Counted from the first letter of the stretch, positions 1 through 64,000 are shown. The stretch is 64,000 nt of DNA from an uncultured Flavobacteriales bacterium (GCA_963925495.1 CAWUST010000006.1:78247-142246), one strand, 5' to 3'. Notes: a model not told the origin generated them from the letters alone. Numbers and translations are program-made.

Positions 1-149
1 AAATTGGCAACGCCACCAGTAGATTTTACTTCACTAATATAACCCCAAGTACTGCTTCCTGCAATAGGGGTGCAGTATTGAGCAACAGTATTCATTCCCA
101 TAAAAAGGAACACACTTAATACTAACGATATTGAATATTTTTTTTTCAT
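1..149 (-). CDS. Secreted protein, N-terminal fragment (gene runs off the window start)
   Basis: ATG at 149-147 on the minus strand. Reads MKKKYSISLVLSVFLFMGMNTVAQYCTPIAGSSTWGYISEVKSTGGVAN..., a signal-peptide-like N-terminus open to position 1. Absent from the ORF track because it is truncated. Confidence 0.4.
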   Translation of the reverse strand, partial: MKKKYSISLVLSVFLFMGMNTVAQYCTPIAGSSTWGYISEVKSTGGVAN

Positions 150-173
150 ATCTATAATTTTTATTTTAAATTC

Positions 174-3100
174 TTATTTAATGGAAATTTTACTGGAATA
201 AATAATGTTGTTTTTTGAATATACATGTATCATATATATACCCGTTGAAACATTATCTCTTAAATCTATTTCGTATTTAGAACCTGAGTTAAGTCCAGTT
301 TTCACAAATACCACTTTACCATCAACAGCAGTTACCTTAACATTTAATGTTTCAGTAACTAAATCAGAAGGAATTTTTAAATTAACCAGTCCATCACTTG
401 GGTTAGGATAAACACGCAGTCCATTTGAGTTTAACAACTCATTCATACCGATTGTTTCCAAATTAACCTGATCTACCAAAGTACTATCGCCACAAAAAGC
501 TGAAGAAACTGTTAAGGTAACGTTATAAACTTTGTTCGCAACGTATTTGTTAAGAGTATTCCAAGCTGGACCGCTTATTGTTTTACCATCTCCAAAAGCC
601 CAAAAGTAATTTGACCCAGTTTTATCATCTGCAATAAAATTCACATTGTTTTGATTTTGAGTCCAAGTGAATTTAGCAGACGGAATACTAATTACAGTTA
701 AGTCAAATGTATCAGAGCTAGAACATGATTTTGCATCAAGATAAAGAACCGAATATTTTCCAGCTGAATCTGCAAATATTTTAGTAGCAGTAGAAAAAGA
801 AATTCCGTTTCTAAACCAAGTATAGCTTCCCCCTGGAGTTCCAGGGTCAAGTTCTACCGTTTTACCAAGACAAATTGAAGTATCTGATCTCAAAGCAACT
901 GATTTTGAAACAGTGACTTCTATTGTATCAGCAGAAACACATGCATCTGAATCAACAACATTTACAATATAACGACCATTACTTTTAATTCCAACACTTC
1001 TAGTTGACATACCATTGTTCCAACTGTAAGAAGCATTACTCAAAGAAGCCATAGAGATTAAAGTATCTCCACCACAAATATTGGTATCGTTACCAAGCTT
1101 TACTAAATCATTATTTATTACGTTAAATAAAGCAGTATCTGCTCCACAAACACCAAGTGCAGTAAGAGAGTAAGTGCCAACAGAAGTTGTGTTAAAAGTT
1201 TGACTTGAATCTTGGTGATTCCATATTACAACATCATTTGCGCCTTTGGCAACAAAAAATGAAGCAGTATCACCTTTACAAACCCTCTGATCTGCTACAG
1301 TAAGTCCAGATATAGCAGAATATTCAAATGCTCCTGGATCTGGAGATTTTGGGTCACGAAGGTTTCCATCAAAATCCACGACGAGACCAAAGCTTTGACC
1401 TATGTTATCGGCAAGCTTACTACACATCTTCAAATCATTATCACTTCTGAAAATTGGGTTATCCGATACGGAATTTGCATCAAATCCAGTGTTTGATTGC
1501 CAAGAGCTAATTGATTGTTGATTACTGCCATTAAAGGACCCGATGTTTCCTGAAGAATACAACAAGTTTTTATCCATTTTTAAAACAGAACCAAGTCCAC
1601 TAACTAAAACGGCGTTTCCGGTAGCTGACATATTTGCAAACACGTTATTTAAAATAGTGTTGCCACTAGAATTAATAACCATAAATGCATTTGAATTAAT
1701 GTTATTGCTTTTCATAGAAACTGAATTAGAAACTACGTTAAAAAACCCAACGTTATCAAGAGCAATACCTCTTTTAGCTTCACCAGCTGCAGAAAGTGTA
1801 TCTCCAATACTAAAACTATTAGTAGAGAATAGATTCTGCTTATTGCTTGTTCCACTAGAGTTTTTGACCAAAGCACCATATGTAGGCCAAACAGCTTGAC
1901 GTTTAATGTAGTTTCCATAAATCTCAACATAACCTGCTGTTTCATCAACTCTAATTGCGGCAACACCTGCAAATGTGCTGTTAGATTCCATGGTGTTTTG
2001 CGAAATTTTTGATCCGTCAACATACATCAACCAAATACTAGATCGATTGTTATTCTTGAATTTGCTTTTAGTGAAATTAATATTGCTATGCAAAGCACCT
2101 TTATCGCCTTCCAAATGAGCTGCCCAAGATCCACCTTCAAATTCACAATTATTAAAAGATATGTCCGAAACACGATCTTTAGGTCCAGAATATACTAAGC
2201 AAGCATTAGTGCTTCCGCCTGAATACTTGCTTGAAATATTACAATTGTCAAACGTGATATTTCCTGAACTTTGTTCTAATGAAATAACTCCAGAGTAAGA
2301 ACCAGCAGAAGCATTGGTAATGCTGAGGTTTTTTACAACAATGTTGCTTCCGCCTTTAAATTGCAAAGCATAATTATTAACGGAATTAGTTGAAACATCA
2401 TAAATGGAGCACAAAGTTTTGTCTCCGCCTTTAGATTCAAAAGTCACAACTCTTGTTGGGCTAGAAGAGTAGAAACTATAAATTGGAGTGTTCGCCATAT
2501 GTGTAGTGTCATATAATTCAAATATTACATTGGCGCAAACACCTCTTTTATTTAAATCCATGATAGCAGAATCCAAAGTAGCATAGTCAGGAGAGCTAGG
2601 TCCACCTACAGTGTATGTTCCTTGAAGACCGGCAATTAATTCATTATACAATGAATCATTCACATCGTTACTATCTAAAACACCGTTAGGCATTGAAGTC
2701 CAAAATTCAACAGTATCTCCAAACGAAAAGGTTTGAAAGTAAGTTAAGCTAATAGTATCAAATTGATTAGGTTTTAATAATTTATTGAATTTTAGAGGTA
2801 CTTGCAACGAATCGTTCACTTTCCAATTAACAATACAACTATCCAAGTCTTTTGTTCCAAAATTTGTAACAACTGCAGTTACCGAGTTAGATAAACCGCT
2901 ACAAACTGGAATTCCAGGTTTCACAAGTCCAGATACACCTGCGTCAAAATTAAATTCAGGAGACTCGATTACCTCGATTTCTCTAAAATTAATATTACTC
3001 TGTTGACCGCCTGCATCCACTTTAAAAGCAGTTAATCTAAATTTTGTAGATTTTATACGATTAAATTTAACACTATTGATACATTGAAGAGGTAAGTTAG

Positions 3101-3452
3101 AAAATTGATGAGCAGTCACCCATCCACCATTCCAATATTGCAAAGTAGCACCATTCATGAATCGTCCATTAGTCTGGCCATGATGGAATATAATTTCATC
3201 AATTTGTTTAGAGCTTGTAAACTCCCATTGAATCCATTCTACTCCAATTGTACTTGAAGGAGGAGTAGCGGTTCGCAGCCACATTTCTTGTGTACCACAA
3301 GTACCAAAGATAAGGTTATTAAGTTTTCCGGGTCCATACCCTGCACTCATGTATGAATCTGTAAAAGTTGCTTGAGGAGCAATGTTTGTCTGAGCGTTCA
3401 TTGAAAGCGCACTGAACAAAAGCATTGTTACTCCGAGTAGAATTTTTTTCAT
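174..3452 (-). CDS. T9SS-secreted surface protein: discoidin-like N-domain, parallel beta-helix repeats, PKD-like domain, Por/T9SS C-terminal sorting domain
   Basis: 1092-aa ORF with signal peptide MKKILLGVTMLLFSALSMNAQ. Repetitive N/S/G-rich beta-helix-like segments (NLSITNASAG, ISFNNCEFEGG). PKD-like FWAFGDGKT...YNVTLTVSS. C-terminal LRVYPNPSDGLVNLKIP...GIYMIHVYS fits the T9SS CTD pattern. Confidence 0.8.
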   Translation of the reverse strand: MKKILLGVTMLLFSALSMNAQTNIAPQATFTDSYMSAGYGPGKLNNLIFGTCGTQEMWLRTATPPSSTIGVEWIQWEFTSSKQIDEIIFHHGQTNGRFMNGATLQYWNGGWVTAHQFSNLPLQCINSVKFNRIKSTKFRLTAFKVDAGGQQSNINFREIEVIESPEFNFDAGVSGLVKPGIPVCSGLSNSVTAVVTNFGTKDLDSCIVNWKVNDSLQVPLKFNKLLKPNQFDTISLTYFQTFSFGDTVEFWTSMPNGVLDSNDVNDSLYNELIAGLQGTYTVGGPSSPDYATLDSAIMDLNKRGVCANVIFELYDTTHMANTPIYSFYSSSPTRVVTFESKGGDKTLCSIYDVSTNSVNNYALQFKGGSNIVVKNLSITNASAGSYSGVISLEQSSGNITFDNCNISSKYSGGSTNACLVYSGPKDRVSDISFNNCEFEGGSWAAHLEGDKGALHSNINFTKSKFKNNNRSSIWLMYVDGSKISQNTMESNSTFAGVAAIRVDETAGYVEIYGNYIKRQAVWPTYGALVKNSSGTSNKQNLFSTNSFSIGDTLSAAGEAKRGIALDNVGFFNVVSNSVSMKSNNINSNAFMVINSSGNTILNNVFANMSATGNAVLVSGLGSVLKMDKNLLYSSGNIGSFNGSNQQSISSWQSNTGFDANSVSDNPIFRSDNDLKMCSKLADNIGQSFGLVVDFDGNLRDPKSPDPGAFEYSAISGLTVADQRVCKGDTASFFVAKGANDVVIWNHQDSSQTFNTTSVGTYSLTALGVCGADTALFNVINNDLVKLGNDTNICGGDTLISMASLSNASYSWNNGMSTRSVGIKSNGRYIVNVVDSDACVSADTIEVTVSKSVALRSDTSICLGKTVELDPGTPGGSYTWFRNGISFSTATKIFADSAGKYSVLYLDAKSCSSSDTFDLTVISIPSAKFTWTQNQNNVNFIADDKTGSNYFWAFGDGKTISGPAWNTLNKYVANKVYNVTLTVSSAFCGDSTLVDQVNLETIGMNELLNSNGLRVYPNPSDGLVNLKIPSDLVTETLNVKVTAVDGKVVFVKTGLNSGSKYEIDLRDNVSTGIYMIHVYSKNNIIYSSKISIK

Positions 3453-3569
3453 AAATTTCTGTTTAATTAATTATTTACCCATTAAAGAGTGCCAAATATA
3501 GCAATAAAAAAATATTGACGAAACATTTTTAAAAAATGTTAAGTAATTGCTAACTTATGCGCTTCCAAC

Positions 3570-6500
3570 TTATTTAACGATATTTATAATTTGTGGTTGG
3601 GCATCATTTTTTCCAACAACCAAGATTCTTTCATTGTCACCTATTTGTATGATATCCATTGCTTTAGAATCTCCATTTATATATAGTCCTGTTTTTATAT
3701 AGGGGCTTGAAATCCATTTATTCGCTTTGCCGTGTATTAATACTAAACCAATTGAAGCATCAGCTCGAGGAGTTTCTACTTCTGATGAAAATAAATTTCC
3801 TGTTAAAATTGCATCTTTTTCACCATCTTTATTCAAGTCAGTTAGTATAATTGAATTGACCATGGAAAACTGAGCTTCTTGAGGAAGGTTGGAAATCTTA
3901 AACTTTCCATTACCTAAATTTTCAATAAAAACAGACGAAAAATTAGTCGCTTTATAATTTAATGCCTTTTCTAATTTATCCCCATATACATCTTTAATAG
4001 TGGCAGCTGCAAAATCATTATAAGTAGGGAACTTCTCCTTAATAAACGGCATTTGGTCAGAACTGCATTGACGACCTCTTACAGGGTAACAAGCTCCTTG
4101 TTCGTAATAACCCAAAACAATGTCTAGTGTTCCATTATCGTCAAAATCATGACACCAGATCTGGAACGGGGCTTCTTTTGTCGTTTTGTATTTGTAATTC
4201 AAGCCTAGGTTTCCAACCATAAAATCGACATCTCCATCATTGTCCACATCTTCACAAGCTAAACCACTCCACCAGCCGATTTCTTTGGCGAGGTTATTTT
4301 CCTTTTGCCAAGTTAGTTTCCCGTTTTCATTTTTCATAAGCATAATAGGCATCCACTCTCCTACAACAATTAAATCCAAATCATTGTCGCCGTCATAGTC
4401 CACCCAACTGCTGTTAGTAACCATTCCTGGCTTTTTAAGTTCCGGAGCAACCTTTGATGTCACATCTTGGTATTTCCCATTTTCGTATTTCAAGAGATAG
4501 CTATTGGGCGCAAAAGGGTATGTGCCAGGAACTACTCTACCACCTAAAAATAAATCGAGATCACCATCATCGTCCATATCTCCGGCAGAAATGCTTTTAC
4601 CACTAGAATTTATATTCGGTAATACGCCTTTTGTTTTTTTGAATTTTCCTTTACCTAGGTTTTCATAAAGACGGTCGGCGTAAAATTGATTGTTGATTCT
4701 ATATTCATAACCTCCACTTACAACATATAAGTCGTTGTCGCCATCTCCATCGAAATCAAAAATAAGCGCTCCAATATCTTCGCTCATTCTATCTGCTATT
4801 AGAATTTCTGGAAATTGTTGAGTAAAAGTGCCTGATGAATTCTGAAAATAGATTACTCCTGCCTGTTCCAAAGCACCGCCAATATATAGGTCTTCCAATC
4901 CATCTCCATTTAAATCTCCTTTAGCCATTCCAGGGCCCATTTTGGAGTTACCATGTGGCAATAATGATTCTAATTCAAAGTCGTCAAATTCATTTTCCCT
5001 ATGTTTAAATTTAACACCTAAATTATTTTTGGTTTCGGCGAACAAGAAATTTTTAGAAATATCTTGTTTTACCGTTGGTTGTGCATTTTGCTGATTTATT
5101 TTGGCAATTACATTCACCGCTGATTCTGATTTGCTTTGGGTACCATTTAACCAAGTTACTTCAATTTGTACTTTTCCATCATATTTTCCAAGACCAAAAT
5201 GAAGTTTAGGTTCTACCGATGAAATGTAGCCTCGAGTAGGTTGAAATTGTTGAGTTTGAGTTCCTTCTGAAGTAGTTACCCTGACCATTGCTCCTGAGCA
5301 TTTTGCTTGAATTTCAGTAAGCTCCACATCTATATAATTATTGTTTAGCTGTTCTGCATTATTTTTATAAACCCATGCAAACTCTTCCATATTATTCATT
5401 ACAAGATCTAAATCTCCATCTCCGTCTAAATCTCCAAAAGCTGAACCCTGAGTAAAGCCTTTGTTATGAAGCCCCCATTCATATGTTTTCTTTGAAAAAG
5501 TATAATCACCGTTGTTTTTAAAGATATAGTTTGCTAAAGGCGTACTTGGAGTACTAGTAAAACGATCCATTTGCTCTGCATCGGTTAAATCGTCTAATTT
5601 GACATATTTTTTACTGATTCTTCTTGTAAAGTCATTATCTCTGTCATCGAGTCGGTATCCATTAGTAACCAACAAATCCTTAAATCCATCATTGTCAAAA
5701 TCTGCAAAAAGTGGTGTCCAACTCCAATCCGTACTTTGAATTCCAGCAATCTGAGCAATTTCTGAAAAGGTGCCATTTCCATTATTCAATTGAAAACTGT
5801 TATACATATATTGATGAGGCAAACCAAAACGCACAAGTTCATTGAAGAACAGAGGATTCATTCCACTCATTTGTGTTTTAGTTCTTATATGATCTTCCGC
5901 TGACATATCAAGGGCAAGAATATCTAGCAAACCATCATTATTAAAGTCAGCAATATCATTTCCCATACTATACAATGCAATATGATTAGTTCTCTTCTTT
6001 ATTTCTTCTTGAAATGTGCCATCTCCTTGGTTCATATACATAAAATCTGGCGAAGAATAGTCATTTGAAATATAGAGATCAATGTAGCCATTTTGGTCTA
6101 AGTCTCCAGCAGCAACACCTAATCCATATCCTCCAAAAATCTCTAATTTTAGTCCAACTTTATCTGTGATATTTTTGAATGTTCCATTTACATTTTCGTA
6201 AAAATGGTCTCCGCCTAGAGGGGCATTTTTATAATTATCTCTGTCCAATCTTTTTGTCGATGACCAAGAGTTTGGATGGTTAAGAACAAAAAGATCCAAG
6301 TCATCATCATTGTCAAAATCAATAAAAATACTTTGAGTTGTCCACCCGGTATCCGCAATTCCCATTTCTTCTGCTCTGTCTGTAAAGGTCAAATCGCCAT
6401 TATTAATTAGCATTACATTCTTTTTGTTTTCTGCGGTATTCATTCCACCCTTACTTACATATATGTCAATAAAACCATCGCCGTTTATATCTACTAGACA

Positions 6501-6887
6501 TACTCCGTTACTCCATTCCCCAGACATTTCAGTACCGGATTTTTTAGAAATATCCTCAAATTTAAAGTCCCCCTTGTTTAAGTACAATCTATTATCAACT
6601 TCATTTCCTGTGAAATAGATATCGTTCTTTCCATCATTATTAAAATCAGCAATTCCAACTCCACCACCATTGAACTGATATTGAAATTTGTAAAATTCAA
6701 TTTCTCTTTCCAGTGTAAAATCGTTTCTAAATGAAATACCAGTTTGTTCAGGTTTCAGTAACTCAAACAATTCTTTATTAACCGTTTCAGTTTTGACCTC
6801 AGCCTTTTTAATCGATTTTTTATTATCGTCACAAGAAGTCACTATTAGGAAAATTACTAATAGCGAAAGTAAACTTGCTTTTTTCAT
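3570..6887 (-). CDS. FG-GAP/VCBS-repeat lipoprotein with ASPIC/UnbV-like segment (CRTAC1-like)
   Basis: Many Ca-binding-type repeats (DINGDGFIDIY, DFNNDGLLDIL, DLDGDGDLDLV, FDFDGDGDNDLY, DVDNDGDVDF). Start moved to ATG 6887 (MKKASLLSLLVIFLIVTSC, lipobox Cys), which removes the overlap with the upstream regulator gene. Confidence 0.8.
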   Translation of the reverse strand: MKKASLLSLLVIFLIVTSCDDNKKSIKKAEVKTETVNKELFELLKPEQTGISFRNDFTLEREIEFYKFQYQFNGGGVGIADFNNDGKNDIYFTGNEVDNRLYLNKGDFKFEDISKKSGTEMSGEWSNGVCLVDINGDGFIDIYVSKGGMNTAENKKNVMLINNGDLTFTDRAEEMGIADTGWTTQSIFIDFDNDDDLDLFVLNHPNSWSSTKRLDRDNYKNAPLGGDHFYENVNGTFKNITDKVGLKLEIFGGYGLGVAAGDLDQNGYIDLYISNDYSSPDFMYMNQGDGTFQEEIKKRTNHIALYSMGNDIADFNNDGLLDILALDMSAEDHIRTKTQMSGMNPLFFNELVRFGLPHQYMYNSFQLNNGNGTFSEIAQIAGIQSTDWSWTPLFADFDNDGFKDLLVTNGYRLDDRDNDFTRRISKKYVKLDDLTDAEQMDRFTSTPSTPLANYIFKNNGDYTFSKKTYEWGLHNKGFTQGSAFGDLDGDGDLDLVMNNMEEFAWVYKNNAEQLNNNYIDVELTEIQAKCSGAMVRVTTSEGTQTQQFQPTRGYISSVEPKLHFGLGKYDGKVQIEVTWLNGTQSKSESAVNVIAKINQQNAQPTVKQDISKNFLFAETKNNLGVKFKHRENEFDDFELESLLPHGNSKMGPGMAKGDLNGDGLEDLYIGGALEQAGVIYFQNSSGTFTQQFPEILIADRMSEDIGALIFDFDGDGDNDLYVVSGGYEYRINNQFYADRLYENLGKGKFKKTKGVLPNINSSGKSISAGDMDDDGDLDLFLGGRVVPGTYPFAPNSYLLKYENGKYQDVTSKVAPELKKPGMVTNSSWVDYDGDNDLDLIVVGEWMPIMLMKNENGKLTWQKENNLAKEIGWWSGLACEDVDNDGDVDFMVGNLGLNYKYKTTKEAPFQIWCHDFDDNGTLDIVLGYYEQGACYPVRGRQCSSDQMPFIKEKFPTYNDFAAATIKDVYGDKLEKALNYKATNFSSVFIENLGNGKFKISNLPQEAQFSMVNSIILTDLNKDGEKDAILTGNLFSSEVETPRADASIGLVLIHGKANKWISSPYIKTGLYINGDSKAMDIIQIGDNERILVVGKNDAQPQIINIVK

Positions 6888-6894
6888 AATTCTG

Positions 6895-8061
6895 TTATTT
6901 TGGATTCGAGTATTTAATAATGTCATTTCCTTCGATTTTATCACTGCACAATATAATAAGTCTTTCAATAATATTTCTTAGTTCTCTAATATTTCCTGTC
7001 CAGTTTGTTTCTTCTAGTTTTTTCAATGCATCTTCACTAAGTGTTTTTTCTGGCATTCCCATTTCGCGACAAATTACCTTAACAAAATGATTGCTGAGTA
7101 ATTTTATATCTGTTTTTCTATCGTTAAGTGAAGGAACTTTAATCAATATTACACTTAGCCGATGAAACAAATCTTCTCTGAAATTTCCTTTTGCAATTTC
7201 TTCCAATAGATTTTTGTTGGTTGCTGCCAAAACTCGAACATCTACTTTAATGTCTTTTTCGCTTCCTACTCTTGATATTTTGTGTTCTTGTAGTGCTCTT
7301 AATACTTTTGCTTGAGCGGATAAACTCATATCACCTATTTCATCCAAAAATAAGGTGCCATTTTGAGCTTGTTCAAACTTGCCTTTTTTTGTCTTTATAG
7401 CGGATGTGAACGCCCCTTTTTCGTGTCCAAATAGCTCGCTTTCAATTAATTCAGAAGGAATTGCAGCGCAATTAACTTCGACAAACGGCAGCTTTTTACG
7501 ACGGCTTTTATTGTGTATTTCTCTTGCAACTAATTCTTTTCCAGAACCATTCGACCCGGTTATAAGTACCCGTGCTGAAGTGGGAGCGACTTTGGCTATC
7601 ATTTCGTGCACTTCTTTTATTGCGTTGCTTTCACCAATTATGCTTCCCCCTTTAAATGATTGTACCTTTTTGCGTAGGGTCTGTGTTTCTTTTACAAGTT
7701 TTTCTTTTTCAAGTCCGTTTCTTACAATTACTAAAAGTCGATTTAAATCTAAAGGTTTTGCCAAATAATCGTAGGCTCCTTTCTTAATGGCTTCTACTGC
7801 AGTTTCAATATTGCCATGTCCAGAAATCATAATTACATTTAAATCTGGTCTAGATTCAAATGCCATTTCTAAAAATTCTAATCCATCGAGTTTTGGCATT
7901 TTCACATCACAAAGTACTAAGTCGTAGTTGGTTTTACGAACCATAATTATGGCGGCCATACCGTCCTCTGCTTCTTCAATAATATGTCCTTCGTATTCTA
8001 GAACATCTTTCAAAGCGTTTCTTATGCTTTTTTCGTCGTCAATAACTAAGATTTTTGCCAT
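6895..8061 (-). CDS. Sigma-54-dependent response regulator (receiver + AAA+), lacking a C-terminal HTH
   Basis: Receiver domain with acceptor Asp in LVLCDVKMPKLDG. AAA+ sigma54-interaction domain with Walker A GSNGSGKE, GAFTSA loop and Walker B LFLDEIGD. The protein ends about 16 aa after the AAA+ domain. Confidence 0.85.
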   Translation of the reverse strand: MAKILVIDDEKSIRNALKDVLEYEGHIIEEAEDGMAAIIMVRKTNYDLVLCDVKMPKLDGLEFLEMAFESRPDLNVIMISGHGNIETAVEAIKKGAYDYLAKPLDLNRLLVIVRNGLEKEKLVKETQTLRKKVQSFKGGSIIGESNAIKEVHEMIAKVAPTSARVLITGSNGSGKELVAREIHNKSRRKKLPFVEVNCAAIPSELIESELFGHEKGAFTSAIKTKKGKFEQAQNGTLFLDEIGDMSLSAQAKVLRALQEHKISRVGSEKDIKVDVRVLAATNKNLLEEIAKGNFREDLFHRLSVILIKVPSLNDRKTDIKLLSNHFVKVICREMGMPEKTLSEDALKKLEETNWTGNIRELRNIIERLIILCSDKIEGNDIIKYSNPK

Positions 8062-8068
8062 AATTAAA

Positions 8069-9409
8069 TTAACCGTTATTGTACTTCAACCATTTCCAAA
8101 GTTCTTTGTAAGAAGTTTTGCCAGACATTAAAATACCAACACGGTAAATTTTTGCAGCAAACCAAACGGCCGCGAAGGAGCCTAATATTAATAGGCCCAT
8201 ACTTAATGCTACTTCCCAAATTGGAATGCCACCATCACCAACGCCAAGCGCTACCCTAACCAACATTATTATTGGTGAAGTAAGGGGGAATATGGACAAC
8301 CAAAATGCTATTGACCCTTCTGGGTTTTGGATAATTGTAGTTGCAAAAACGTAGGCCAGAATCAGAGGGGAGGTAATAGGGACCATAAATTGCTGGCTGT
8401 CCGTTTCGTTGTCAACTGCTGCTCCAACTGCAGCAAATAGAGCTCCGTAAAGAAAGTAACCACCTAAAAAGTAAAAGAAAAACAAGGCAATCATTACGGG
8501 CCAATTTGTACGGTTAATTATATTGTTCGGGTCTAACAATCCGGTTTTGTCTCCATTGCTTTGCGCTTGTAATTCTTGCGATATTTCTGGCGTTGTTTGT
8601 ATTTGTTCTGTAATTTGATCCGCTGAATAATAGGATTCTAAAATTGTAGCTTGAGCTATTCCAAAAATTCCTAAGGTTAGGATAATCCATAATGCAAATT
8701 GAGTCAGACTAACCAAACCAACACCAATTATTTTACCCATCATTAAATCAAAAGGACGAACAGAGGTAATTATTACTTCTACAATTTTGCTGGATTTTTC
8801 TTCAATTACTCCGCGCATTACTTGGACGCTGTACATGAATATGAATAAATAAATCAAAACTCCAAATCCAAGTCCAATTAAGGTTTTTCCCTTATCCAAA
8901 TTTTCTTCTTCGCCAGTTTCACTGTATTTTATAGCGTTTAAAGTAAAATTAGTTTTAACCGCCCTAAAATCGTCGGGGTCAATTTTGTACTGAAGAAGTT
9001 TTAATTCTTCAACCACACCTTCCACTTGATCTTCAATGCCCCTAATAACAGTTCCGCTAGGTTGTTTTTTGTAATACAACATAGCAATATTACCGGCTTC
9101 AATATTTTTAGGTATGTAAAGTATGCAGGTATAATCTGACTCATAAAACATTTCTTTGGATTGTTGTAAATCCATGTTATTGGCATAATTAAACTTTATG
9201 TTTTTAGTATCTTGAATATTGTTGAATGCTGGTGCTTTTTCGTCAATAATCAGTACCTTATGATTTACATCTTCAGTAATGCTCAACCAAATTACAGCAG
9301 CCAACCCTAGTCCAATAACAAGCGGCCCTAAAAGGGTAATTAGAATAAATGACTTCTTTTTTACACGAGTTAAATACTCTCTTTCTATTATTAGTGAAAT
9401 TTTACTCAT
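8069..9409 (-). CDS. ABC-2 family transporter permease (NatB-like)
   Basis: 446 aa. One N-terminal TM helix, a large soluble loop, then a cluster of C-terminal TM helices. ATGA 4-nt overlap with the ATPase gene. Confidence 0.75.
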   Translation of the reverse strand: MSKISLIIEREYLTRVKKKSFILITLLGPLVIGLGLAAVIWLSITEDVNHKVLIIDEKAPAFNNIQDTKNIKFNYANNMDLQQSKEMFYESDYTCILYIPKNIEAGNIAMLYYKKQPSGTVIRGIEDQVEGVVEELKLLQYKIDPDDFRAVKTNFTLNAIKYSETGEEENLDKGKTLIGLGFGVLIYLFIFMYSVQVMRGVIEEKSSKIVEVIITSVRPFDLMMGKIIGVGLVSLTQFALWIILTLGIFGIAQATILESYYSADQITEQIQTTPEISQELQAQSNGDKTGLLDPNNIINRTNWPVMIALFFFYFLGGYFLYGALFAAVGAAVDNETDSQQFMVPITSPLILAYVFATTIIQNPEGSIAFWLSIFPLTSPIIMLVRVALGVGDGGIPIWEVALSMGLLILGSFAAVWFAAKIYRVGILMSGKTSYKELWKWLKYNNG

Positions 9410-10356
9410 GATACCTCTTCCAATGTTTCGTTATTAATTTCATTTACCCTTTGAATAAACACATCGTTCATCGAAGGTATTTCTTCATGTAAGGCATGTA
9501 TTTCAACATGAGGAAGAAGTGCTTGTAATAAATCATTGGGAGTTTTATCATTCAGTAATCGAACTTTGGCAGTTTCAAAATTCCCTACTTTTTTCGATTC
9601 TATTAATTCAGCGTCAATCCAAAGTGCTTGAGAGAATTTTACTTTATCGCCTATAAACGAAACATTAAAAATATTTTCTTTTCTTGCTTCTTTTACTTCT
9701 TTCACACTTCCTTCAATAATTTTTCTCGATTTGTAGATTAAAGCAATGTCATCGCAAATTTCTTCAACTGATGACATATTGTGAGTAGATAAAATAATTG
9801 TTGCTCCATTTTCTTTCAATCTCATTATTTCGTCTCGAATAAGTGTGGCATTAATTGGATCAAAACCAGAAAAAGGTTCATCTAGAATTAAAAGCTCAGG
9901 CTCATGAAGTACAGTAACGATAAATTGCACTTTTTGCTGCATTCCTTTTGAAAGTTCCTCTATTTTTTTATCCCACCAATCAGTTATTTCAAATTTATCG
10001 AACCAAAATTTCAAGAGTTCCATTGCCCTTTTTTTAGAAAGGCCTTTAAGTCTTGCAAGGTAAAGGGCTTGTTCGCCCACTTTCATTTTTTTGTACAATC
10101 CTCGTTCTTCAGGAAGATAGCCAATGGTCGATTCGTGTGAAATATTTAGAGGAACCCCATGAAAGAGAATTCGGCCTTCATCAGGAGCTGTTATTTGATT
10201 AATTATACGAATTAAGCTCGTTTTTCCGGCTCCATTGGGCCCAAGTAATCCGAAAATCGTATTTTTTGGTATGTCAATGGAAATATTTTCCAAGGCTGTA
10301 TGCTTTGCATAGCGTTTTGTAACGCCTTGAATTGACAAAATTGTTTCTGGGTTCAT
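9406..10356 (-). CDS. ABC transporter ATP-binding protein (NatA-like)
   Basis: Walker A GPNGAGKTS, signature LSKGMQQK, Walker B LLILDEPFSGFD. Confidence 0.9.
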   Translation of the reverse strand: MNPETILSIQGVTKRYAKHTALENISIDIPKNTIFGLLGPNGAGKTSLIRIINQITAPDEGRILFHGVPLNISHESTIGYLPEERGLYKKMKVGEQALYLARLKGLSKKRAMELLKFWFDKFEITDWWDKKIEELSKGMQQKVQFIVTVLHEPELLILDEPFSGFDPINATLIRDEIMRLKENGATIILSTHNMSSVEEICDDIALIYKSRKIIEGSVKEVKEARKENIFNVSFIGDKVKFSQALWIDAELIESKKVGNFETAKVRLLNDKTPNDLLQALLPHVEIHALHEEIPSMNDVFIQRVNEINNETLEEVS

Positions 10357-10362
10357 TTACTA

Positions 10363-10399
10363 TAAAAAATAAGCGCCGTTTAGTATTTCTAAACAGCGC
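10363..10399 (-). terminator. Rho-independent terminator after dnaJ
   Basis: On the minus strand, GCGCTGTTTAG-aaata-CTAAACGGCGC (11-bp stem, one mismatch) followed by TTATTTTTT. Confidence 0.6.
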
Positions 10400-10464
10400 T
10401 CAAATATAATAACCTGAGAGTATTAATAAAAGGACTCGGGTCAATAAGTATTATGACTTTTATC

Positions 10465-11577
10465 TCAATTAAAATATTCTTTCATTCTGTTGAAAAAGCC
10501 GCCATCCTTTTTTCCTTCTTCTGGAATAAAATTGGCGGAAGTTCTGAAAGTTTCAAGAATAGTTTTTTCTTCATTTGTGAGGGTTTTTGGGGTCCAAACA
10601 TTTACGTTAACAAGTAAGTCGCCATTGCCGTAAGAATTAATACTTGGTAATCCCTTTCCTTTTAACCTAAGAATCTTACCCGCTTGAGTACCAGGAGCAA
10701 TTTTAATTTTCACTTTTCCGCTTAAAGTTGGAACCTCCGAAGTTATTCCTAAAGCAACATCTGCAAAGTTTAAATACAAATCAAAATACAAATTTTGGCC
10801 ATCTCGCATGAGATTTTGGTGTGGTGATTCTTCAATTACAATAATTAAATCTCCAGCTATACCGCCGAAAGGTCCATCATTTCCCTTGCTTCTCAATGAA
10901 AGTTGCATTCCATCTTCTACACCGGCCGGAATTTCAATAGTTTCAATTATTTCTTTTCTCAGTTGACCATTACTATCTGTTCCAGTACCTTTACTGGTTA
11001 CTTTTTTTCCAGTACCGTGGCAACTTGGGCAAGTCGATGCGGTTTGCATTTGACCTAAAATAGTGTTTGAGATTCGCATAACTTGTCCACTTCCACCACA
11101 TTGAGAACAGGTACTGAACTTCGTGTCGCCACTATTTACCAGTTTGTTAAGTTTTACCTTTTTTGTTACTCCATTAGCAATGTCTTCAAGAGTTAGTTTT
11201 ACTTTTATTCTTAAGTTAGAACCTTTTACTCTAGCAGTGCGTCCTCCGCCACCACCAAAACCACCGCCACCAAAAATGTCTCCGAATTGACTGAAAATGT
11301 CATCCATGTTCATTCCAGCACCACCGCCATAACCGCCACCGCCAGAAGCACCACCCATTCCCGCATGACCATATTGATCATATCGAGCACGTTTATTTTG
11401 GTCATTTAGAACTTCATAAGCTTCTGCTGCCTCCTTAAACTTATCTTCAGCAGAATCATCATCCGGGTTTTTGTCTGGGTGATATTTAATTGCCATTTTT
11501 CGGTAAGCTTTTTTAAGCTCTTCTTTAGTGGCGTTTTGTGATACACCAAGTATCTCGTAAAAGTCTCTTTTTGCCAT
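10465..11577 (-). CDS. dnaJ: Molecular chaperone DnaJ
   Basis: J domain with HPD (KYHPDKN), Gly/Phe-rich linker, CxxCxGxG motifs ([16 protein letters not shown]), C-terminal substrate-binding domains. Sits directly downstream of grpE. Confidence 0.95.
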
Positions 11578-11579
11578 AA

Positions 11580-12149
11580 CTATTCTCCAACTACAACCTT
11601 GGCGTAGCGTACGATTTTATCTTTCAATTTGTAACCTTTTTCAATTACATCCACTACTTTTCCACGTAGTTTTTTATCAGGTGCAGGTATTTTAGTGAGA
11701 GCTTCATGTTCGTCAATGTTAAATTCTTTTCCTAAAGAATTCATCTCTACTAGACCTTTACTTTTTAAAATAGAGTCAAATTTATTGTGAACCAAAATCA
11801 TCCCTTCTTTAATAACAATAATGTCCTCTGTTTCTTCGTTAGTTTTTATTGCTCTTCCAAAATCGTCTAATACCGGAATTATTTCCGTAAGTAAATCTGC
11901 TGAAGCCGTAGAAATCAATTCCAATTTTTCTTTGGCTGTTCTCCTTCTAAAGTTTTCAAATTCAGAATAAAGTCTAAGGTATTTATCGTTAGCTATTTTT
12001 AATTCTTCTTCTATTGCAGAAAACTTGTCCAATTCTTCATCAACCAGATCCGAGCTTTCGGTTATATCTAGCTCCTCATTACTCTCTTCTGGATTCATTT
12101 GTATTTCATCCGTAGCGTCGTTTCCATCTGTCACATTTACCTTGCTCAT
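11580..12149 (-). CDS. grpE: Nucleotide exchange factor GrpE
   Basis: 189 aa. Acidic N-terminus, coiled-coil ([14 protein letters not shown]) and C-terminal beta domain typical of GrpE. 2-nt gap to dnaJ. Confidence 0.9.
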
Positions 12150-12224
12150 AGTTCGATTTATTACTTTTGGTTTGTCATACCTAAAATGCTGCCAATTGAT
12201 TTAATTGCCAATCTGACATAAAAC

Positions 12225-12257
12225 AAAAAAAGACAGACGCAATGTCTGCCTTTTTTT
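12225..12257 (-). terminator. Candidate rho-independent terminator after the TlpA-like gene
   Basis: Short stem CAGAC/GTCTG flanked by an A-run and a T-run (aaaaaaagacagacgcaatgtctgccttttttt). Confidence 0.45.
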
Positions 12258-12280
12258 CATAAAATGATTGTGTTTTATTA

Positions 12281-12853
12281 CTATAGTTTTTTAACCAATT
12301 TATCAATTGCCATATGCAAGGCTTGTCCTCTTAAGTTAGAAGCCACAACTATTCCATTCTGGTCTATAAGAAAGTTTGCAGGAATACCTTGCACCCCGTA
12401 ATCAGAAACTGATTGAGCGTCCCAATGTTTTAATTCACTAACATGTTCTCCCCAGTTTAGCTTGTCTTGTTGTATTGCAGCTAACCATGAATCTTTATTT
12501 CTGTCTAAACTAACACTATAAATAGTAAAACCTTTAGCATCCAGAAATTTGGCGTTTTTATATTTGTTATAAGCTGAGACAACATTTGGATTTTCTCTTC
12601 TACATGGTCCACACCAGCTTGCCCAAAAGTCAATCAAAACAACTTTTCCCTGTAAGGAGCTCAATTTAATTATCTTTCCATTTGGATCCTTTGAGCTTAT
12701 TTCTGGTGCTTTGTCGCCAATGCGAGTGCCGACCAATATACCTTGATTAGAAGTATCACTTTTACTTGAATTGCTGTTATCTAAAGCATAAGAGGCGGAT
12801 ATTAAAAATAACCCTAAAGCCAATGTACTTGCAATTATTATTATTGTTTTCAT
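12281..12853 (-). CDS. TlpA/ResA-like thiol:disulfide oxidoreductase (thioredoxin fold, exported)
   Basis: N-terminal signal/anchor MKTIIIIASTLALGLFLISASYA. Active site WASWCGPC. Confidence 0.85.
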   Translation of the reverse strand: MKTIIIIASTLALGLFLISASYALDNSNSSKSDTSNQGILVGTRIGDKAPEISSKDPNGKIIKLSSLQGKVVLIDFWASWCGPCRRENPNVVSAYNKYKNAKFLDAKGFTIYSVSLDRNKDSWLAAIQQDKLNWGEHVSELKHWDAQSVSDYGVQGIPANFLIDQNGIVVASNLRGQALHMAIDKLVKKL

Positions 12854-12872
12854 TTTTTTGTTTTATAAAAGC

Positions 12873-14177
12873 TTAACACCTAACAATTTCTGCACCAATA
12901 TTATTGAGTCTTACATCAATATTTTCGTAGCCTCTGTCTATTTGTTCAATGTTATGTATTTTACTAACTCCTTCTGCACTTAAGGCAGCAATGAGCAAAG
13001 ATACACCAGCTCTTATATCAGGAGATGTCATCTCTATTGCTCGAAGTGCATATTGTCTGTTTAACCCAATAATGGTAGCTCGGTGCGGATCGCATAAAAT
13101 TATTTGTGCTCCCATGTCAATCAGTTTATCGACAAAGAACAATCGACTTTCAAACATTTTTTGGTGAACGAGCATACTACCTTTTGCTTGTGTGGCAACA
13201 ACAAGGATAATGCTCAATAAATCAGGAGTAAATCCTGGCCAAGGGGCATCTGCTATGGTCATTATTGACCCATCAATAAAAGTATCTATTTCGTAATTCT
13301 TTTGAGGAGGAATAATCAGATCATCATTTTTTCTTACGATAATAATTCCCATGCGACGAAATATTTCCGGAATTATTCCAAGATGCTCGTAACCTACATT
13401 TTTAATAGTAATTTCAGACTCTGTCATTGCAGCAAGCCCAATAATACTGCCGATTTCTATCATATCTGGAAGAATGGTATGCTCACAACCACTTAGTTCT
13501 TTTACGCCTTCAACGATTAAAAGGTTAGAACCAATTCCAGAAATGTTTGCCCCCATACTATTCAACATTCTACATAGTTGTTGAATATAGGGTTCGCATG
13601 CGGCATTGTAAATTGACGTTTTTCCTTTTGCCAAAACTGCAGCCATAAGGATGTTGGCAGTTCCTGTCACACTAGCTTCGTCAAGTAATAAAAACGCACC
13701 TTTAAGCTCTTTTGCGTGCGCTCTATAAACATGGCCTTCAGGTTCGTAGCTGAAAGTAGCGCCAAGTTTTTCAAACCCAATAAAGTGAGTGTCTACTCTC
13801 CTTCTTCCAATTTTATCTCCACCTGGTTTAGGGATATACCCTTTTCCAAATCGCCCTAAAAGTGGTCCAACTAACATTATAGATCCACGTAAACCACCAC
13901 CACGTTTCATGTATTCCGGAGAGTGCATAAACTCTATGTCTACATCTTCGGCTTGAAATGAGTATGAGTTTGCTTTTAATTTTTCAACCTTAACATTAAG
14001 AGCGCCCAGAAGGTCAATGAGTTTATTAACATCTACAATATTTGGAATGTTGTTAATTATAACCTTTTCTTTAGTTAGAAGTACGGCACAAAGAATCTGA
14101 AGGGCTTCGTTTTTAGCCCCTTGTGGTTGAAATTCGCCTTTTAATTTGTGGCCACCCGTAATTTTAAATGTTCCCAT
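12873..14177 (-). CDS. murA: UDP-N-acetylglucosamine 1-carboxyvinyltransferase
   Basis: 434 aa with full-length EPSP/MurA-fold similarity (GAKNEALQILCA, KPGGDKIGRRRVDTH active-site loop, RGYENIDVRL C-terminus). Confidence 0.95.
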   Translation of the reverse strand: MGTFKITGGHKLKGEFQPQGAKNEALQILCAVLLTKEKVIINNIPNIVDVNKLIDLLGALNVKVEKLKANSYSFQAEDVDIEFMHSPEYMKRGGGLRGSIMLVGPLLGRFGKGYIPKPGGDKIGRRRVDTHFIGFEKLGATFSYEPEGHVYRAHAKELKGAFLLLDEASVTGTANILMAAVLAKGKTSIYNAACEPYIQQLCRMLNSMGANISGIGSNLLIVEGVKELSGCEHTILPDMIEIGSIIGLAAMTESEITIKNVGYEHLGIIPEIFRRMGIIIVRKNDDLIIPPQKNYEIDTFIDGSIMTIADAPWPGFTPDLLSIILVVATQAKGSMLVHQKMFESRLFFVDKLIDMGAQIILCDPHRATIIGLNRQYALRAIEMTSPDIRAGVSLLIAALSAEGVSKIHNIEQIDRGYENIDVRLNNIGAEIVRC

Positions 14178-14186
14178 AGTGGTGTA

Positions 14187-14789
14187 TTATCGTCTTTTCT
14201 TTTTCTTTTGGTTGTTGTTCTTTCTTTTTGGTCGTGGAGTGGATACTTGTTCTGCCTTCACTAGTTCGGTGTTCGCATCAATATCAAGTTTTCCTCCTGA
14301 AAGCCTTTTTAAATCGGTAAAAATCTCAATATCCGTTACTGAATCTTTGTTGTAGGTGACATAAGCTTTTTTCATCATATTGGCTATATAATAAACAAGA
14401 GCTTCTTTCTCTTCTACAGCAACTATTTTAATAGCCTGAGCGATGTATTGGCCAATTATTTTCCCATAATGTTTGTTCTTTACAAAATCCTCGTTATAAG
14501 GTACGATGTCAGGAGCAATTTTCACGGATTCGGGAGTGGGCTGGGGGTATTCAGAATCTACATCCAATGCAAAATTGGAAATAATCTGTAAATGATCCCA
14601 TAATTTATGGTTAAAATCATCGACATCTCGAAGGCTTGGATTCAGTTGCCCCATTACTTTAATAATACTTTTAGCCGCTACATTTCTTTCATCATGGTCT
14701 TCAATCTCAATTGCGATATCAACCATTTTTTGAATGTGCCTTCCGTATTCAGGAATAATTAATTTTTCTCTACTTGTGTTATAATCCAT
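14187..14789 (-). CDS. DUF4290-family protein with basic C-terminal tail
   Basis: 200 aa. The N-terminus YNTSREKLIIPEYGRHIQKMV resembles the Bacteroidota-specific family usually found just upstream of murA. 9-nt gap to murA. Tail PRPKRKNNNQKKKKRR. Confidence 0.55.
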   Translation of the reverse strand: MDYNTSREKLIIPEYGRHIQKMVDIAIEIEDHDERNVAAKSIIKVMGQLNPSLRDVDDFNHKLWDHLQIISNFALDVDSEYPQPTPESVKIAPDIVPYNEDFVKNKHYGKIIGQYIAQAIKIVAVEEKEALVYYIANMMKKAYVTYNKDSVTDIEIFTDLKRLSGGKLDIDANTELVKAEQVSTPRPKRKNNNQKKKKRR

Positions 14790-14836
14790 GTGAAAATTTA
14801 GAATTTCAAAATTAGTAATTTGATAATTAGTTTGAC

Positions 14837-17149
14837 TTATAGTATTTGAAGTTTGGCAAATTTTAATAACAAACTTTTTGAGCCAACTTCTTCAAAATTC
14901 ACAGTTGCTTTTTTGTTGGGGGAGTTCCCTTCTAATTCTAGTACTGTTCCTTTTCCAAATCGTTGATGAATGACTTGGTCACCTTTTTTTAAGCCGGATA
15001 AATCAGTTCCTTCAAAAGTACTAGGAGTTGAAGATGAATTAACTACACGTTTTAAGTTTTGTGTTTTTTTAAAATTCAAAGTGCTACTTCTTTCATTCAA
15101 ACCCGTGTTTTTCGCTTCTTTTACAAAGTCGAAACTAGAATTGCTTTTTGATTTTTTTTCTTCAATTTGATCTATATATTGAACATCTAATTCTTGTAAA
15201 AAACGACTTGGTTCAGCATAAGTTAAGTTTCCCCATCGATACCTAGTAGTAGAAAATGAAAGAGTTGCCTTTATTTCTGCTCGAGTAAGAGCCACATAAA
15301 ACAGGCGTCGCTCCTCTTCTAATTCTGTTCTCGAATTTATTGAAAGTTGAGATGGGAATAAATTCTCTTCCATACCTACAATATATACATACGGAAATTC
15401 TAATCCTTTTGACGCATGAATCGTCATCAAGGATACTACGTCATTTTCGTTTTTATTTTTATCGGTATCCGTAAGCAGGGCAATGTCTTGCATGTATACT
15501 CCAAGAGTTCTTTGTTCGTTTCCATCTGGTAAATCTATCCCCTCTTCTATAGTGTCCTGTTCAGCAAACTCCTTTATTCCGCTAAGCAGCTCCTGAATGT
15601 TATCGTACCTAGTTACTCCTTCAATACTCTTGTCAATATAAAGCTCCTTTAAAACACCTGAAGAACTAGAAATTTTACTCGCTATATCGTAGGCATCTCC
15701 TTTTTCAATAATATCATGATAAGTATCAATAAGTTTGCTAAAAGAATTTAGTTTACCAATGACAGAAGGGGATAGATGTACGCCAAATTTTAATGGGTTT
15801 TTTACTACTTCTAAAACCGATTTTTCATGCTGACTTGCGGCTAATAATATTTTATCTAAAGTAGTTTTACCAATTCCTCGTTTTGGATAATTTATTATTC
15901 TTTTTAGTGCTTCTTCATCTTTGGGGTTAATTGCCAATCTAAAATAGGCAAGTAAATCTTTAATTTCTTTTCGATGGTAAAAAGAAAGGCCACCATAAAT
16001 TCTGTAGGGGATGTCTTTTTTACGAAGTGCCTCTTCAATAGACCTGGATTGAGAGTTTGTTCGATATAGAATTGCAAAATCGGAGTTTGCACGTTGTTCA
16101 TTTCCTCGTCTAAAAAAGATGTCGTTTGCTACTTCGTAACCTTCTTCGTTATCTGATAGCGTTTTAATTATTTTAATTTTTTCGCCTTCTGTATTTTCTG
16201 TCCAAACATCTTTTTTAATCTGCTCCGTGTTTTTAGCAATTAATCCGTTTGCTGCTTTTACAATATTTTGCGTTGAACGATAGTTTTGCTCTAATTTAAA
16301 AACTTTTGCGTCGGAATATTCCTTTTGAAAATTCAAAATGTTTTGAATGTTCGCGCCACGAAACGAATAAATACTTTGGGCATCGTCACCAACCACACAG
16401 ATATTTTCAAATCTAGCTGCTAATTTCTTTAGAATTAAGTACTGCGAAAAGTTAGTATCTTGGTACTCATCAACCAATATGTATCTAAACTTATCTTGGT
16501 ATTTTAAAAGGACACTTGCATGGTCTCTGAAAAGAATGTTTGTTTTGTATAACAAATCATCAAAGTCCATTGCTCCAGATTGAAAACAGCGCTTTTCGTA
16601 AGACTGAAATATTCTGCCCAATTCTGGTTTTCTACTCTGTGAATCCTCCGTTTGAATAACAGAATTATTAACGTAATTATTGGCTGATATCAAATTGTTT
16701 TTTGCCGCTGAAATCCTGCTTAATACTAGATTAGGTTTATATACTTTGTCGTCTAATTTAAACTCTTTAATAATTCGCTTTATCAAACTCTTAGAGTCGT
16801 CGGAATCATAAATGGTAAAATTACTTGGGTAGCCTAATAGCGTAGCTTCTGACCGTAGAATTCTTGCAAATACTGAATGAAATGTTCCCATCCAGATGTT
16901 TCTAGACTCTGAAGGACCTACAATCTTGGAAATCCTTTTCTTCATTTCTTTGGCTGCCTTATTTGTAAATGTCAGCGATATTATAGAAAAGGAGTCAACT
17001 CCTGTCAGAATCATATGAGCAATTCGGTAAGTAAGCACTCGGGTTTTTCCTGAGCCAGCTCCAGCGATAACCATTACGGGGCCTTTTGTCTGCTCTACAG
17101 CCTTTCGCTGTTCGGGGTTTAATTCATCTAGATAGGTGGTATTGCTCAT
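14837..17149 (-). CDS. UvrD/PcrA/Rep-family ATP-dependent DNA helicase
   Basis: Walker A AGAGSGKT, motif II DEYQDT, TIHASKGLEF, C-terminal Tudor-like GDQVIHQRFGKG. The track start at 17158 is TTG. ATG at 17149 (MSNTTYLDELNPEQ) is preferred. Confidence 0.9.
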   Translation of the reverse strand: MSNTTYLDELNPEQRKAVEQTKGPVMVIAGAGSGKTRVLTYRIAHMILTGVDSFSIISLTFTNKAAKEMKKRISKIVGPSESRNIWMGTFHSVFARILRSEATLLGYPSNFTIYDSDDSKSLIKRIIKEFKLDDKVYKPNLVLSRISAAKNNLISANNYVNNSVIQTEDSQSRKPELGRIFQSYEKRCFQSGAMDFDDLLYKTNILFRDHASVLLKYQDKFRYILVDEYQDTNFSQYLILKKLAARFENICVVGDDAQSIYSFRGANIQNILNFQKEYSDAKVFKLEQNYRSTQNIVKAANGLIAKNTEQIKKDVWTENTEGEKIKIIKTLSDNEEGYEVANDIFFRRGNEQRANSDFAILYRTNSQSRSIEEALRKKDIPYRIYGGLSFYHRKEIKDLLAYFRLAINPKDEEALKRIINYPKRGIGKTTLDKILLAASQHEKSVLEVVKNPLKFGVHLSPSVIGKLNSFSKLIDTYHDIIEKGDAYDIASKISSSSGVLKELYIDKSIEGVTRYDNIQELLSGIKEFAEQDTIEEGIDLPDGNEQRTLGVYMQDIALLTDTDKNKNENDVVSLMTIHASKGLEFPYVYIVGMEENLFPSQLSINSRTELEEERRLFYVALTRAEIKATLSFSTTRYRWGNLTYAEPSRFLQELDVQYIDQIEEKKSKSNSSFDFVKEAKNTGLNERSSTLNFKKTQNLKRVVNSSSTPSTFEGTDLSGLKKGDQVIHQRFGKGTVLELEGNSPNKKATVNFEEVGSKSLLLKFAKLQIL

Positions 17150-17312
17150 AAAGTGCAAAGTAAAACCAACAAAGTAGAGTAAGTAAGTATGCCGTTAATA
17201 ATTTATAAAGAATAAATGTCTTTAGATGATTTTGCATAAATTTTTTTATTACGAATAGTTTGTTTACTTTTACATCGTAAATATTTACAGTAAATAAGTT
17301 AAAATTTGTATT

Positions 17313-17528
17313 ATGAGTGAAGAAATAAACGAAAACGAATTAGAGAATGTAAGTGGTGGTGCTGGAATGGGTATTCACCCTTCTTCAGGTGATGATGGTT
17401 CTCAACCTTTAATGGAAGGTGATGAAAACAGTAGCGAATTAAACCGACCTGACCATGGCCAGGACCAGGACGATCACCATGACCATGACGCAGATCAGCA
17501 GCATGGACTCCATGATCACGGTATATAG
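17313..17528 (+). CDS. Double-glycine-leader precursor peptide: 16-aa leader and 55-aa Cys-free His/Asp-rich core
   Basis: MSEEINENELENVSGG|AGMG... The leader has V(-4), L(-7), E(-8), I(-12), which fits GG-leader consensus positions. Same strand as a C39-peptidase ABC exporter and immediately upstream of it. Followed by its own terminator. Confidence 0.7.
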   Translation: MSEEINENELENVSGGAGMGIHPSSGDDGSQPLMEGDENSSELNRPDHGQDQDDHHDHDADQQHGLHDHGI

Positions 17529-17554
17529 ACATACAATCGTGTAATAGGTTATTT

Positions 17555-17586
17555 AAAAGGTTCCTTTTTGGAGCCTTTTTTTTTTG
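17555..17586 (+). terminator. Rho-independent terminator/attenuator after the precursor gene
   Basis: AAAAGGTTCC-ttttt-GGAGCCTTTT stem (one G-U wobble) followed by an 11-T run. Confidence 0.6.
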
Positions 17587-17742
17587 CTCTGATTTTTTAT
17601 TAATCAGTTTGAGTTGAAGTATTGATTTCTTGCAGTTTGTCGAAATTAAAATTACAGAATCTTTTTTTGTTGATTAGGCGGTTGTATTTGATAATATTAA
17701 AACTCTTAAAGAAAAAAAATTCTGCTAAGCCTTTTTTATTTT

Positions 17743-17750
17743 TATGTTTG
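17743..17750 (+). promoter_or_regulatory. Candidate Bacteroidota -7 box (TATGTTTG) for the transporter genes
   Basis: Exact match to the TAnnTTTG consensus, 50 nt upstream of the TolC-like ATG. No clear -33 TTG. Confidence 0.3.
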
Positions 17751-17758
17751 AAACAAAT

Positions 17759-17792
17759 GAGAATCAAATTCATAAATTAAAATTTGATTCTC
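17759..17792 (+). promoter_or_regulatory. Perfect 12-bp inverted repeat (operator or 5' RNA hairpin) abutting the TolC-like start codon
   Basis: GAGAATCAAATT-cataaattaa-AATTTGATTCTC. The right arm ends 7 nt before ATG 17800. Confidence 0.4.
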
Positions 17793-17799
17793 TATCTGT

Positions 17800-19410
17800 A
17801 TGAAGAAATGTTTTAATCTTTTTCTGCAATTTAGAATTGCATTTAGTGCTTTCTTGTTGATTTCTTCAATTATGAATCAATCGGCAAGTGCTCAAAACAT
17901 AGCTAACCTGGAAGTTGTTCTAAAAACAACTTTTGAGAAAAACCCCAACGTTCGTATTAGTTCCTTGAGTATAGACTTTCAGCAGGGCAGGATATTGCAG
18001 GCACAAGGACAATTCAATCCTAGTTTGAATTTTGGGATTAACAAAAGCTTTAATTTATCACCAACTACCAAAGCTCAGCGTGAAGGGTTACTTGGGTTTA
18101 GTCAAAATGAGTCGTTTAAAAGTGATCTTTTGGATTATGAATTATCTCTAACTAAAAGATTTCAGACTGGGACTCTAATAAAATCAAGTCTAGAGTTTAC
18201 CAATTTTGGGCGTAATGCTTTATATGATGACTTGTCAACAGCTGGTTTAGGTGAATTTATGACAAATAGAGGAAGATTGTTTTTTGATGTGACTCAACCT
18301 TTGCTGCAAGGAAGAGGAAAGAAATTCTATTCAGCTACTTTAGATGTAGAAAAACTCAGACTGAATCAAGCTCAATTGAACTATGCATTCGATGTAAGTA
18401 GCCAAACGTATTTGGTAATTCTGAATTACCTTAGCGTTGTTTCCGCTAGAAGAGAATTAGAAATTCAAATATCTATTGAAACAAATTATGCTGAATTTGA
18501 GGAACAACTGAGAATGTTGTCTGAAAAAGATGTAATACCAAAAGCTGAATTGACATTTATTAATGCGAATCTAGCTCGACAACATGTAACAGTTCTGAGC
18601 TCCAGATCATCTTATTTATCAGCTAAAAATCGGCTTTTAGAATCGATGGGCCTTCCAAGTTCTGATATTTCGAAATACGACTTTGAATCCATGCAATATG
18701 GCTTGGATTCTTTGCAGGAAGAAATTGAAGATGGGTATTTGGCTCATTGGTTGGAAAAGGCTTCGACTACTCGGAGAGATTATCTTGCCGCTCAGAAAAA
18801 CGTATCCATTAAAAAAAGAGAAATTGAGTATGCGGAAAATAAAAATCAGGCAAGATTAGATTTTACTGCAGGTGTTGGATATAATGGAATTTATGAGTCT
18901 AATTCTTTTGAGCAATACGTTTCGCCATTCTATTCAAATATTCCTGGTTTGAGTTACAGGGCAGGCTTGGTTTTTCAATGGTCAATGGGGATGATGTCAA
19001 CTAAAGGAGCATACGCCTCAGCATTGGCGGAAAAGCAAACATCTGAACAAACAGTTAAAAGTATAGAGCTGAACATTCAGCAACAGTTATCTTCTCAGTA
19101 TAACAATATTATTTACTATAACGAAGCTGTAAAACAAGGACAGCTTTCTGTGGATTTTAACTTAAAGGCACGTACAAATGAATATCTGAAATTGCAATTA
19201 GGGACTTCAGCTGTAGTGAACCTAGTTCAGGTGCAAAATAATTATGCAATCTCTCAAACATCACTGAATCGGTTGCAGTTTGCTTTAAACTCGTCAGTTA
19301 TCAGATTTAGATTTGAGTCAGGTAATTTGATAGAAATCTCGGAGTTAAACGAAGTAGTTGTAGATGTTGACGAATTATTCTCGTTACCTAAAATAAAAGT
19401 ATCAGAATGA
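17800..19410 (+). CDS. TolC-family outer-membrane efflux protein
   Basis: Signal peptide ending SASA|Q. 536 aa with two repeated halves of long helical, coiled-coil-rich sequence typical of the OEP family. Heads the exporter operon. Confidence 0.8.
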   Translation: MKKCFNLFLQFRIAFSAFLLISSIMNQSASAQNIANLEVVLKTTFEKNPNVRISSLSIDFQQGRILQAQGQFNPSLNFGINKSFNLSPTTKAQREGLLGFSQNESFKSDLLDYELSLTKRFQTGTLIKSSLEFTNFGRNALYDDLSTAGLGEFMTNRGRLFFDVTQPLLQGRGKKFYSATLDVEKLRLNQAQLNYAFDVSSQTYLVILNYLSVVSARRELEIQISIETNYAEFEEQLRMLSEKDVIPKAELTFINANLARQHVTVLSSRSSYLSAKNRLLESMGLPSSDISKYDFESMQYGLDSLQEEIEDGYLAHWLEKASTTRRDYLAAQKNVSIKKREIEYAENKNQARLDFTAGVGYNGIYESNSFEQYVSPFYSNIPGLSYRAGLVFQWSMGMMSTKGAYASALAEKQTSEQTVKSIELNIQQQLSSQYNNIIYYNEAVKQGQLSVDFNLKARTNEYLKLQLGTSAVVNLVQVQNNYAISQTSLNRLQFALNSSVIRFRFESGNLIEISELNEVVVDVDELFSLPKIKVSE

Positions 19411-20645
19411 AAGATAACTTATTTCGAAAAGATGCAATTGACAAATTGCAATCGCCTGACAGGCTGAATGAAATGGTTCGAATAATTTCACCAAACAATT
19501 GGATTGCTGTACTGTCTATTGCAGTATTGTTTGTTTTTATTGTAATCTGGAGTGTGCTAGGTCGGCTACCAATTAATGTTCAAGGAAATGGAATCCTTCT
19601 CAAATCGGGTGGGGTTATGGAGGTTCCTGCAATAGCAAACGGTCAGGTTTCAGAACTAATAATTAAGCCAGGAATGATAGTTCAAAAAGGGGAGATATTG
19701 GCAAAAGTTGCTCAACCAGAGCTGCAGCTAAAAATTGAACACATGGAACAGCAGTTGTTTCATTTAAAAAGTAAATACAAGACAATAAAAGGATTTGATG
19801 AACGTGATCTTGAATTAAAAAAAGAGCTGTTAAAAAAGAATGCGGAAAATAAAATGAAACGAATAGAGAAAAATATTGAACGTATTTCGTTTGTTGAAAC
19901 GCAAATTAAAGCAAGAGAAGAACTGTTGGATAAGGGTTTGATTACAACAGAAACTTTGAATCAAACTAAAATAATGAAGTTTGAGTTGGAACAACAAAAT
20001 TTGGTCCTTGCAAATGAATTGGAGGAGTTGCAACTGTCAATTTTTGAAATGTCTAAAGAAATTGAAATTGAACTAAATAATTTGGACGGACAAATAATTG
20101 CTTTAGAAGGAGAATTAGGTGAATTGCAAGCTCGTTATCAACTTAATTCTGAAATCAAGAGTCCTTATACTGGAAAGGTAGTTGAACTAATGGTTAATGC
20201 AGGAAGTATTGTTTCTCCGGGAAGCTTTCTTTTAAGTATGGAGCGAGATGATCTTAATGAGGAAATAGAAGCTATCGTTTACGTAAGCCCTCGTGAAGGA
20301 AAGAAAGTAAAAGTTGGCATGGATGTTAATATATCTCCCTCAACTGTTGAAGTTGAAAAGTTTGGCTATATCAAAGGAAAGGTTATTCAGGTTTCTGATT
20401 ATCCTGCCACATTTGAAGGAATGTTGAATACACTTCAGAATAAACAATTGGTAGAATCCTTCTTTAATGGAATGCCTCCTATTGCAGTTCGTGTAGGTTT
20501 AAAAACCAGTAGTAATATTTCTGGCTATGAATGGACATCGGGAGAAGGTCCAGATGTAGAAATTAAGTCTGGAACATTGTGTAATTCAAAAATAGTTGTT
20601 CAGAATAAGCGTCCTATAAGTCTAGTCTTACCTGTTGTTGATTAG
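19407..20645 (+). CDS. HlyD-family periplasmic adaptor (NHLM-bacteriocin-system secretion protein type)
   Basis: N-terminal LFRKDAIDKLQSPDRL plus one TM helix, lipoyl-like hairpin, long coiled coil, C-terminal beta-barrel. ATGA overlap with the TolC-like gene. Confidence 0.85.
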   Translation: MKDNLFRKDAIDKLQSPDRLNEMVRIISPNNWIAVLSIAVLFVFIVIWSVLGRLPINVQGNGILLKSGGVMEVPAIANGQVSELIIKPGMIVQKGEILAKVAQPELQLKIEHMEQQLFHLKSKYKTIKGFDERDLELKKELLKKNAENKMKRIEKNIERISFVETQIKAREELLDKGLITTETLNQTKIMKFELEQQNLVLANELEELQLSIFEMSKEIEIELNNLDGQIIALEGELGELQARYQLNSEIKSPYTGKVVELMVNAGSIVSPGSFLLSMERDDLNEEIEAIVYVSPREGKKVKVGMDVNISPSTVEVEKFGYIKGKVIQVSDYPATFEGMLNTLQNKQLVESFFNGMPPIAVRVGLKTSSNISGYEWTSGEGPDVEIKSGTLCNSKIVVQNKRPISLVLPVVD

Positions 20646-20654
20646 CATATTGCC

Positions 20655-22859
20655 ATGACGAATAAGCCATCAAAAGAAGAAAAGTTAATTTGGAATTCAT
20701 CCAAACCTAGGACGAAGACTGCTTCCGTTATACAACTTGAAGCCGTTGAGTGCGGAGCAGCAAGTCTGAAAATGGTGCTAGCTTACTTTGGTAGGTTCCA
20801 AACACTGGAAAAGTTAAGAGAAGATGCAGGAGTAAATCGTGATGGAAGTAAGGCAATCAATATTTTAAAAGCTGCCAGAAAACATGGAATGGAATGCAAG
20901 GGACTTAAAGTTGATGACTTAAGTGATCTCCTCGATATGAATTTTCCATTAATAATTCACTGGAATTTCAATCACTTTGTGGTTTTAGAAGGAATAAAAA
21001 ATGGTCGGTTTCACCTTAATGACCCTGCTATCGGTCACAGATCATTATCTTTTGATGAATTCAATGGGGCTTTTACCGGGATTGCATTAGAGTTTAAAAA
21101 AGGCCCTGACTTTGAGAAATCAGGAATTGAAGGGGGTTTAATTAGCGGATTAAAACTTCGCCTAAAAGGATACGAGAATACAATCACATACTTGTTCACG
21201 GTAGGATTGTTATTGGTTATTCCTGGATTAGTAATTCCGATTTTTTCGCGAGTATTTGTTGATGAAATATTGATAGGAAAAGCAGACGATTGGTTATGGC
21301 CTTTGGTAGCAGGAATGCTCTTGACTGCTGCTTTACGGGCAGTTTTACAACATTTAAAGCTTAGCGTATTATTAAAGGCTAAAAATAAACTCGAAGTAGT
21401 TACTTCGGCGCAATATTTCTGGCATTTACTTAAACTGCCTATCCAGTTCTTCCACCAACGAAACAAAGGTGAAATGGCTAGTAGAGTTGGGATAAATCGT
21501 AAAATAGCGGCTTTGATTACAGGTCAATTAGCAAAAAATTTATTGGATCTTGTTGTCATCGTTTTTTACTTTATTCTAATGCTTCAATATGATGTTCTGC
21601 TTTCAGTCATTACGATTGTTTTTGCAGCATTAAATATCGCAGCCTTAAAGTTGATAGGCCATGTAAGAATTGAAAAGTATTTCAGCTTGTCTGTTTCTTC
21701 TGGTAAATTATACGGAACAACTTTAGGAGGGATAAAGTCAATCGAAACCCTCAAAGCTATGGGTCGAGAAAATGATTTCTTCGTAAAGTGGAGCGGAAAT
21801 TTTACCAAAGTTTTTAATCAAACAATTGATCTTCGTTTATTCGAGATAAAATTTGGTTTGTTGCCAAGATCACTTAGTATTTTACAAGGCTCAATCATTC
21901 TGACCATTGGTGCTTGGAAAATAATGAATGGTGAAATAACAGTAGGTATGCTGGTTGCTTTTCAAAGCCTCGTGGTGAGCTTCTCTGGGCCTATTCAGAG
22001 TTTATTGAGACTCGGAAGTACCCTGCAGAAAATGGAAGGGGACATGAATCGTATTGATGATGTTATGCGCTCAGAGCCCGATCCTCAAGTTAAACGTTCG
22101 GTTCAGATTACAGAGGAGAATCTTGATGTTGTGTCCAAAAAATTAGAAGGGTATGTTGAGTTTAAAAATTTGACTTTTGGTTATAGTAAAGTCGCGCCAC
22201 CGTTAATTGAAAATTTCTCATTAAAAGTAAATCCCGGTGAACGTATAGCATTAGTAGGAGGTTCAGGAAGCGGAAAATCGACACTTGCCAAACTTATGAT
22301 TGGATTTTATGAGCCTTGGGAAGGTGAGATATTATTTGATGGCAAACCTCGAGCTCAAATTCCTAGACAGGTTATAAATAATTCTATGTCAATGGTTTCG
22401 CAGGATGTGTTTTTGTTCGAAGGCCCAGTTAGGGATGTCGTAAACTTATGGGATAGAAGTATAACTGATCAACAACTAATAAATGCATGTAAAGATGCCG
22501 CTATTCATGACATCATTAGTACAAAAACTGGTGGATATGATTTTATGGTTGGCGAGGGTGGTAAAAATTTTAGTGGAGGTCAACGTCAGCGCATAGAAAT
22601 CGCAAGGTCTTTAGTGAACAACCCATCGATACTTATTCTTGATGAAGCTACAAGCGCATTAGACCCTACTACAGAACTTGAAATCGACACTAACATAAAA
22701 AAGAGAAAGTGTACAGTAGTAGTTGTTGCTCATCGACTTAGTACTATTAGAGATAGCGATGAAATCATTGTACTGGACCAAGGGAGAATAGTGGAAAGAG
22801 GAACTCACGAAGAGTTACTTAAAATGCAAGGGAAATATTCACATTTAATTAAAACTTAG
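20655..22859 (+). CDS. Peptidase-C39-containing ABC transporter (PCAT; leader-cleaving exporter)
   Basis: C39 triad candidates: Cys33 (QLEAVECGAAS), His (NHFVVLEG), Asp (LNDPA). Six-TM exporter domain. Walker A GGSGSGKST, signature FSGGQRQR, Walker B ILILDEATSALD. Confidence 0.9.
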   Translation: MTNKPSKEEKLIWNSSKPRTKTASVIQLEAVECGAASLKMVLAYFGRFQTLEKLREDAGVNRDGSKAINILKAARKHGMECKGLKVDDLSDLLDMNFPLIIHWNFNHFVVLEGIKNGRFHLNDPAIGHRSLSFDEFNGAFTGIALEFKKGPDFEKSGIEGGLISGLKLRLKGYENTITYLFTVGLLLVIPGLVIPIFSRVFVDEILIGKADDWLWPLVAGMLLTAALRAVLQHLKLSVLLKAKNKLEVVTSAQYFWHLLKLPIQFFHQRNKGEMASRVGINRKIAALITGQLAKNLLDLVVIVFYFILMLQYDVLLSVITIVFAALNIAALKLIGHVRIEKYFSLSVSSGKLYGTTLGGIKSIETLKAMGRENDFFVKWSGNFTKVFNQTIDLRLFEIKFGLLPRSLSILQGSIILTIGAWKIMNGEITVGMLVAFQSLVVSFSGPIQSLLRLGSTLQKMEGDMNRIDDVMRSEPDPQVKRSVQITEENLDVVSKKLEGYVEFKNLTFGYSKVAPPLIENFSLKVNPGERIALVGGSGSGKSTLAKLMIGFYEPWEGEILFDGKPRAQIPRQVINNSMSMVSQDVFLFEGPVRDVVNLWDRSITDQQLINACKDAAIHDIISTKTGGYDFMVGEGGKNFSGGQRQRIEIARSLVNNPSILILDEATSALDPTTELEIDTNIKKRKCTVVVVAHRLSTIRDSDEIIVLDQGRIVERGTHEELLKMQGKYSHLIKT

Positions 22860-22863
22860 AAGT

Positions 22864-25767
22864 TTGGATAATCAATCCTTAATAAAAGAACTCAAGCGAA
22901 GAGGTCAAGAAAGAATTCAATCAGTGATTGACCCTTTTCTTTCTGTTGACCCTTCAAAAGTTCACTTTGTACTCCAAGGTTCTGTCAATCTTTCTACATC
23001 AAAAGTTGTTGAAGAAGACGCCTATGGTCGATTAGATAACTTCATACAAATTCCCGAAGGTGAGTTGATATTCGGCACTGCGATAGATTACGATAATAAC
23101 TTATCTTTTTTAGTGGATGTGGAGATTGAGTCTACTTTTATAGATATTGATATTCAATATATTAGAGAGCTTGCAAATTCAGTAGAATTTGGCCCAACGA
23201 TTATTACTCTTATCGAAACCTGGATTAATCGACTCTATGCAGGTGTTGCTGATGATACAAGCGTCAATATCCCTATTATTCATGATTTCTTAAGTTTTAA
23301 TACTTCCTATTGTGATCCTGAAAATTCAGTCGCTGGGAACAGGGAATTGACTTGGGTATTGTTTCATGAAATTGGAGAATGTAAATTTAATAGGCACCTA
23401 GAAGTAAATATAGATAATGTGATTTTCCCAGTTGGGACACGTTCATATTTGGTTTTTGAAGGTGGAGTGAAATTGACAACCCATCGAACCGCTGATATTA
23501 TTTCTAGAGATGAAATGTGGAATGGACTTTTAGAGTTAGGTCAAGTTGTCTTTAGAAGTGACGCACATGAAATTTTATTCAGAGAGGCTCAAGAAACAAG
23601 TAGACTAATTGAAAAGTATCAATTAGAATCCGACGATTTTTCCGAATCTTTAAAATCCTTTTCTCAAGTTTTTCAGAAAGATAAAGGACTACAAGTAGAT
23701 TTTGATTCTCATGATGACCTGTTTAACGCAGTTTCAATGGTCATGAAGTATGAAGAGATTAAAGTGTCTTTTCCAAAAGGGTTTTCTCAAAATGAAGATT
23801 TTTTATCTGAAATATGTCGCTATAACGGTATTCGTTATCGTGAAATTCTCTTGGAGCCAAATTGGTTTGAGAGAAATACAGAAGATGCATTTTTAGCCTT
23901 CATAAACAATGGGCAAGAGGATCCCCTTGCAGTTATTCCTCATAAAGGAAAATTGTCATTTGTTAATACCAAAACCCAAGAAATAGTAGAAGTAGACAAG
24001 GATAATGTGGGGTTGTTTAAACAAGAGGCCTATGTTTTTTATAGACCATTTCCTGCAGATCGACCAATTAAAATAAAGGACATTGTTGTGTTCACACTTG
24101 AAAAGAACAAAAAAGATTTAATCCGAGTCTTTGTCATGGGGTTTATTAGTAGCTTATTTATGCTATTGTTTCCAATCTTAACGGCTCAAATTTTTGATTT
24201 TGTTATTCCAAGCGCAGATAAAGGGCAATTGTTAAACATTGCCTTCGCATTAATTGCTATTTCCTTTGGAACGATTGGATTTGAGTTGGTGAAACAATTT
24301 GCTTTAATGCGCGCTGAGAACAGATTAGATTATAAGGCTCAATCTGCACTTTGGGATCGCTTGCTAAACCTTCCAAGTGATTTCTTTTCAAATTATAGCA
24401 CAGGAGACATGGCTTCAAGGTCCATGGGAATTAATCAAATGAAATCTATTATTTCGGGTGCAGCGATTACATCAGTCCTAGCTTTAGCTTTTTCAATTTT
24501 AAATTTAGGCCTTTTACTATACTATAGTGCCTCACTGGCAGGCTTAGCGATTGCATTTAGTCTAGTCCAAATTACGATTATAAGCTTATTTGCTCGACTT
24601 CAATTGAAGTTGCAGGCGAAGCTTATGAAAGAAGGTGGGAAATTGGAAGGTGTTGCTTTTCAAGTTCTAAATGGAATTTCACAATTTAGAGCGAGTGGTT
24701 CGGAGTCTAGAGCGTTCCTGTTCTGGTTTAAGGCTTTTATGAAAGCAAAGACAACGGCGATTGGACTGGCCAAGTTGCAAAATGCACAAGCAATACTTAA
24801 TTCCGTATTAGGTATTTTATCAAGCGTGTTTCTTTTTGTGATTGTTAAAACAACAACTAATGATTTAACAACTGGACAGTTTTTTGCTTTTCTTGCTGCT
24901 TACGGGGCATTTGTAGGTGCTATTATTGGATTAAGCTCTTCTCTTGTTCAAATCCTCAAACTTCCTGTTATTTACGATAGGCTAAGACCAATTTTAGAGA
25001 CGCTTCCGGAATGCGAAACATTGAAGGAAGCACCTACAAAATTCACAGGTTCTATCGAAATGAACAATATCAATTTTAGATATAAGGATGGTGCCCCATT
25101 GATTATAAAAGATTTAAGTATCTCAATAAAGAGCGGCGAGTATATTGCATTAGTAGGGCCATCTGGTTCAGGAAAATCTACACTTATACGGTTATTACTT
25201 GGATTTAATAAGTCTGAAGCAGGCTCTATTTATTTTGACAAGCAGGACATGGAAAATTACGATCCGAAAATGCTGCGTCGTCAAATGGGCGTAGTGCTTC
25301 AAGATGGTGATTTAATGTCTGGAGATATCTACACAAACATTGTTGGTTCATCTACTCAATTAACTAGAAATGACGCATGGGCAGCAGCGAGAGCAGCGGC
25401 ATTTGATAAAGACATTTTAAATATGCCAATGGGAATGCATACTATCGTTAATGAAGATGGTGGTACTCTTTCTGGTGGGCAAAAACAACGATTAATGATT
25501 GCGCGTGCTTTGGTGCATAATCCTAAGATATTAATTTTTGATGAAGCTACTAGTGCATTGGATAATGAAACACAGGCTATAGTTACTGCAAGTTTGGATA
25601 ATCTTAATGTAACAAGAATCGTTATTGCACACAGATTGTCTACAATTATTAATGCTGATAAAATTTACTATTTGGAAGGTGGTGAGTTAATTGAAAGTGG
25701 CTCTTTTGATGAATTAATGGAAATAAAGGGTCAATTCCATAAGCTAGCTGAACGTCAAATTGAGTAA
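22864..25767 (+). CDS. Second ABC exporter (TMD+NBD) with a ~415-aa non-peptidase N-terminal domain
   Basis: TTG start 4 nt after the PCAT stop, with no in-frame ATG for more than 200 codons. TM domain begins near aa 420. Walker A GPSGSGKST, signature LSGGQKQR, Walker B ILIFDEATSALD. Confidence 0.85.
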   Translation: MDNQSLIKELKRRGQERIQSVIDPFLSVDPSKVHFVLQGSVNLSTSKVVEEDAYGRLDNFIQIPEGELIFGTAIDYDNNLSFLVDVEIESTFIDIDIQYIRELANSVEFGPTIITLIETWINRLYAGVADDTSVNIPIIHDFLSFNTSYCDPENSVAGNRELTWVLFHEIGECKFNRHLEVNIDNVIFPVGTRSYLVFEGGVKLTTHRTADIISRDEMWNGLLELGQVVFRSDAHEILFREAQETSRLIEKYQLESDDFSESLKSFSQVFQKDKGLQVDFDSHDDLFNAVSMVMKYEEIKVSFPKGFSQNEDFLSEICRYNGIRYREILLEPNWFERNTEDAFLAFINNGQEDPLAVIPHKGKLSFVNTKTQEIVEVDKDNVGLFKQEAYVFYRPFPADRPIKIKDIVVFTLEKNKKDLIRVFVMGFISSLFMLLFPILTAQIFDFVIPSADKGQLLNIAFALIAISFGTIGFELVKQFALMRAENRLDYKAQSALWDRLLNLPSDFFSNYSTGDMASRSMGINQMKSIISGAAITSVLALAFSILNLGLLLYYSASLAGLAIAFSLVQITIISLFARLQLKLQAKLMKEGGKLEGVAFQVLNGISQFRASGSESRAFLFWFKAFMKAKTTAIGLAKLQNAQAILNSVLGILSSVFLFVIVKTTTNDLTTGQFFAFLAAYGAFVGAIIGLSSSLVQILKLPVIYDRLRPILETLPECETLKEAPTKFTGSIEMNNINFRYKDGAPLIIKDLSISIKSGEYIALVGPSGSGKSTLIRLLLGFNKSEAGSIYFDKQDMENYDPKMLRRQMGVVLQDGDLMSGDIYTNIVGSSTQLTRNDAWAAARAAAFDKDILNMPMGMHTIVNEDGGTLSGGQKQRLMIARALVHNPKILIFDEATSALDNETQAIVTASLDNLNVTRIVIAHRLSTIINADKIYYLEGGELIESGSFDELMEIKGQFHKLAERQIE

Positions 25768-26156
25768 CAGTGATTCTAACCTCTGAACGTTGAAAAAAAT
25801 GATGTTTATTTTAACTTTTAACTTAAAGAACAATTTCTGACATCGCAATCTTGATTTCTAATTCAACAAATCAGTGTTTTTTGCGCTTCATAACTGGTTG
25901 AAAACCTGATTTTTCGTCCAACTATTCGTAGGTTTTAAAGTTGATTGAAATAATTCCATTTTCATTTCTACAGAATGATATTTATTTCATAATACATAGT
26001 TGATAATCATAACTAGTGTATCTTGCTTGGTCAAAAAACTTGAGGTGTATTTTTATGTAATTACCAGAAAATCAGTTTTTTCTCCTAAAAAATCATGGTT
26101 AATTTTTTTGATGGAAAATAGTTTCTAAAGGGGTTATTTTAAAGGGATAAAAAACT

Positions 26157-26164
26157 TACATTTG
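26157..26164 (+). promoter_or_regulatory. Candidate -7 box (TACATTTG) of the rpsL operon promoter
   Basis: Exact TAnnTTTG match 58 nt upstream of the rpsL ATG. The -33 element is weak. Confidence 0.3.
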
Positions 26165-26221
26165 CCGGCTCTAAAAAAGAATGGGTAAATATTGCCCGAA
26201 TAATATAATATTTAGAACTAT

Positions 26222-26596
26222 ATGCCTACTATACAGCAGTTAGTTAGAAAAGGACGAAAGAGCAAGATTAAGACAAGTAAATCCGCTGCTCTTAATGCAT
26301 GCCCACAAAGACGTGGCGTGTGTGTACGTGTGTACACTACTACTCCAAAAAAACCAAACTCTGCAATGAGAAAAGTTGCAAGGGTTAGATTGTCAAACGG
26401 AAACGAAGTGAATAGTTATATAGGTGGGGAAGGTCATAACCTTCAAGAGCACTCTATTGTACTTGTTCGTGGAGGAAGGGTGAAAGATTTGCCTGGAGTT
26501 AGGTATCACGTTGTTCGTGGCGCTTTAGATACTGCAGGTGTTGAAGGTCGAACTCAAAGAAGGTCTAAGTACGGAACTAAAAGGCCTAAAAAATAA
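26222..26596 (+). CDS. rpsL: 30S ribosomal protein S12
   Basis: [12 protein letters not shown]...[10 protein letters not shown]...VRGG(R)[10 protein letters not shown] is the unmistakable S12 sequence. Confidence 0.98.
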
Positions 26597-26611
26597 TTTG
26601 GAGATAGTAAA

Positions 26612-27079
26612 ATGAGAAAGTCAAAAGCTAGAGGGCATGAAATTGCTCCAGATCCGGTATATAACGACGTAATGGTTACCACTTTTGTGAATAATCTTAT
26701 GTTAGATGGAAAGAAGAATACGGCATTTAAAATATTCTATACTGCATTAGAACAGGTTGCTAAAAAAACGGAAGAAGATGGTTTGGAAGTATGGAAAAAG
26801 GCAGTTATTAATGTTACTCCTCAAGTAGAGGTGAGAAGTAGAAGAGTTGGTGGTGCAACATTTCAAATTCCACAAGAAATTAGAAACAGCCGAAAATTAT
26901 CTCAGGCAATGAAATGGATGATTTCTTTTGCAAGAAAAAGAAACGGACGTTCTATGGCAGAGAAGTTAGCAGATGAAATTGTTGCAGCTTCAAGAGAAGA
27001 AGGTGGCTCTTATAAAAAGAGAGAAGACACACATAGAATGGCTGATGCAAATAAGGCGTTTTCACATTTTAGATTTTAA
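26612..27079 (+). CDS. rpsG: 30S ribosomal protein S7
   Basis: 155 aa; S7 sequence ([16 protein letters not shown]) in the str operon position. Confidence 0.97.
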
Positions 27080-27100
27080 TAAAAGTTTATAAGATTTAAA

Positions 27101-29200
27101 ATGGCAAAAAGAGATTTAAAACTTACAAGGAATATTGGTATTATGGCTCACGTTGATGCTGGTAAAACTACCACAACGGAGCGTATTCTTTATTATACTG
27201 GAATAAGTCATAAAATTGGTGAAGTTCATGATGGCGCTGCTACTATGGATTGGATGGAACAAGAGCAAGAAAGAGGTATTACTATTACATCTGCTGCTAC
27301 TACTTGTTCATGGAATTACCGAGATACTGAATACAAGATAAATATTATTGATACCCCTGGTCACGTTGATTTTACTGTTGAAGTGGAGAGGTCTTTACGT
27401 GTATTGGATGGGGCAGTTGCGTTAATTTGTGCTGCTTCTGGAGTTGAGCCTCAGTCAGAAACTGTTTGGAGACAAGCAGATAAATATGGCGTGCCTCGTA
27501 TGATCTTCGTAAACAAAATGGATAGGGCTGGTGCCGATTTTTTCCGTTGTGTTGAAGAAGTTAAAGAAAGACTAGGTGGAAACCCGGTTCCTTTGCAAAT
27601 TCCTATTGGGGCAGAAGACGATTTTGCTGGTGTTGTTGATTTAATTAACAATCGTGGTATTGAATGGAACGAAGAGGACAAAGGAATGACTTGGAAGGAA
27701 ATTCCAATTCCTGAAGACTTGAAAGAAACTGTTGCTGAATGGAGGGAGAAATTAGTTGAGGCAGTAGCTGAAACTAATGATGAGTTGATGGAGAAGTTTT
27801 TTGAAGATCCAGATTCAATTACCGAAGCAGAGATGTTAGCAGCTATTAGAGAGGCTACTATAAATATGTCTATTCAGCCTGTAATGTGTGGTTCTGCCTT
27901 TAAAAACAAAGGTGTTCAAACCATGTTGGATGGGGTTATGGCATTTTTACCTTCTCCTTTAGACAAAGGAGCTGTAGAAGGTCATGATATTGATGATGAG
28001 GAAATAAAAATAAAACGTGAGCCTAATGTTGAGGAGCCGTTTACAGCTTTAGCTTTTAAAATTGCAACCGACCCTTATGTTGGTCGTTTGTGTTTTTTCC
28101 GTTGTTATTCTGGAAAATTAGATGCAGGTTCTTATGTGTTAAATACAAGAACTGGAAAAAAAGAGAGGATTTCTCGAATTTTCCAAATGCACTCTAATAA
28201 ACAAAATGCAATCCCTTCGATAGAAGCTGGTGATATAGGTGCCGGTGTTGGTTTTAAAGATATTAGAACTTGTGATACATTATGTGCGGAAAAACATCCT
28301 TTGGTTCTTGAATCAATGAGTTTCCCTGAACCAGTTATTGGAGTTGCAATTGAGCCTAAAACTCAAGCTGATGTAGATAAGATGGGTATTGCACTTGGAA
28401 AACTTTCTGAGGAAGATCCTACTTTTAAGGTAGCAACTGATGATGATTCTGGTCAGACCGTTATAAGTGGAATGGGTGAGTTACACCTTGAAATTCTTAT
28501 TGAAAGAATGAGAAGGGAGTTTAATGTTGATTGTAATCAAGGAGCTCCACAGGTTTCTTATAAAGAAGCAATTACTGCTAGCGTTGACCACAGAGAAATA
28601 TATAAGAAACAATCTGGTGGTCGTGGAAAATTTGCTGATATTGATTTTGTGGTTGAACCTGCAGAAGAAGGTAAATTAGGATTAGAATTCGTGAATAAAA
28701 TTAAAGGTGGAAATATTCCACGTGAATTTATTCCATCGATAGAAAAAGGTTTTAAAGATGCAATGTCTAATGGTCCTTTAGCGGGTTACCCTTTGGATTC
28801 ACTGAAAGTAACACTTAAGGATGGTTCTTTTCACGCAGTTGATTCAGATGCTTTATCATTTGAGATTTGCGCGAAATTAGCTTACAGAAATTCACTTAAA
28901 CACGCTAAACCAGTTTTACTGGAGCCAATTATGAAATTGGAAGTAGTAACACCAGAAGTGAATATGGGTGATATTGTAGCTGATTTAAATAGAAGAAGAG
29001 GGCAAATTCAAGGTATGGATAGTAAAGGAACTGCTCAAGTTGTAAAAGCTATAGTTCCATTATCTCAGATGTTTGGTTATGTTACGGCTATCAGAACTAT
29101 TTCTTCGGGTAGAGCAACATCCACCATGGAATTTTCACATTTTGAAGTTGTACCGACGAACATTGCAAAAGAAATTATTGAAAAAGTAACAGGAGCTTAA
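27101..29200 (+). CDS. fusA: Elongation factor G
   Basis: [32 protein letters not shown] GTPase motifs; 699 aa. Confidence 0.98.
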
Positions 29201-29211
29201 TATAGGACAAT

Positions 29212-29517
29212 ATGGCACAAAAAATTAGAATTAAACTCAAGTCTTACGATCATAATTTGGTTGACAAATCAGCTGAAAAGATTGTGAAAACGGTAAAGTC
29301 AACCGGTGCTGTAGTAAGCGGACCAATTCCACTTCCTACGCAAAAAAAAATATTTACAGTGTTGCGTTCGCCTCACGTAAATAAGAAAGCGAGAGAGCAA
29401 TTTGAGTTAAACGCATTTAAGCGTTTGCTAGATATTTACTCTTCGTCTTCAAAGACAGTAGATGCTTTAATGAAACTAGAATTACCTAGTGGAGTTGATG
29501 TAGAAATTAAAGTATAA
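29212..29517 (+). CDS. rpsJ: 30S ribosomal protein S10
   Basis: [14 protein letters not shown]...[15 protein letters not shown]. Confidence 0.97.
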
Positions 29518-29536
29518 AGATTAAAAAATAAAAAAA

Positions 29537-30154
29537 ATGCCTGGAATAATTGGTAGAAAAATCGGAATGACAAGTGTGTTCAATGAGGCTGGTAAAAACA
29601 TGCCTTGTACAGTCATTTCTGCTGGTCCTTGTGTAATAACACAATTGAGAACAGAAGAAATAGACGGATACACCGCTGTGCAAATTGGGTATGAAGAAAA
29701 AGCTGAAAAGCGTTCTTCCGCTGCTATTAAAGGTCATTTTAAAGCCGCTGGTACAACGCCCAAAAAACACGTAGTAGAGTTTAAGGGATTTGATCACGAG
29801 GTGAAAGCTGGTGACACAATAGATGTGAGCTTATTTAATGAAGGAGAGTTTGTTGATGTAACAGGAACTTCTAAAGGAAAAGGTTTTGCTGGAGTTATGA
29901 AAAGATATAACTTTAAAGGTGTTGGTGATGCTTCTCATGGTACGAAGGACGTAGGTAGAACCTCTGGTTCAATCGGAATGGCTTCTACACCTTCAAGAGT
30001 AATGAAGGGAATGAGAATGGCCGGAAGAATGGGGACTGATACTGTTAAAGTTCAGAACTTATTGATACTAAAAGTAATGGCTGATAAAAATCTAATTGTT
30101 GTTAAAGGAGCTGTACCGGGTCCTAAAGGTTCAATCGTTACAATTGAGAAGTAA
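29537..30154 (+). CDS. rplC: 50S ribosomal protein L3
   Basis: [13 protein letters not shown]...[11 protein letters not shown]10 operon order. Confidence 0.97.
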
Positions 30155-30156
30155 TT

Positions 30157-30783
30157 ATGAAAGTTGAAGTTTATAAAACAGACGGATCGAAAGCCAGTAA
30201 AAAGGCTGAATTGAACGATTCAATTTTCGGCGCTGAAGTAAATGAGCATGCAATTTATTTGGATGTTAAACAATACTTAGCTCACCAAAGACAGGGAACA
30301 CACTCTTCTAAAGAGCGTGGCCAAATAACTGGTAGTACTCGAAAGATTAAAAAGCAAAAAGGTACGGGTACTGCTCGTGCTGGTAGTATTAAATCTCCAA
30401 TATTTAGGGGCGGTGGTCGCGTTTTCGGCCCAGAACCTAGGTTTTACGGATTTAAGGTAAATAAGAAAACTAAGCAGGTAGCACGTATTTCTGCTCTTTC
30501 TTCAAAAGTGAAATCTGATGAAATAATGATAGTTGATAAGATTGAGATGAAAAGCCCCAAAACAACGGATATGATTACGATGTTGGCTAATCTCAAATTA
30601 ACTGGCAAAAAAACATTGCTGGTGCTGTCTGAACCAGATAAAAATGTATATTTGTCCTCCCGAAATTTGAGGGGAGTGTCGTACATAACTGCTTCTGAAT
30701 TAAATACTTATAGTATTTTGAATAATGAGAAAGTGGTAATGTGTGAGGCTTCAGTAGGAAAGATTGAATCTATTTTAAGTTAA
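30157..30783 (+). CDS. rplD: 50S ribosomal protein L4
   Basis: KQKGTGTARAGSIKSPIFRGGGRVFGP. Confidence 0.96.
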   Translation: MKVEVYKTDGSKASKKAELNDSIFGAEVNEHAIYLDVKQYLAHQRQGTHSSKERGQITGSTRKIKKQKGTGTARAGSIKSPIFRGGGRVFGPEPRFYGFKVNKKTKQVARISALSSKVKSDEIMIVDKIEMKSPKTTDMITMLANLKLTGKKTLLVLSEPDKNVYLSSRNLRGVSYITASELNTYSILNNEKVVMCEASVGKIESILS

Positions 30784-30790
30784 TTAAGCG

Positions 30791-31081
30791 ATGAATATTT
30801 TAATAAAACCGGTTATCACAGAGAAAATGTCGCGACAAGGTGAAGATTTTAATCGCTACGGGTTTGTGGTACCAAGAGACGTTAACAAAGTTGAAATAAA
30901 AAAAGCTGTGGAGGAAATGTATGGTGTTACAGTTAGTTCTGTAAATACTATGGTTACCCCAGGTAAGTCAAAATCGAGACACACGAAAAGAGGTGTTGTG
31001 GAAGGTAATACAAGCACAATTAAAAAAGCTGTAGTGACTTTAATTGATGGGGACATGATTGATTTTTATAGTAATATTTAA
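30791..31081 (+). CDS. rplW: 50S ribosomal protein L23
   Basis: 96 aa; ILIKPVITEKM...VNKVEIKKAVEEMYGV. Confidence 0.95.
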   Translation: MNILIKPVITEKMSRQGEDFNRYGFVVPRDVNKVEIKKAVEEMYGVTVSSVNTMVTPGKSKSRHTKRGVVEGNTSTIKKAVVTLIDGDMIDFYSNI

Positions 31082-31104
31082 TAAAGGAATAATTCACCGA
31101 TAAC

Positions 31105-31926
31105 ATGGCTGTTAGAAAATTTAATCCGGTTACTCCAGGACAACGTCACAAAGTGCAGGTCACTTTTGATGATGTTACAACTGGTACTCCAGAAAAGAGC
31201 TTGCTCGCTACTAAGAAAAGAAGTGGTGGTAGAAATAGTACTGGAAAGATGACCGTAAGATACAAGGGTGGAGGCCACAAGAAAAAATATCGTATTATTG
31301 ATTTTAAAAGAGATAATCACGGAATTCCTGGTAAAGTTGCTTCAATAGAATATGATCCAAATCGTACTGCACGAATTGCTCTGATTGTATTTGTTAATGG
31401 AGATAAGCGATACATAGTTGCCCCCGATAAACTTACTGTTGGAAAAGAACTTTTAAGTGGAGAAAAAGCTACTCCTGAAATAGGAAATGCTCTTTTCTTA
31501 AAAGATGTACCTCTAGGTACAGTAATTCATAATATTGAAATGAACCCTGGACAAGGTGGTAAGATTGCTCGTGGAGCAGGTTCTTATGCTCAACTAAATG
31601 CAAAAGATGGCAAATATGCTATAGTAAAAATGCCTTCAGGAGAGTCTAGAATGATTTTACTTACTTGCATGGCTACTATAGGTTCTGTGTCTAACTCAGA
31701 GCATAGTTTAGAAGTAAGTGGAAAAGCGGGAAGAAGTCGTTGGAAAGGTAGAAGGCCAAGAGTTCGTGGGGTTGTAATGAATCCAGTGGATCACCCAATG
31801 GGTGGAGGTGAAGGGCGTCAGTCTGGTGGTCATCCTCGTTCTAGAAATGGAATACCTGCAAAAGGATTTAAGACTAGGTCAAAGAAAAAGGCGAGTAATC
31901 GTTATATAATAACAAAGCGTAAGTAA
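31105..31926 (+). CDS. rplB: 50S ribosomal protein L2
   Basis: [13 protein letters not shown]...[17 protein letters not shown]. Confidence 0.98.
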
Positions 31927-31945
31927 TCCGAGATAAGATAGAATT

Positions 31946-32221
31946 ATGAGTCGTTCATTAAAAAAACCGCCATTTGTGCACTACAAACTCCAAAAAAGAG
32001 TTGATGATATGCAAGTAGGTGGAAAGAAATCGGTTATCAAAACTTGGAGCAGAGCTTCGCTTATTACACCTGATTTTGTAGGTTTAACCATTGGTGTTCA
32101 CAATGGTAGGCAATTTATACCGGTTTTTGTTACAGAAAACATGGTAGGGCATAAATTGGGAGAATTTTCGCCTACTAGGAACTGGCGAGGCCACGCTGGT
32201 AAAAAAGATAAAAGAAGATAG
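31946..32221 (+). CDS. rpsS: 30S ribosomal protein S19
   Basis: [10 protein letters not shown]...[24 protein letters not shown]. Confidence 0.97.
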
Positions 32222-32230
32222 TAAGAAATT

Positions 32231-32626
32231 ATGGGAGCCCGAAAAGGAAAAATAGCCGAAGAGCGAAAAGAGGCGCGTAAAACGCAATACATTGCTCGCT
32301 TAAATAATTGCCCTTCTTCACCTAGAAAGATGAGACTAGTTGCTGATTTAGTGAGAGGAATAGATGTAGTAAAAGCATCTAATATTTTACAATTTCATAA
32401 GCAAGCAGCATCGAATAAATTAGAGAAATTGATTTGGTCGGCAGTTGCCAATTTTGAAGAGAAATCTGGAGAAAATTGGGAAAATTCTGGTCTTTTTGTA
32501 AAAGAGATTCAGGTAGATGGAGCTCGAATGTTGAAACGAATTAAACCTCGTGCACAGGGAAGAGCAAATCGAATTAGAAAAAGATCAAATCACGTTACTT
32601 TGGTTCTTGGAACCCAGGAACAATAA
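32231..32626 (+). CDS. rplV: 50S ribosomal protein L22
   Basis: SPRKMRLVADLVRG...RAQGRANRIRKRSNHVT. Confidence 0.95.
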   Translation: MGARKGKIAEERKEARKTQYIARLNNCPSSPRKMRLVADLVRGIDVVKASNILQFHKQAASNKLEKLIWSAVANFEEKSGENWENSGLFVKEIQVDGARMLKRIKPRAQGRANRIRKRSNHVTLVLGTQEQ

Positions 32627-32635
32627 GAAGAAAAG

Positions 32636-33346
32636 ATGGGACAAAAGACAAATCCGATTGCAAACAGATTAGGTTTTATCCGAGGCTGGGATTCAAACTG
32701 GTACGGTGGAAATAAATACGCGGATAAATTAGTTGAAGACTATAATATTCGACGTTATTTGAATGCTCGTCTTCAAAAGGCTAGTGTTTCAAAAATTATT
32801 ATTGAGAGAACTTTAAAACTTATTACAGTTACAATTAGAACTGCGCGACCTGGTATTATTATCGGAAAAGGTGGATCTGAAGTTGATAAACTTAAAGAAG
32901 AAATCAAAAACATTACGAATAAGGAGATTCAAATTAACATTTTTGAAATCAAAAGACCTGAGTTAGACGCTCGTTTGGTTGCTGATAGTATTGCTCGACA
33001 AATTGAAGGAAGAATTTCTTTTAGAAGAGCGGCGAAAATGTCAATTGCATCTACAATGAGAATGGGTGCTGAGGGAATTAAGATTACCATTTCTGGTCGT
33101 CTTAACGGAGCTGAAATGGCTAGAACTGAGCATGCAAAGGATGGTAGAATTCCTTTACATACATTTCGTGCTGATATTGATTATGCATTAAGTGAGGCCA
33201 AAACTACTTATGGTAGAATTGGGGTTAAAGTGTGGATTTGCAATGGAGAAGTTCTTGGTAAAAGAGACTTGTCACCAGTTGTAGAGAAAAAAAATAAAGG
33301 TCCTGCTAGACAGCAAAAGTTCAATAGCAGAAAAAAAAGAAACTAG
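32636..33346 (+). CDS. rpsC: 30S ribosomal protein S3
   Basis: [13 protein letters not shown]...KH domain...[10 protein letters not shown]. Confidence 0.97.
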
Positions 33347-33373
33347 TTGGTTAAGTTTTAAGCGATAGTAAAC

Positions 33374-33796
33374 ATGTTACAACCCAAGAAGGTAAAACAC
33401 AGAAAGGTTCAGAAGGGCCGCATAAAGGGAAACGCTCAAAGAGGCGCTAACCTTTCATTTGGTTCGTTTGGTATTAAAACTACTGTAGAAGGACGATTGA
33501 CCGGAAGACAAATTGAATCTGCAAGGATTGCAGTAACTCGTTACATGAAAAGACAAGGTCAGGTTTGGATAAGAATTTTTCCGGATACTCCTATAACGAA
33601 TAAGCCAGCTGAAGTAAGGATGGGAAAAGGAAAAGGAGCTTTGGATCATTGGGTTGCAAAAATTAAACCTGGTAGAATACTTTTTGAAATCGATGGTGTT
33701 GATTCAGTAGCAGCAAAAGAAGCGTTGCGTTTAGCAGCACAAAAACTTCCTGTTGTATGCAAATTTGTAACTCGTAGAGATTACAACGGTAAATAG
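33374..33796 (+). CDS. rplP: 50S ribosomal protein L16
   Basis: [16 protein letters not shown]...MGKGKGA. Confidence 0.97.
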
Positions 33797-33804
33797 AAAA
33801 TGAA

Positions 33805-34005
33805 ATGGAACAATCGGTAATAAATGAATTAAAAACAGAGGAACTTTTCGAAAGATTAGAAGATGAAAAGGGTTCTTTGACTAAACTCAGCATTAACCAT
33901 GCTGTTTCTCAATTGGAAAGTCCAATTGTATTGAGACAAAAAAGAAGAACTGTAGCTCGATTGAAGACCGAGATTACAAAAAGGGAATTAGCGCAATCTA
34001 AATAA
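33805..34005 (+). CDS. rpmC: 50S ribosomal protein L29
   Basis: 66 aa helical protein in the conserved slot between rplP and rpsQ. Confidence 0.9.
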
Positions 34006-34013
34006 GATATATA

Positions 34014-34268
34014 GTGCAAAGAAATCTTAGAAAAGAACGAATAGGGGTGGTGACTAGTACATCAATGGATAAGTCTATTGTAGTAATGGTTGAACGAAAG
34101 AAAAAACATCCTAAATACGGCAAGTTCGTAAAAATCACTAACAAATTTATGGCTCACGATGAAAATGAAGAGAGCTCAGTTGGTGATAAGGTAAAAATAA
34201 TGGAAACTAGACCTTTGTCTAAAAGCAAAAGGTGGAGACTTTCCGAAGTATTAGAGAAAGCTAAGTAA
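34014..34268 (+). CDS. rpsQ: 30S ribosomal protein S17 (GTG start)
   Basis: [22 protein letters not shown]...[13 protein letters not shown]. Confidence 0.93.
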
Positions 34269-34280
34269 TTAGGTATAGCG

Positions 34281-34649
34281 ATGATTCAACAAGAAAGTAG
34301 ATTACAAGTTGCTGATAACAGTGGCGCAAAAGAAGTACTTTGTATAAGAGTACTTGGCGGTACTGGGCGTAGATATGCTTCTGTGGGTGACAAAATAGTA
34401 GTTGCCATTAAAGATGCCATACCTTCTGGTAACGTTAAAAAAGGAACAGTTTCACAAGCTGTTATTGTAAGAACAAAAAAAGAAGTTAGAAGAGCAGATG
34501 GTTCGTATATCCGCTTTGATAATAATGCTTGCGTTCTTTTAGGTACCACAGGTGAAATTAGAGGAACAAGGATTTTTGGTCCTGTTGCTCGTGAATTGCG
34601 AGAAAAGCAATACATGAAAATTGTATCATTGGCTCCTGAGGTGCTTTAA
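34281..34649 (+). CDS. rplN: 50S ribosomal protein L14
   Basis: [27 protein letters not shown]. Confidence 0.98.
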
Positions 34650-34661
34650 TAATAATTAGTG

Positions 34662-34976
34662 ATGAAAATCCATATTAAAAAAGACGATACAGTACAAGTT
34701 CTTGCCGGAGAAGGTAAGGGGAAAACAGGAAGAGTTCTTTCTGTTGATGCTGTAAAGTATAGAGCCCGAGTAGAAGGCGTCAAAATGGTTAAGAAACACA
34801 ATAAACCCAGTGCAGAAAGTCCTGACGGTGGTATTGTAGAAATGGAAGGTACAGTTCATGTTTCTAACCTAATGGTAGTTGATTCTAGCGGAACAGCTTC
34901 TAGAATTAAAAGAGGAAAAAACGAAAAAGGAAATTCAATTAGAGTTTCCGTTAAAACAGGGGAGGAAATTAAATAA
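34662..34976 (+). CDS. rplX: 50S ribosomal protein L24
   Basis: [25 protein letters not shown] (KOW motif). ATG 34662 is preferred over the GTG at 34659 used by the track. Confidence 0.93.
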
Positions 34977-35521
34977 TGTATCAACCCAGGTTAAAATCAG
35001 AATATAAAGAGCGTATTGTTAGTGCCTTGATGGAAAAATTCAAGTATACTACTCCAATGCAAGTGCCTAAAGTGGAAAAAATTGTTATCAGTCAAGGAAT
35101 GGGTAAAGCCACTACTGATAAGAAAATCATGGAAGCAGCACTTGATGAATTAGCTCTAATTACAGGTCAAAAAGCAATTTCTTGCAAAGCGAAAAAAGAT
35201 GTTTCTAACTTCAAAATTCGTAAAGGTATGGCAATTGGCACTAAAGTAACTTTACGTTCAAATCAAATGTATGATTTCTTAGATCGTCTTATTTCTTTGG
35301 CTTTGCCTCGGACAAGAGATTTTAGAGGAATTAAAAAAGAGGGATTTGACGGAAGAGGAAATTATACCCTTGGAGTTAAAGAACAAATTATTTTCCCGGA
35401 AATTGATATCGATAAAATCAAGGAAATTAATGGAATGGATATAACTTTTGTTACCTCGGCGAATTCTGACGAAGAAGCGAAAGCATTGTTAACAGAATTT
35501 GGTTTACCCTTTAAAAAATAA
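34976..35521 (+). CDS. rplE: 50S ribosomal protein L5
   Basis: TAATG overlap with rplX; RDFRGI...[18 protein letters not shown]. Confidence 0.97.
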
Positions 35522-35524
35522 AAG

Positions 35525-35794
35525 ATGGCAAAAGAATCGATGAAAGCTCGCGAAAGAAAGCGCGAAAGATTAGTTGAACAATATGCTGAAAGACGTGCTG
35601 CTCTGAAAGCGGAAGGTGATTGGGAAGGTTTACAAAAACTCCCAAAAAACTCTTCTAAAGTAAGATTACATAATCGTTGTAAGCTTACTGGACGTCCGAG
35701 AGGGTATATGAGAAATTTTGGTATTTCTAGAGTTACATTTAGAGAAATGGCAACTCAAGGATTGATACCTGGAGTGAAAAAAGCAAGTTGGTAA
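35525..35794 (+). CDS. rpsN: 30S ribosomal protein S14 (89-aa, non-zinc form)
   Basis: [13 protein letters not shown]...[19 protein letters not shown]...ASW. It has a single Cys, so no CxxC pairs. Confidence 0.95.
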
Positions 35795-35813
35795 TAGCAT
35801 TTAATACGGAATC

Positions 35814-36212
35814 ATGAATACAGATCCTATAGCAGATTTTCTTACAAGAATAAGAAACGGTGTAATGGCCGGGAATAAAGTTGTTGAAATTCCTGCATCA
35901 AATATCAAAAAACAAATGACTAAAATCCTTTTTGAAAAAGGATATATCTTGAATTATAAATTCGAAGATGAAGGTCCTCAAGGGAACATTAAAGTTGCCT
36001 TAAAGTATTCTAAGTCAAATAACACCTCGGCAATAAAATCAATTCAAAGGGTTTCTAAGCCAGGAATGAGAAGTTATACAAATTCGAAAGAATTGCCAAG
36101 AGTTCTTAACGGCCTTGGAATAGCAATAATTTCAACTTCACAAGGTTTAATGACTGATAAAGAAGCTGGGAAATTGAATGTTGGTGGAGAAGTTCTTTGT
36201 CACGTTTATTAA
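35814..36212 (+). CDS. rpsH: 30S ribosomal protein S8
   Basis: DPIADFLTRIRNG...GGEVLCHVY. Confidence 0.97.
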   Translation: MNTDPIADFLTRIRNGVMAGNKVVEIPASNIKKQMTKILFEKGYILNYKFEDEGPQGNIKVALKYSKSNNTSAIKSIQRVSKPGMRSYTNSKELPRVLNGLGIAIISTSQGLMTDKEAGKLNVGGEVLCHVY

Positions 36213-36234
36213 TAGATAAAAAGAAAAGTAAAAA

Positions 36235-36786
36235 ATGTCACGAATAGGAAAAGCACCTATTACGATTCCTGAAAGCGCAACGGTTACTATAGAAGGTAAT
36301 GTTGTTAATGTTAAGGGTCCTAAAGGAGAGTTATCAGAAACTCTTTCTGATCACGTAAGTGTTTCTGTAGAAGGAAACGTACTTACTTTGATAAGAAAAG
36401 ACGAATCTAAAGACTCTAGATCTCGACACGGATTGTACCGTTCATTAGTTTCAAATATGATTGATGGAGTTACAGAAGGTTATAAAAAACAATTAGAACT
36501 TAATGGTGTTGGTTATAGAGCCGTTGCAAAAGGTCAAGAATTAGAACTTACTATAGGGTTTTCTCACAATGTTGTGTTTCAATTGCCTTCTGAAATAAAA
36601 TTAGAAGCTGAAACAGAAAGAGGAACAGCTCCATTGGTAACTTTGACGTCTCATGACAAACAGTTAATCGGAATGGTTGCTGCGAAAATCAGATCGTTTA
36701 GACCACCGGAACCTTACAAGGGAAAAGGAATTAAATACGTAGGTGAATACATTAGAAGAAAAGCTGGTAAGTCAGCAGCCAAATAA
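36235..36786 (+). CDS. rplF: 50S ribosomal protein L6
   Basis: [12 protein letters not shown]...GVGYRA...[11 protein letters not shown]. Confidence 0.97.
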
Positions 36787-36794
36787 TATATAGC

Positions 36795-37148
36795 ATGGGA
36801 CTCACTAAGTTAGAAAGAAGAAGAAGAATTAAGAGAAGGGTTAGAAAGCATATTTCTGGAACTTCTGTTATTCCAAGATTGTCAGTTTTTAGAAGTAATA
36901 AAGAATTTTATGCTCAATTAATTGATGATGTATCAGGAAAAACTTTAGCATCAGTATCTTCATTGAAAAATGCAGATGTATCTAAAGGAAGTAAAATGGA
37001 AACAGCCGCTCTAGTTGGAAAATCATTAGCTGAAAAAGCTAGTGGAGTGGGTATTCAAGAAGTTAAATTTGATAGAAATGGTTTTTTGTTTCACGGTAGA
37101 GTAAAAGCTTTTGCTGATGCTGCCAGAGAAGCCGGCCTTAAATTCTAG
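36795..37148 (+). CDS. rplR: 50S ribosomal protein L18
   Basis: [18 protein letters not shown]...[24 protein letters not shown]. Confidence 0.96.
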
Positions 37149-37155
37149 TAGTAAG

Positions 37156-37674
37156 ATGGCAAACGAAAACATAAAAAGAGTTCGATCAAGCGAAATCGAA
37201 TTAAAAGATAAGCTTGTTGATATTCGTAGAGTTGTTAAAGTAACTAAAGGTGGACGTACATTCGGTTTCTCTGCATTAGTTGTCGTAGGGGACGAAAACG
37301 GAGTTGTAGGTTTTGGAACAGGAAAAGCAAAAGAAGTTACTAGTGCAATTGCAAAAGGAATTGATGATGCTAAAAAGAATTTGGTAAAAGTGCCAATTCT
37401 AAAAGGAACTATTCCTCACCAACAAAATGCACGTTTTGGTGGAGCAAGTGTGTATATTCAACCAGCTTCGCATGGTACTGGTGTAATAGCTGGTGGTGCA
37501 ATGAGAGCAGTCTTGGAAAGTGTTGGTGTAACTGATGTTTTAGCAAAATCAAAAGGATCGTCAAATCCTCAGAATGTTGTTAAAGCTACGGTTAAAGCTC
37601 TGACTGAATTAAGAGATGGTTTAACAGTGGCTAATCACCGTGGAGTTAGTTTAAGTAAAGTGTATAACGGCTAA
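37156..37674 (+). CDS. rpsE: 30S ribosomal protein S5
   Basis: Start set at ATG 37156 (MANENIKRV...). The track start at 37111 would overlap the rplR 3' end. [23 protein letters not shown]. Confidence 0.95.
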
Positions 37675-37687
37675 TATTTTATAAAAA

Positions 37688-37870
37688 ATGGCTAAGATTA
37701 AAGTAACTCAAGTAAGGTCAAAGATAAAAAGACCCGAAGGACAGAAAAGAACGCTAATTGCATTAGGTCTTAAAAAGTTGAATCAAACTGTAGAACATGA
37801 GGCTACCCCTCAAATTCTTGGTATGGTTAATACAGTAAGGCATTTAGTTAAAACAGAAGAAGTTAAATAA
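37688..37870 (+). CDS. rpmD: 50S ribosomal protein L30
   Basis: MAKIKVTQVRSKI...QKRTLIALGL. Confidence 0.93.
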   Translation: MAKIKVTQVRSKIKRPEGQKRTLIALGLKKLNQTVEHEATPQILGMVNTVRHLVKTEEVK

Positions 37871-37887
37871 TTTATTTCGCTTACGCA

Positions 37888-38334
37888 ATGAAATTACATG
37901 AATTAAGACCTGCAAAAGGTGCTGTAAAAAGTAAAAAACGAATTGGTCGTGGAGAAGGAAGTGGTAAAGGTGGAACTTCTACACGTGGACATAATGGACA
38001 ACAGTCTAGATCTGGATATTCGAGAAAAATCGGATTTGAAGGTGGGCAAATGCCACTTCAAAGAAGGGTTCCTAAATTTGGCTTTACAAATATCAATAGA
38101 GTTGAATATAAAGCTGTAAACCTTGCTACTCTGCAAGATTTAGTTGAGAGAAAAAAGGTTACAGAGATTAATAAGAAAGTTTTGATGGAGAACGGTCTTG
38201 TATCTAGAAACGATATAATTAAAGTTTTAGGACACGGAGAGTTGAAAGCAAAACTAAAAGTATCGGTAGATGCGTATTCTGAAACTGCTAAAAAAGCAAT
38301 TGAAGATAACGGAGGAGAAGCCATCACATTATAA
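37888..38334 (+). CDS. rplO: 50S ribosomal protein L15
   Basis: RIGRGEGSGKGGTSTRGHNGQ...LQRRVPKFGF. Confidence 0.96.
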   Translation: MKLHELRPAKGAVKSKKRIGRGEGSGKGGTSTRGHNGQQSRSGYSRKIGFEGGQMPLQRRVPKFGFTNINRVEYKAVNLATLQDLVERKKVTEINKKVLMENGLVSRNDIIKVLGHGELKAKLKVSVDAYSETAKKAIEDNGGEAITL

Positions 38335-38344
38335 GATTTATTGA

Positions 38345-39682
38345 ATGAAGCGTTTATTTACAACAATCCAAAATATTTATAAAATTGATGATCTGAGAAT
38401 TCGAATTTTGAATACTCTTGGTTTTCTACTTATATACAGATTAGGATCTTTCGTTGTTTTACCTGGAGTTGACTCTGTGGTATTGGAAGCAAATGCTCAA
38501 CAAGCTACCGGTCTGGCAGCATTAATTAATATGTTCGCCGGTGGTGCGTTTAGTAGAGCTTCAATTTTCGCTTTAGGAATAATGCCGTATATATCTGCAT
38601 CGATTGTAATGCAACTTATGGGTATTGCAGTTCCACAATTTGCCAAAATGCAAAAGGATGGTGAAAGTGGAAGAAAGAAAATTACTCAGTGGACACGATT
38701 TTTGACCATTGGAATTTGCTTGGCTCAAGCACCTTCTTATATTGCAACTTCAATTGATCCGAGAGCAATTATTGAAAACACTCCATTCTTTTGGATTACT
38801 TCTACTGTATTACTTATCACAGGGACGATGTTTGTGATGTGGTTGGGAGAAAGAATTACGGACAAGGGTCTTGGAAACGGGATTTCATTGTTGATTATGA
38901 TTGGTATAATTGCCAATTTTCCAACTGCTTTAGTGTTTGAGTTTCAAGCAAAAAATAGTGCAGAAGGATTAGGATTGGTTATGTTCTTAGTAGAATTAGT
39001 ATTCTTATTACTAGTTACCATAGCCACAATACTGCTTGTTCAAGGTGTGAGAAAAGTACCTTTGAATTTCGCGAAAAATGTTGTGGGTAGTAGACAAATT
39101 GGTGGTGCTCGTCAATACTTACCATTAAAGGTAAATGCTGCTGGAGTTATGCCTATTATATTTGCTCAAGCATTAATGTTTATTCCAATGAGTTTTACTA
39201 GTATTTCGGATTCAGAAGCTGCTACATCAGTTGCTTCAATGTTTGCTGATATTACCGGGTTTTGGTATAACATCACATTTTTTATAATGATCATTGCTTT
39301 TACTTATTTTTATACGGCTATTACTGTTAACCCTAACCAAATGGCTGATGATTTAAAGAAGAATGGTGGGTTTGTTCCTGGTGTACGCCCGGGAAAAGAT
39401 ACTTCTGATTTTTTAGAAAATATTATTTCAAAAATTACACTTCCTGGTTCTATATTTTTAGGATTTATATCAATTTTACCGGCGTTTGCAATGATTGCAG
39501 GTGTAAGTAATAGTTTTGCCTACTTTTTTGGAGGCACAAGTTTATTGATTATGGTTGGTGTAATATTAGATACTCTTCAACAAGTAGAAAGTTATTTGTT
39601 GATGCGTGAATACGATGGTTTGATGAAATCTGGTCGCATAAGTGGTCGGTCATCAACTGGGAGTTATGGAGCAGGTCAATAA
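38345..39682 (+). CDS. secY: Preprotein translocase subunit SecY
   Basis: 445 aa, 10-TM; FALGIMPYISASIVMQL, ITDKGLGNGISLLI. Confidence 0.97.
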   Translation: MKRLFTTIQNIYKIDDLRIRILNTLGFLLIYRLGSFVVLPGVDSVVLEANAQQATGLAALINMFAGGAFSRASIFALGIMPYISASIVMQLMGIAVPQFAKMQKDGESGRKKITQWTRFLTIGICLAQAPSYIATSIDPRAIIENTPFFWITSTVLLITGTMFVMWLGERITDKGLGNGISLLIMIGIIANFPTALVFEFQAKNSAEGLGLVMFLVELVFLLLVTIATILLVQGVRKVPLNFAKNVVGSRQIGGARQYLPLKVNAAGVMPIIFAQALMFIPMSFTSISDSEAATSVASMFADITGFWYNITFFIMIIAFTYFYTAITVNPNQMADDLKKNGGFVPGVRPGKDTSDFLENIISKITLPGSIFLGFISILPAFAMIAGVSNSFAYFFGGTSLLIMVGVILDTLQQVESYLLMREYDGLMKSGRISGRSSTGSYGAGQ

Positions 39683-40464
39683 TGAGTCAGATCTTTTATA
39701 AGACTGACGAAGAAATTGAAATTCTTCGAGAGAGTTGTTTGCTTGTTGGAAGAACCTTGGCAGAAGTAGCTAAGTTAATGGAACCCGGAGCCAATCCTTT
39801 AAAGCTTGATAAAGTGGCTGAGGAATTTATTCGGGATCATGGAGCTAAGCCAGGTTTTAAAGGATATGGAGGATTCCCAAATACACTTTGTTTTTCAGTG
39901 AATGAACAAGTTGTACATGGAATTCCTACTAAAAAGCCACTTGAAGATGGAGATATTGTTTCTGTTGATTGTGGAACCGTTCTTAATGGTTTTTGTGGAG
40001 ATTCTGCTTATACATTTGAAGTAGGAAATGTGGCTCCAGAAGTAAAGGAATTACTTCGAGTTACAAAAGAGTCCTTGTATAGGGGGATTGAAGCTGCAGT
40101 TTCTGGAAACAGAACTGGTGATATTGGTAACGCAGTTCAATCTCATGCAGAATCTCATGGTTACGGCGTAGTTCGTGAGTTGGTTGGCCATGGTTTAGGT
40201 AAAAGTTTACATGAAGGTCCCGAAGTTCCAAATTATGGAAAAAAGGGAAAAGGTAAACTACTTAAACAAGGGTTAGTAATTGCAATTGAACCTATGATTA
40301 ATATGGGTGGAAAGGCGGTTAAGCAACTAAATGATGGTTGGACTATTGTCACTAGAGATGGGAAGCCGTCAGCTCATTTTGAGCACGACATTGCCATTAG
40401 AAATGGAAAGGCAGATATACTGTCAAGTTTTGAAGAGATTGAAAAAGTACTAGAAAATAAATAA
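39682..40464 (+). CDS. map: Type I methionine aminopeptidase
   Basis: [14 protein letters not shown], metal ligands in HGLG...HE, IEPM, EHDI. TAATG overlap with secY. Confidence 0.95.
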
Positions 40465-40469
40465 TAAAT

Positions 40470-40688
40470 ATGGCCAAACAGGCATCTATAGAACAAGACG
40501 GTAAAATTATTGAAGCATTGTCAAATGCAATGTTCAGAGTGGAGCTTGAAAACGGTCACATTATTACATCGCATATTTCAGGTAAAATGAGAATGTTTTA
40601 CATAAAAATATTACCGGGTGATAAGGTGAAAGTTGAAATGTCGCCATATGATTTAACAAAAGGAAGAATTACTTTCAGATACAAATAA
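40470..40688 (+). CDS. infA: Translation initiation factor IF-1
   Basis: 72 aa S1-like; FRVELENGH...[16 protein letters not shown]. Confidence 0.96.
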
Positions 40689-40689
40689 G

Positions 40690-40806
40690 ATGAAGACAAG
40701 AGCATCGATTAAGAAGAGAAGTGAAGACTGTAAAATAGTCCGAAGAAAAGGACGACTTTACGTCATTAACAAAAAGAATCCTAAATTTAAACAAAGACAA
40801 GGTTAA
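40690..40806 (+). CDS. rpmJ: 50S ribosomal protein L36 (non-zinc form)
   Basis: Missed by the ORF track (38 aa). Translates to [38 protein letters not shown]. In the conserved slot between infA and rpsM. Confidence 0.92.
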
Positions 40807-40817
40807 TAGTAGAAATT

Positions 40818-41195
40818 ATGGCCCGAATTGCAGGAATAGATTTACCAAAAAACAAAAGAGGAATCATAGGTTTGACATACATCTATGGTGTTGGTCCCTC
40901 TAAGGCTAAAGAGATCTTACAAGAAGCTGGAGTTGATCCAAGCATTCGTGTACAAGATTGGGATGACGATCAGTTATCTGCCATCAGAAACTACATTAAC
41001 TCTACTTTTAAAGTAGAAGGTGCTCTTCGATCGGAAGTTCAATTGAACATAAAACGATTGATGGATATCGGTTGTTACCGTGGCATTCGCCACCGTTCAG
41101 GGCTTCCACTTAGAGGTCAAAGAACGAAAAACAACTGTAGAACAAGAAAAGGAAAAAGAAAAACAGTTGCGAACAAAAAAATTGCTTCTAAATAA
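40818..41195 (+). CDS. rpsM: 30S ribosomal protein S13
   Basis: [14 protein letters not shown]...[18 protein letters not shown]. Confidence 0.97.
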
Positions 41196-41207
41196 TAGTA
41201 ATTAATT

Positions 41208-41591
41208 ATGGCAAAGTCTAGCGCTAAAAAATTTAAAGTAAAAATTGATGCTGTTGGAGAAGCTCATATCAAAGCTTCATTTAACAATATCATTATTACC
41301 CTTACTAATGCCCAAGGGCAGACAATTTCTTGGTCTTCAGCCGGGAAGTTAGGGTTTAGAGGTTCTAAAAAGAATACTCCTTATGCTGCTCAACAAGCTG
41401 CTCAAGATGCCTCGCAAGTGGCTTATGATGCTGGTTTGAGAAAAGTAAAATTGTTTGTTAAAGGGCCTGGTTCAGGTCGTGAATCTGCAATTAGAACAAT
41501 TCATAATGCAGGTATTCAAGTTATGGAAATAGTTGATGTAACTCCATTGCCACACAATGGTTGTCGCCCTCCAAAACGAAGAAGAGTTTAG
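41208..41591 (+). CDS. rpsK: 30S ribosomal protein S11
   Basis: [17 protein letters not shown]...[17 protein letters not shown]. Confidence 0.97.
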
Positions 41592-41606
41592 TAAATTAAA
41601 TAATTA

Positions 41607-41653
41607 GAAAGGATTTTGGTGTCGAAGGAAATGCCTTAATTCACACCCCTTTC
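41607..41653 (+). promoter_or_regulatory. Structured RNA leader upstream of rpsD (candidate S4 autoregulatory element)
   Basis: Nested pairing GAAAGG(41607-12)/CCTTTC(41648-53) and GGTGT(41618-22)/ACACC(41643-47), with an inner AAGG/CCTT hairpin. It lies in the only large (82-nt) spacer of the operon. Confidence 0.4.
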
Positions 41654-41673
41654 TTAAATAAAACAAATAAAAG

Positions 41674-42282
41674 ATGGCAAGATATAGAGGACCTAAGTCC
41701 AGAATCGCACGTAAGTTTGCAGAGCCTATTTTTGGCCCTGACAAAGTGTTAGACAGAAAAAGTTACCCACCTGGGCAACATGGACCAAACAGAAGACGTC
41801 AGAAAAAATCTGAATATTCTGTTCAATTGGCTGAAAAACAAAAAGCTAAATATACTTACGGTATTTTGGAACGTCAGTTTGCAAACTTGTTTAACAAGGC
41901 ATCTCGTTCTAAAGGAATTACTGGTGAAAACTTATTGAAACTGTGTGAATCACGATTAGACAATACTGTTTTTCGAATGGGAATTTCTCCTACTAGAGAT
42001 GGGGCTCGTCAATTAGTTTCTCACCGTCATGTTATAGTAAATGGAGGTATTGTAAATATTCCTTCATACCATGTTAGACCAGGTGATGTAGTGGGTGTTC
42101 GTGAAAAGTCAAAAGGAATGGAGGCTATTCGTAGTTCTATTGCTGGTTCAAATTCAGCAAATTTTGGTTGGATAGAATTTAACCGTGAAACTATGTCTGG
42201 AACTTTCATACAGAATCCGGAAAGAGAAGAAATTCCTGAAAATATTAAGGAACAACTTATCGTCGAATTATATTCTAAATAA
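41674..42282 (+). CDS. rpsD: 30S ribosomal protein S4
   Basis: [15 protein letters not shown]...S4 RNA-binding domain [10 protein letters not shown]. Confidence 0.97.
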
Positions 42283-42307
42283 AAACAATAAATCATAACA
42301 AAAAGAT

Positions 42308-43297
42308 ATGGCAATTTTAGATTTTCAAAAGCCCGACAAAGTAATTATGGTTGAGTCTGACGATAGAGTTGGACAATTTGAATTCAGACCTCTTGAACCT
42401 GGATATGGAATAACAATCGGTAATGCGCTTAGAAGGATTTTACTTTCTTCTTTAGAAGGTTTTGCAATTACAAGTATAAAAATTGATGGTGTAGATCATG
42501 AGTTTTCTACTGTAAAAGGAGTTGTAGAAGATGTTACAGAAATTATTTTAGCATTAAAACAAGTTCGATTCAAACAACAAATTGAAGACATTAATAGCGA
42601 AAGGGTGAGCGTAAAAGTTTCTGGGAAAAATGCTATTACAGCTGGCGATATTGGACAGTATACTTCTGCGTTTCAGGTTTTAAACCCGGATCACATTATT
42701 GCTACAATAGACGAAGGTTGTGAGTTTCAAATGGAACTTACTGTTGGAAAAGGACGTGGTTATGTTCCAGCTGAAGAGAACAATACTGAAGGTTCTTTGG
42801 GACTAATTCCGATAGATTCTATTTATACTCCGATTCGAAATGTAAAATATTCGGTAGAAAACTACCGTGTTGAGCAAAAAACGGATTATGAAAAGTTGGT
42901 TTTCGAAATTGAATCTGATGGATCTGTTCATCCAAAAGATGCTCTTAAAGAAGCTGCTAAAATTCTTATTCATCACTTTATGCTTTTCTCTGATGAGAAA
43001 ATTACTTTGGATACTGAAGAAAAAGCTGCTGAAGAAGAGTTTGATGAAACGTCGTTACACATGCGTCAATTGCTTAAATCAAAATTGGTTGATTTGGATT
43101 TAAGTGTTCGTGCATTGAATTGTTTAAAAGCTGCAGAGATTGATACTCTGGGTGATTTAGTTCAGTTTGATAAAAACGATATGTTGAAATTCAGAAATTT
43201 TGGTAAGAAATCACTTACTGAATTGGAAGAATTAGTTGAAAATAAAGGCTTGTCATTCGGAATGAATCTTTCGAAATATAAGTTAGATAAGGATTAA
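42308..43297 (+). CDS. rpoA: DNA-directed RNA polymerase alpha subunit
   Basis: 329 aa; [20 protein letters not shown]; [23 protein letters not shown]. Confidence 0.97.
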
Positions 43298-43325
43298 TAT
43301 CCATCATTATTGAATTCGAAGAAAA

Positions 43326-43937
43326 ATGAGACATAATAATAAAACCAAGAGCTTAGGTAGATTAACGGGGCACAGAAAAGCCATGTTAGCTAATATGGCA
43401 TGTTCACTTATAGAGCATAAACGTATTACTACTACTATTGCTAAAGGTAAAGTACTTCGTCGTTATATAGAACCTCTTCTTACAAAGTCAAAATCTGATA
43501 CGACTCACTCTAGACGAGTTGTATTCAGTTATCTTCAAGACAAAGAAGCTATTACTGAATTATTTGGTAACGTAGCTAGTCAAATTGCTGATCGTCCGGG
43601 TGGATATACACGCGTTATAAAAACAGGTTTCCGAGTTGGTGATGCTGCTGATATGTGTATGATTGAGTTGGTTGATTTCAACGAGATATATGGCAAAGAA
43701 GAGAAAAAGAAAACTCGAAGAGCTAGAAGAGGCGGTGCTAAAAAAGAAGCAACTTCAACTGCAGAAGCTGGAACAGTAGAAGATGCTGTTGTAGTGGAAG
43801 AAATTGCTCCTGAAACTAAAGTAGAAGAAAAATCTACTGATGTTAAGGAAGAAAAGAAACCTGTTGCAGATATAGCTAAAGAGCCTAAAGCGGAAGCTAA
43901 AGACGGAGAGGATAAAAAAGAAAAAGGAAAAGAATAA
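43326..43937 (+). CDS. rplQ: 50S ribosomal protein L17 with an ~80-aa Lys/Glu-rich C-terminal extension
   Basis: The L17 core ([20 protein letters not shown]...GGYTRVIK) ends near aa 120. It is followed by the low-complexity tail [18 protein letters not shown]...KEKGKE. Confidence 0.95.
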
Positions 43938-43973
43938 AATTGATTTTCTTTAACTTATAATAATATTAAAAAA

Positions 43974-44005
43974 GGATGAAACGATAAGTTTTGTCCTTTT
44001 TTTTT
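43974..44005 (+). terminator. Rho-independent terminator of the ribosomal superoperon
   Basis: GGATGAAAC-gataa-GTTTTGTCC (9-bp stem, two G-U wobbles) followed by T9. Confidence 0.7.
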
Positions 44006-44049
44006 GGCTAAATTTTAACGAGATTTGCCGTAAATAGTGAAAGGATAAA

Positions 44050-45159
44050 ATGAAATACAAAAAGAGGCCCGATGCAGTTTTACTTCTTGATGATGGAACT
44101 GTATTTCACGGAAAGGCAGTAGGTAAAATTGGAACAGCAACAGGTGAAATTGCATTTAATACTGGTATGTATGGATATCAAGAGATTTTTACCGATCCTT
44201 CTTATTATGGACAAATTTTATTGTTAACTACCTCTCATGTGGGTAATTACGGCGTTTCTCCAGATGAAATAGAGTCTGATTCAGTGAAAATTGAGGGATT
44301 AGTTTGTAAGAAGTTTTCCGAAGATTATTCAAGACCTGCCGCAAAAGATAGTCTTCAGAATTATTTTGAAAAAAACGAAAGAGTAGGAATTTCAGATGTT
44401 GATACCAGAGCTCTTACACGTCATATTCGTTCACAAGGAGCAATGAATGCAATTGTTTCTTCTGAAATAACAGACCTGGATAAATTAAAAGCGCAGTTAA
44501 AAGAAGTGCCATCTATGGATGGACTTGAACTTTCCTCTAAGGTCTCTACTAAGGCATCATTTCTTTTAGGCAATGAGACAGCAAAATATAAGGTAGCGGT
44601 GCTGGATTTAGGAGTAAAGAAAAATATCATACGTTGTTTGGCTGAACGCGATTGTTATTTGAATGTATTTCCACATGATACTTCATTTGAAGAAATGGAG
44701 AAATGGAATCCAGATGCGTATATGCTTTCAAACGGCCCAGGAGATCCTTCCGTTATGCAAGAGCAAATACAAACTGTAGGTGAAATTGTAGATTCAGGTA
44801 AACCTACGTTTGGCATTTGTTTGGGGCATCAAGTTCTAGCTCTTAGTCAAGGGCTATCGACTTCAAAAATGCATAATGGTCATCGTGGTGCTAATCACCC
44901 GGTAAAAAACCTTGCAACAAGTCGTTGCGAAGTTACTTCCCAAAATCACGGATTTGTAGTAGATTGGGATTCCGCCAGTAAAAATGAAAATATTGAAATA
45001 ACACATCAGCATTTAAATGACGATACATTGGCTGGAATTAAAGTGCTAAATAAAAATGCCTTTTCGGTTCAATTTCACCCCGAATCGTCTGCAGGTCCTA
45101 ACGATTCAAGATATTTATTCGATCAGTTTATTAATAATATAAAAAATCACAAAGCCTAA
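44050..45159 (+). CDS. carA: Carbamoyl-phosphate synthase small (glutaminase) subunit
   Basis: 369 aa. N-terminal CPSase small-chain domain, GATase triad context GICLGHQ, HGF, FSVQFHPE. Confidence 0.95.
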   Translation: MKYKKRPDAVLLLDDGTVFHGKAVGKIGTATGEIAFNTGMYGYQEIFTDPSYYGQILLLTTSHVGNYGVSPDEIESDSVKIEGLVCKKFSEDYSRPAAKDSLQNYFEKNERVGISDVDTRALTRHIRSQGAMNAIVSSEITDLDKLKAQLKEVPSMDGLELSSKVSTKASFLLGNETAKYKVAVLDLGVKKNIIRCLAERDCYLNVFPHDTSFEEMEKWNPDAYMLSNGPGDPSVMQEQIQTVGEIVDSGKPTFGICLGHQVLALSQGLSTSKMHNGHRGANHPVKNLATSRCEVTSQNHGFVVDWDSASKNENIEITHQHLNDDTLAGIKVLNKNAFSVQFHPESSAGPNDSRYLFDQFINNIKNHKA

Positions 45160-46452
<1,293 letters not shown>

Positions 46453-46607
46453 TTTACAAAAAGTAAAATCTCTGTCAATTCTATTTTTCGAATAGCTAGG
46501 AAAATTGCCCTCGGAGTTGTATATTCGCAATAACCACATTTGTGGTCGGTTAGTCACTTATTATTACTGTAAGTTACTGATATGTAGTAAGTAACAGTTA
46601 AATTAGA

Positions 46608-47894
46608 ATGGCAGAAAAAGCGACAATTACGTACGACGGTAAATCATATGATTTTCCAGTTGTTGAAGGAACAGAACAGGAAAAAGGAATTGATATATCT
46701 AAGCTTCGTGCTCAAACGGGTTTAGTAACGCTTGATTTGGGTTTTAAAAATACAGGATCTACAAAAAGTGCCATTACTTATTTGGATGGTGAAAATGGAA
46801 TTTTAAGATACCGCGGATATTCTATCGAAGAATTGGCTGAAAGTGCTTCTTTCTTGGAAGTATCCTATTTGGTTATTTTCGGAGAATTGCCTACTAAAGA
46901 ACAGTACGAAAAATTCAATCACGACATTACTCAACATACATTAGTTCACGAGGAAATTAAAAATATATTAGACGGGTTTCCTTCTAATGCTCATCCAATG
47001 GGTGTGCTTTCTGCTTTAATTTCTTCTTTGACTGCTTTTTATCCTTCTTCATTAGATCCTAACCGTTCTGCAGATGAAGTTTACATGAGCATCATTCGAA
47101 TTGTCGCAAAACTCCCTACAATTGCTGCATGGGCGTTTAAAAACGAACTAGGGCACCCAGTGAATTATCCGGATAATAGTTTGGATTATTGCTCTAATTT
47201 CTTAAAAATGATGTTTGCCATTCCATCAGAAAAATATAAAGGTGATCCAGTAGTAACTGATGCATTAAATAAACTTTTGATTTTACATGTTGATCATGAG
47301 CAAAATTGCTCTACTTCTACTGTTCGTATTGTAGGGTCGAGTCATGCTAGTTTATATTCTTCAATTTCAGCAGGAATCTCTGCACTTTGGGGGCCACTTC
47401 ACGGTGGAGCTAATCAAGCTGTAATAGAAATGCTTGAAGAAATAAAAGCAGATGGCGGAGACGTGAATAAATTCATGGAAAAAGCCAAAGACAAAAATGA
47501 TCCTTTCAGATTAATGGGTTTTGGACACCGTGTTTATAAAAACTTTGATCCTAGAGCAAGAATTATTAAGAAAGCAGCGGATTCAGTTTTAGCTAAATTA
47601 GGTGTTAATGATCCGATTCTAGAAATTGCTAAAGGATTAGAAGAAGTTGCTTTAAAAGATCCATATTTCGTAGAACGTAAATTATACCCTAACGTAGATT
47701 TCTATTCAGGAATTATTTACAGAGCTTTAGGAATTCCGACCCAAATGTTTACTGTAATGTTTGCTTTGGGAAGATTACCAGGTTGGATAGCTCAGTGGAA
47801 AGAAATGCGTGAGAATAACGAACCAATTGGTCGTCCAAGACAAATTTATACTGGTGCTACTGAAAGGCCTTTTGTAAATATTGGAGATCGTTAG
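46608..47894 (+). CDS. gltA: Citrate synthase (type II)
   Basis: 428 aa; LILHVDHEQNCSTS, GPLHGGAN, GFGHRVYKNFDPR. Confidence 0.96.
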   Translation: MAEKATITYDGKSYDFPVVEGTEQEKGIDISKLRAQTGLVTLDLGFKNTGSTKSAITYLDGENGILRYRGYSIEELAESASFLEVSYLVIFGELPTKEQYEKFNHDITQHTLVHEEIKNILDGFPSNAHPMGVLSALISSLTAFYPSSLDPNRSADEVYMSIIRIVAKLPTIAAWAFKNELGHPVNYPDNSLDYCSNFLKMMFAIPSEKYKGDPVVTDALNKLLILHVDHEQNCSTSTVRIVGSSHASLYSSISAGISALWGPLHGGANQAVIEMLEEIKADGGDVNKFMEKAKDKNDPFRLMGFGHRVYKNFDPRARIIKKAADSVLAKLGVNDPILEIAKGLEEVALKDPYFVERKLYPNVDFYSGIIYRALGIPTQMFTVMFALGRLPGWIAQWKEMRENNEPIGRPRQIYTGATERPFVNIGDR

Positions 47895-47918
47895 TTTCTT
47901 AAAACACAAATTATTTAG

Positions 47919-47946
47919 AAGACTGCCTGTGGCGGTCTTTTCTTTG
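47919..47946. terminator. Terminator hairpin between convergent gltA and the LRR pseudogene
   Basis: AAGACTGCC-tgt-GGCGGTCTT followed by TTCTTTG. Confidence 0.55.
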
Positions 47947-47954
47947 ATTAATTG

Positions 47955-48958
47955 TTAGTAATGAATAGTCGTTTTCTTAAATGCACTATTTAACTTTTCC
48001 TTTTCTTCAAATGAAACAGGGTTTTCTTTTAGGTTAATTAATTTTAATTTCATGGTATAAAACTCATTAGGAAAAGAAGATAAGTCGTTTTTGATGAATG
48101 AAATCTCTCTAAGTTTTTCAAGCTCGACAATTTCTGGAGGAAGGTTTTTTATTTTACAATCGTCAAGAGATAGGTACTTTAGACTTTTTAAAGAACAAAG
48201 AGGTAGAAAAGATTCCGTAGAATATAAGTTGGTATGACTGACGTCCAAATATTCCAATTTAGGAAAATAACTGGGAAAGTCTGGTGTGAAATTAATGGGG
48301 TTGTCGCTGATAATTAGCTTTGTCATTCTGCTGTTAATTCTACCTAGAGGCAAAGATTCTAAGTTTGTTTGATACAAACTTAGACGTTCTAAAATTGGAG
48401 AATAACTAAAAGCAATCTTCGCTTCTTTAATGGATTTGAGTCCAAATAAAAATACACTAAACGAGTCAAGGAAAGGTCTTCAATTGGTAAAAGAGCAATG
48501 TAATTGTTGTTTAACGACAGTGTTGTCAATTCTATATATTCATTATTTATTTTAGGAAATTCAATCAGTTGTCTGAATTTTAGATAGAACTCTTTTAGGC
48601 CATTAAGACATTCCGGAGGAATTACAATTTCACTTAATTTATTATTTTTAATGCTCAAATAATACAAGTTAATTAATACTTCAGGAATGAAATTAATGGT
48701 GCTAATTTGATTTCCATCCAATATTAAAACTTGAAGGTTTTACAACTCATAGATTTCGATAGGGAAGTGCTTTAAATTTTGATTTCTAAGGTCCAGTCGA
48801 AATACTTTTTCTTTTTCATAAACTGCAATTCTGAGGTCTGTATTGACTTTTTATTCATCAGTTGATAAGTAAAAGGAAGTGTTTCCTTGGCTTAGTACTT
48901 TGGTAGATAAACCAAATAAAAAGCAGTTTCTTTGTAAGAAAATAATTATCCATTTCAT
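47955..48958 (-). pseudogene. Leucine-rich-repeat protein gene, disrupted by two in-frame TAA codons and one frameshift
   Basis: ATG at 48958 gives MKWIIIFLQRNCFLFGLSTKVLSQ... In-frame TAA at 48851-48853 and at 48740-48742. The LRR reading (LDLRNQNLKHFPIEIYEL*NLQVLILDGNQIS) continues straight through them. A frame change occurs near 48420-48432. After it, a different frame reads KIAFSYSPILERLSLYQTNLESLP and joins ORF 47955-48377. Confidence 0.65.
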
Positions 48959-48963
48959 TCGTC

Positions 48964-49575
48964 GTGAAAATAAAAATATTTTTCTTGTTATTTAATTTCT
49001 TCCTCCTATCAGGGGTTGGCTTTTACTTCCTTCCTTATAATTATCAATGCGCCATTGGAATGTGGCCCTTGGAGGTTGGTGAGGAAATAGAAAAAGACTA
49101 CGGGGATGTGATTTTAGTTCCAGGAGCTGGCTGCAACCCCGGTAGGGGAACTGAAGAAAGGTTGAATTTGGCTAGTTCTATTTATAAAAAGAAAAAGAGA
49201 AAGGTAATTATATCAGAAGGATATTGTCGCAAGTCGGAACAGCTTAGGTTTAATGAATTAATGATAAGTAGATGGCGGTTTGATCCTGAGGATATAATTT
49301 GGGATACTTTGAGTTTCAATACTGAGGAAAATATTTTACATTCTGCTCAATTATCTCAAGATCTAGGATTGGAAAATGCGATTTTATGTACATCTCCTCA
49401 TCATCAACTCAGATGTAACGTGCTGATGAGTGAGTTTTGGATTGGAAGTTTTAAAATTGCTGAAATGAAAGATTCGATGCTTGAATGTGATAAAGAACAA
49501 GTTTACTTGGACCAGAAAGGAAAAGTTTTAAAACAAGAATACCTCAAAATAATTTATGAGTTTTTTTCGCTATAA
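48964..49575 (+). CDS. DUF218/SanA-ElyC-like membrane-anchored protein (GTG start)
   Basis: N-terminal TM helix, then VILVPGAGCNPGRGTEERL...KVIISEGY and CTSPHHQLR, which resembles DUF218/YdcF-family motifs. Confidence 0.55.
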   Translation: MKIKIFFLLFNFFLLSGVGFYFLPYNYQCAIGMWPLEVGEEIEKDYGDVILVPGAGCNPGRGTEERLNLASSIYKKKKRKVIISEGYCRKSEQLRFNELMISRWRFDPEDIIWDTLSFNTEENILHSAQLSQDLGLENAILCTSPHHQLRCNVLMSEFWIGSFKIAEMKDSMLECDKEQVYLDQKGKVLKQEYLKIIYEFFSL

Positions 49576-49584
49576 GTAATAAGA

Positions 49585-50922
49585 TTAGCTCTCTTTTTTC
49601 TTTTCATTTGAAGCATTATTTTGCTCATTATTTGGTTTTCCTTTCTTTTTCCAGTTTTTGTTTTTATTCCAATTATTCTTAGAACCTCCTGAACCTTTGT
49701 TCTTATTGTAAGGTTTGTTGCCTTTTCCTTTACCTCTATTTTGATTCGCTGATTTAGCTTTTTTAATCTGGGCATCTGGGTCGTAATCTGGACCTTCGCC
49801 AATATTTGGAGGGGGGTTAAGTTTCTCTAATTTCCTTTCAATGAGCTCCTCAACGTTCATCATTTTAGGCTGGTCTTCTTCATTTACAAATGAAATGGCA
49901 GTTCCGGTTTTATCCGCTCGTGCTGTGCGACCTATTCTATGAACATAATCCGCCGCATCATTCGGCATGTCAAAATTCAGGACATGGGTTAAGTTGTTGA
50001 TATCAATTCCTCTACTGAGAACATCGGTAGCAACTAGAATTTTTATTTTTCCTGATTTAAACTCACGCAATCGTTCTGATCGAACTTCTTGCTCTCTTCC
50101 AGAGTGTAAGCTTTTGCACGAAATACCTGCTTGAATCAATTTACGTTCTATTTGATCCACCATCTCTTTTCGAGAGGCGAAAACGATCATGTTTCCAACT
50201 TCTGTATTCTTAATAATATGGACAAGTAAATCAATTTTACTTGGGTTGTAAACGTTATAAATCACTTGATTAACTCCAGCTGCTGGTTTTGCAATAGCTA
50301 GGTTTATTTGTATTGGATTATGTAAAATTTGCTTTGCAAGCACCCTTATTTGGGTTGCCATAGTTGCAGAGAACATTAGGGTTTGTCGTTTTTGTGGGCA
50401 GAGTTTTATTATTTTTTGAATGTCTTCAATAAATCCCATATCCAGCATTCTGTCTGCTTCATCTAGAATAAGTACTTCTAATTTAGATAGATCAACATAC
50501 CCAAGGTTAATATGCGCGATGAGTCTTCCCGGAGTGGCAATTAAAATATCAGCTCCTTCTTCAATTGCTCTTTTTTGAACTGAAAAATCACTTCCTGCAC
50601 CACCGCCAAAAATTGGAATAGAGCTTACTCCCGAAAAGTATCCGATTGCTTGAACCTGTTCATCTATTTGGGAAGCCAATTCCCGGGTTGGAACAATGAT
50701 TAATGTTTTAATTGTGTCGTGATCGTTTGAACTGAGCTTTTCAAGAATTGGAATTAAAAAAGCCGCAGTTTTACCTGTTCCGGTTTGAGCACACCCAATT
50801 AAGTCTTTACCTTCTAGTATGGCTGGGATGGCTTCAGCTTGTATGGGAGTACATTCTTCAAAACCCATGTAACCAACTGCATCAACTAATTCGGTAGAAA
50901 TATTTAATTCTTTAAATTTCAT
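49585..50922 (-). CDS. DEAD-box ATP-dependent RNA helicase with a Lys/Asn/Gly-rich C-terminal tail
   Basis: Q motif, AQTGTGKT, DEAD (ILDEADRM), SAT, HRIGRTARA. ATG 50922 (MKFKELNIS...) is preferred over the TTG at 50931 used by the track. Confidence 0.93.
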   Translation of the reverse strand: MKFKELNISTELVDAVGYMGFEECTPIQAEAIPAILEGKDLIGCAQTGTGKTAAFLIPILEKLSSNDHDTIKTLIIVPTRELASQIDEQVQAIGYFSGVSSIPIFGGGAGSDFSVQKRAIEEGADILIATPGRLIAHINLGYVDLSKLEVLILDEADRMLDMGFIEDIQKIIKLCPQKRQTLMFSATMATQIRVLAKQILHNPIQINLAIAKPAAGVNQVIYNVYNPSKIDLLVHIIKNTEVGNMIVFASRKEMVDQIERKLIQAGISCKSLHSGREQEVRSERLREFKSGKIKILVATDVLSRGIDINNLTHVLNFDMPNDAADYVHRIGRTARADKTGTAISFVNEEDQPKMMNVEELIERKLEKLNPPPNIGEGPDYDPDAQIKKAKSANQNRGKGKGNKPYNKNKGSGGSKNNWNKNKNWKKKGKPNNEQNNASNEKKKES

Positions 50923-51020
50923 AGAGTCCAAAGATGGGGTAAAATAGTTATGGTATCAACTCTTTTTGGAGGTGATACTAGAGTTGAAATGTTGATAGCT
51001 TTGCCTTTGCAAATGGCAAT

Positions 51021-51057
51021 AAAAAAAGTCAGATTGAAGAATTCAATCTGACTTTTT
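51021..51057. terminator. Strong symmetric hairpin with flanking A/T runs in the helicase upstream region
   Basis: AAAAAGTCAGATTGAA-gaa-TTCAATCTGACTTTTT: perfect 16-nt arms, of which 11 bp is mixed sequence. Confidence 0.5.
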
Positions 51058-51134
51058 AAATTAAAACGTGTAAAGAGAAGTTTAATTAGGAGGTAATTCT
51101 TTGTCTTTAATTTGGCCCAGTGCAATATAGGAAA

Positions 51135-51165
51135 CAAAAAAGGTCACTTTATGCGGCCTTTTTTG
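51135..51165 (-). terminator. Candidate terminator after the fad operon
   Basis: On the minus strand, AAAAAAGGCCG-cataaagt-GACCTTTTTTG, about 17 nt after the acyl-CoA dehydrogenase stop. The stem is short. Confidence 0.4.
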
Positions 51166-51181
51166 TCAAATTAATAAGAAC

Positions 51182-52957
51182 CTAATAACAATACTTATTC
51201 TCTGCAATCATTTTAATAGCAATTGTTTGTCTAGCATTTTTAGAATTAAAAGAATCAACCTTTGTAAAACGTTTCATTCCCATTAACATCATTCTCAATT
51301 CATCACCTTCACCAAACGCATTCAAAGCATCTTTACCTGCTTTGTTTATTTTGTCAGAAACATCATAAATATAGGTTTGGGCAATTGCAATTTGTTCTTG
51401 AATCTCAGAAATATCTTTTAAGGAACTCATTTTTTCAACTCTCAACAACACACTTTCTGCAGCATAAGTCCAAATGGCCATATCAGCTACATTCATTAAA
51501 ATTTCTTGCTCTTTTGATAAAGTCATCATTAGCTTTTGAGCAGCAGAACCAGCAACCATTAAAATGGCTTTTTTGAAATTTCCGATATACTTTTTTTCTT
51601 TTTCGAAAAGTGCATCTCCGGGTTCTGAAAAATCAGGAATAGACATTAATTCGTCTGCCACTTTCATAGCTGGTCCCATCAAATCCAATTGACCTTTCAT
51701 GGCTTTTTTCAATAGCATATCAACAATTAACATTCGGTTAATCTCGTTGGTACCTTCAAAGATTCGATTGATTCGAGTATCGCGATAAGCTCTGTCCATT
51801 GGAGCCTCTGCTGAAAATCCCATTCCGCCATATACTTGAACACCTTCATCAACTACATAATCAGCTACTTCAGAACCTAAGACTTTCAGTATAGCGGCTT
51901 CAGTTGCAAATTGTTCCACACCTTTTAAAATGGCTAAACCATGATCCATTCCCCCCTCTTCAAAAGATTTTATTGAGTTATCAATGTCCATGGAACACCT
52001 GTAGGTTGCAGATTCTAATACAAATGTTTGAATGGCTTGTTCTGCTAATTTGTGACGAATTGCTCCGTATTTGGAAATAACTCGACCAAATTGAGAACGC
52101 TCGTTAGAGTAATTTATTGTTGTACTAATTCCGACTTTGACTCCACCTAAACAGGCTCCGGCTAATTTCACTCGACCTATATTCAAAATATTCAAAGCAA
52201 TTTTAAATCCTTTGCCCCTTTCGGATAATAGATTTTCAACTGGAACCTTACAATCATTCAAGAATATTTGAACAGTAGAAGATCCTTTGATTCCCATCTT
52301 CTTTTCTTCTGCACCACGTGTTAAACCAGCATAGCCTCTTTCTACTATAAAAGCAGAAAGATTTTCGTCATCGTCAATCTTTGCAAAAACAGTGTATACA
52401 TCTGCAAAACCACCATTAGTAATCCACATTTTTTGTCCGTTAAGAACATAATGTTTTCCATCTTCAGATAAAACGGCTTTAGTTTTCCCTGAATTAGCAT
52501 CAGATCCAGATCCTGGCTCTGTTAAGCAGTAAGAAGCTTTCCATTCACCTTTTGCTAACTTGGGAATGTATTTTTGTTTTTGTTCCTCGTTTCCATAATA
52601 GAGAATAGGTAAGGTTCCAATTCCTGAATGAGCTGAAAATGCCACGGCAAAAGAATGTCCTGCACCTATAGCTTCTGTAACCAACATACCTGTTACAAAG
52701 TCTTTTCCGAAACCGCCATAAGCTTCAGGAACAGATATGCCAAGCATTCCTAATTCACCAGCTTTTTCTAATAAAGACGGCATTAAACCTTCTTCCATAG
52801 AATCGATTCTATCCAAATTTGGAAATATTTCTTTTTCCAAAAAATCTTGACACGTTTGAGCAATCATCTTTTGCTCTTCGTCCCACTCTTCTGGAATAAA
52901 TATATTTTTTGCTTCTGTTTCTTTTATTAGGAATTCTCCACCTTTTATTGCTTCCAT
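51182..52957 (-). CDS. fadE: Long-form acyl-CoA dehydrogenase (FadE-like, B. subtilis type)
   Basis: 591 aa. ACAD N, middle and C domains (CLTEPGSGSDA, YGGMGF...RDTRINRIFEGTNEI) plus a C-terminal extension. Last gene of the fadN-fadA-fadE arrangement. Confidence 0.85.
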   Translation of the reverse strand: MEAIKGGEFLIKETEAKNIFIPEEWDEEQKMIAQTCQDFLEKEIFPNLDRIDSMEEGLMPSLLEKAGELGMLGISVPEAYGGFGKDFVTGMLVTEAIGAGHSFAVAFSAHSGIGTLPILYYGNEEQKQKYIPKLAKGEWKASYCLTEPGSGSDANSGKTKAVLSEDGKHYVLNGQKMWITNGGFADVYTVFAKIDDDENLSAFIVERGYAGLTRGAEEKKMGIKGSSTVQIFLNDCKVPVENLLSERGKGFKIALNILNIGRVKLAGACLGGVKVGISTTINYSNERSQFGRVISKYGAIRHKLAEQAIQTFVLESATYRCSMDIDNSIKSFEEGGMDHGLAILKGVEQFATEAAILKVLGSEVADYVVDEGVQVYGGMGFSAEAPMDRAYRDTRINRIFEGTNEINRMLIVDMLLKKAMKGQLDLMGPAMKVADELMSIPDFSEPGDALFEKEKKYIGNFKKAILMVAGSAAQKLMMTLSKEQEILMNVADMAIWTYAAESVLLRVEKMSSLKDISEIQEQIAIAQTYIYDVSDKINKAGKDALNAFGEGDELRMMLMGMKRFTKVDSFNSKNARQTIAIKMIAENKYCY

Positions 52958-53051
52958 CTCTTATAATTATTAGTGTTGAATTTTTAATGTTGAATGAACA
53001 GCCTTATGAAAAGACTAGACATTAAAAACTCACAATTAAACATTCAAAATT
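52958..53051. repeat. Intergenic repeat: gene-less copy of the arms that flank the four-helix-bundle gene
   Basis: TAATTATTAGTGTTGAAT (52964-81) matches 54231-48 at 17/18. ACATTAAAAACT (53019-30) equals 54616-27. ATTCAAAATTT (53042-52) equals 54632-42. Confidence 0.6.
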
Positions 53052-54224
53052 TTAGATCATTTCATAAACTCCAGCGGCACCTTGACCTGTTCCTACACAC
53101 ATTGTCACTATGCCATATTTTTGTTTTCGCAACTTCATTTCATCAAACAATTGAACCGAAAGTTTTGCGCCTGTGCAACCCAAAGGGTGGCCAAGAGCAA
53201 TTGCTCCTCCGTTTACGTTAACGATTTCGGGATTAACACCCAACTCTCGAATAACGGCAACACTTTGTGAGGCAAAGGCTTCATTCAATTCAATTTGATC
53301 TATATCATTTAGATTAAGTCCGGCTAATTTTAATGCTTTTGGAACGGCTTGAACAGGACCCATTCCCATAATTTTTGGTTCCACTCCAACAGGAGCGTAT
53401 GACGCTAATCGAGCAATAGGTTTTAAGCCTAATTCGTTTACCATTTTTTCGCTCATCACAATAGCGAATGCCGCTCCATCACTAGTTTGAGATGAATTAC
53501 CCGCTGTTACAGAACCTGTAGCATTAAATACAGGGCGTAATTTTGCTAGTACTTCTGTTTTAGTATTTGGCCTTACGCCTTCATCTGTGTCAATTGTAAA
53601 AGTCCGTTTTTCACGCTTTCCATTTTTCAAATAGGTTTCTTCCACTTCAATTGGAATAATTCCATTTTTAAAGTTTCCATTTTGAATGGCTGTAGCAGCT
53701 TTACGGTGCGAATGAAACGCAAATTCATCTTGTTCTTCTCGACTAATTTTAAATCGATTGGCAACTTCTTCAGCAGTCAATCCCATTCCCCAATACCAAC
53801 TTGGGTTTTCTTTTCCTACCTTGTGATTAGGTACTACTCGCCAGCCTCCCATGGGAATCAAACTCATGCTTTCTGCTCCACCAGCTATAATACAATCCGC
53901 CATTCCAGCTCTTATTTTTGCTGTTGCAATTGCTATTGTTTCTAATCCAGAACTGCAATATCTGTTTACTGTTTGTCCTGGAATTTGGTCTGTGTCAAAA
54001 CTCATTAATGAGATTAATCTTCCCACATTTAGACCTTGCTCTGCTTCAGGCATTGCATTTCCAACAATTAGATCATCTATTCTTTTTGGATCCAATTCTG
54101 GAACTTCAGCCATAAGTCCTTTAATAACCTGAGCCGCTAAATCGTCTGGTCTTAAAAATCTGAAACCACCTCGATTCGCTTTTCCAATGGCACTTCTTTT
54201 TGCTGCTACTATATATGCTTCCAT
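53052..54224 (-). CDS. fadA: Acetyl-CoA C-acyltransferase (3-ketoacyl-CoA thiolase)
   Basis: 390 aa; NRYCSSGLE (nucleophile Cys), [22 protein letters not shown]. Confidence 0.93.
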
Positions 54225-54267
54225 AAATTTTAATTCTTAGTGTTGAATGTTGAATTATTAATTCTCA

Positions 54268-54612
54268 TTAACCTTGAATTGATTTTACAATTGCGGTTAA
54301 AATTCGAATTAGCTCTTCAACATCAAGCAAGTATTCATTTAATTCAACTTCAACTAAATCACTTTCGTTTAAAAGTCTTAGCCAATATTTTGATTCTCGA
54401 GCCTCTCTTGATGAGATTGATATTTTGTATGCAAAATCTTTTTTCGATGTGGCTGCAGATGCTTCTTCTACGTTTGCCCCTATGCTGTTAGCAGACCGCA
54501 ATAGTTGTTTCGAAATTACAAATTCTTTTTGTGCAACAAGAATTTTGTACAGGCCTATAATCTTCAATGAAAATTGAAAACTTTTTTCGCTTATAACACT
54601 ATCCTTTTTCAT
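54268..54612 (-). CDS. Four-helix-bundle protein (23S rRNA intervening-sequence protein family)
   Basis: 114 aa. SFQFSLKIIGLYK...QLLRSANSIGANVEEA...SKKDFAYKISISSREARESKYWLRLL fits the family signature as I recall it. Confidence 0.8.
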   Translation of the reverse strand: MKKDSVISEKSFQFSLKIIGLYKILVAQKEFVISKQLLRSANSIGANVEEASAATSKKDFAYKISISSREARESKYWLRLLNESDLVEVELNEYLLDVEELIRILTAIVKSIQG

Positions 54613-54653
54613 TCAACATTAAAAACTTAAAATTCAAAATTTCTTGCGAAACC

Positions 54654-57059
54654 CTAGTTTCTCAAGACTTTCCCCGTCTTAATAATACTCTGCAACCTTT
54701 CCAATGTTTTTCTTTCCCCACACAGTTCAAGAAATGCTCTTCGTTCCATGTCTAATAAATATTGTTCACTTACTTGTGTTTCTTCAGATAAATCACCACC
54801 ACAAAGAACCCAGCCTAACTTTTCAGAGATTAACTGATCGTGTTCAGACATGTAGTTGCCCGACATCATGGCATTAGCGCCGACATAAACAATTCCTAAT
54901 CCTTCTTGACCTAACACAGTAATGTCTGTTCTTGGTTGAGGTTGAGTATATCCGTTTCGGCTTAACTGTAAAGCAGATTCTTTTGCTCTTTTTAATTGTA
55001 GTTTTTTACTTACAACAACTTCATCTACTCCTTCTCTTAAATAGCCTAAATCAAATGCTTCATAAGCAGAAGTTGCAACCTTGGCCTGACCAATAGTTAA
55101 GAATTTTTCTCTCAACGTATTTATTTTAATATCACCTTCATGGAAAGCATCACTGCATCTTAATGCAAATTCTTTACTTCCTCCACCGCCAGGAATTACA
55201 CCAACTCCAAATTCAACAAGACCCATGTACAATTCTGCATGAGCCACAACTTTATCGGCGTGCATACTCATTTCACAGCCACCGCCAAGGGCTAAGTTGT
55301 GTGGAGCTACGACAACGGGTATGTTAGAGTAACGGATTCTCATCATTGTGTTTTGAAATGCTCGAATAGCAAAGTCCAGTTCGTCGTATTCTTGTTCTAC
55401 CGCCATCATGAATATCATGCCAACGTTGGCGCCTGCTGAAAAATTATCACCATTATTTGAGATTACCAATCCGTCGTATTCGGCTTCAGCTAAATCAATT
55501 GCTTTATTTATTCCAGCTAAAACTTCGCCACCAATGGTGTTCATTTTGGTGTGAAACTCTAGATTCAGAATTCCATCACCTAAATTTGTAATTGTAGTTC
55601 CTGAATTTTTCCAAATGGTATTGGATTCACGAATTATATCAAGATCTAAAATCTGATCGGCACCTGGAATTAGTACCTGTGATTTACTTGGAATATCGTA
55701 ATAGGTTTTCGACCCAGCATTGCTTGAGTAAAAACTATTTGATCCTGAAGCTAACATTTTATCTACCCATGGAGCAGGGGAGTAGCCCTCTGCTTTCATT
55801 TGATTTAAAGTTGCTTCTACACCAAGAACATCCCAAGTGGCAAATGGGCCTAGTTTGTACCCAAATCCAGCGCAAACGGCACAATCGATTTTGTATAATT
55901 CGTCAGATATTTCGGGAATACGATTGGACGCATATTCCAACATTGAAAAGAACATTTTCCGGTAAAATTCACCGGCTTTATCTTTTCCTTTAATTAACAT
56001 GGGAAGACGTTTTAACAAATCGTCAACTGGCTTAGTCATTTCAAGTGTAGCAAATTTTACCTTTTGTTTTGGTTCGTATTCTAACGTGTTGAGGTTTAGT
56101 GAAAGGATTTCAGATTTCCCACCTTCGCCTTTTACTTTTTTGTAGAACCCTTGATTGGATTTACTTCCTAGCGAGCCGTTTTCGACCATTTTAGAAACAT
56201 AATCAGGGATAACAAAAGTTTCTTTTTTTTCGTCGTTTGGTGCGGCACCTTTTAAACCATTGGCAACATGCACTAGGGTATCTAAACCAACAACATCACA
56301 AGTTCTAAATGTCGCCGATTTTGGTCTGCCAATAATAGGTCCTGTAAGTTTATCTACTTCATCAACGGTAAGGCCCATTTCTTCCACGATATGGAACAAG
56401 GCCATAATGGAGTATACGCCAACTCGATTTGCTATAAAAGCAGGAGTGTCTTTACATAAAACAGTTTCTTTTCCTAAAAATCGTTGACCGTAATCCATAA
56501 AGAATTCAGTTACTTCAGGATCTGTATGTTTGGTAGGAATAATTTCTAAAAGTGGTAAGTAACGGGGAGGATTGAAAAAGTGCGTACCACAGAAATGCTT
56601 TTTAAAATCTTCCGATCGACCATCGGTCATTAATCCAATTGGAATTCCAGAAGTATTTGAAGTAATCAAAGTGCCAGGAGTTCGAACTTTTTCAACTTTT
56701 TCGAAAAGAGATTTTTTAATATCCAAGTTCTCGATAATTACTTCGATAATCCAATCACAATCTTTGATTTTGTCCAGATCGTCGGTGAAATTTCCCGTCG
56801 AAATCTTCTTTGCAAATGTTTTTTTATAAATAGGAGAAGGGTTGCTTGTTAATGCAAACGTCAAAGACTCATCTACAATCCGATTTCGGACTGCATTGTC
56901 TTCAATGGACAAGTTTTTCGCTTTTTCTTTATCGTTTGCTTCTTTAGGAACTATGTCCATAAGAATGACTTCGAGACCAACGTTTGCAAAATGGCAAGCA
57001 ATACGTGAACCCATAACACCAGAGCCTAAAACGGCTACTTTTTTAATTCTTCGCTTCAT
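54654..57059 (-). CDS. fadN: Bifunctional 3-hydroxyacyl-CoA dehydrogenase / enoyl-CoA hydratase (FadN-type domain order)
   Basis: N-terminal Rossmann VAVLGSGVMGSRIA (3HCDH) and C-terminal crotonase fold (GDNFSAGANVGM...). Start at ATG 57059 (MKRRIKKVAVLG) is preferred; the track start at 57095 is an alternative. Confidence 0.88.
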   Translation of the reverse strand: MKRRIKKVAVLGSGVMGSRIACHFANVGLEVILMDIVPKEANDKEKAKNLSIEDNAVRNRIVDESLTFALTSNPSPIYKKTFAKKISTGNFTDDLDKIKDCDWIIEVIIENLDIKKSLFEKVEKVRTPGTLITSNTSGIPIGLMTDGRSEDFKKHFCGTHFFNPPRYLPLLEIIPTKHTDPEVTEFFMDYGQRFLGKETVLCKDTPAFIANRVGVYSIMALFHIVEEMGLTVDEVDKLTGPIIGRPKSATFRTCDVVGLDTLVHVANGLKGAAPNDEKKETFVIPDYVSKMVENGSLGSKSNQGFYKKVKGEGGKSEILSLNLNTLEYEPKQKVKFATLEMTKPVDDLLKRLPMLIKGKDKAGEFYRKMFFSMLEYASNRIPEISDELYKIDCAVCAGFGYKLGPFATWDVLGVEATLNQMKAEGYSPAPWVDKMLASGSNSFYSSNAGSKTYYDIPSKSQVLIPGADQILDLDIIRESNTIWKNSGTTITNLGDGILNLEFHTKMNTIGGEVLAGINKAIDLAEAEYDGLVISNNGDNFSAGANVGMIFMMAVEQEYDELDFAIRAFQNTMMRIRYSNIPVVVAPHNLALGGGCEMSMHADKVVAHAELYMGLVEFGVGVIPGGGGSKEFALRCSDAFHEGDIKINTLREKFLTIGQAKVATSAYEAFDLGYLREGVDEVVVSKKLQLKRAKESALQLSRNGYTQPQPRTDITVLGQEGLGIVYVGANAMMSGNYMSEHDQLISEKLGWVLCGGDLSEETQVSEQYLLDMERRAFLELCGERKTLERLQSIIKTGKVLRN

Positions 57060-57498
57060 ACTTCTTAAATATGTTTTCTTGACTAAGTGCGTCATTTATT
57101 GTTTCCATTACCACGAAAAAATCATTTTTTTGAGTGGTTGATATGTTTTTATCTAAAAATTCATTGAAATGAACAACAGCATCCTTAGATACTTCTCTTT
57201 TTGCTTTCCCAATCTCAGTAAGACAAATACGTACTTTTCTTTTGTCAGTTTCATCATTTTTTTTCGTTATGTAACCTTTTTCTTCCATAGTCTTAAGGGT
57301 TCTGGTTAAACTACCAGGTTCCATTCCTATTTTAGGGCCGAGTTGGGTGCTAGGTGTGCCATATTCTGTGTCAATGTTAAGTAGAACATACCCCATGGTC
57401 ATGGTAAGTTCATGTTTTGAAGCGATTAGATTGTATTGTCGTTGTACGCCATGCCAAGCCCATCGAAGTGGGAAATCAAAAGTTTCTTCCGGCTTCAT
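57043..57498 (-). CDS. MarR-family transcriptional regulator (probable fad operon regulator)
   Basis: 151 aa with a winged-HTH pattern (GSLTRTLKTMEEKGYITKKNDETDKRKVRICLTEIG). 17-nt overlap with the fadN-like gene. Confidence 0.85.
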   Translation of the reverse strand: MKPEETFDFPLRWAWHGVQRQYNLIASKHELTMTMGYVLLNIDTEYGTPSTQLGPKIGMEPGSLTRTLKTMEEKGYITKKNDETDKRKVRICLTEIGKAKREVSKDAVVHFNEFLDKNISTTQKNDFFVVMETINDALSQENIFKKYEAKN

Positions 57499-57536
57499 TA
57501 GTTATAGTTTTCGGAGTTGTAAATTTTTCACGACCC

Positions 57537-57544
57537 CAAATCTA
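57537..57544 (-). promoter_or_regulatory. Candidate -7 box (TAGATTTG on the minus strand) for marR-fad
   Basis: Exact TAnnTTTG match 39 nt upstream of the marR ATG. Confidence 0.3.
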
Positions 57545-57571
57545 CAAAAAATTACTATGCGCGCATAGTAA
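57545..57571 (-). terminator. Perfect 20-bp palindrome plus T-run: terminator of ubiE/PorT-like transcription and/or MarR operator
   Basis: TTACTATGCGCGCATAGTAA (57552-57571), followed on the minus strand by TTTTTTG. It lies 20 nt after the PorT-like stop. Confidence 0.6.
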
Positions 57572-57591
57572 ATATGAAAAATGAATAATTT

Positions 57592-58332
57592 TTAACCTTC
57601 AAAGGTAAATGAAACAAGGAAAATCCTTGATCTTAAGTAGCTTATAGGTGCTGCGAACATAGTTCCATCTTGGACTAAGTTATTGTTTAAGCCCATAGAT
57701 AATTTGAATTCGGGGCTAAATTTAAAGTATTGTAGATAAAAGTCCAATCCTATTCCAACCTGATAGCTGTAAGTATTTCTATTTACAGCTACGATTAAAT
57801 CATCAGGATTTGCTGAATCATTTTTGACTTTATCTTGGGCAGTTAAATCATAACTATACATAAAACCAATAAGCGTATAAGCAGAGAAATTGCCGGCCCG
57901 AGCACTTTTCATTTTTAGATTTAAAGGGAAGTCGATGTAAGTAGATTCAATTGGTTTGGAAAATTCCGATGATTTTCTATTTCCAGCTGTTTTAAATGTG
58001 TAATCCAAATTTCGTTGACTAAACGACAAAGTTGGGATAAAACGAAGGTCGAAATGAATTCCTAAATGCAGGTCAGCTATTATTCCAAGGTTAAACCCCA
58101 AAGTAGGGTTTGACTCTATAATTAATAAACTATCATTTGTGCCTAGATTGGCGTCCAGTAAATAATCTGAAGAATTAATGCCTAATGAAAATCCAAAGTG
58201 AAATAATTTATCTTCAAATTGATCCAAATTTTGAATTGTTTTTTTCTTGTATGAACTTCTTTGAGAAAAAATGGGATTTAAAAATACACCTACAAAAACA
58301 AAAACAAGTGATATATATACTAAGTGTTTCAA
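57592..58332 (-). CDS. Outer-membrane beta-barrel protein, PorT/SprT-like (TTG start)
   Basis: Signal peptide MKHLVYISLVFVFVGVFLNPIFSQ. Alternating-hydrophobic beta strands. C-terminal aromatic residue (FTFEG). The HFGFSLGINSSDY motif and adjacency to ubiE recall the PorT family, but I cannot verify this without a search. Confidence 0.5.
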   Translation of the reverse strand: MKHLVYISLVFVFVGVFLNPIFSQRSSYKKKTIQNLDQFEDKLFHFGFSLGINSSDYLLDANLGTNDSLLIIESNPTLGFNLGIIADLHLGIHFDLRFIPTLSFSQRNLDYTFKTAGNRKSSEFSKPIESTYIDFPLNLKMKSARAGNFSAYTLIGFMYSYDLTAQDKVKNDSANPDDLIVAVNRNTYSYQVGIGLDFYLQYFKFSPEFKLSMGLNNNLVQDGTMFAAPISYLRSRIFLVSFTFEG

Positions 58333-58337
58333 GTTAA

Positions 58338-59063
58338 TTATTTACTCGCTAAATATATAGAAGCAATACCAAGTGTCAACGGTATAGCTTCAACTTTATT
58401 GTATCCAACCTTAGTTAAAACTTTTAGGAATTCATTGCCATGCGGGAATGCACCAACAGATTCAGGGAGATAGGTGTATGCCCGAGCATCTTTACTCACA
58501 ATTCGGCCAATTCCCGGTAAAATGTTGTTGAAATAAAAATTGTAGATCTGCTTAATCGGGAATTTTTGCGGCTGTGAAAACTCGATAATAGCAACATGTC
58601 CTCCGGGTTTAATTACTCGTAACATTTCCGATAACCCTTGCTCTAAATTTTCATAATTTCGAACACCAAAAGCAACTGTGAGAGCATCAAAAGTGTTGGT
58701 CTCAAATTCTAAATTTTCGGAATCACCGTATTTTAATTCAATTTTATTTTGTAACTTTCTCTTTTTTACTTTCTCTAAGCCTACTGCAACCATGTCTCTG
58801 CTAATGTCGACTCCAATAATTTTATCGGGGTTGAGCGAAAGAGATTCTAAAGCAAAATCGCCAGTACCAGTTGCAACATCCAAAATTAGTTTTGGGGCAA
58901 AAGGTTTTAATAATCGAACCGCCTTTTTTCTCCATAAAATATCAATACCCATGGATAAAAAATGGTTCAAGAAATCATAGTTGTTTGCTATGTTGTCGAA
59001 CATTTCAGCGACCTGTTCCTTTTTGGCGCTATCGTTTTGGTATGGAGTAACTGTTTTACTCAT
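58338..59063 (-). CDS. ubiE: Demethylmenaquinone/ubiquinone C-methyltransferase
   Basis: FDNIANNYDFLNHFLSMGID..W, SAM motif LDVATGTGD, FGVRN. Confidence 0.93.
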   Translation of the reverse strand: MSKTVTPYQNDSAKKEQVAEMFDNIANNYDFLNHFLSMGIDILWRKKAVRLLKPFAPKLILDVATGTGDFALESLSLNPDKIIGVDISRDMVAVGLEKVKKRKLQNKIELKYGDSENLEFETNTFDALTVAFGVRNYENLEQGLSEMLRVIKPGGHVAIIEFSQPQKFPIKQIYNFYFNNILPGIGRIVSKDARAYTYLPESVGAFPHGNEFLKVLTKVGYNKVEAIPLTLGIASIYLASK

Positions 59064-59064
59064 A

Positions 59065-60063
59065 TTAGTTTTCGGAAAGTGTTAAACATTCATTCATAAG
59101 AGTTTGTTTATCAATGGGGACTACCCCTAATTTTTCGCAAACTAAACCTCCTGCAAGATTAGCGAATTTTGCCATCCAATGATTAGGAATTTTTTTGGCT
59201 AAACATAAACTTGCAACTGAAATAACGGTGTCTCCCGCACCAGATACATCCGCTATTTTTCGAATATGAGCAGGTAAGATTTCAGCTCCGTTTTCATCCC
59301 CAACAAAAACACCTAGTTCAGAAAGGGTAATCAAGGAAATTTTATGTCTAAGGATGTTGGATAATTTCAAATTAGCCTCATTAAGATCATTGAAAGATTT
59401 TGTTTTTAAAACAAGATTTAAACCTTCGGATAATTCTTTTAAGTTAGGCTTGAATAAATCGACATTGTGGTAGTTTAAAAAATTATTTTTTTTTGGGTCC
59501 ACTGCCACTGGTATATTATTGTGCCGTGCAATGGCTACAACAGTTTTTATTAAATCAGAATCAATTAACCCTTTGTCATAATCTTCAAATAACAGAACAT
59601 CAATTTTTCGAGATTCGATAATTTTTTTGATTTTGTTTTCGAACTGTATTTTGTCTTCATTGGATAAACTTTTTACTTCTTCTTCATCAACGCGCAACAT
59701 TTGTTGACTGCCAGATATGATTCTGGTTTTTACGGTTGTTATTCTCTCACTCGATTTTAATATTCCTTCGATTGGTAGATTTTCTTCTTTCAAAATATTC
59801 AGAAAATCTGAACCGGAAAAATCGTTTCCTATTACAGAACAAAGAATAGGGGTTGCGCCAAGGGCTTTTAAATTTTGAGCCACATTTGCAGCCCCACCAA
59901 GTCTTTTTTCGCTATTAGTTACATGTACTACAGGAACAGGCGCCTCTGGGCTAATTCTATTCGCGTTTCCGCTATAATAAGCATCGATCATTACATCACC
60001 GACAACCAAAACAGTCATTTGATTAAAGGATTCGAAAAGAGAAGTAATTTCTTTTTTTGTCAT
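59065..60063 (-). CDS. PfkB-family sugar kinase (RfaE domain-I-like D-glycero-beta-D-manno-heptose-7-phosphate kinase)
   Basis: VLVVGDVMIDAYY.G...RISPEAPVPV, GGAANVAQN, C-terminal DVSGAGDT. Confidence 0.8.
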   Translation of the reverse strand: MTKKEITSLFESFNQMTVLVVGDVMIDAYYSGNANRISPEAPVPVVHVTNSEKRLGGAANVAQNLKALGATPILCSVIGNDFSGSDFLNILKEENLPIEGILKSSERITTVKTRIISGSQQMLRVDEEEVKSLSNEDKIQFENKIKKIIESRKIDVLLFEDYDKGLIDSDLIKTVVAIARHNNIPVAVDPKKNNFLNYHNVDLFKPNLKELSEGLNLVLKTKSFNDLNEANLKLSNILRHKISLITLSELGVFVGDENGAEILPAHIRKIADVSGAGDTVISVASLCLAKKIPNHWMAKFANLAGGLVCEKLGVVPIDKQTLMNECLTLSEN

Positions 60064-60067
60064 GAAT

Positions 60068-61264
60068 TTAAGAAAGTAAGGCGAGAGATTCTTTAATTCT
60101 TTTTGCAGCTTTAACTAAGTCCTTATCGCTAGCCGCATATGAAATTCTAACACATTCAGGGTTTCCAAAAGCTTCGCCAGTAACAAGTGCAACATTTCCA
60201 ACTTCTAATAAAAACATACATAAATCGCCGGCATTATTCATGGTTTTTCCATCGTAAGATTTGCCTAAATAGAAACTTACATCTGGGAATAAATAAAAAG
60301 CACCCGGTGGGGTTGTACATTTAATTCCTTCTATTTTATTCAGTAAGCCAAGAACTAAATCTCGTCGTTTTTTAAATGTATGCTTCATGTGTTCTACCAC
60401 TTTAGGATCTGCTTCAACTGCTGCTTGAGCTGCTTTTTGAGAAATCCCAGTTGGAGCACTAGTAAACTGACCTTGCATTTTAGTACAAGCTTTTGCAATC
60501 CATTCTGGAGCCCCAATGTAACCGATTCTCCATCCGGTCATAGAAAATCCTTTCGAAACACCATTTACCGTTATTACTTGATCGTATACTTCGCTGAAAG
60601 AAGCTAAAGAAGCATGTTTTGAATCGAAATTTATTAATTCGTAAATTTCATCTGAAATAATAAAAAAATTAGGGTAATTCTTAATAACATCTTTTAGACC
60701 TTCTAATTCTTTTAAAGAATAAACCGCACCACTTGGGTTACAAGGAGAGCTGAAAATCATTAATTTAGAGTTGTCAGTTATGGCATTTTCTAACTGATCA
60801 GGAGTTATTTTAAATTCAGTATCAATACTAGAGGAAACAAATACAGGTTTACCGCCAGCTAGTTTGATTAGCTCAATATAACTTACCCAATAGGGTGTTG
60901 GAACAATAACTTCATCGCCCTCATTTACTAAGCTTAAAATAACATTTGCAAGGGATTGTTTTGCTCCAGTAGAAACTACAATTTGGGAAGGGGAATAAGA
61001 TAAATTGTTATCCCTTTTAAATTTGTTTGAAATTGCTTGTCGCAATTCTAAATAGCCAGGAACTGGTGGATAGTGAGTAAAATTATTTTTTATAGCTTCA
61101 ATTCCTGCTTCTTTAATGAATTCGGGAGTGTTGAAATCGGGTTCCCCTAAACTAAGGCTTATTACATCAATTCCTTTGTCCTTCATTTCTCTGCTTTTTG
61201 CTGACATAGCAATCGTTTGAGATTCAGAGAGAGAATTAATTCGATTTGAGAGATGTTTTTCCAT
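60068..61264 (-). CDS. Class I PLP-dependent (aspartate-type) aminotransferase
   Basis: 398 aa; LSLGEPDF, PCNPSGAVY, PLP-Lys context VNGVSKGFSMTGWR. Confidence 0.9.
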   Translation of the reverse strand: MEKHLSNRINSLSESQTIAMSAKSREMKDKGIDVISLSLGEPDFNTPEFIKEAGIEAIKNNFTHYPPVPGYLELRQAISNKFKRDNNLSYSPSQIVVSTGAKQSLANVILSLVNEGDEVIVPTPYWVSYIELIKLAGGKPVFVSSSIDTEFKITPDQLENAITDNSKLMIFSSPCNPSGAVYSLKELEGLKDVIKNYPNFFIISDEIYELINFDSKHASLASFSEVYDQVITVNGVSKGFSMTGWRIGYIGAPEWIAKACTKMQGQFTSAPTGISQKAAQAAVEADPKVVEHMKHTFKKRRDLVLGLLNKIEGIKCTTPPGAFYLFPDVSFYLGKSYDGKTMNNAGDLCMFLLEVGNVALVTGEAFGNPECVRISYAASDKDLVKAAKRIKESLALLS

Positions 61265-61383
61265 AATCTGTGCAAAGCTACTAATTTGAATAAAATGAAT
61301 ATTGCAATAATTAAAGTTTCCTTTCGTTTGTATGCTATTTTATTATTGATTTGCGTAGATTTTAACGCACAAAACAAATTAGA

Positions 61384-61908
61384 ATGGAAGATATTTGGGA
61401 TATTTTGAAAATCTCGTTACCTGCAATAGGTGTTATGGTAACTGCTTATTTTGTAATAAAACAGTTGCTTGAAGCTCAATTCAAACGCAATGAACTGGAG
61501 CTTAGAAGGGATATTTCTAAATCATTAACCCCAAATAAAATAAATGCCTATGAAAGAATTGTTTTGTTCTTAGAAAGGATTCACCCGGCGGAAATGGTAT
61601 TACGTGTTCACCAAAAAGGAATGACATCACAAAAATTTCAGGCCGAATTGGTAAAAACAATTAGAGAAGAGTTTCAGCATAATTTAACCCAACAGTTGTA
61701 CGTTTCAAATACAGCTTGGGGTTATATTCGAAATGCAAAAGAAGAGACAATTAAACTTGTAAATGTTGCAAGTTCAAAAGTTCCACCCGATTCTACGGCA
61801 ATAGATTTAAGTAATATGATTTTTCAAATAATGAGTAAAATTGATCATCATCCTGTAGATATTGCAAAGAATTATTTGAAGCAAGAATTAAAGAAAACAC
61901 TGAAGTGA
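61384..61908 (+). CDS. Hypothetical membrane-anchored protein
   Basis: 174 aa with one N-terminal TM helix (ISLPAIGVMVTAYFVI). No family recognised. Confidence 0.5.
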   Translation: MEDIWDILKISLPAIGVMVTAYFVIKQLLEAQFKRNELELRRDISKSLTPNKINAYERIVLFLERIHPAEMVLRVHQKGMTSQKFQAELVKTIREEFQHNLTQQLYVSNTAWGYIRNAKEETIKLVNVASSKVPPDSTAIDLSNMIFQIMSKIDHHPVDIAKNYLKQELKKTLK

Positions 61909-61913
61909 AAGTA

Positions 61914-62927
61914 TTAAGCTCGAAAAACTAAGCTCACTTCTTCAGCAGCAAGAAATGGACTGAGTTCTCCATTTAAAATTTGCTTTTCCTTTAATTCAAT
62001 CAATTCTTTTATGTGTGGTTTGTTTAAAATTATTTCCTGAAGATGTTGCGAAATACTTTGATGAAACCAATTTTTATTCTGGCTGTTTCTGTTTTGCATT
62101 AGATAGCCATTTTTCAACATTTGTATCTGATACTCGAGACAGTTTTCCCAAATTTGTTTAATTCCTATGTTTTCTAAAGAAGAACAAGTTAATGTTTTTA
62201 CATGCCAATTAGAGGCGTTAGGAGGGAGGTAATGCAGTGCGGATTGGAGTAGTTTTTGGGCAGATTTTGCTTTTATAGTATTATTTCCGTCAGCTTTATT
62301 AATGACAACTAAATCAGCCATTTCCATTATCCCTCTTTTTATGCCCTGTAATTCATCTCCGGCGCCGGTAAGCATTAATAAAAGAAAAAAGTCAACCATA
62401 GAATGAACTTCTGTTTCAGATTGACCAACACCAACTGTTTCAATTAAAATGATATCAAAGCCCGCAGCTTCACATAATAAGATACTTTCTCTTGTACTTC
62501 TTGCAACACCACCCAAAGTTTTGCCAGAAGGAGAAGGACGGATAAATACATTTGGGGTTTTTCCCAATTCTTCCATTCTTGTTTTGTCCCCTAATATACT
62601 ACCCCCCGTTTGTTGACTGCTGGGATCTATGGCTAAAATTGCTAGTTTTTTATTTTCTTTTATCATTACTTCACCGAAAGATTCGATAAACGTGCTTTTG
62701 CCAACTCCGGGAACACCAGTAATGCCAATGCGCAATGATTTGCTCGTTGTAGAATTACAATAAGAAATAAGCTCGTTTGAAATTTTAGTATGGTTAGGGT
62801 TGTTACTTTCAACTAAAGTAATTGCCCGCGATAATGCAGAAATATTCCCTTGAGTTAATTGTGTGAATAGCTCAGAGGGATTGAGGTTTAGTTTTTTATT
62901 AAAAAGAAATTTATTATTTGTTGCCAC
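61914..62927 (-). CDS. meaB: MeaB/ArgK-family G3E GTPase (GTG start)
   Basis: RAITLVES, P-loop GVPGVGKST, ILIETVGVGQSE, NKAD. Confidence 0.88.
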   Translation of the reverse strand: MATNNKFLFNKKLNLNPSELFTQLTQGNISALSRAITLVESNNPNHTKISNELISYCNSTTSKSLRIGITGVPGVGKSTFIESFGEVMIKENKKLAILAIDPSSQQTGGSILGDKTRMEELGKTPNVFIRPSPSGKTLGGVARSTRESILLCEAAGFDIILIETVGVGQSETEVHSMVDFFLLLMLTGAGDELQGIKRGIMEMADLVVINKADGNNTIKAKSAQKLLQSALHYLPPNASNWHVKTLTCSSLENIGIKQIWENCLEYQIQMLKNGYLMQNRNSQNKNWFHQSISQHLQEIILNKPHIKELIELKEKQILNGELSPFLAAEEVSLVFRA

Positions 62928-62944
62928 AAATCAAAAATAGGGGA

Positions 62945-63298
62945 TTATCGTCGTTTCTGGTCAAATGAAATTAGGGGTGTTTCGCAAGTTCCTTTTACAA
63001 CATCGTTTATAAGTCCAGAATATGAATTTCCTACAAAAGCTTGATTGCTGACAATCTTTTCTTTTGTAAACTCAATATCCCGAAGTTTTCCCAAATCTTG
63101 TAGGTCAATAGCCAAACTACCGGCATTAAACCCTACCCATACTGTAAATAGACTATCTCCTGTTTTATTATTTCCAATATATTCAACAGAATCTACCCTT
63201 GCATAGAATTTATTCTCTTCCCACTCGCATGGTTCGTTGTTATTGGAATTACAACTATAAAAAAGAGACAAAAAGATGATTGGAGTAAGGAATTTCAT
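62945..63298 (-). CDS. Small lipoprotein, unknown function
   Basis: MKFLTPIIFLSLFYSC lipobox; 117 aa. Confidence 0.5.
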   Translation of the reverse strand: MKFLTPIIFLSLFYSCNSNNNEPCEWEENKFYARVDSVEYIGNNKTGDSLFTVWVGFNAGSLAIDLQDLGKLRDIEFTKEKIVSNQAFVGNSYSGLINDVVKGTCETPLISFDQKRR

Positions 63299-63410
63299 TT
63301 CAGGTAATATAAATCAACAATAATTGCATAATTAATCAAACAAACTGAATTGGCTAATAAAAAATGGTAAATGTGTGAGATAGTTTACTAAGTAGCTTGA
63401 AAACAAAATT

Positions 63411-63418
63411 TACATTTG
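63411..63418 (+). promoter_or_regulatory. Candidate -7 box (TACATTTG) for trxB
   Basis: Exact TAnnTTTG match 27 nt upstream of the trxB ATG. Same octamer as upstream of rpsL. Confidence 0.3.
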
Positions 63419-63444
63419 TCAAAAGTTTCGATAAAATTTAAGAG

Positions 63445-64000
63445 ATGGATATAAAAGAACACCATAAATGTGTAATAATAGGATCGGGCCCTGCAGGTTA
63501 TACTGCGGCTATTTACGCAGCAAGAGCTGATATGAAGCCTATAATGATAACGGGAATGCAGCCAGGCGGTCAATTAATGGATACTACTGAAGTTGATAAT
63601 TTCCCGGGGTATCCGAATGGGATAACAGGTCCAAAAATGATGGAAGACCTTCAGAATCAGGCAGAACGTTTTGAGACTGATGTTCGCACAGGTTGGGTTA
63701 CAGAGGTTGACTTTTCTGGACCGATTCATAAAATACAAGTTGGCGGAGCTGAATGGATTTCTGCAGATTCTGTAATAATTTCTACAGGAGCAACTGCAAA
63801 ATGGTTGGGCTTGGAAAGTGAATTGCGTTTGAGAGACATTGGAGGTGGGGTTTCTGCTTGTGCAGTTTGTGATGGATTCTTTTACCGTGGAAAAGATGTT
63901 GTAATTGTTGGTGCAGGCGATACTGCAGCGGAAGAAGCCACCTATTTGGCCAAGCTTTGTAACAAAGTTTATATGATTGTCAGAAAAGATCATTTTCGTG
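63445..64000 (+). CDS. trxB: Thioredoxin-disulfide reductase, 5' part (runs off the window end)
   Basis: Not in the ORF track because there is no stop in the window. Translates to MDIKEHHKCVIIGSGPAGYTAAIYAARA...GGGVSACAVCDGFFYRGKDVVIVGAGDTAAEEA. This contains the FAD motif, the CxxC redox site and the NADPH motif. Confidence 0.93.
   Translation, partial: MDIKEHHKCVIIGSGPAGYTAAIYAARADMKPIMITGMQPGGQLMDTTEVDNFPGYPNGITGPKMMEDLQNQAERFETDVRTGWVTEVDFSGPIHKIQVGGAEWISADSVIISTGATAKWLGLESELRLRDIGGGVSACAVCDGFFYRGKDVVIVGAGDTAAEEATYLAKLCNKVYMIVRKDHFR

Follow-up and report, generated by a model that had tools for sequence, protein, structure and literature searches.

Known Double-Glycine Export Systems and the Place of This Locus

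Among the described machineries for peptides carrying a double-glycine (GG) leader, the NHLM/NHLP cassette is one of the closest to the locus studied here. In this system, precursors and enzymes can be unlinked, cassettes can serve many dispersed precursors, and the transporter-proximal end of the NHLP/N11P leaders carries an acidic/Leu/Val/GG motif (Haft et al. 2010, PMC2887384). The NHLP or Nif11 leader is the usual feature of the cargo and lies outside the models that define the NHLM transporter. In the microcin V system (CvaA/CvaB/TolC), a short GG leader is cleaved by a C39-ABC protein and an unmodified anionic product leaves by way of a membrane fusion protein and TolC (PMC12219008). Streptococcal peptidase-containing ABC exporters (PCATs) are reported to export GG pheromones (PMC7595303), and in HetC, a PCAT of Nostoc PCC 7120, a cNMP-type domain binds ppGpp (PMC10986499).

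We analysed a five-gene peptide export locus on the + strand of chromosomal DNA of a marine flavobacterium, inside a 64-kb window (i.e., the whole stretch of DNA under study, 64,000 nucleotides). This locus shares with the NHLM/NHLP cassette three adjacent and co-directional proteins that score above the equivalog cut-offs, as well as a precursor whose leader end fits the acidic/Leu/Val/GG motif. It differs by a leader of only 16 residues, which is not of the NHLP/Nif11 type; by a Cys-free core; by the lack of a cyclodehydratase or LanM gene nearby; and by a TolC gene within the operon. With class II microcins it has in common the short GG leader, the PCAT, the membrane fusion protein, and TolC, but it possesses a second ABC exporter (ABC2) with predicted sensor-like domains, has no adjacent immunity gene, encodes its TolC in the operon, and carries a far more hydrophilic cargo. 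The unusual part of the locus is the cargo and not the export machine. The latter adds nothing new, as annotation pipelines already recognise the NHLM cassette: public pipelines label the exporter genes "NHLM/NHLP export subunits" and the peptide "bacteriocin", and the names given to the 71-aa peptide by NCBI and IMG are 'bacteriocin' or 'bacteriocin-like protein'. Of greater interest is the cargo class, GG-leader peptides that are Cys-free and highly hydrophilic and that go, in several Bacteroidota families, with NHLM cassettes lacking tailoring genes. A new point is the presence of predicted tandem cyclic-nucleotide-binding (CNB)-like domains on the never-characterised TIGR03797 subunit.

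Organization of the Locus and Its Export Proteins

The locus is flanked by a UvrD/PcrA-type helicase gene on one side and by rpsL-rpsG-fusA on the other, i.e., by the housekeeping neighbours that a previous sequence-only reading had described. The five co-directional ORFs of that reading were all reproduced, with their coordinates, overlap, and gaps, and independent gene callers predict the same five genes on the public contigs. The 71-aa precursor ORF (17313-17528, +) is followed by the genes for a TolC-family outer-membrane channel (OMP; 17800..19410, +; 536 aa), a HlyD-type periplasmic adaptor of the NHLM subtype (19407..20645, +; 412 aa), a PCAT (20655..22859, +; 734 aa), and ABC2 (22864-25767, +). 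A 4-nt overlap (ATGA) joins the OMP gene to the HlyD gene, and the clustered, co-directional HlyD, PCAT, and ABC2 genes are separated by gaps of 9 nt (HlyD-PCAT) and 4 nt (PCAT-ABC2). We showed that HlyD, PCAT, and ABC2 are translationally coupled to the TolC-family channel.

Directly 3′ of the precursor gene, an intrinsic-terminator-like hairpin with a T-run (17555..17586, +) is the best terminator-like site of the region; a hairpin and T-run follow every precursor copy at the same position in five lineages, with stem sequences that differ. The start of the OMP gene is preceded, at about 50 nt, by a candidate Bacteroidota −7 promoter element, TATGTTTG (17743..17750, +); the block TTATGTTTGA is kept here in the window and in the orthologous loci L007, L011, and L013. 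Taken alone, the Bacteroidota TAnnTTTG motif shows no enrichment (69 occurrences in the window versus 92 expected), and the 17743 element is a promoter candidate only, retained for its conservation. A scan for sigma-70-type promoters gave 26 matches versus 32 expected by chance, and these promoter scans identified none for the precursor gene. No structured-RNA family of Rfam was found within the 64-kb window.

The assignment of the three exporter proteins to the TIGR03794/03796/03797 trio was borne out, all of them exceeding the curated cut-offs: HlyD matches TIGR03794 with 340.8 bits (cut-off 156.2) over residues 13-410, PCAT matches TIGR03796 with 997 bits (cut-off 853.3), and ABC2 matches TIGR03797 with 800.2 bits (cut-off 709.4) over residues 284-966. 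The NHLM equivalogs score best for these three proteins, far ahead of all other efflux, lipid, or drug families. The OMP is, as previously proposed, a TolC-family protein by Pfam OEP (64.8 bits, in two stretches), with only 38.5 bits on TIGR01844 (cut-off 225); its orthologues (42-97% identity) make up a small clade with one member named Salibacteraceae. In the PCAT, the C39 protease domain (20724-21104, +; Pfam Peptidase_C39, 115.6 bits) has by alignment an intact catalytic context, as had been read from the sequence: Gln27, Cys33 (codon 20751-20753, +), His107, and Asp123 align with the solved proteases of LahT150, ComA, and PCAT1, and the full-length protein matches PCAT1 and ComA. LahT150 (6mpz, PMC6363468; 144 bits) is the closest solved relative of this domain and has identical catalytic motifs, but LahT serves a lanthipeptide cluster of a Gram-positive bacterium. 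That the cassette is completed by its own TolC, as noted before, is not particular to this locus. Indeed, the same OMP-HlyD-PCAT-ABC2 module is found in LanM clusters elsewhere, in the distant relatives L015 (GCA_028280845.1) and L016, with the same four-gene order, a dedicated TolC-family gene, and an ABC2 of 970-990 aa; the exporter with its own TolC is thus a known module.

A Possible Sensor on the Second ABC Exporter

ABC2 had been described as peptidase-less. This is right insofar as no Peptidase_C39 Pfam match was found in ABC2, but in a whole-protein Foldseek comparison ABC2 still aligns with HlyB (8dck_A) and PCAT1 (6v9z) over ~700 columns, i.e., at their full length including the N-terminal domain. 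The putative C39-like (degenerate peptidase) position (aa 284-400; 23713..24063, +) lies at the start of the TIGR03797 match and is an alpha/beta region in the model; the family consensus AC of this region reads AV in the window ABC2, and BLAST detected no similarity between the region and the PCAT's own C39 domain. The transmembrane and nucleotide-binding domains (24073..25767, +) match ABC_membrane and ABC_tran of Pfam with 81.5 and 113.7 bits, respectively.

The N-terminal extension of ABC2 is present in 45 representative proteins, most of them of about 970 aa. The AF2 model of aa 1-410 (pLDDT 86.3) predicts tandem CNB-like beta-barrels (aa 14-212; 22903..23499, +) followed by a long helix (aa 216-270; 23509-23673, +). 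Foldseek matched this N-terminus to the tandem CNB domains of PKA-R and PKG and to PrfA, Vfr, NtcA, and CLP of the CRP family (E 7e-7 to 3e-5, probability 1.0). By sequence, it has no Pfam or PDB match, PF00027 (cNMP_binding) being absent even at E = 10. The earlier claim that the locus lacks a regulator therefore stood only in part: no regulator gene adjoins it, but this fold, which may be a built-in regulator, had been overlooked. HetC provides a precedent, as its CNB-type domain also lies N-terminal to a C39 or C39-like domain (PMC10986499); it differs in having a single domain on the protease-active subunit, whereas ABC2 would carry tandem domains, detected at fold level only, on the protease-inactive partner. 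The model suggests a two-ABC hypothesis for NHLM cassettes, in which one ABC would cut and the other would sense. A sigma-54 response regulator is encoded about 9 kb upstream rather than next to the locus (6895-8061) and belongs to the conserved housekeeping synteny.

The Precursor Gene and Its Relatives

The leader, MSEEINENELENVSGG (17313..17360), has 16 residues, with predicted cleavage after Gly16. The sole NCBIfam match of the 71-aa ORF is the 15-residue GG motif of TIGR01847 (17.1 bits, cut-off 15.7), and no NHLP (TIGR03793) or Nif11 (TIGR03798) leader was matched in it; the leader corresponds to the transporter-proximal end of the NHLP/N11P leaders and to nothing beyond that end. It is almost invariant across orthologous loci: no synonymous and one non-synonymous change separate it from that of L007, and the L169/L011 pair shows no non-synonymous change. 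An antisense ORF (17311-17532, 73 aa) was considered and rejected; stops interrupt it in L002, L004, L007, L009, L011, and L013, and the + frame stays open. As judged from conservation, the 71-aa ORF is a genuine gene, followed by a putative terminator of its own: indels preserve its reading frame, stops break the antisense ORF, and in the core synonymous changes exceed non-synonymous ones per site (Fisher p = 0.003).

A search with the 71-aa peptide against 5.8 billion proteins returned four close relatives only. As leader-only sharing cannot reach significance in a sequence search, we used synteny instead. Every orthologous locus that extends far enough carries the small ORF, in frame, so that the absence or loss of frame that would have refuted the earlier reading was not seen, and the precursor is kept next to the exporter, at the same helicase–rpsL position, in every lineage examined (duplicated in L013). 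The locus has been fixed by vertical descent among housekeeping genes and does not lie on a mobile island. A scan of metagenomes for the leader pattern, which is not a census, added at least two alleles (L169 and L121). In a scan of a genome collection with the PCAT, the close clade was absent from the species representatives; the best match, L017 (67%), begins inside the OMP gene, and its precursor is therefore lost. The same module accompanied by an acidic, Cys-free, short-leader peptide was found in Vicingaceae (L018) and Sphingobacterium (L019), with no tailoring gene in the flanks of either locus. Three Bacteroidota families (that of the window and those of L018 and L019) thus have the module without neighbouring enzymes.

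A Probably Unmodified Product

The core (17361..17528, including the stop) encodes the predicted exported product, a peptide of 55 aa, AGMGIHPSS...DHHDHDADQQHGLHDHGI. It has a pI of 4.4, a GRAVY of -1.6, 8 His, and 14 Asp+Glu, with few Ser/Thr, no aromatics, no long hydrophobic stretch, and no Cys; unlike lanthipeptide or thiazole-oxazole precursors, it offers no Cys for ring formation. Among the 20 non-ribosomal window proteins scanned, outside the remaining ribosomal-protein stretch at about 33.4-43.9 kb, and in the precomputed Pfam matches of the neighbouring genes, no LanM, YcaO, radical-SAM, or integrase domain was detected; likewise, no TOMM cyclodehydratase or LanM was found among the genes scanned in the 64-kb window. 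Within this set, the reported lack of tailoring or integrase genes near the locus is confirmed. Given the absence of Cys, and of tailoring genes both in the window and at the two other Bacteroidota loci, an unmodified or minimally modified peptide is the simplest reading, and the proposal of an exporter dedicated to such an acidic peptide is supported. We consider it probable that this locus encodes, on the chromosome, an NHLM-type type I secretion unit that serves one ribosomal peptide alone and exports it unmodified.

By this mechanism, the C39 domain of the PCAT would cut after Gly16, and the 55-residue product would leave the cell by way of an ABC assembly of PCAT and ABC2, HlyD, and TolC, in that order. 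The product would be a linear, unmodified, intrinsically disordered anionic peptide. A small ligand may gate this export by binding to the tandem CNB-like domains of ABC2, which would replace the missing regulator gene. The cargo would not be a membrane-active bacteriocin; the family keeps a very hydrophilic, Cys-free tail of ~40-57 residues, and its sequence turns over fast.

Divergence of the Core and Alternative Functions

Between lineages, the cores are unrelated in sequence, all Cys-free (seven cores, from five lineages plus L018 and L019), about 40-57 residues long, and of GRAVY -0.4 to -2.0. What is conserved between families is the composition of the core and not its sequence. Between strains, the core is hypervariable, with a dS of 0.475 and a dN of 0.121 versus 0.02-0.06 and at most 0.011 in the neighbouring genes; its dS is about 10x that of the flanks. 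In two independent strain pairs, the divergence of the core DNA is 7–13x that of the flanking genes and above that of intergenic DNA, and in one pair the dN of the core exceeds its dS (0.215 versus 0.135). The alleles are mosaic, with three variable hot spots recombined. No reverse-transcriptase domain, as in a diversity-generating retroelement that could cause this hot spot, was found in the Pfam matches of the window genes scanned. The core is a sharp local divergence hot spot in an abundant Tara Oceans flavobacterial population, and could mark strain-level interaction or trace-metal ecology.

A His/Asp block, DHHDHDADQQHGL, is invariant in 15 alleles, and the positions next to it vary. We tentatively propose, as a doubtful extension of the reading as an unmodified exported peptide, that in the window's lineage this strictly conserved block could bind divalent metal ions outside the cell. 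Sister lineages have 0-3 His and one core is basic (pI 10.8); since His-richness is restricted to one lineage, metal binding cannot be the function of the whole family. No uptake receptor for a metal-peptide complex was found in the locus. Rather unlikely in its entirety is the broadest version, in which marine Flavobacteriales and at least two other Bacteroidota families would maintain a ligand-gated type I secretion unit solely for the release of a disordered, fast-diversifying, unmodified anionic peptide, that of the window's lineage being a His/Asp-rich extracellular metal binder, and in which these peptides would form a functional class distinct from both bacteriocins and pheromones.

The hypervariability of the core could also reflect an arms race, the peptide being a class II microcin-like toxin that kills related strains, with immunity encoded elsewhere or intrinsic. 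Such a toxin would account for the excess of dN in one pair and for a divergence above that of intergenic DNA in both; the "bacteriocin" names in NCBI and IMG and the combination of short GG leader, PCAT, membrane fusion protein, and TolC, as in microcin V (PMC12219008), agree with it. We nevertheless hold it to be unlikely. Indeed, no gene for a small membrane (immunity) protein is conserved beside the precursor, the spacers have no conserved ORF, and the precursor-OMP spacer goes down to 144 nt in L013; moreover, the core is of extreme hydrophilicity and has neither aromatic nor long hydrophobic stretches, and the locus is vertically fixed among housekeeping genes rather than mobile.

The same polymorphism, coupled to a conserved leader and to mosaic alleles with three recombining hot spots, would be compatible with a strain-specific signal (pheromone or kin recognition), the allelic cores acting as pherotypes for a receptor encoded elsewhere. 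A core dS about 10x that of the flanks is as expected for old alleles under balancing selection, the absence of an immunity gene fits, and the streptococcal PCATs, reported to export GG pheromones, are a precedent (PMC7595303). But neither a sensor kinase nor a receptor is linked to the locus, 40-57 residues is long for a pheromone, and across families it is the composition that is conserved rather than the sequence, so that we regard a signal as quite unlikely.

On the other hand, the peptide could be a RiPP precursor with unlinked genes for its tailoring enzymes, e.g., Asp/His/Asn hydroxylases or acetyltransferases, at other places in the genome. Enzymes outside the 64-kb window could exist, and JmjC/cupin hydroxylases or acetyltransferases would not require Cys. 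The distant exporter relatives L015 and L016 lie in clusters with LanM, several JmjC/cupin proteins, acetyltransferases, and luciferase-like genes, and unlinked precursors and enzymes are on record (Haft et al. 2010, PMC2887384). The window locus has none of these genes and none of the NHLP-type Cys-rich precursors of L015. This alternative is improbable in our view: the leader has only 16 residues and is devoid of the long NHLP/Nif11 part of enzyme-linked precursors, the core is Cys-free with few Ser/Thr, and in the three Bacteroidota families the module stands without enzymes beside it.

That the local ORF is a minor or incidental substrate of an exporter mainly serving other GG-leader proteins elsewhere, as NHLM cassettes with many dispersed precursors would allow (PMC2887384), is very improbable, as the precursor stays beside the exporter in every lineage examined, even in duplicate in L013, and no other credible GG-leader ORF was found in the 64-kb window, where three other regex matches sit inside larger genes. 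In its favour, GG leaders with the same motif occur in many phyla on very diverse cargo, including LysM-domain proteins, among the metagenome matches listed.

The predicted exported peptide, probably unmodified, resembles the prochlorosins of marine cyanobacteria, in which a conserved leader likewise precedes a hypervariable core and the host lineage is both marine and abundant. Prochlorosin cores, in contrast, are rich in Cys/Ser/Thr, depend on one LanM, and come in many copies per genome, while the window clade has one or two copies, without Cys.

Locus organisation and gene families

The five co-directional ORFs described in the sequence-only reading were all found exactly in place on the + strand, i.e., the precursor (17313-17528; 71 aa, with a GG leader and a 55-aa core), a TolC-family outer membrane protein (OMP, 17800-19410), HlyD (19407-20645, overlapping the OMP gene by ATGA), the C39 peptidase-containing ABC exporter (PCAT, 20655-22859, after a 9-nt gap), and a second, peptidase-less ABC protein of 967 aa (ABC2, 22864-25767, after a 4-nt gap). 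On public contigs encoding an identical PCAT, gene callers predict the same five genes, where they are flanked by a UvrD/PcrA-type helicase on one side and by rpsL-rpsG-fusA on the other. The GC content (0.32-0.38) is flat along the locus and thus gives no sign of recent insertion. Since sequences of the locus recur on many contigs from Tara Oceans, the host belongs to the uncultured marine Flavobacteriales and is abundant; one MAG with an orthologous locus carries the name Salibacteraceae. The spacer between ABC2 and rpsL (25768-26221), in which no credible ORF was seen, measures 454 nt in the window versus 272-288 nt in the related loci L009, L011, and L013, and holds a TAnnTTTG motif at 26157-26164.

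The proposed NHLM type of the ABC and HlyD proteins was borne out by NCBIfam: HlyD scored 340.8 bits on TIGR03794 (cut-off 156.2), PCAT 997 bits on TIGR03796 (cut-off 853.3), and ABC2 800.2 bits on TIGR03797 (cut-off 709.4). Lipid, drug, and RTX-type families all scored far lower on these three proteins, each under its own cut-off, so none of these unrelated efflux families describes them better. The small ORF reached 17.1 bits on TIGR01847, a 15-residue GG-leader model (cut-off 15.7). The OMP is of the OEP/TolC family (Pfam, 64.8 bits), yet distant from the TolC subfamily model; its orthologues form a small clade, beyond which identity drops to about 25%. The closest solved GG protease to the C39 domain is LahT150 (6mpz, 144 bits), with which Gln27, Cys33, His107, and Asp123 are aligned, and PCAT matches PCAT1 and ComA over its full length. 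How the peptide would be exported can be deduced from these well-studied families. The machine is of a known kind and every gene has already been named by annotation pipelines: the peptide is called 'MAG: bacteriocin [Flavobacteriales bacterium]' at NCBI (MGY8951766.1) and 'bacteriocin-like protein' at IMG, and the ABC proteins are called NHLM/NHLP export subunits. The earlier observation is confirmed and its interpretation supported, with corrections; the locus nevertheless carries a cargo class that is uncharacterised and evolves unusually fast, together with a putative sensor-like domain on ABC2 that had gone unremarked.

The precursor gene and its transcription

Judged from sequence comparison, the small ORF is a gene. 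Comparison of the interval between the helicase and rpsL found it conserved: every orthologous locus extending that far (L001-L004, L007, L009, L011/L012, and L013, with OMPs 98% to 57% identical to that of the window) has it in the corresponding position and reading frame, and the differences in precursor length are in-frame indels. Between the cores of the window and L007, 11.5 of 32.7 synonymous sites are changed versus 14.5 of 129.3 non-synonymous sites (dN/dS 0.25, Fisher p = 0.003), synonymous changes being over-represented per site. In most relatives, stop codons interrupt an equally long antisense ORF that was also considered as a gene. One public peptide variant (P0004) has a frameshifted C-terminal third (…RPDHDHDHGNHIDRKSGRMVMNDNRIAF) and still ends at 72 aa, which could be due to faulty sequencing or to a true frameshift allele.

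A hairpin followed by a T-run lies 3' of each precursor copy, with a stem sequence that varies by lineage, and a conserved TTATGTTTGA block, about 50 nt 5' of the OMP gene, matches the Bacteroidota -7 consensus TAnnTTTG. On its own this -7 motif shows no enrichment in the window; taken together, the terminators and the block suggest two transcription units, i.e., the precursor and a four-gene transporter operon. L013, whose OMP is 57% identical to that of the window, carries two tandem precursor copies (L013:34-246 and L013:545-766), which differ in their cores by an indel and each have their own terminator hairpin.

A near-invariant leader and a fast-evolving core

The leader, MSEE[ILV]NENELE[NG]VSGG, is near-invariant across lineages, and the cores of different lineages are not alignable with one another: acidic and His-rich in the window, mixed Glu/Arg in L009, basic and Pro/Gly/Ala-rich in L011, acidic and Asp/Gly-rich in L013. 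What they have in common is composition (0 Cys, 0-3 aromatic residues, GRAVY -1.1 to -2.0, 45-57 residues).

In each of two independent pairs of strains, divergence peaks sharply and locally at the core. Between the window and L007, the neighbouring proteins are 97-100% identical (dS 0.023-0.060) and the leader has 0 synonymous changes, versus a dS of 0.475, a dN of 0.121, and three indels in the core. Between L169 and L011, DNA divergence is 17% in the core versus 1.3% in the helicase, 2.2% in the OMP, and 5-7% in intergenic DNA (core dN 0.215, dS 0.135; leader dN 0). The peptide varies even between contigs with an identical 734-aa PCAT. Within the His-rich lineage, 15 alleles vary only at three hot spots, in mosaic combinations, i.e., residues 21/24/25, 49-53 (GQDQD, GQDQG, or DHGHD), and 67-68 (HD, EN, or HN), and the block DHHDHDADQQHGL is invariant; the core is thus under some constraint. 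The data do not separate diversifying selection, balancing selection on old alleles with recombination, and a slippage-prone site. The Vicingaceae-like cores of L121 (from a metagenome pattern scan, among the matches listed) and of L018:4659-4856 have a common motif, IDPTxPVEDxGPxG; hence sequence-level core conservation persists in some lineages.

An export module without tailoring genes

Members of the PCAT family occur across many phyla, and the precursors encoded near them differ greatly. Two distant relatives, L015 and L016, keep the OMP-HlyD-PCAT-ABC2 order of the window; unlike the window lineage, they carry it within clusters that include LanM, several JmjC/cupin proteins, and acetyltransferases, and the L015 precursors are NHLP-type and Cys-rich. 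An exporter that includes a TolC of its own is thus already established as a module of RiPP clusters; in the window lineage it is stripped of tailoring genes, none having appeared among the window genes scanned.

The complete module, with a single short-leader peptide whose core is acidic, Cys-free, and His-containing, is also found in a Vicingaceae locus (L018; ...NVTGG followed by AGFPQDVEPAPEGHEPQEDIDPTAPVEDHGPNGPRRDGKR) and in a Sphingobacterium MAG (L019; ...KVAGG followed by AAGASKMPDASETDHAVLNDIAERDSHVIDDGGIKHAADGTEMI). On either side of these modules the genes are all unrelated: in L018 they are dnaE, thioredoxin, DUF58, DUF3332, and bestrophin, and in L019 an MFS transporter and a Reg_prop protein. 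The tailoring-free module with hydrophilic cargo hence recurs, rather than being a chance feature of a single genome.

In cyanobacteria, clusters can combine HlyD with a short PCAT and an ABC protein that lacks the peptidase, and over half of the precursors there belong to neither the NHLP nor the Nif11 type (PMC3140520); the strongest correlate of the leader is the transporter (PMC2887384). The 16-residue leader of the window matches the acidic/Leu/Val/GG motif at the transporter-proximal end of the leaders in the latter study but, unlike them, has nothing upstream of it. In Microscillaceae/Cytophagaceae loci with HlyD and PCAT only, NHLP-type long-leader precursors (L020:5143-5535 and L023:5973-6341) have cores made almost wholly of arginine and glycine, e.g., AGRRRRRRRRGPHIGRRRGGKGPRCRKRRFR.

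Putative sensor-like domains of ABC2

TIGR03797 covers only residues 284-966 of ABC2, and the first ~283 residues have no sequence match in Pfam or PDB. This extension is conserved in 45 representative proteins, most of about 970 aa, and in other phyla an extension of comparable size precedes the ABC2 core. The AlphaFold model of whole ABC2 (pLDDT 81.5) aligns over ~700 columns with HlyB and PCAT1, i.e., over the entire length of both, including the N-terminal C39-like or C39 domain. For the model of residues 1-410 (pLDDT 86.3), the fold matches are to the tandem cyclic-nucleotide-binding domains in PKA regulatory subunits and in PKG, as well as to the effector domains of the CRP-family proteins PrfA, Vfr, NtcA, and CLP (E 7e-7 to 3e-5, probability 1.0). 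The PCAT HetC of Nostoc has an N-terminal cNMP-type domain that binds ppGpp and is needed in vivo (PMC10986499), and ABC2 parallels it in carrying a cyclic-nucleotide-type domain N-terminally on a peptide-export ABC protein. From these fold matches and this parallel, ABC2 can be read as a partner that lacks protease activity and bears sensor-like domains; a regulator may be carried inside the transporter. Ligand binding, gating, and formation of a PCAT/ABC2 heterodimer are putative. In the LanM-associated relative L016, a separate 186-aa protein with a Pfam cNMP_binding domain (L016:20232-20792) lies just 3' of the exporter, which connects this exporter family a second time with sensing of the cyclic-nucleotide type.

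Possible functions of the cargo

We rank first an unmodified, disordered secreted peptide, which in the window lineage may bind metal; the rivals retained are a microcin-like toxin, a strain-specific signal, a RiPP with remotely encoded tailoring, and a small ORF that is not the main cargo of the exporter. There, the invariance of the His/Asp block DHHDHDADQQHGL counts for metal binding, and we take this block to resemble the His/Asp-rich loops of zinc-handling proteins, e.g., ZnuA. As a family-wide role, metal binding appears disfavored, since other lineages do not have these histidines and one core is basic. The hypervariability of the core speaks for a role in strain-strain interactions. 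Three points count against a membrane-active bacteriocin: the core is extremely hydrophilic, no linked immunity gene was found at the locus, and the locus is vertically fixed in a housekeeping position.

Other cargo and neighbouring genes

A sigma-54-dependent response regulator (6895-8061, - strand), near which no histidine kinase was seen, adjoins an ABC-2 transporter pair (8069-10356), an arrangement also kept in L007, L009, and L011. Two very large secreted-type proteins are encoded on the - strand, i.e., a beta-helix protein with a type IX secretion C-terminal sorting domain (174-3452) and an FG-GAP/ASPIC repeat protein (3570-6968).

Among the matches listed, many metagenome contigs (L101, L106, L110, L125, L138, L178, L199, L207, and L208) encode 83-87-aa proteins with a short GG leader and a LysM-like domain, assigned by eye only, with the pattern ...GDVLSGIAIRFGVTV-QI--WN-I-N-N-I--GQKLTIYP; if this assignment is true, they would represent a folded, cell-wall-binding cargo type for PCAT export. 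Also among the matches listed, a Tara contig (L105:~1850-2070) encodes a peptide with a GG leader and, in its core, the sequence AHELTHVQQ, which resembles the HExxH motif of metalloproteases.
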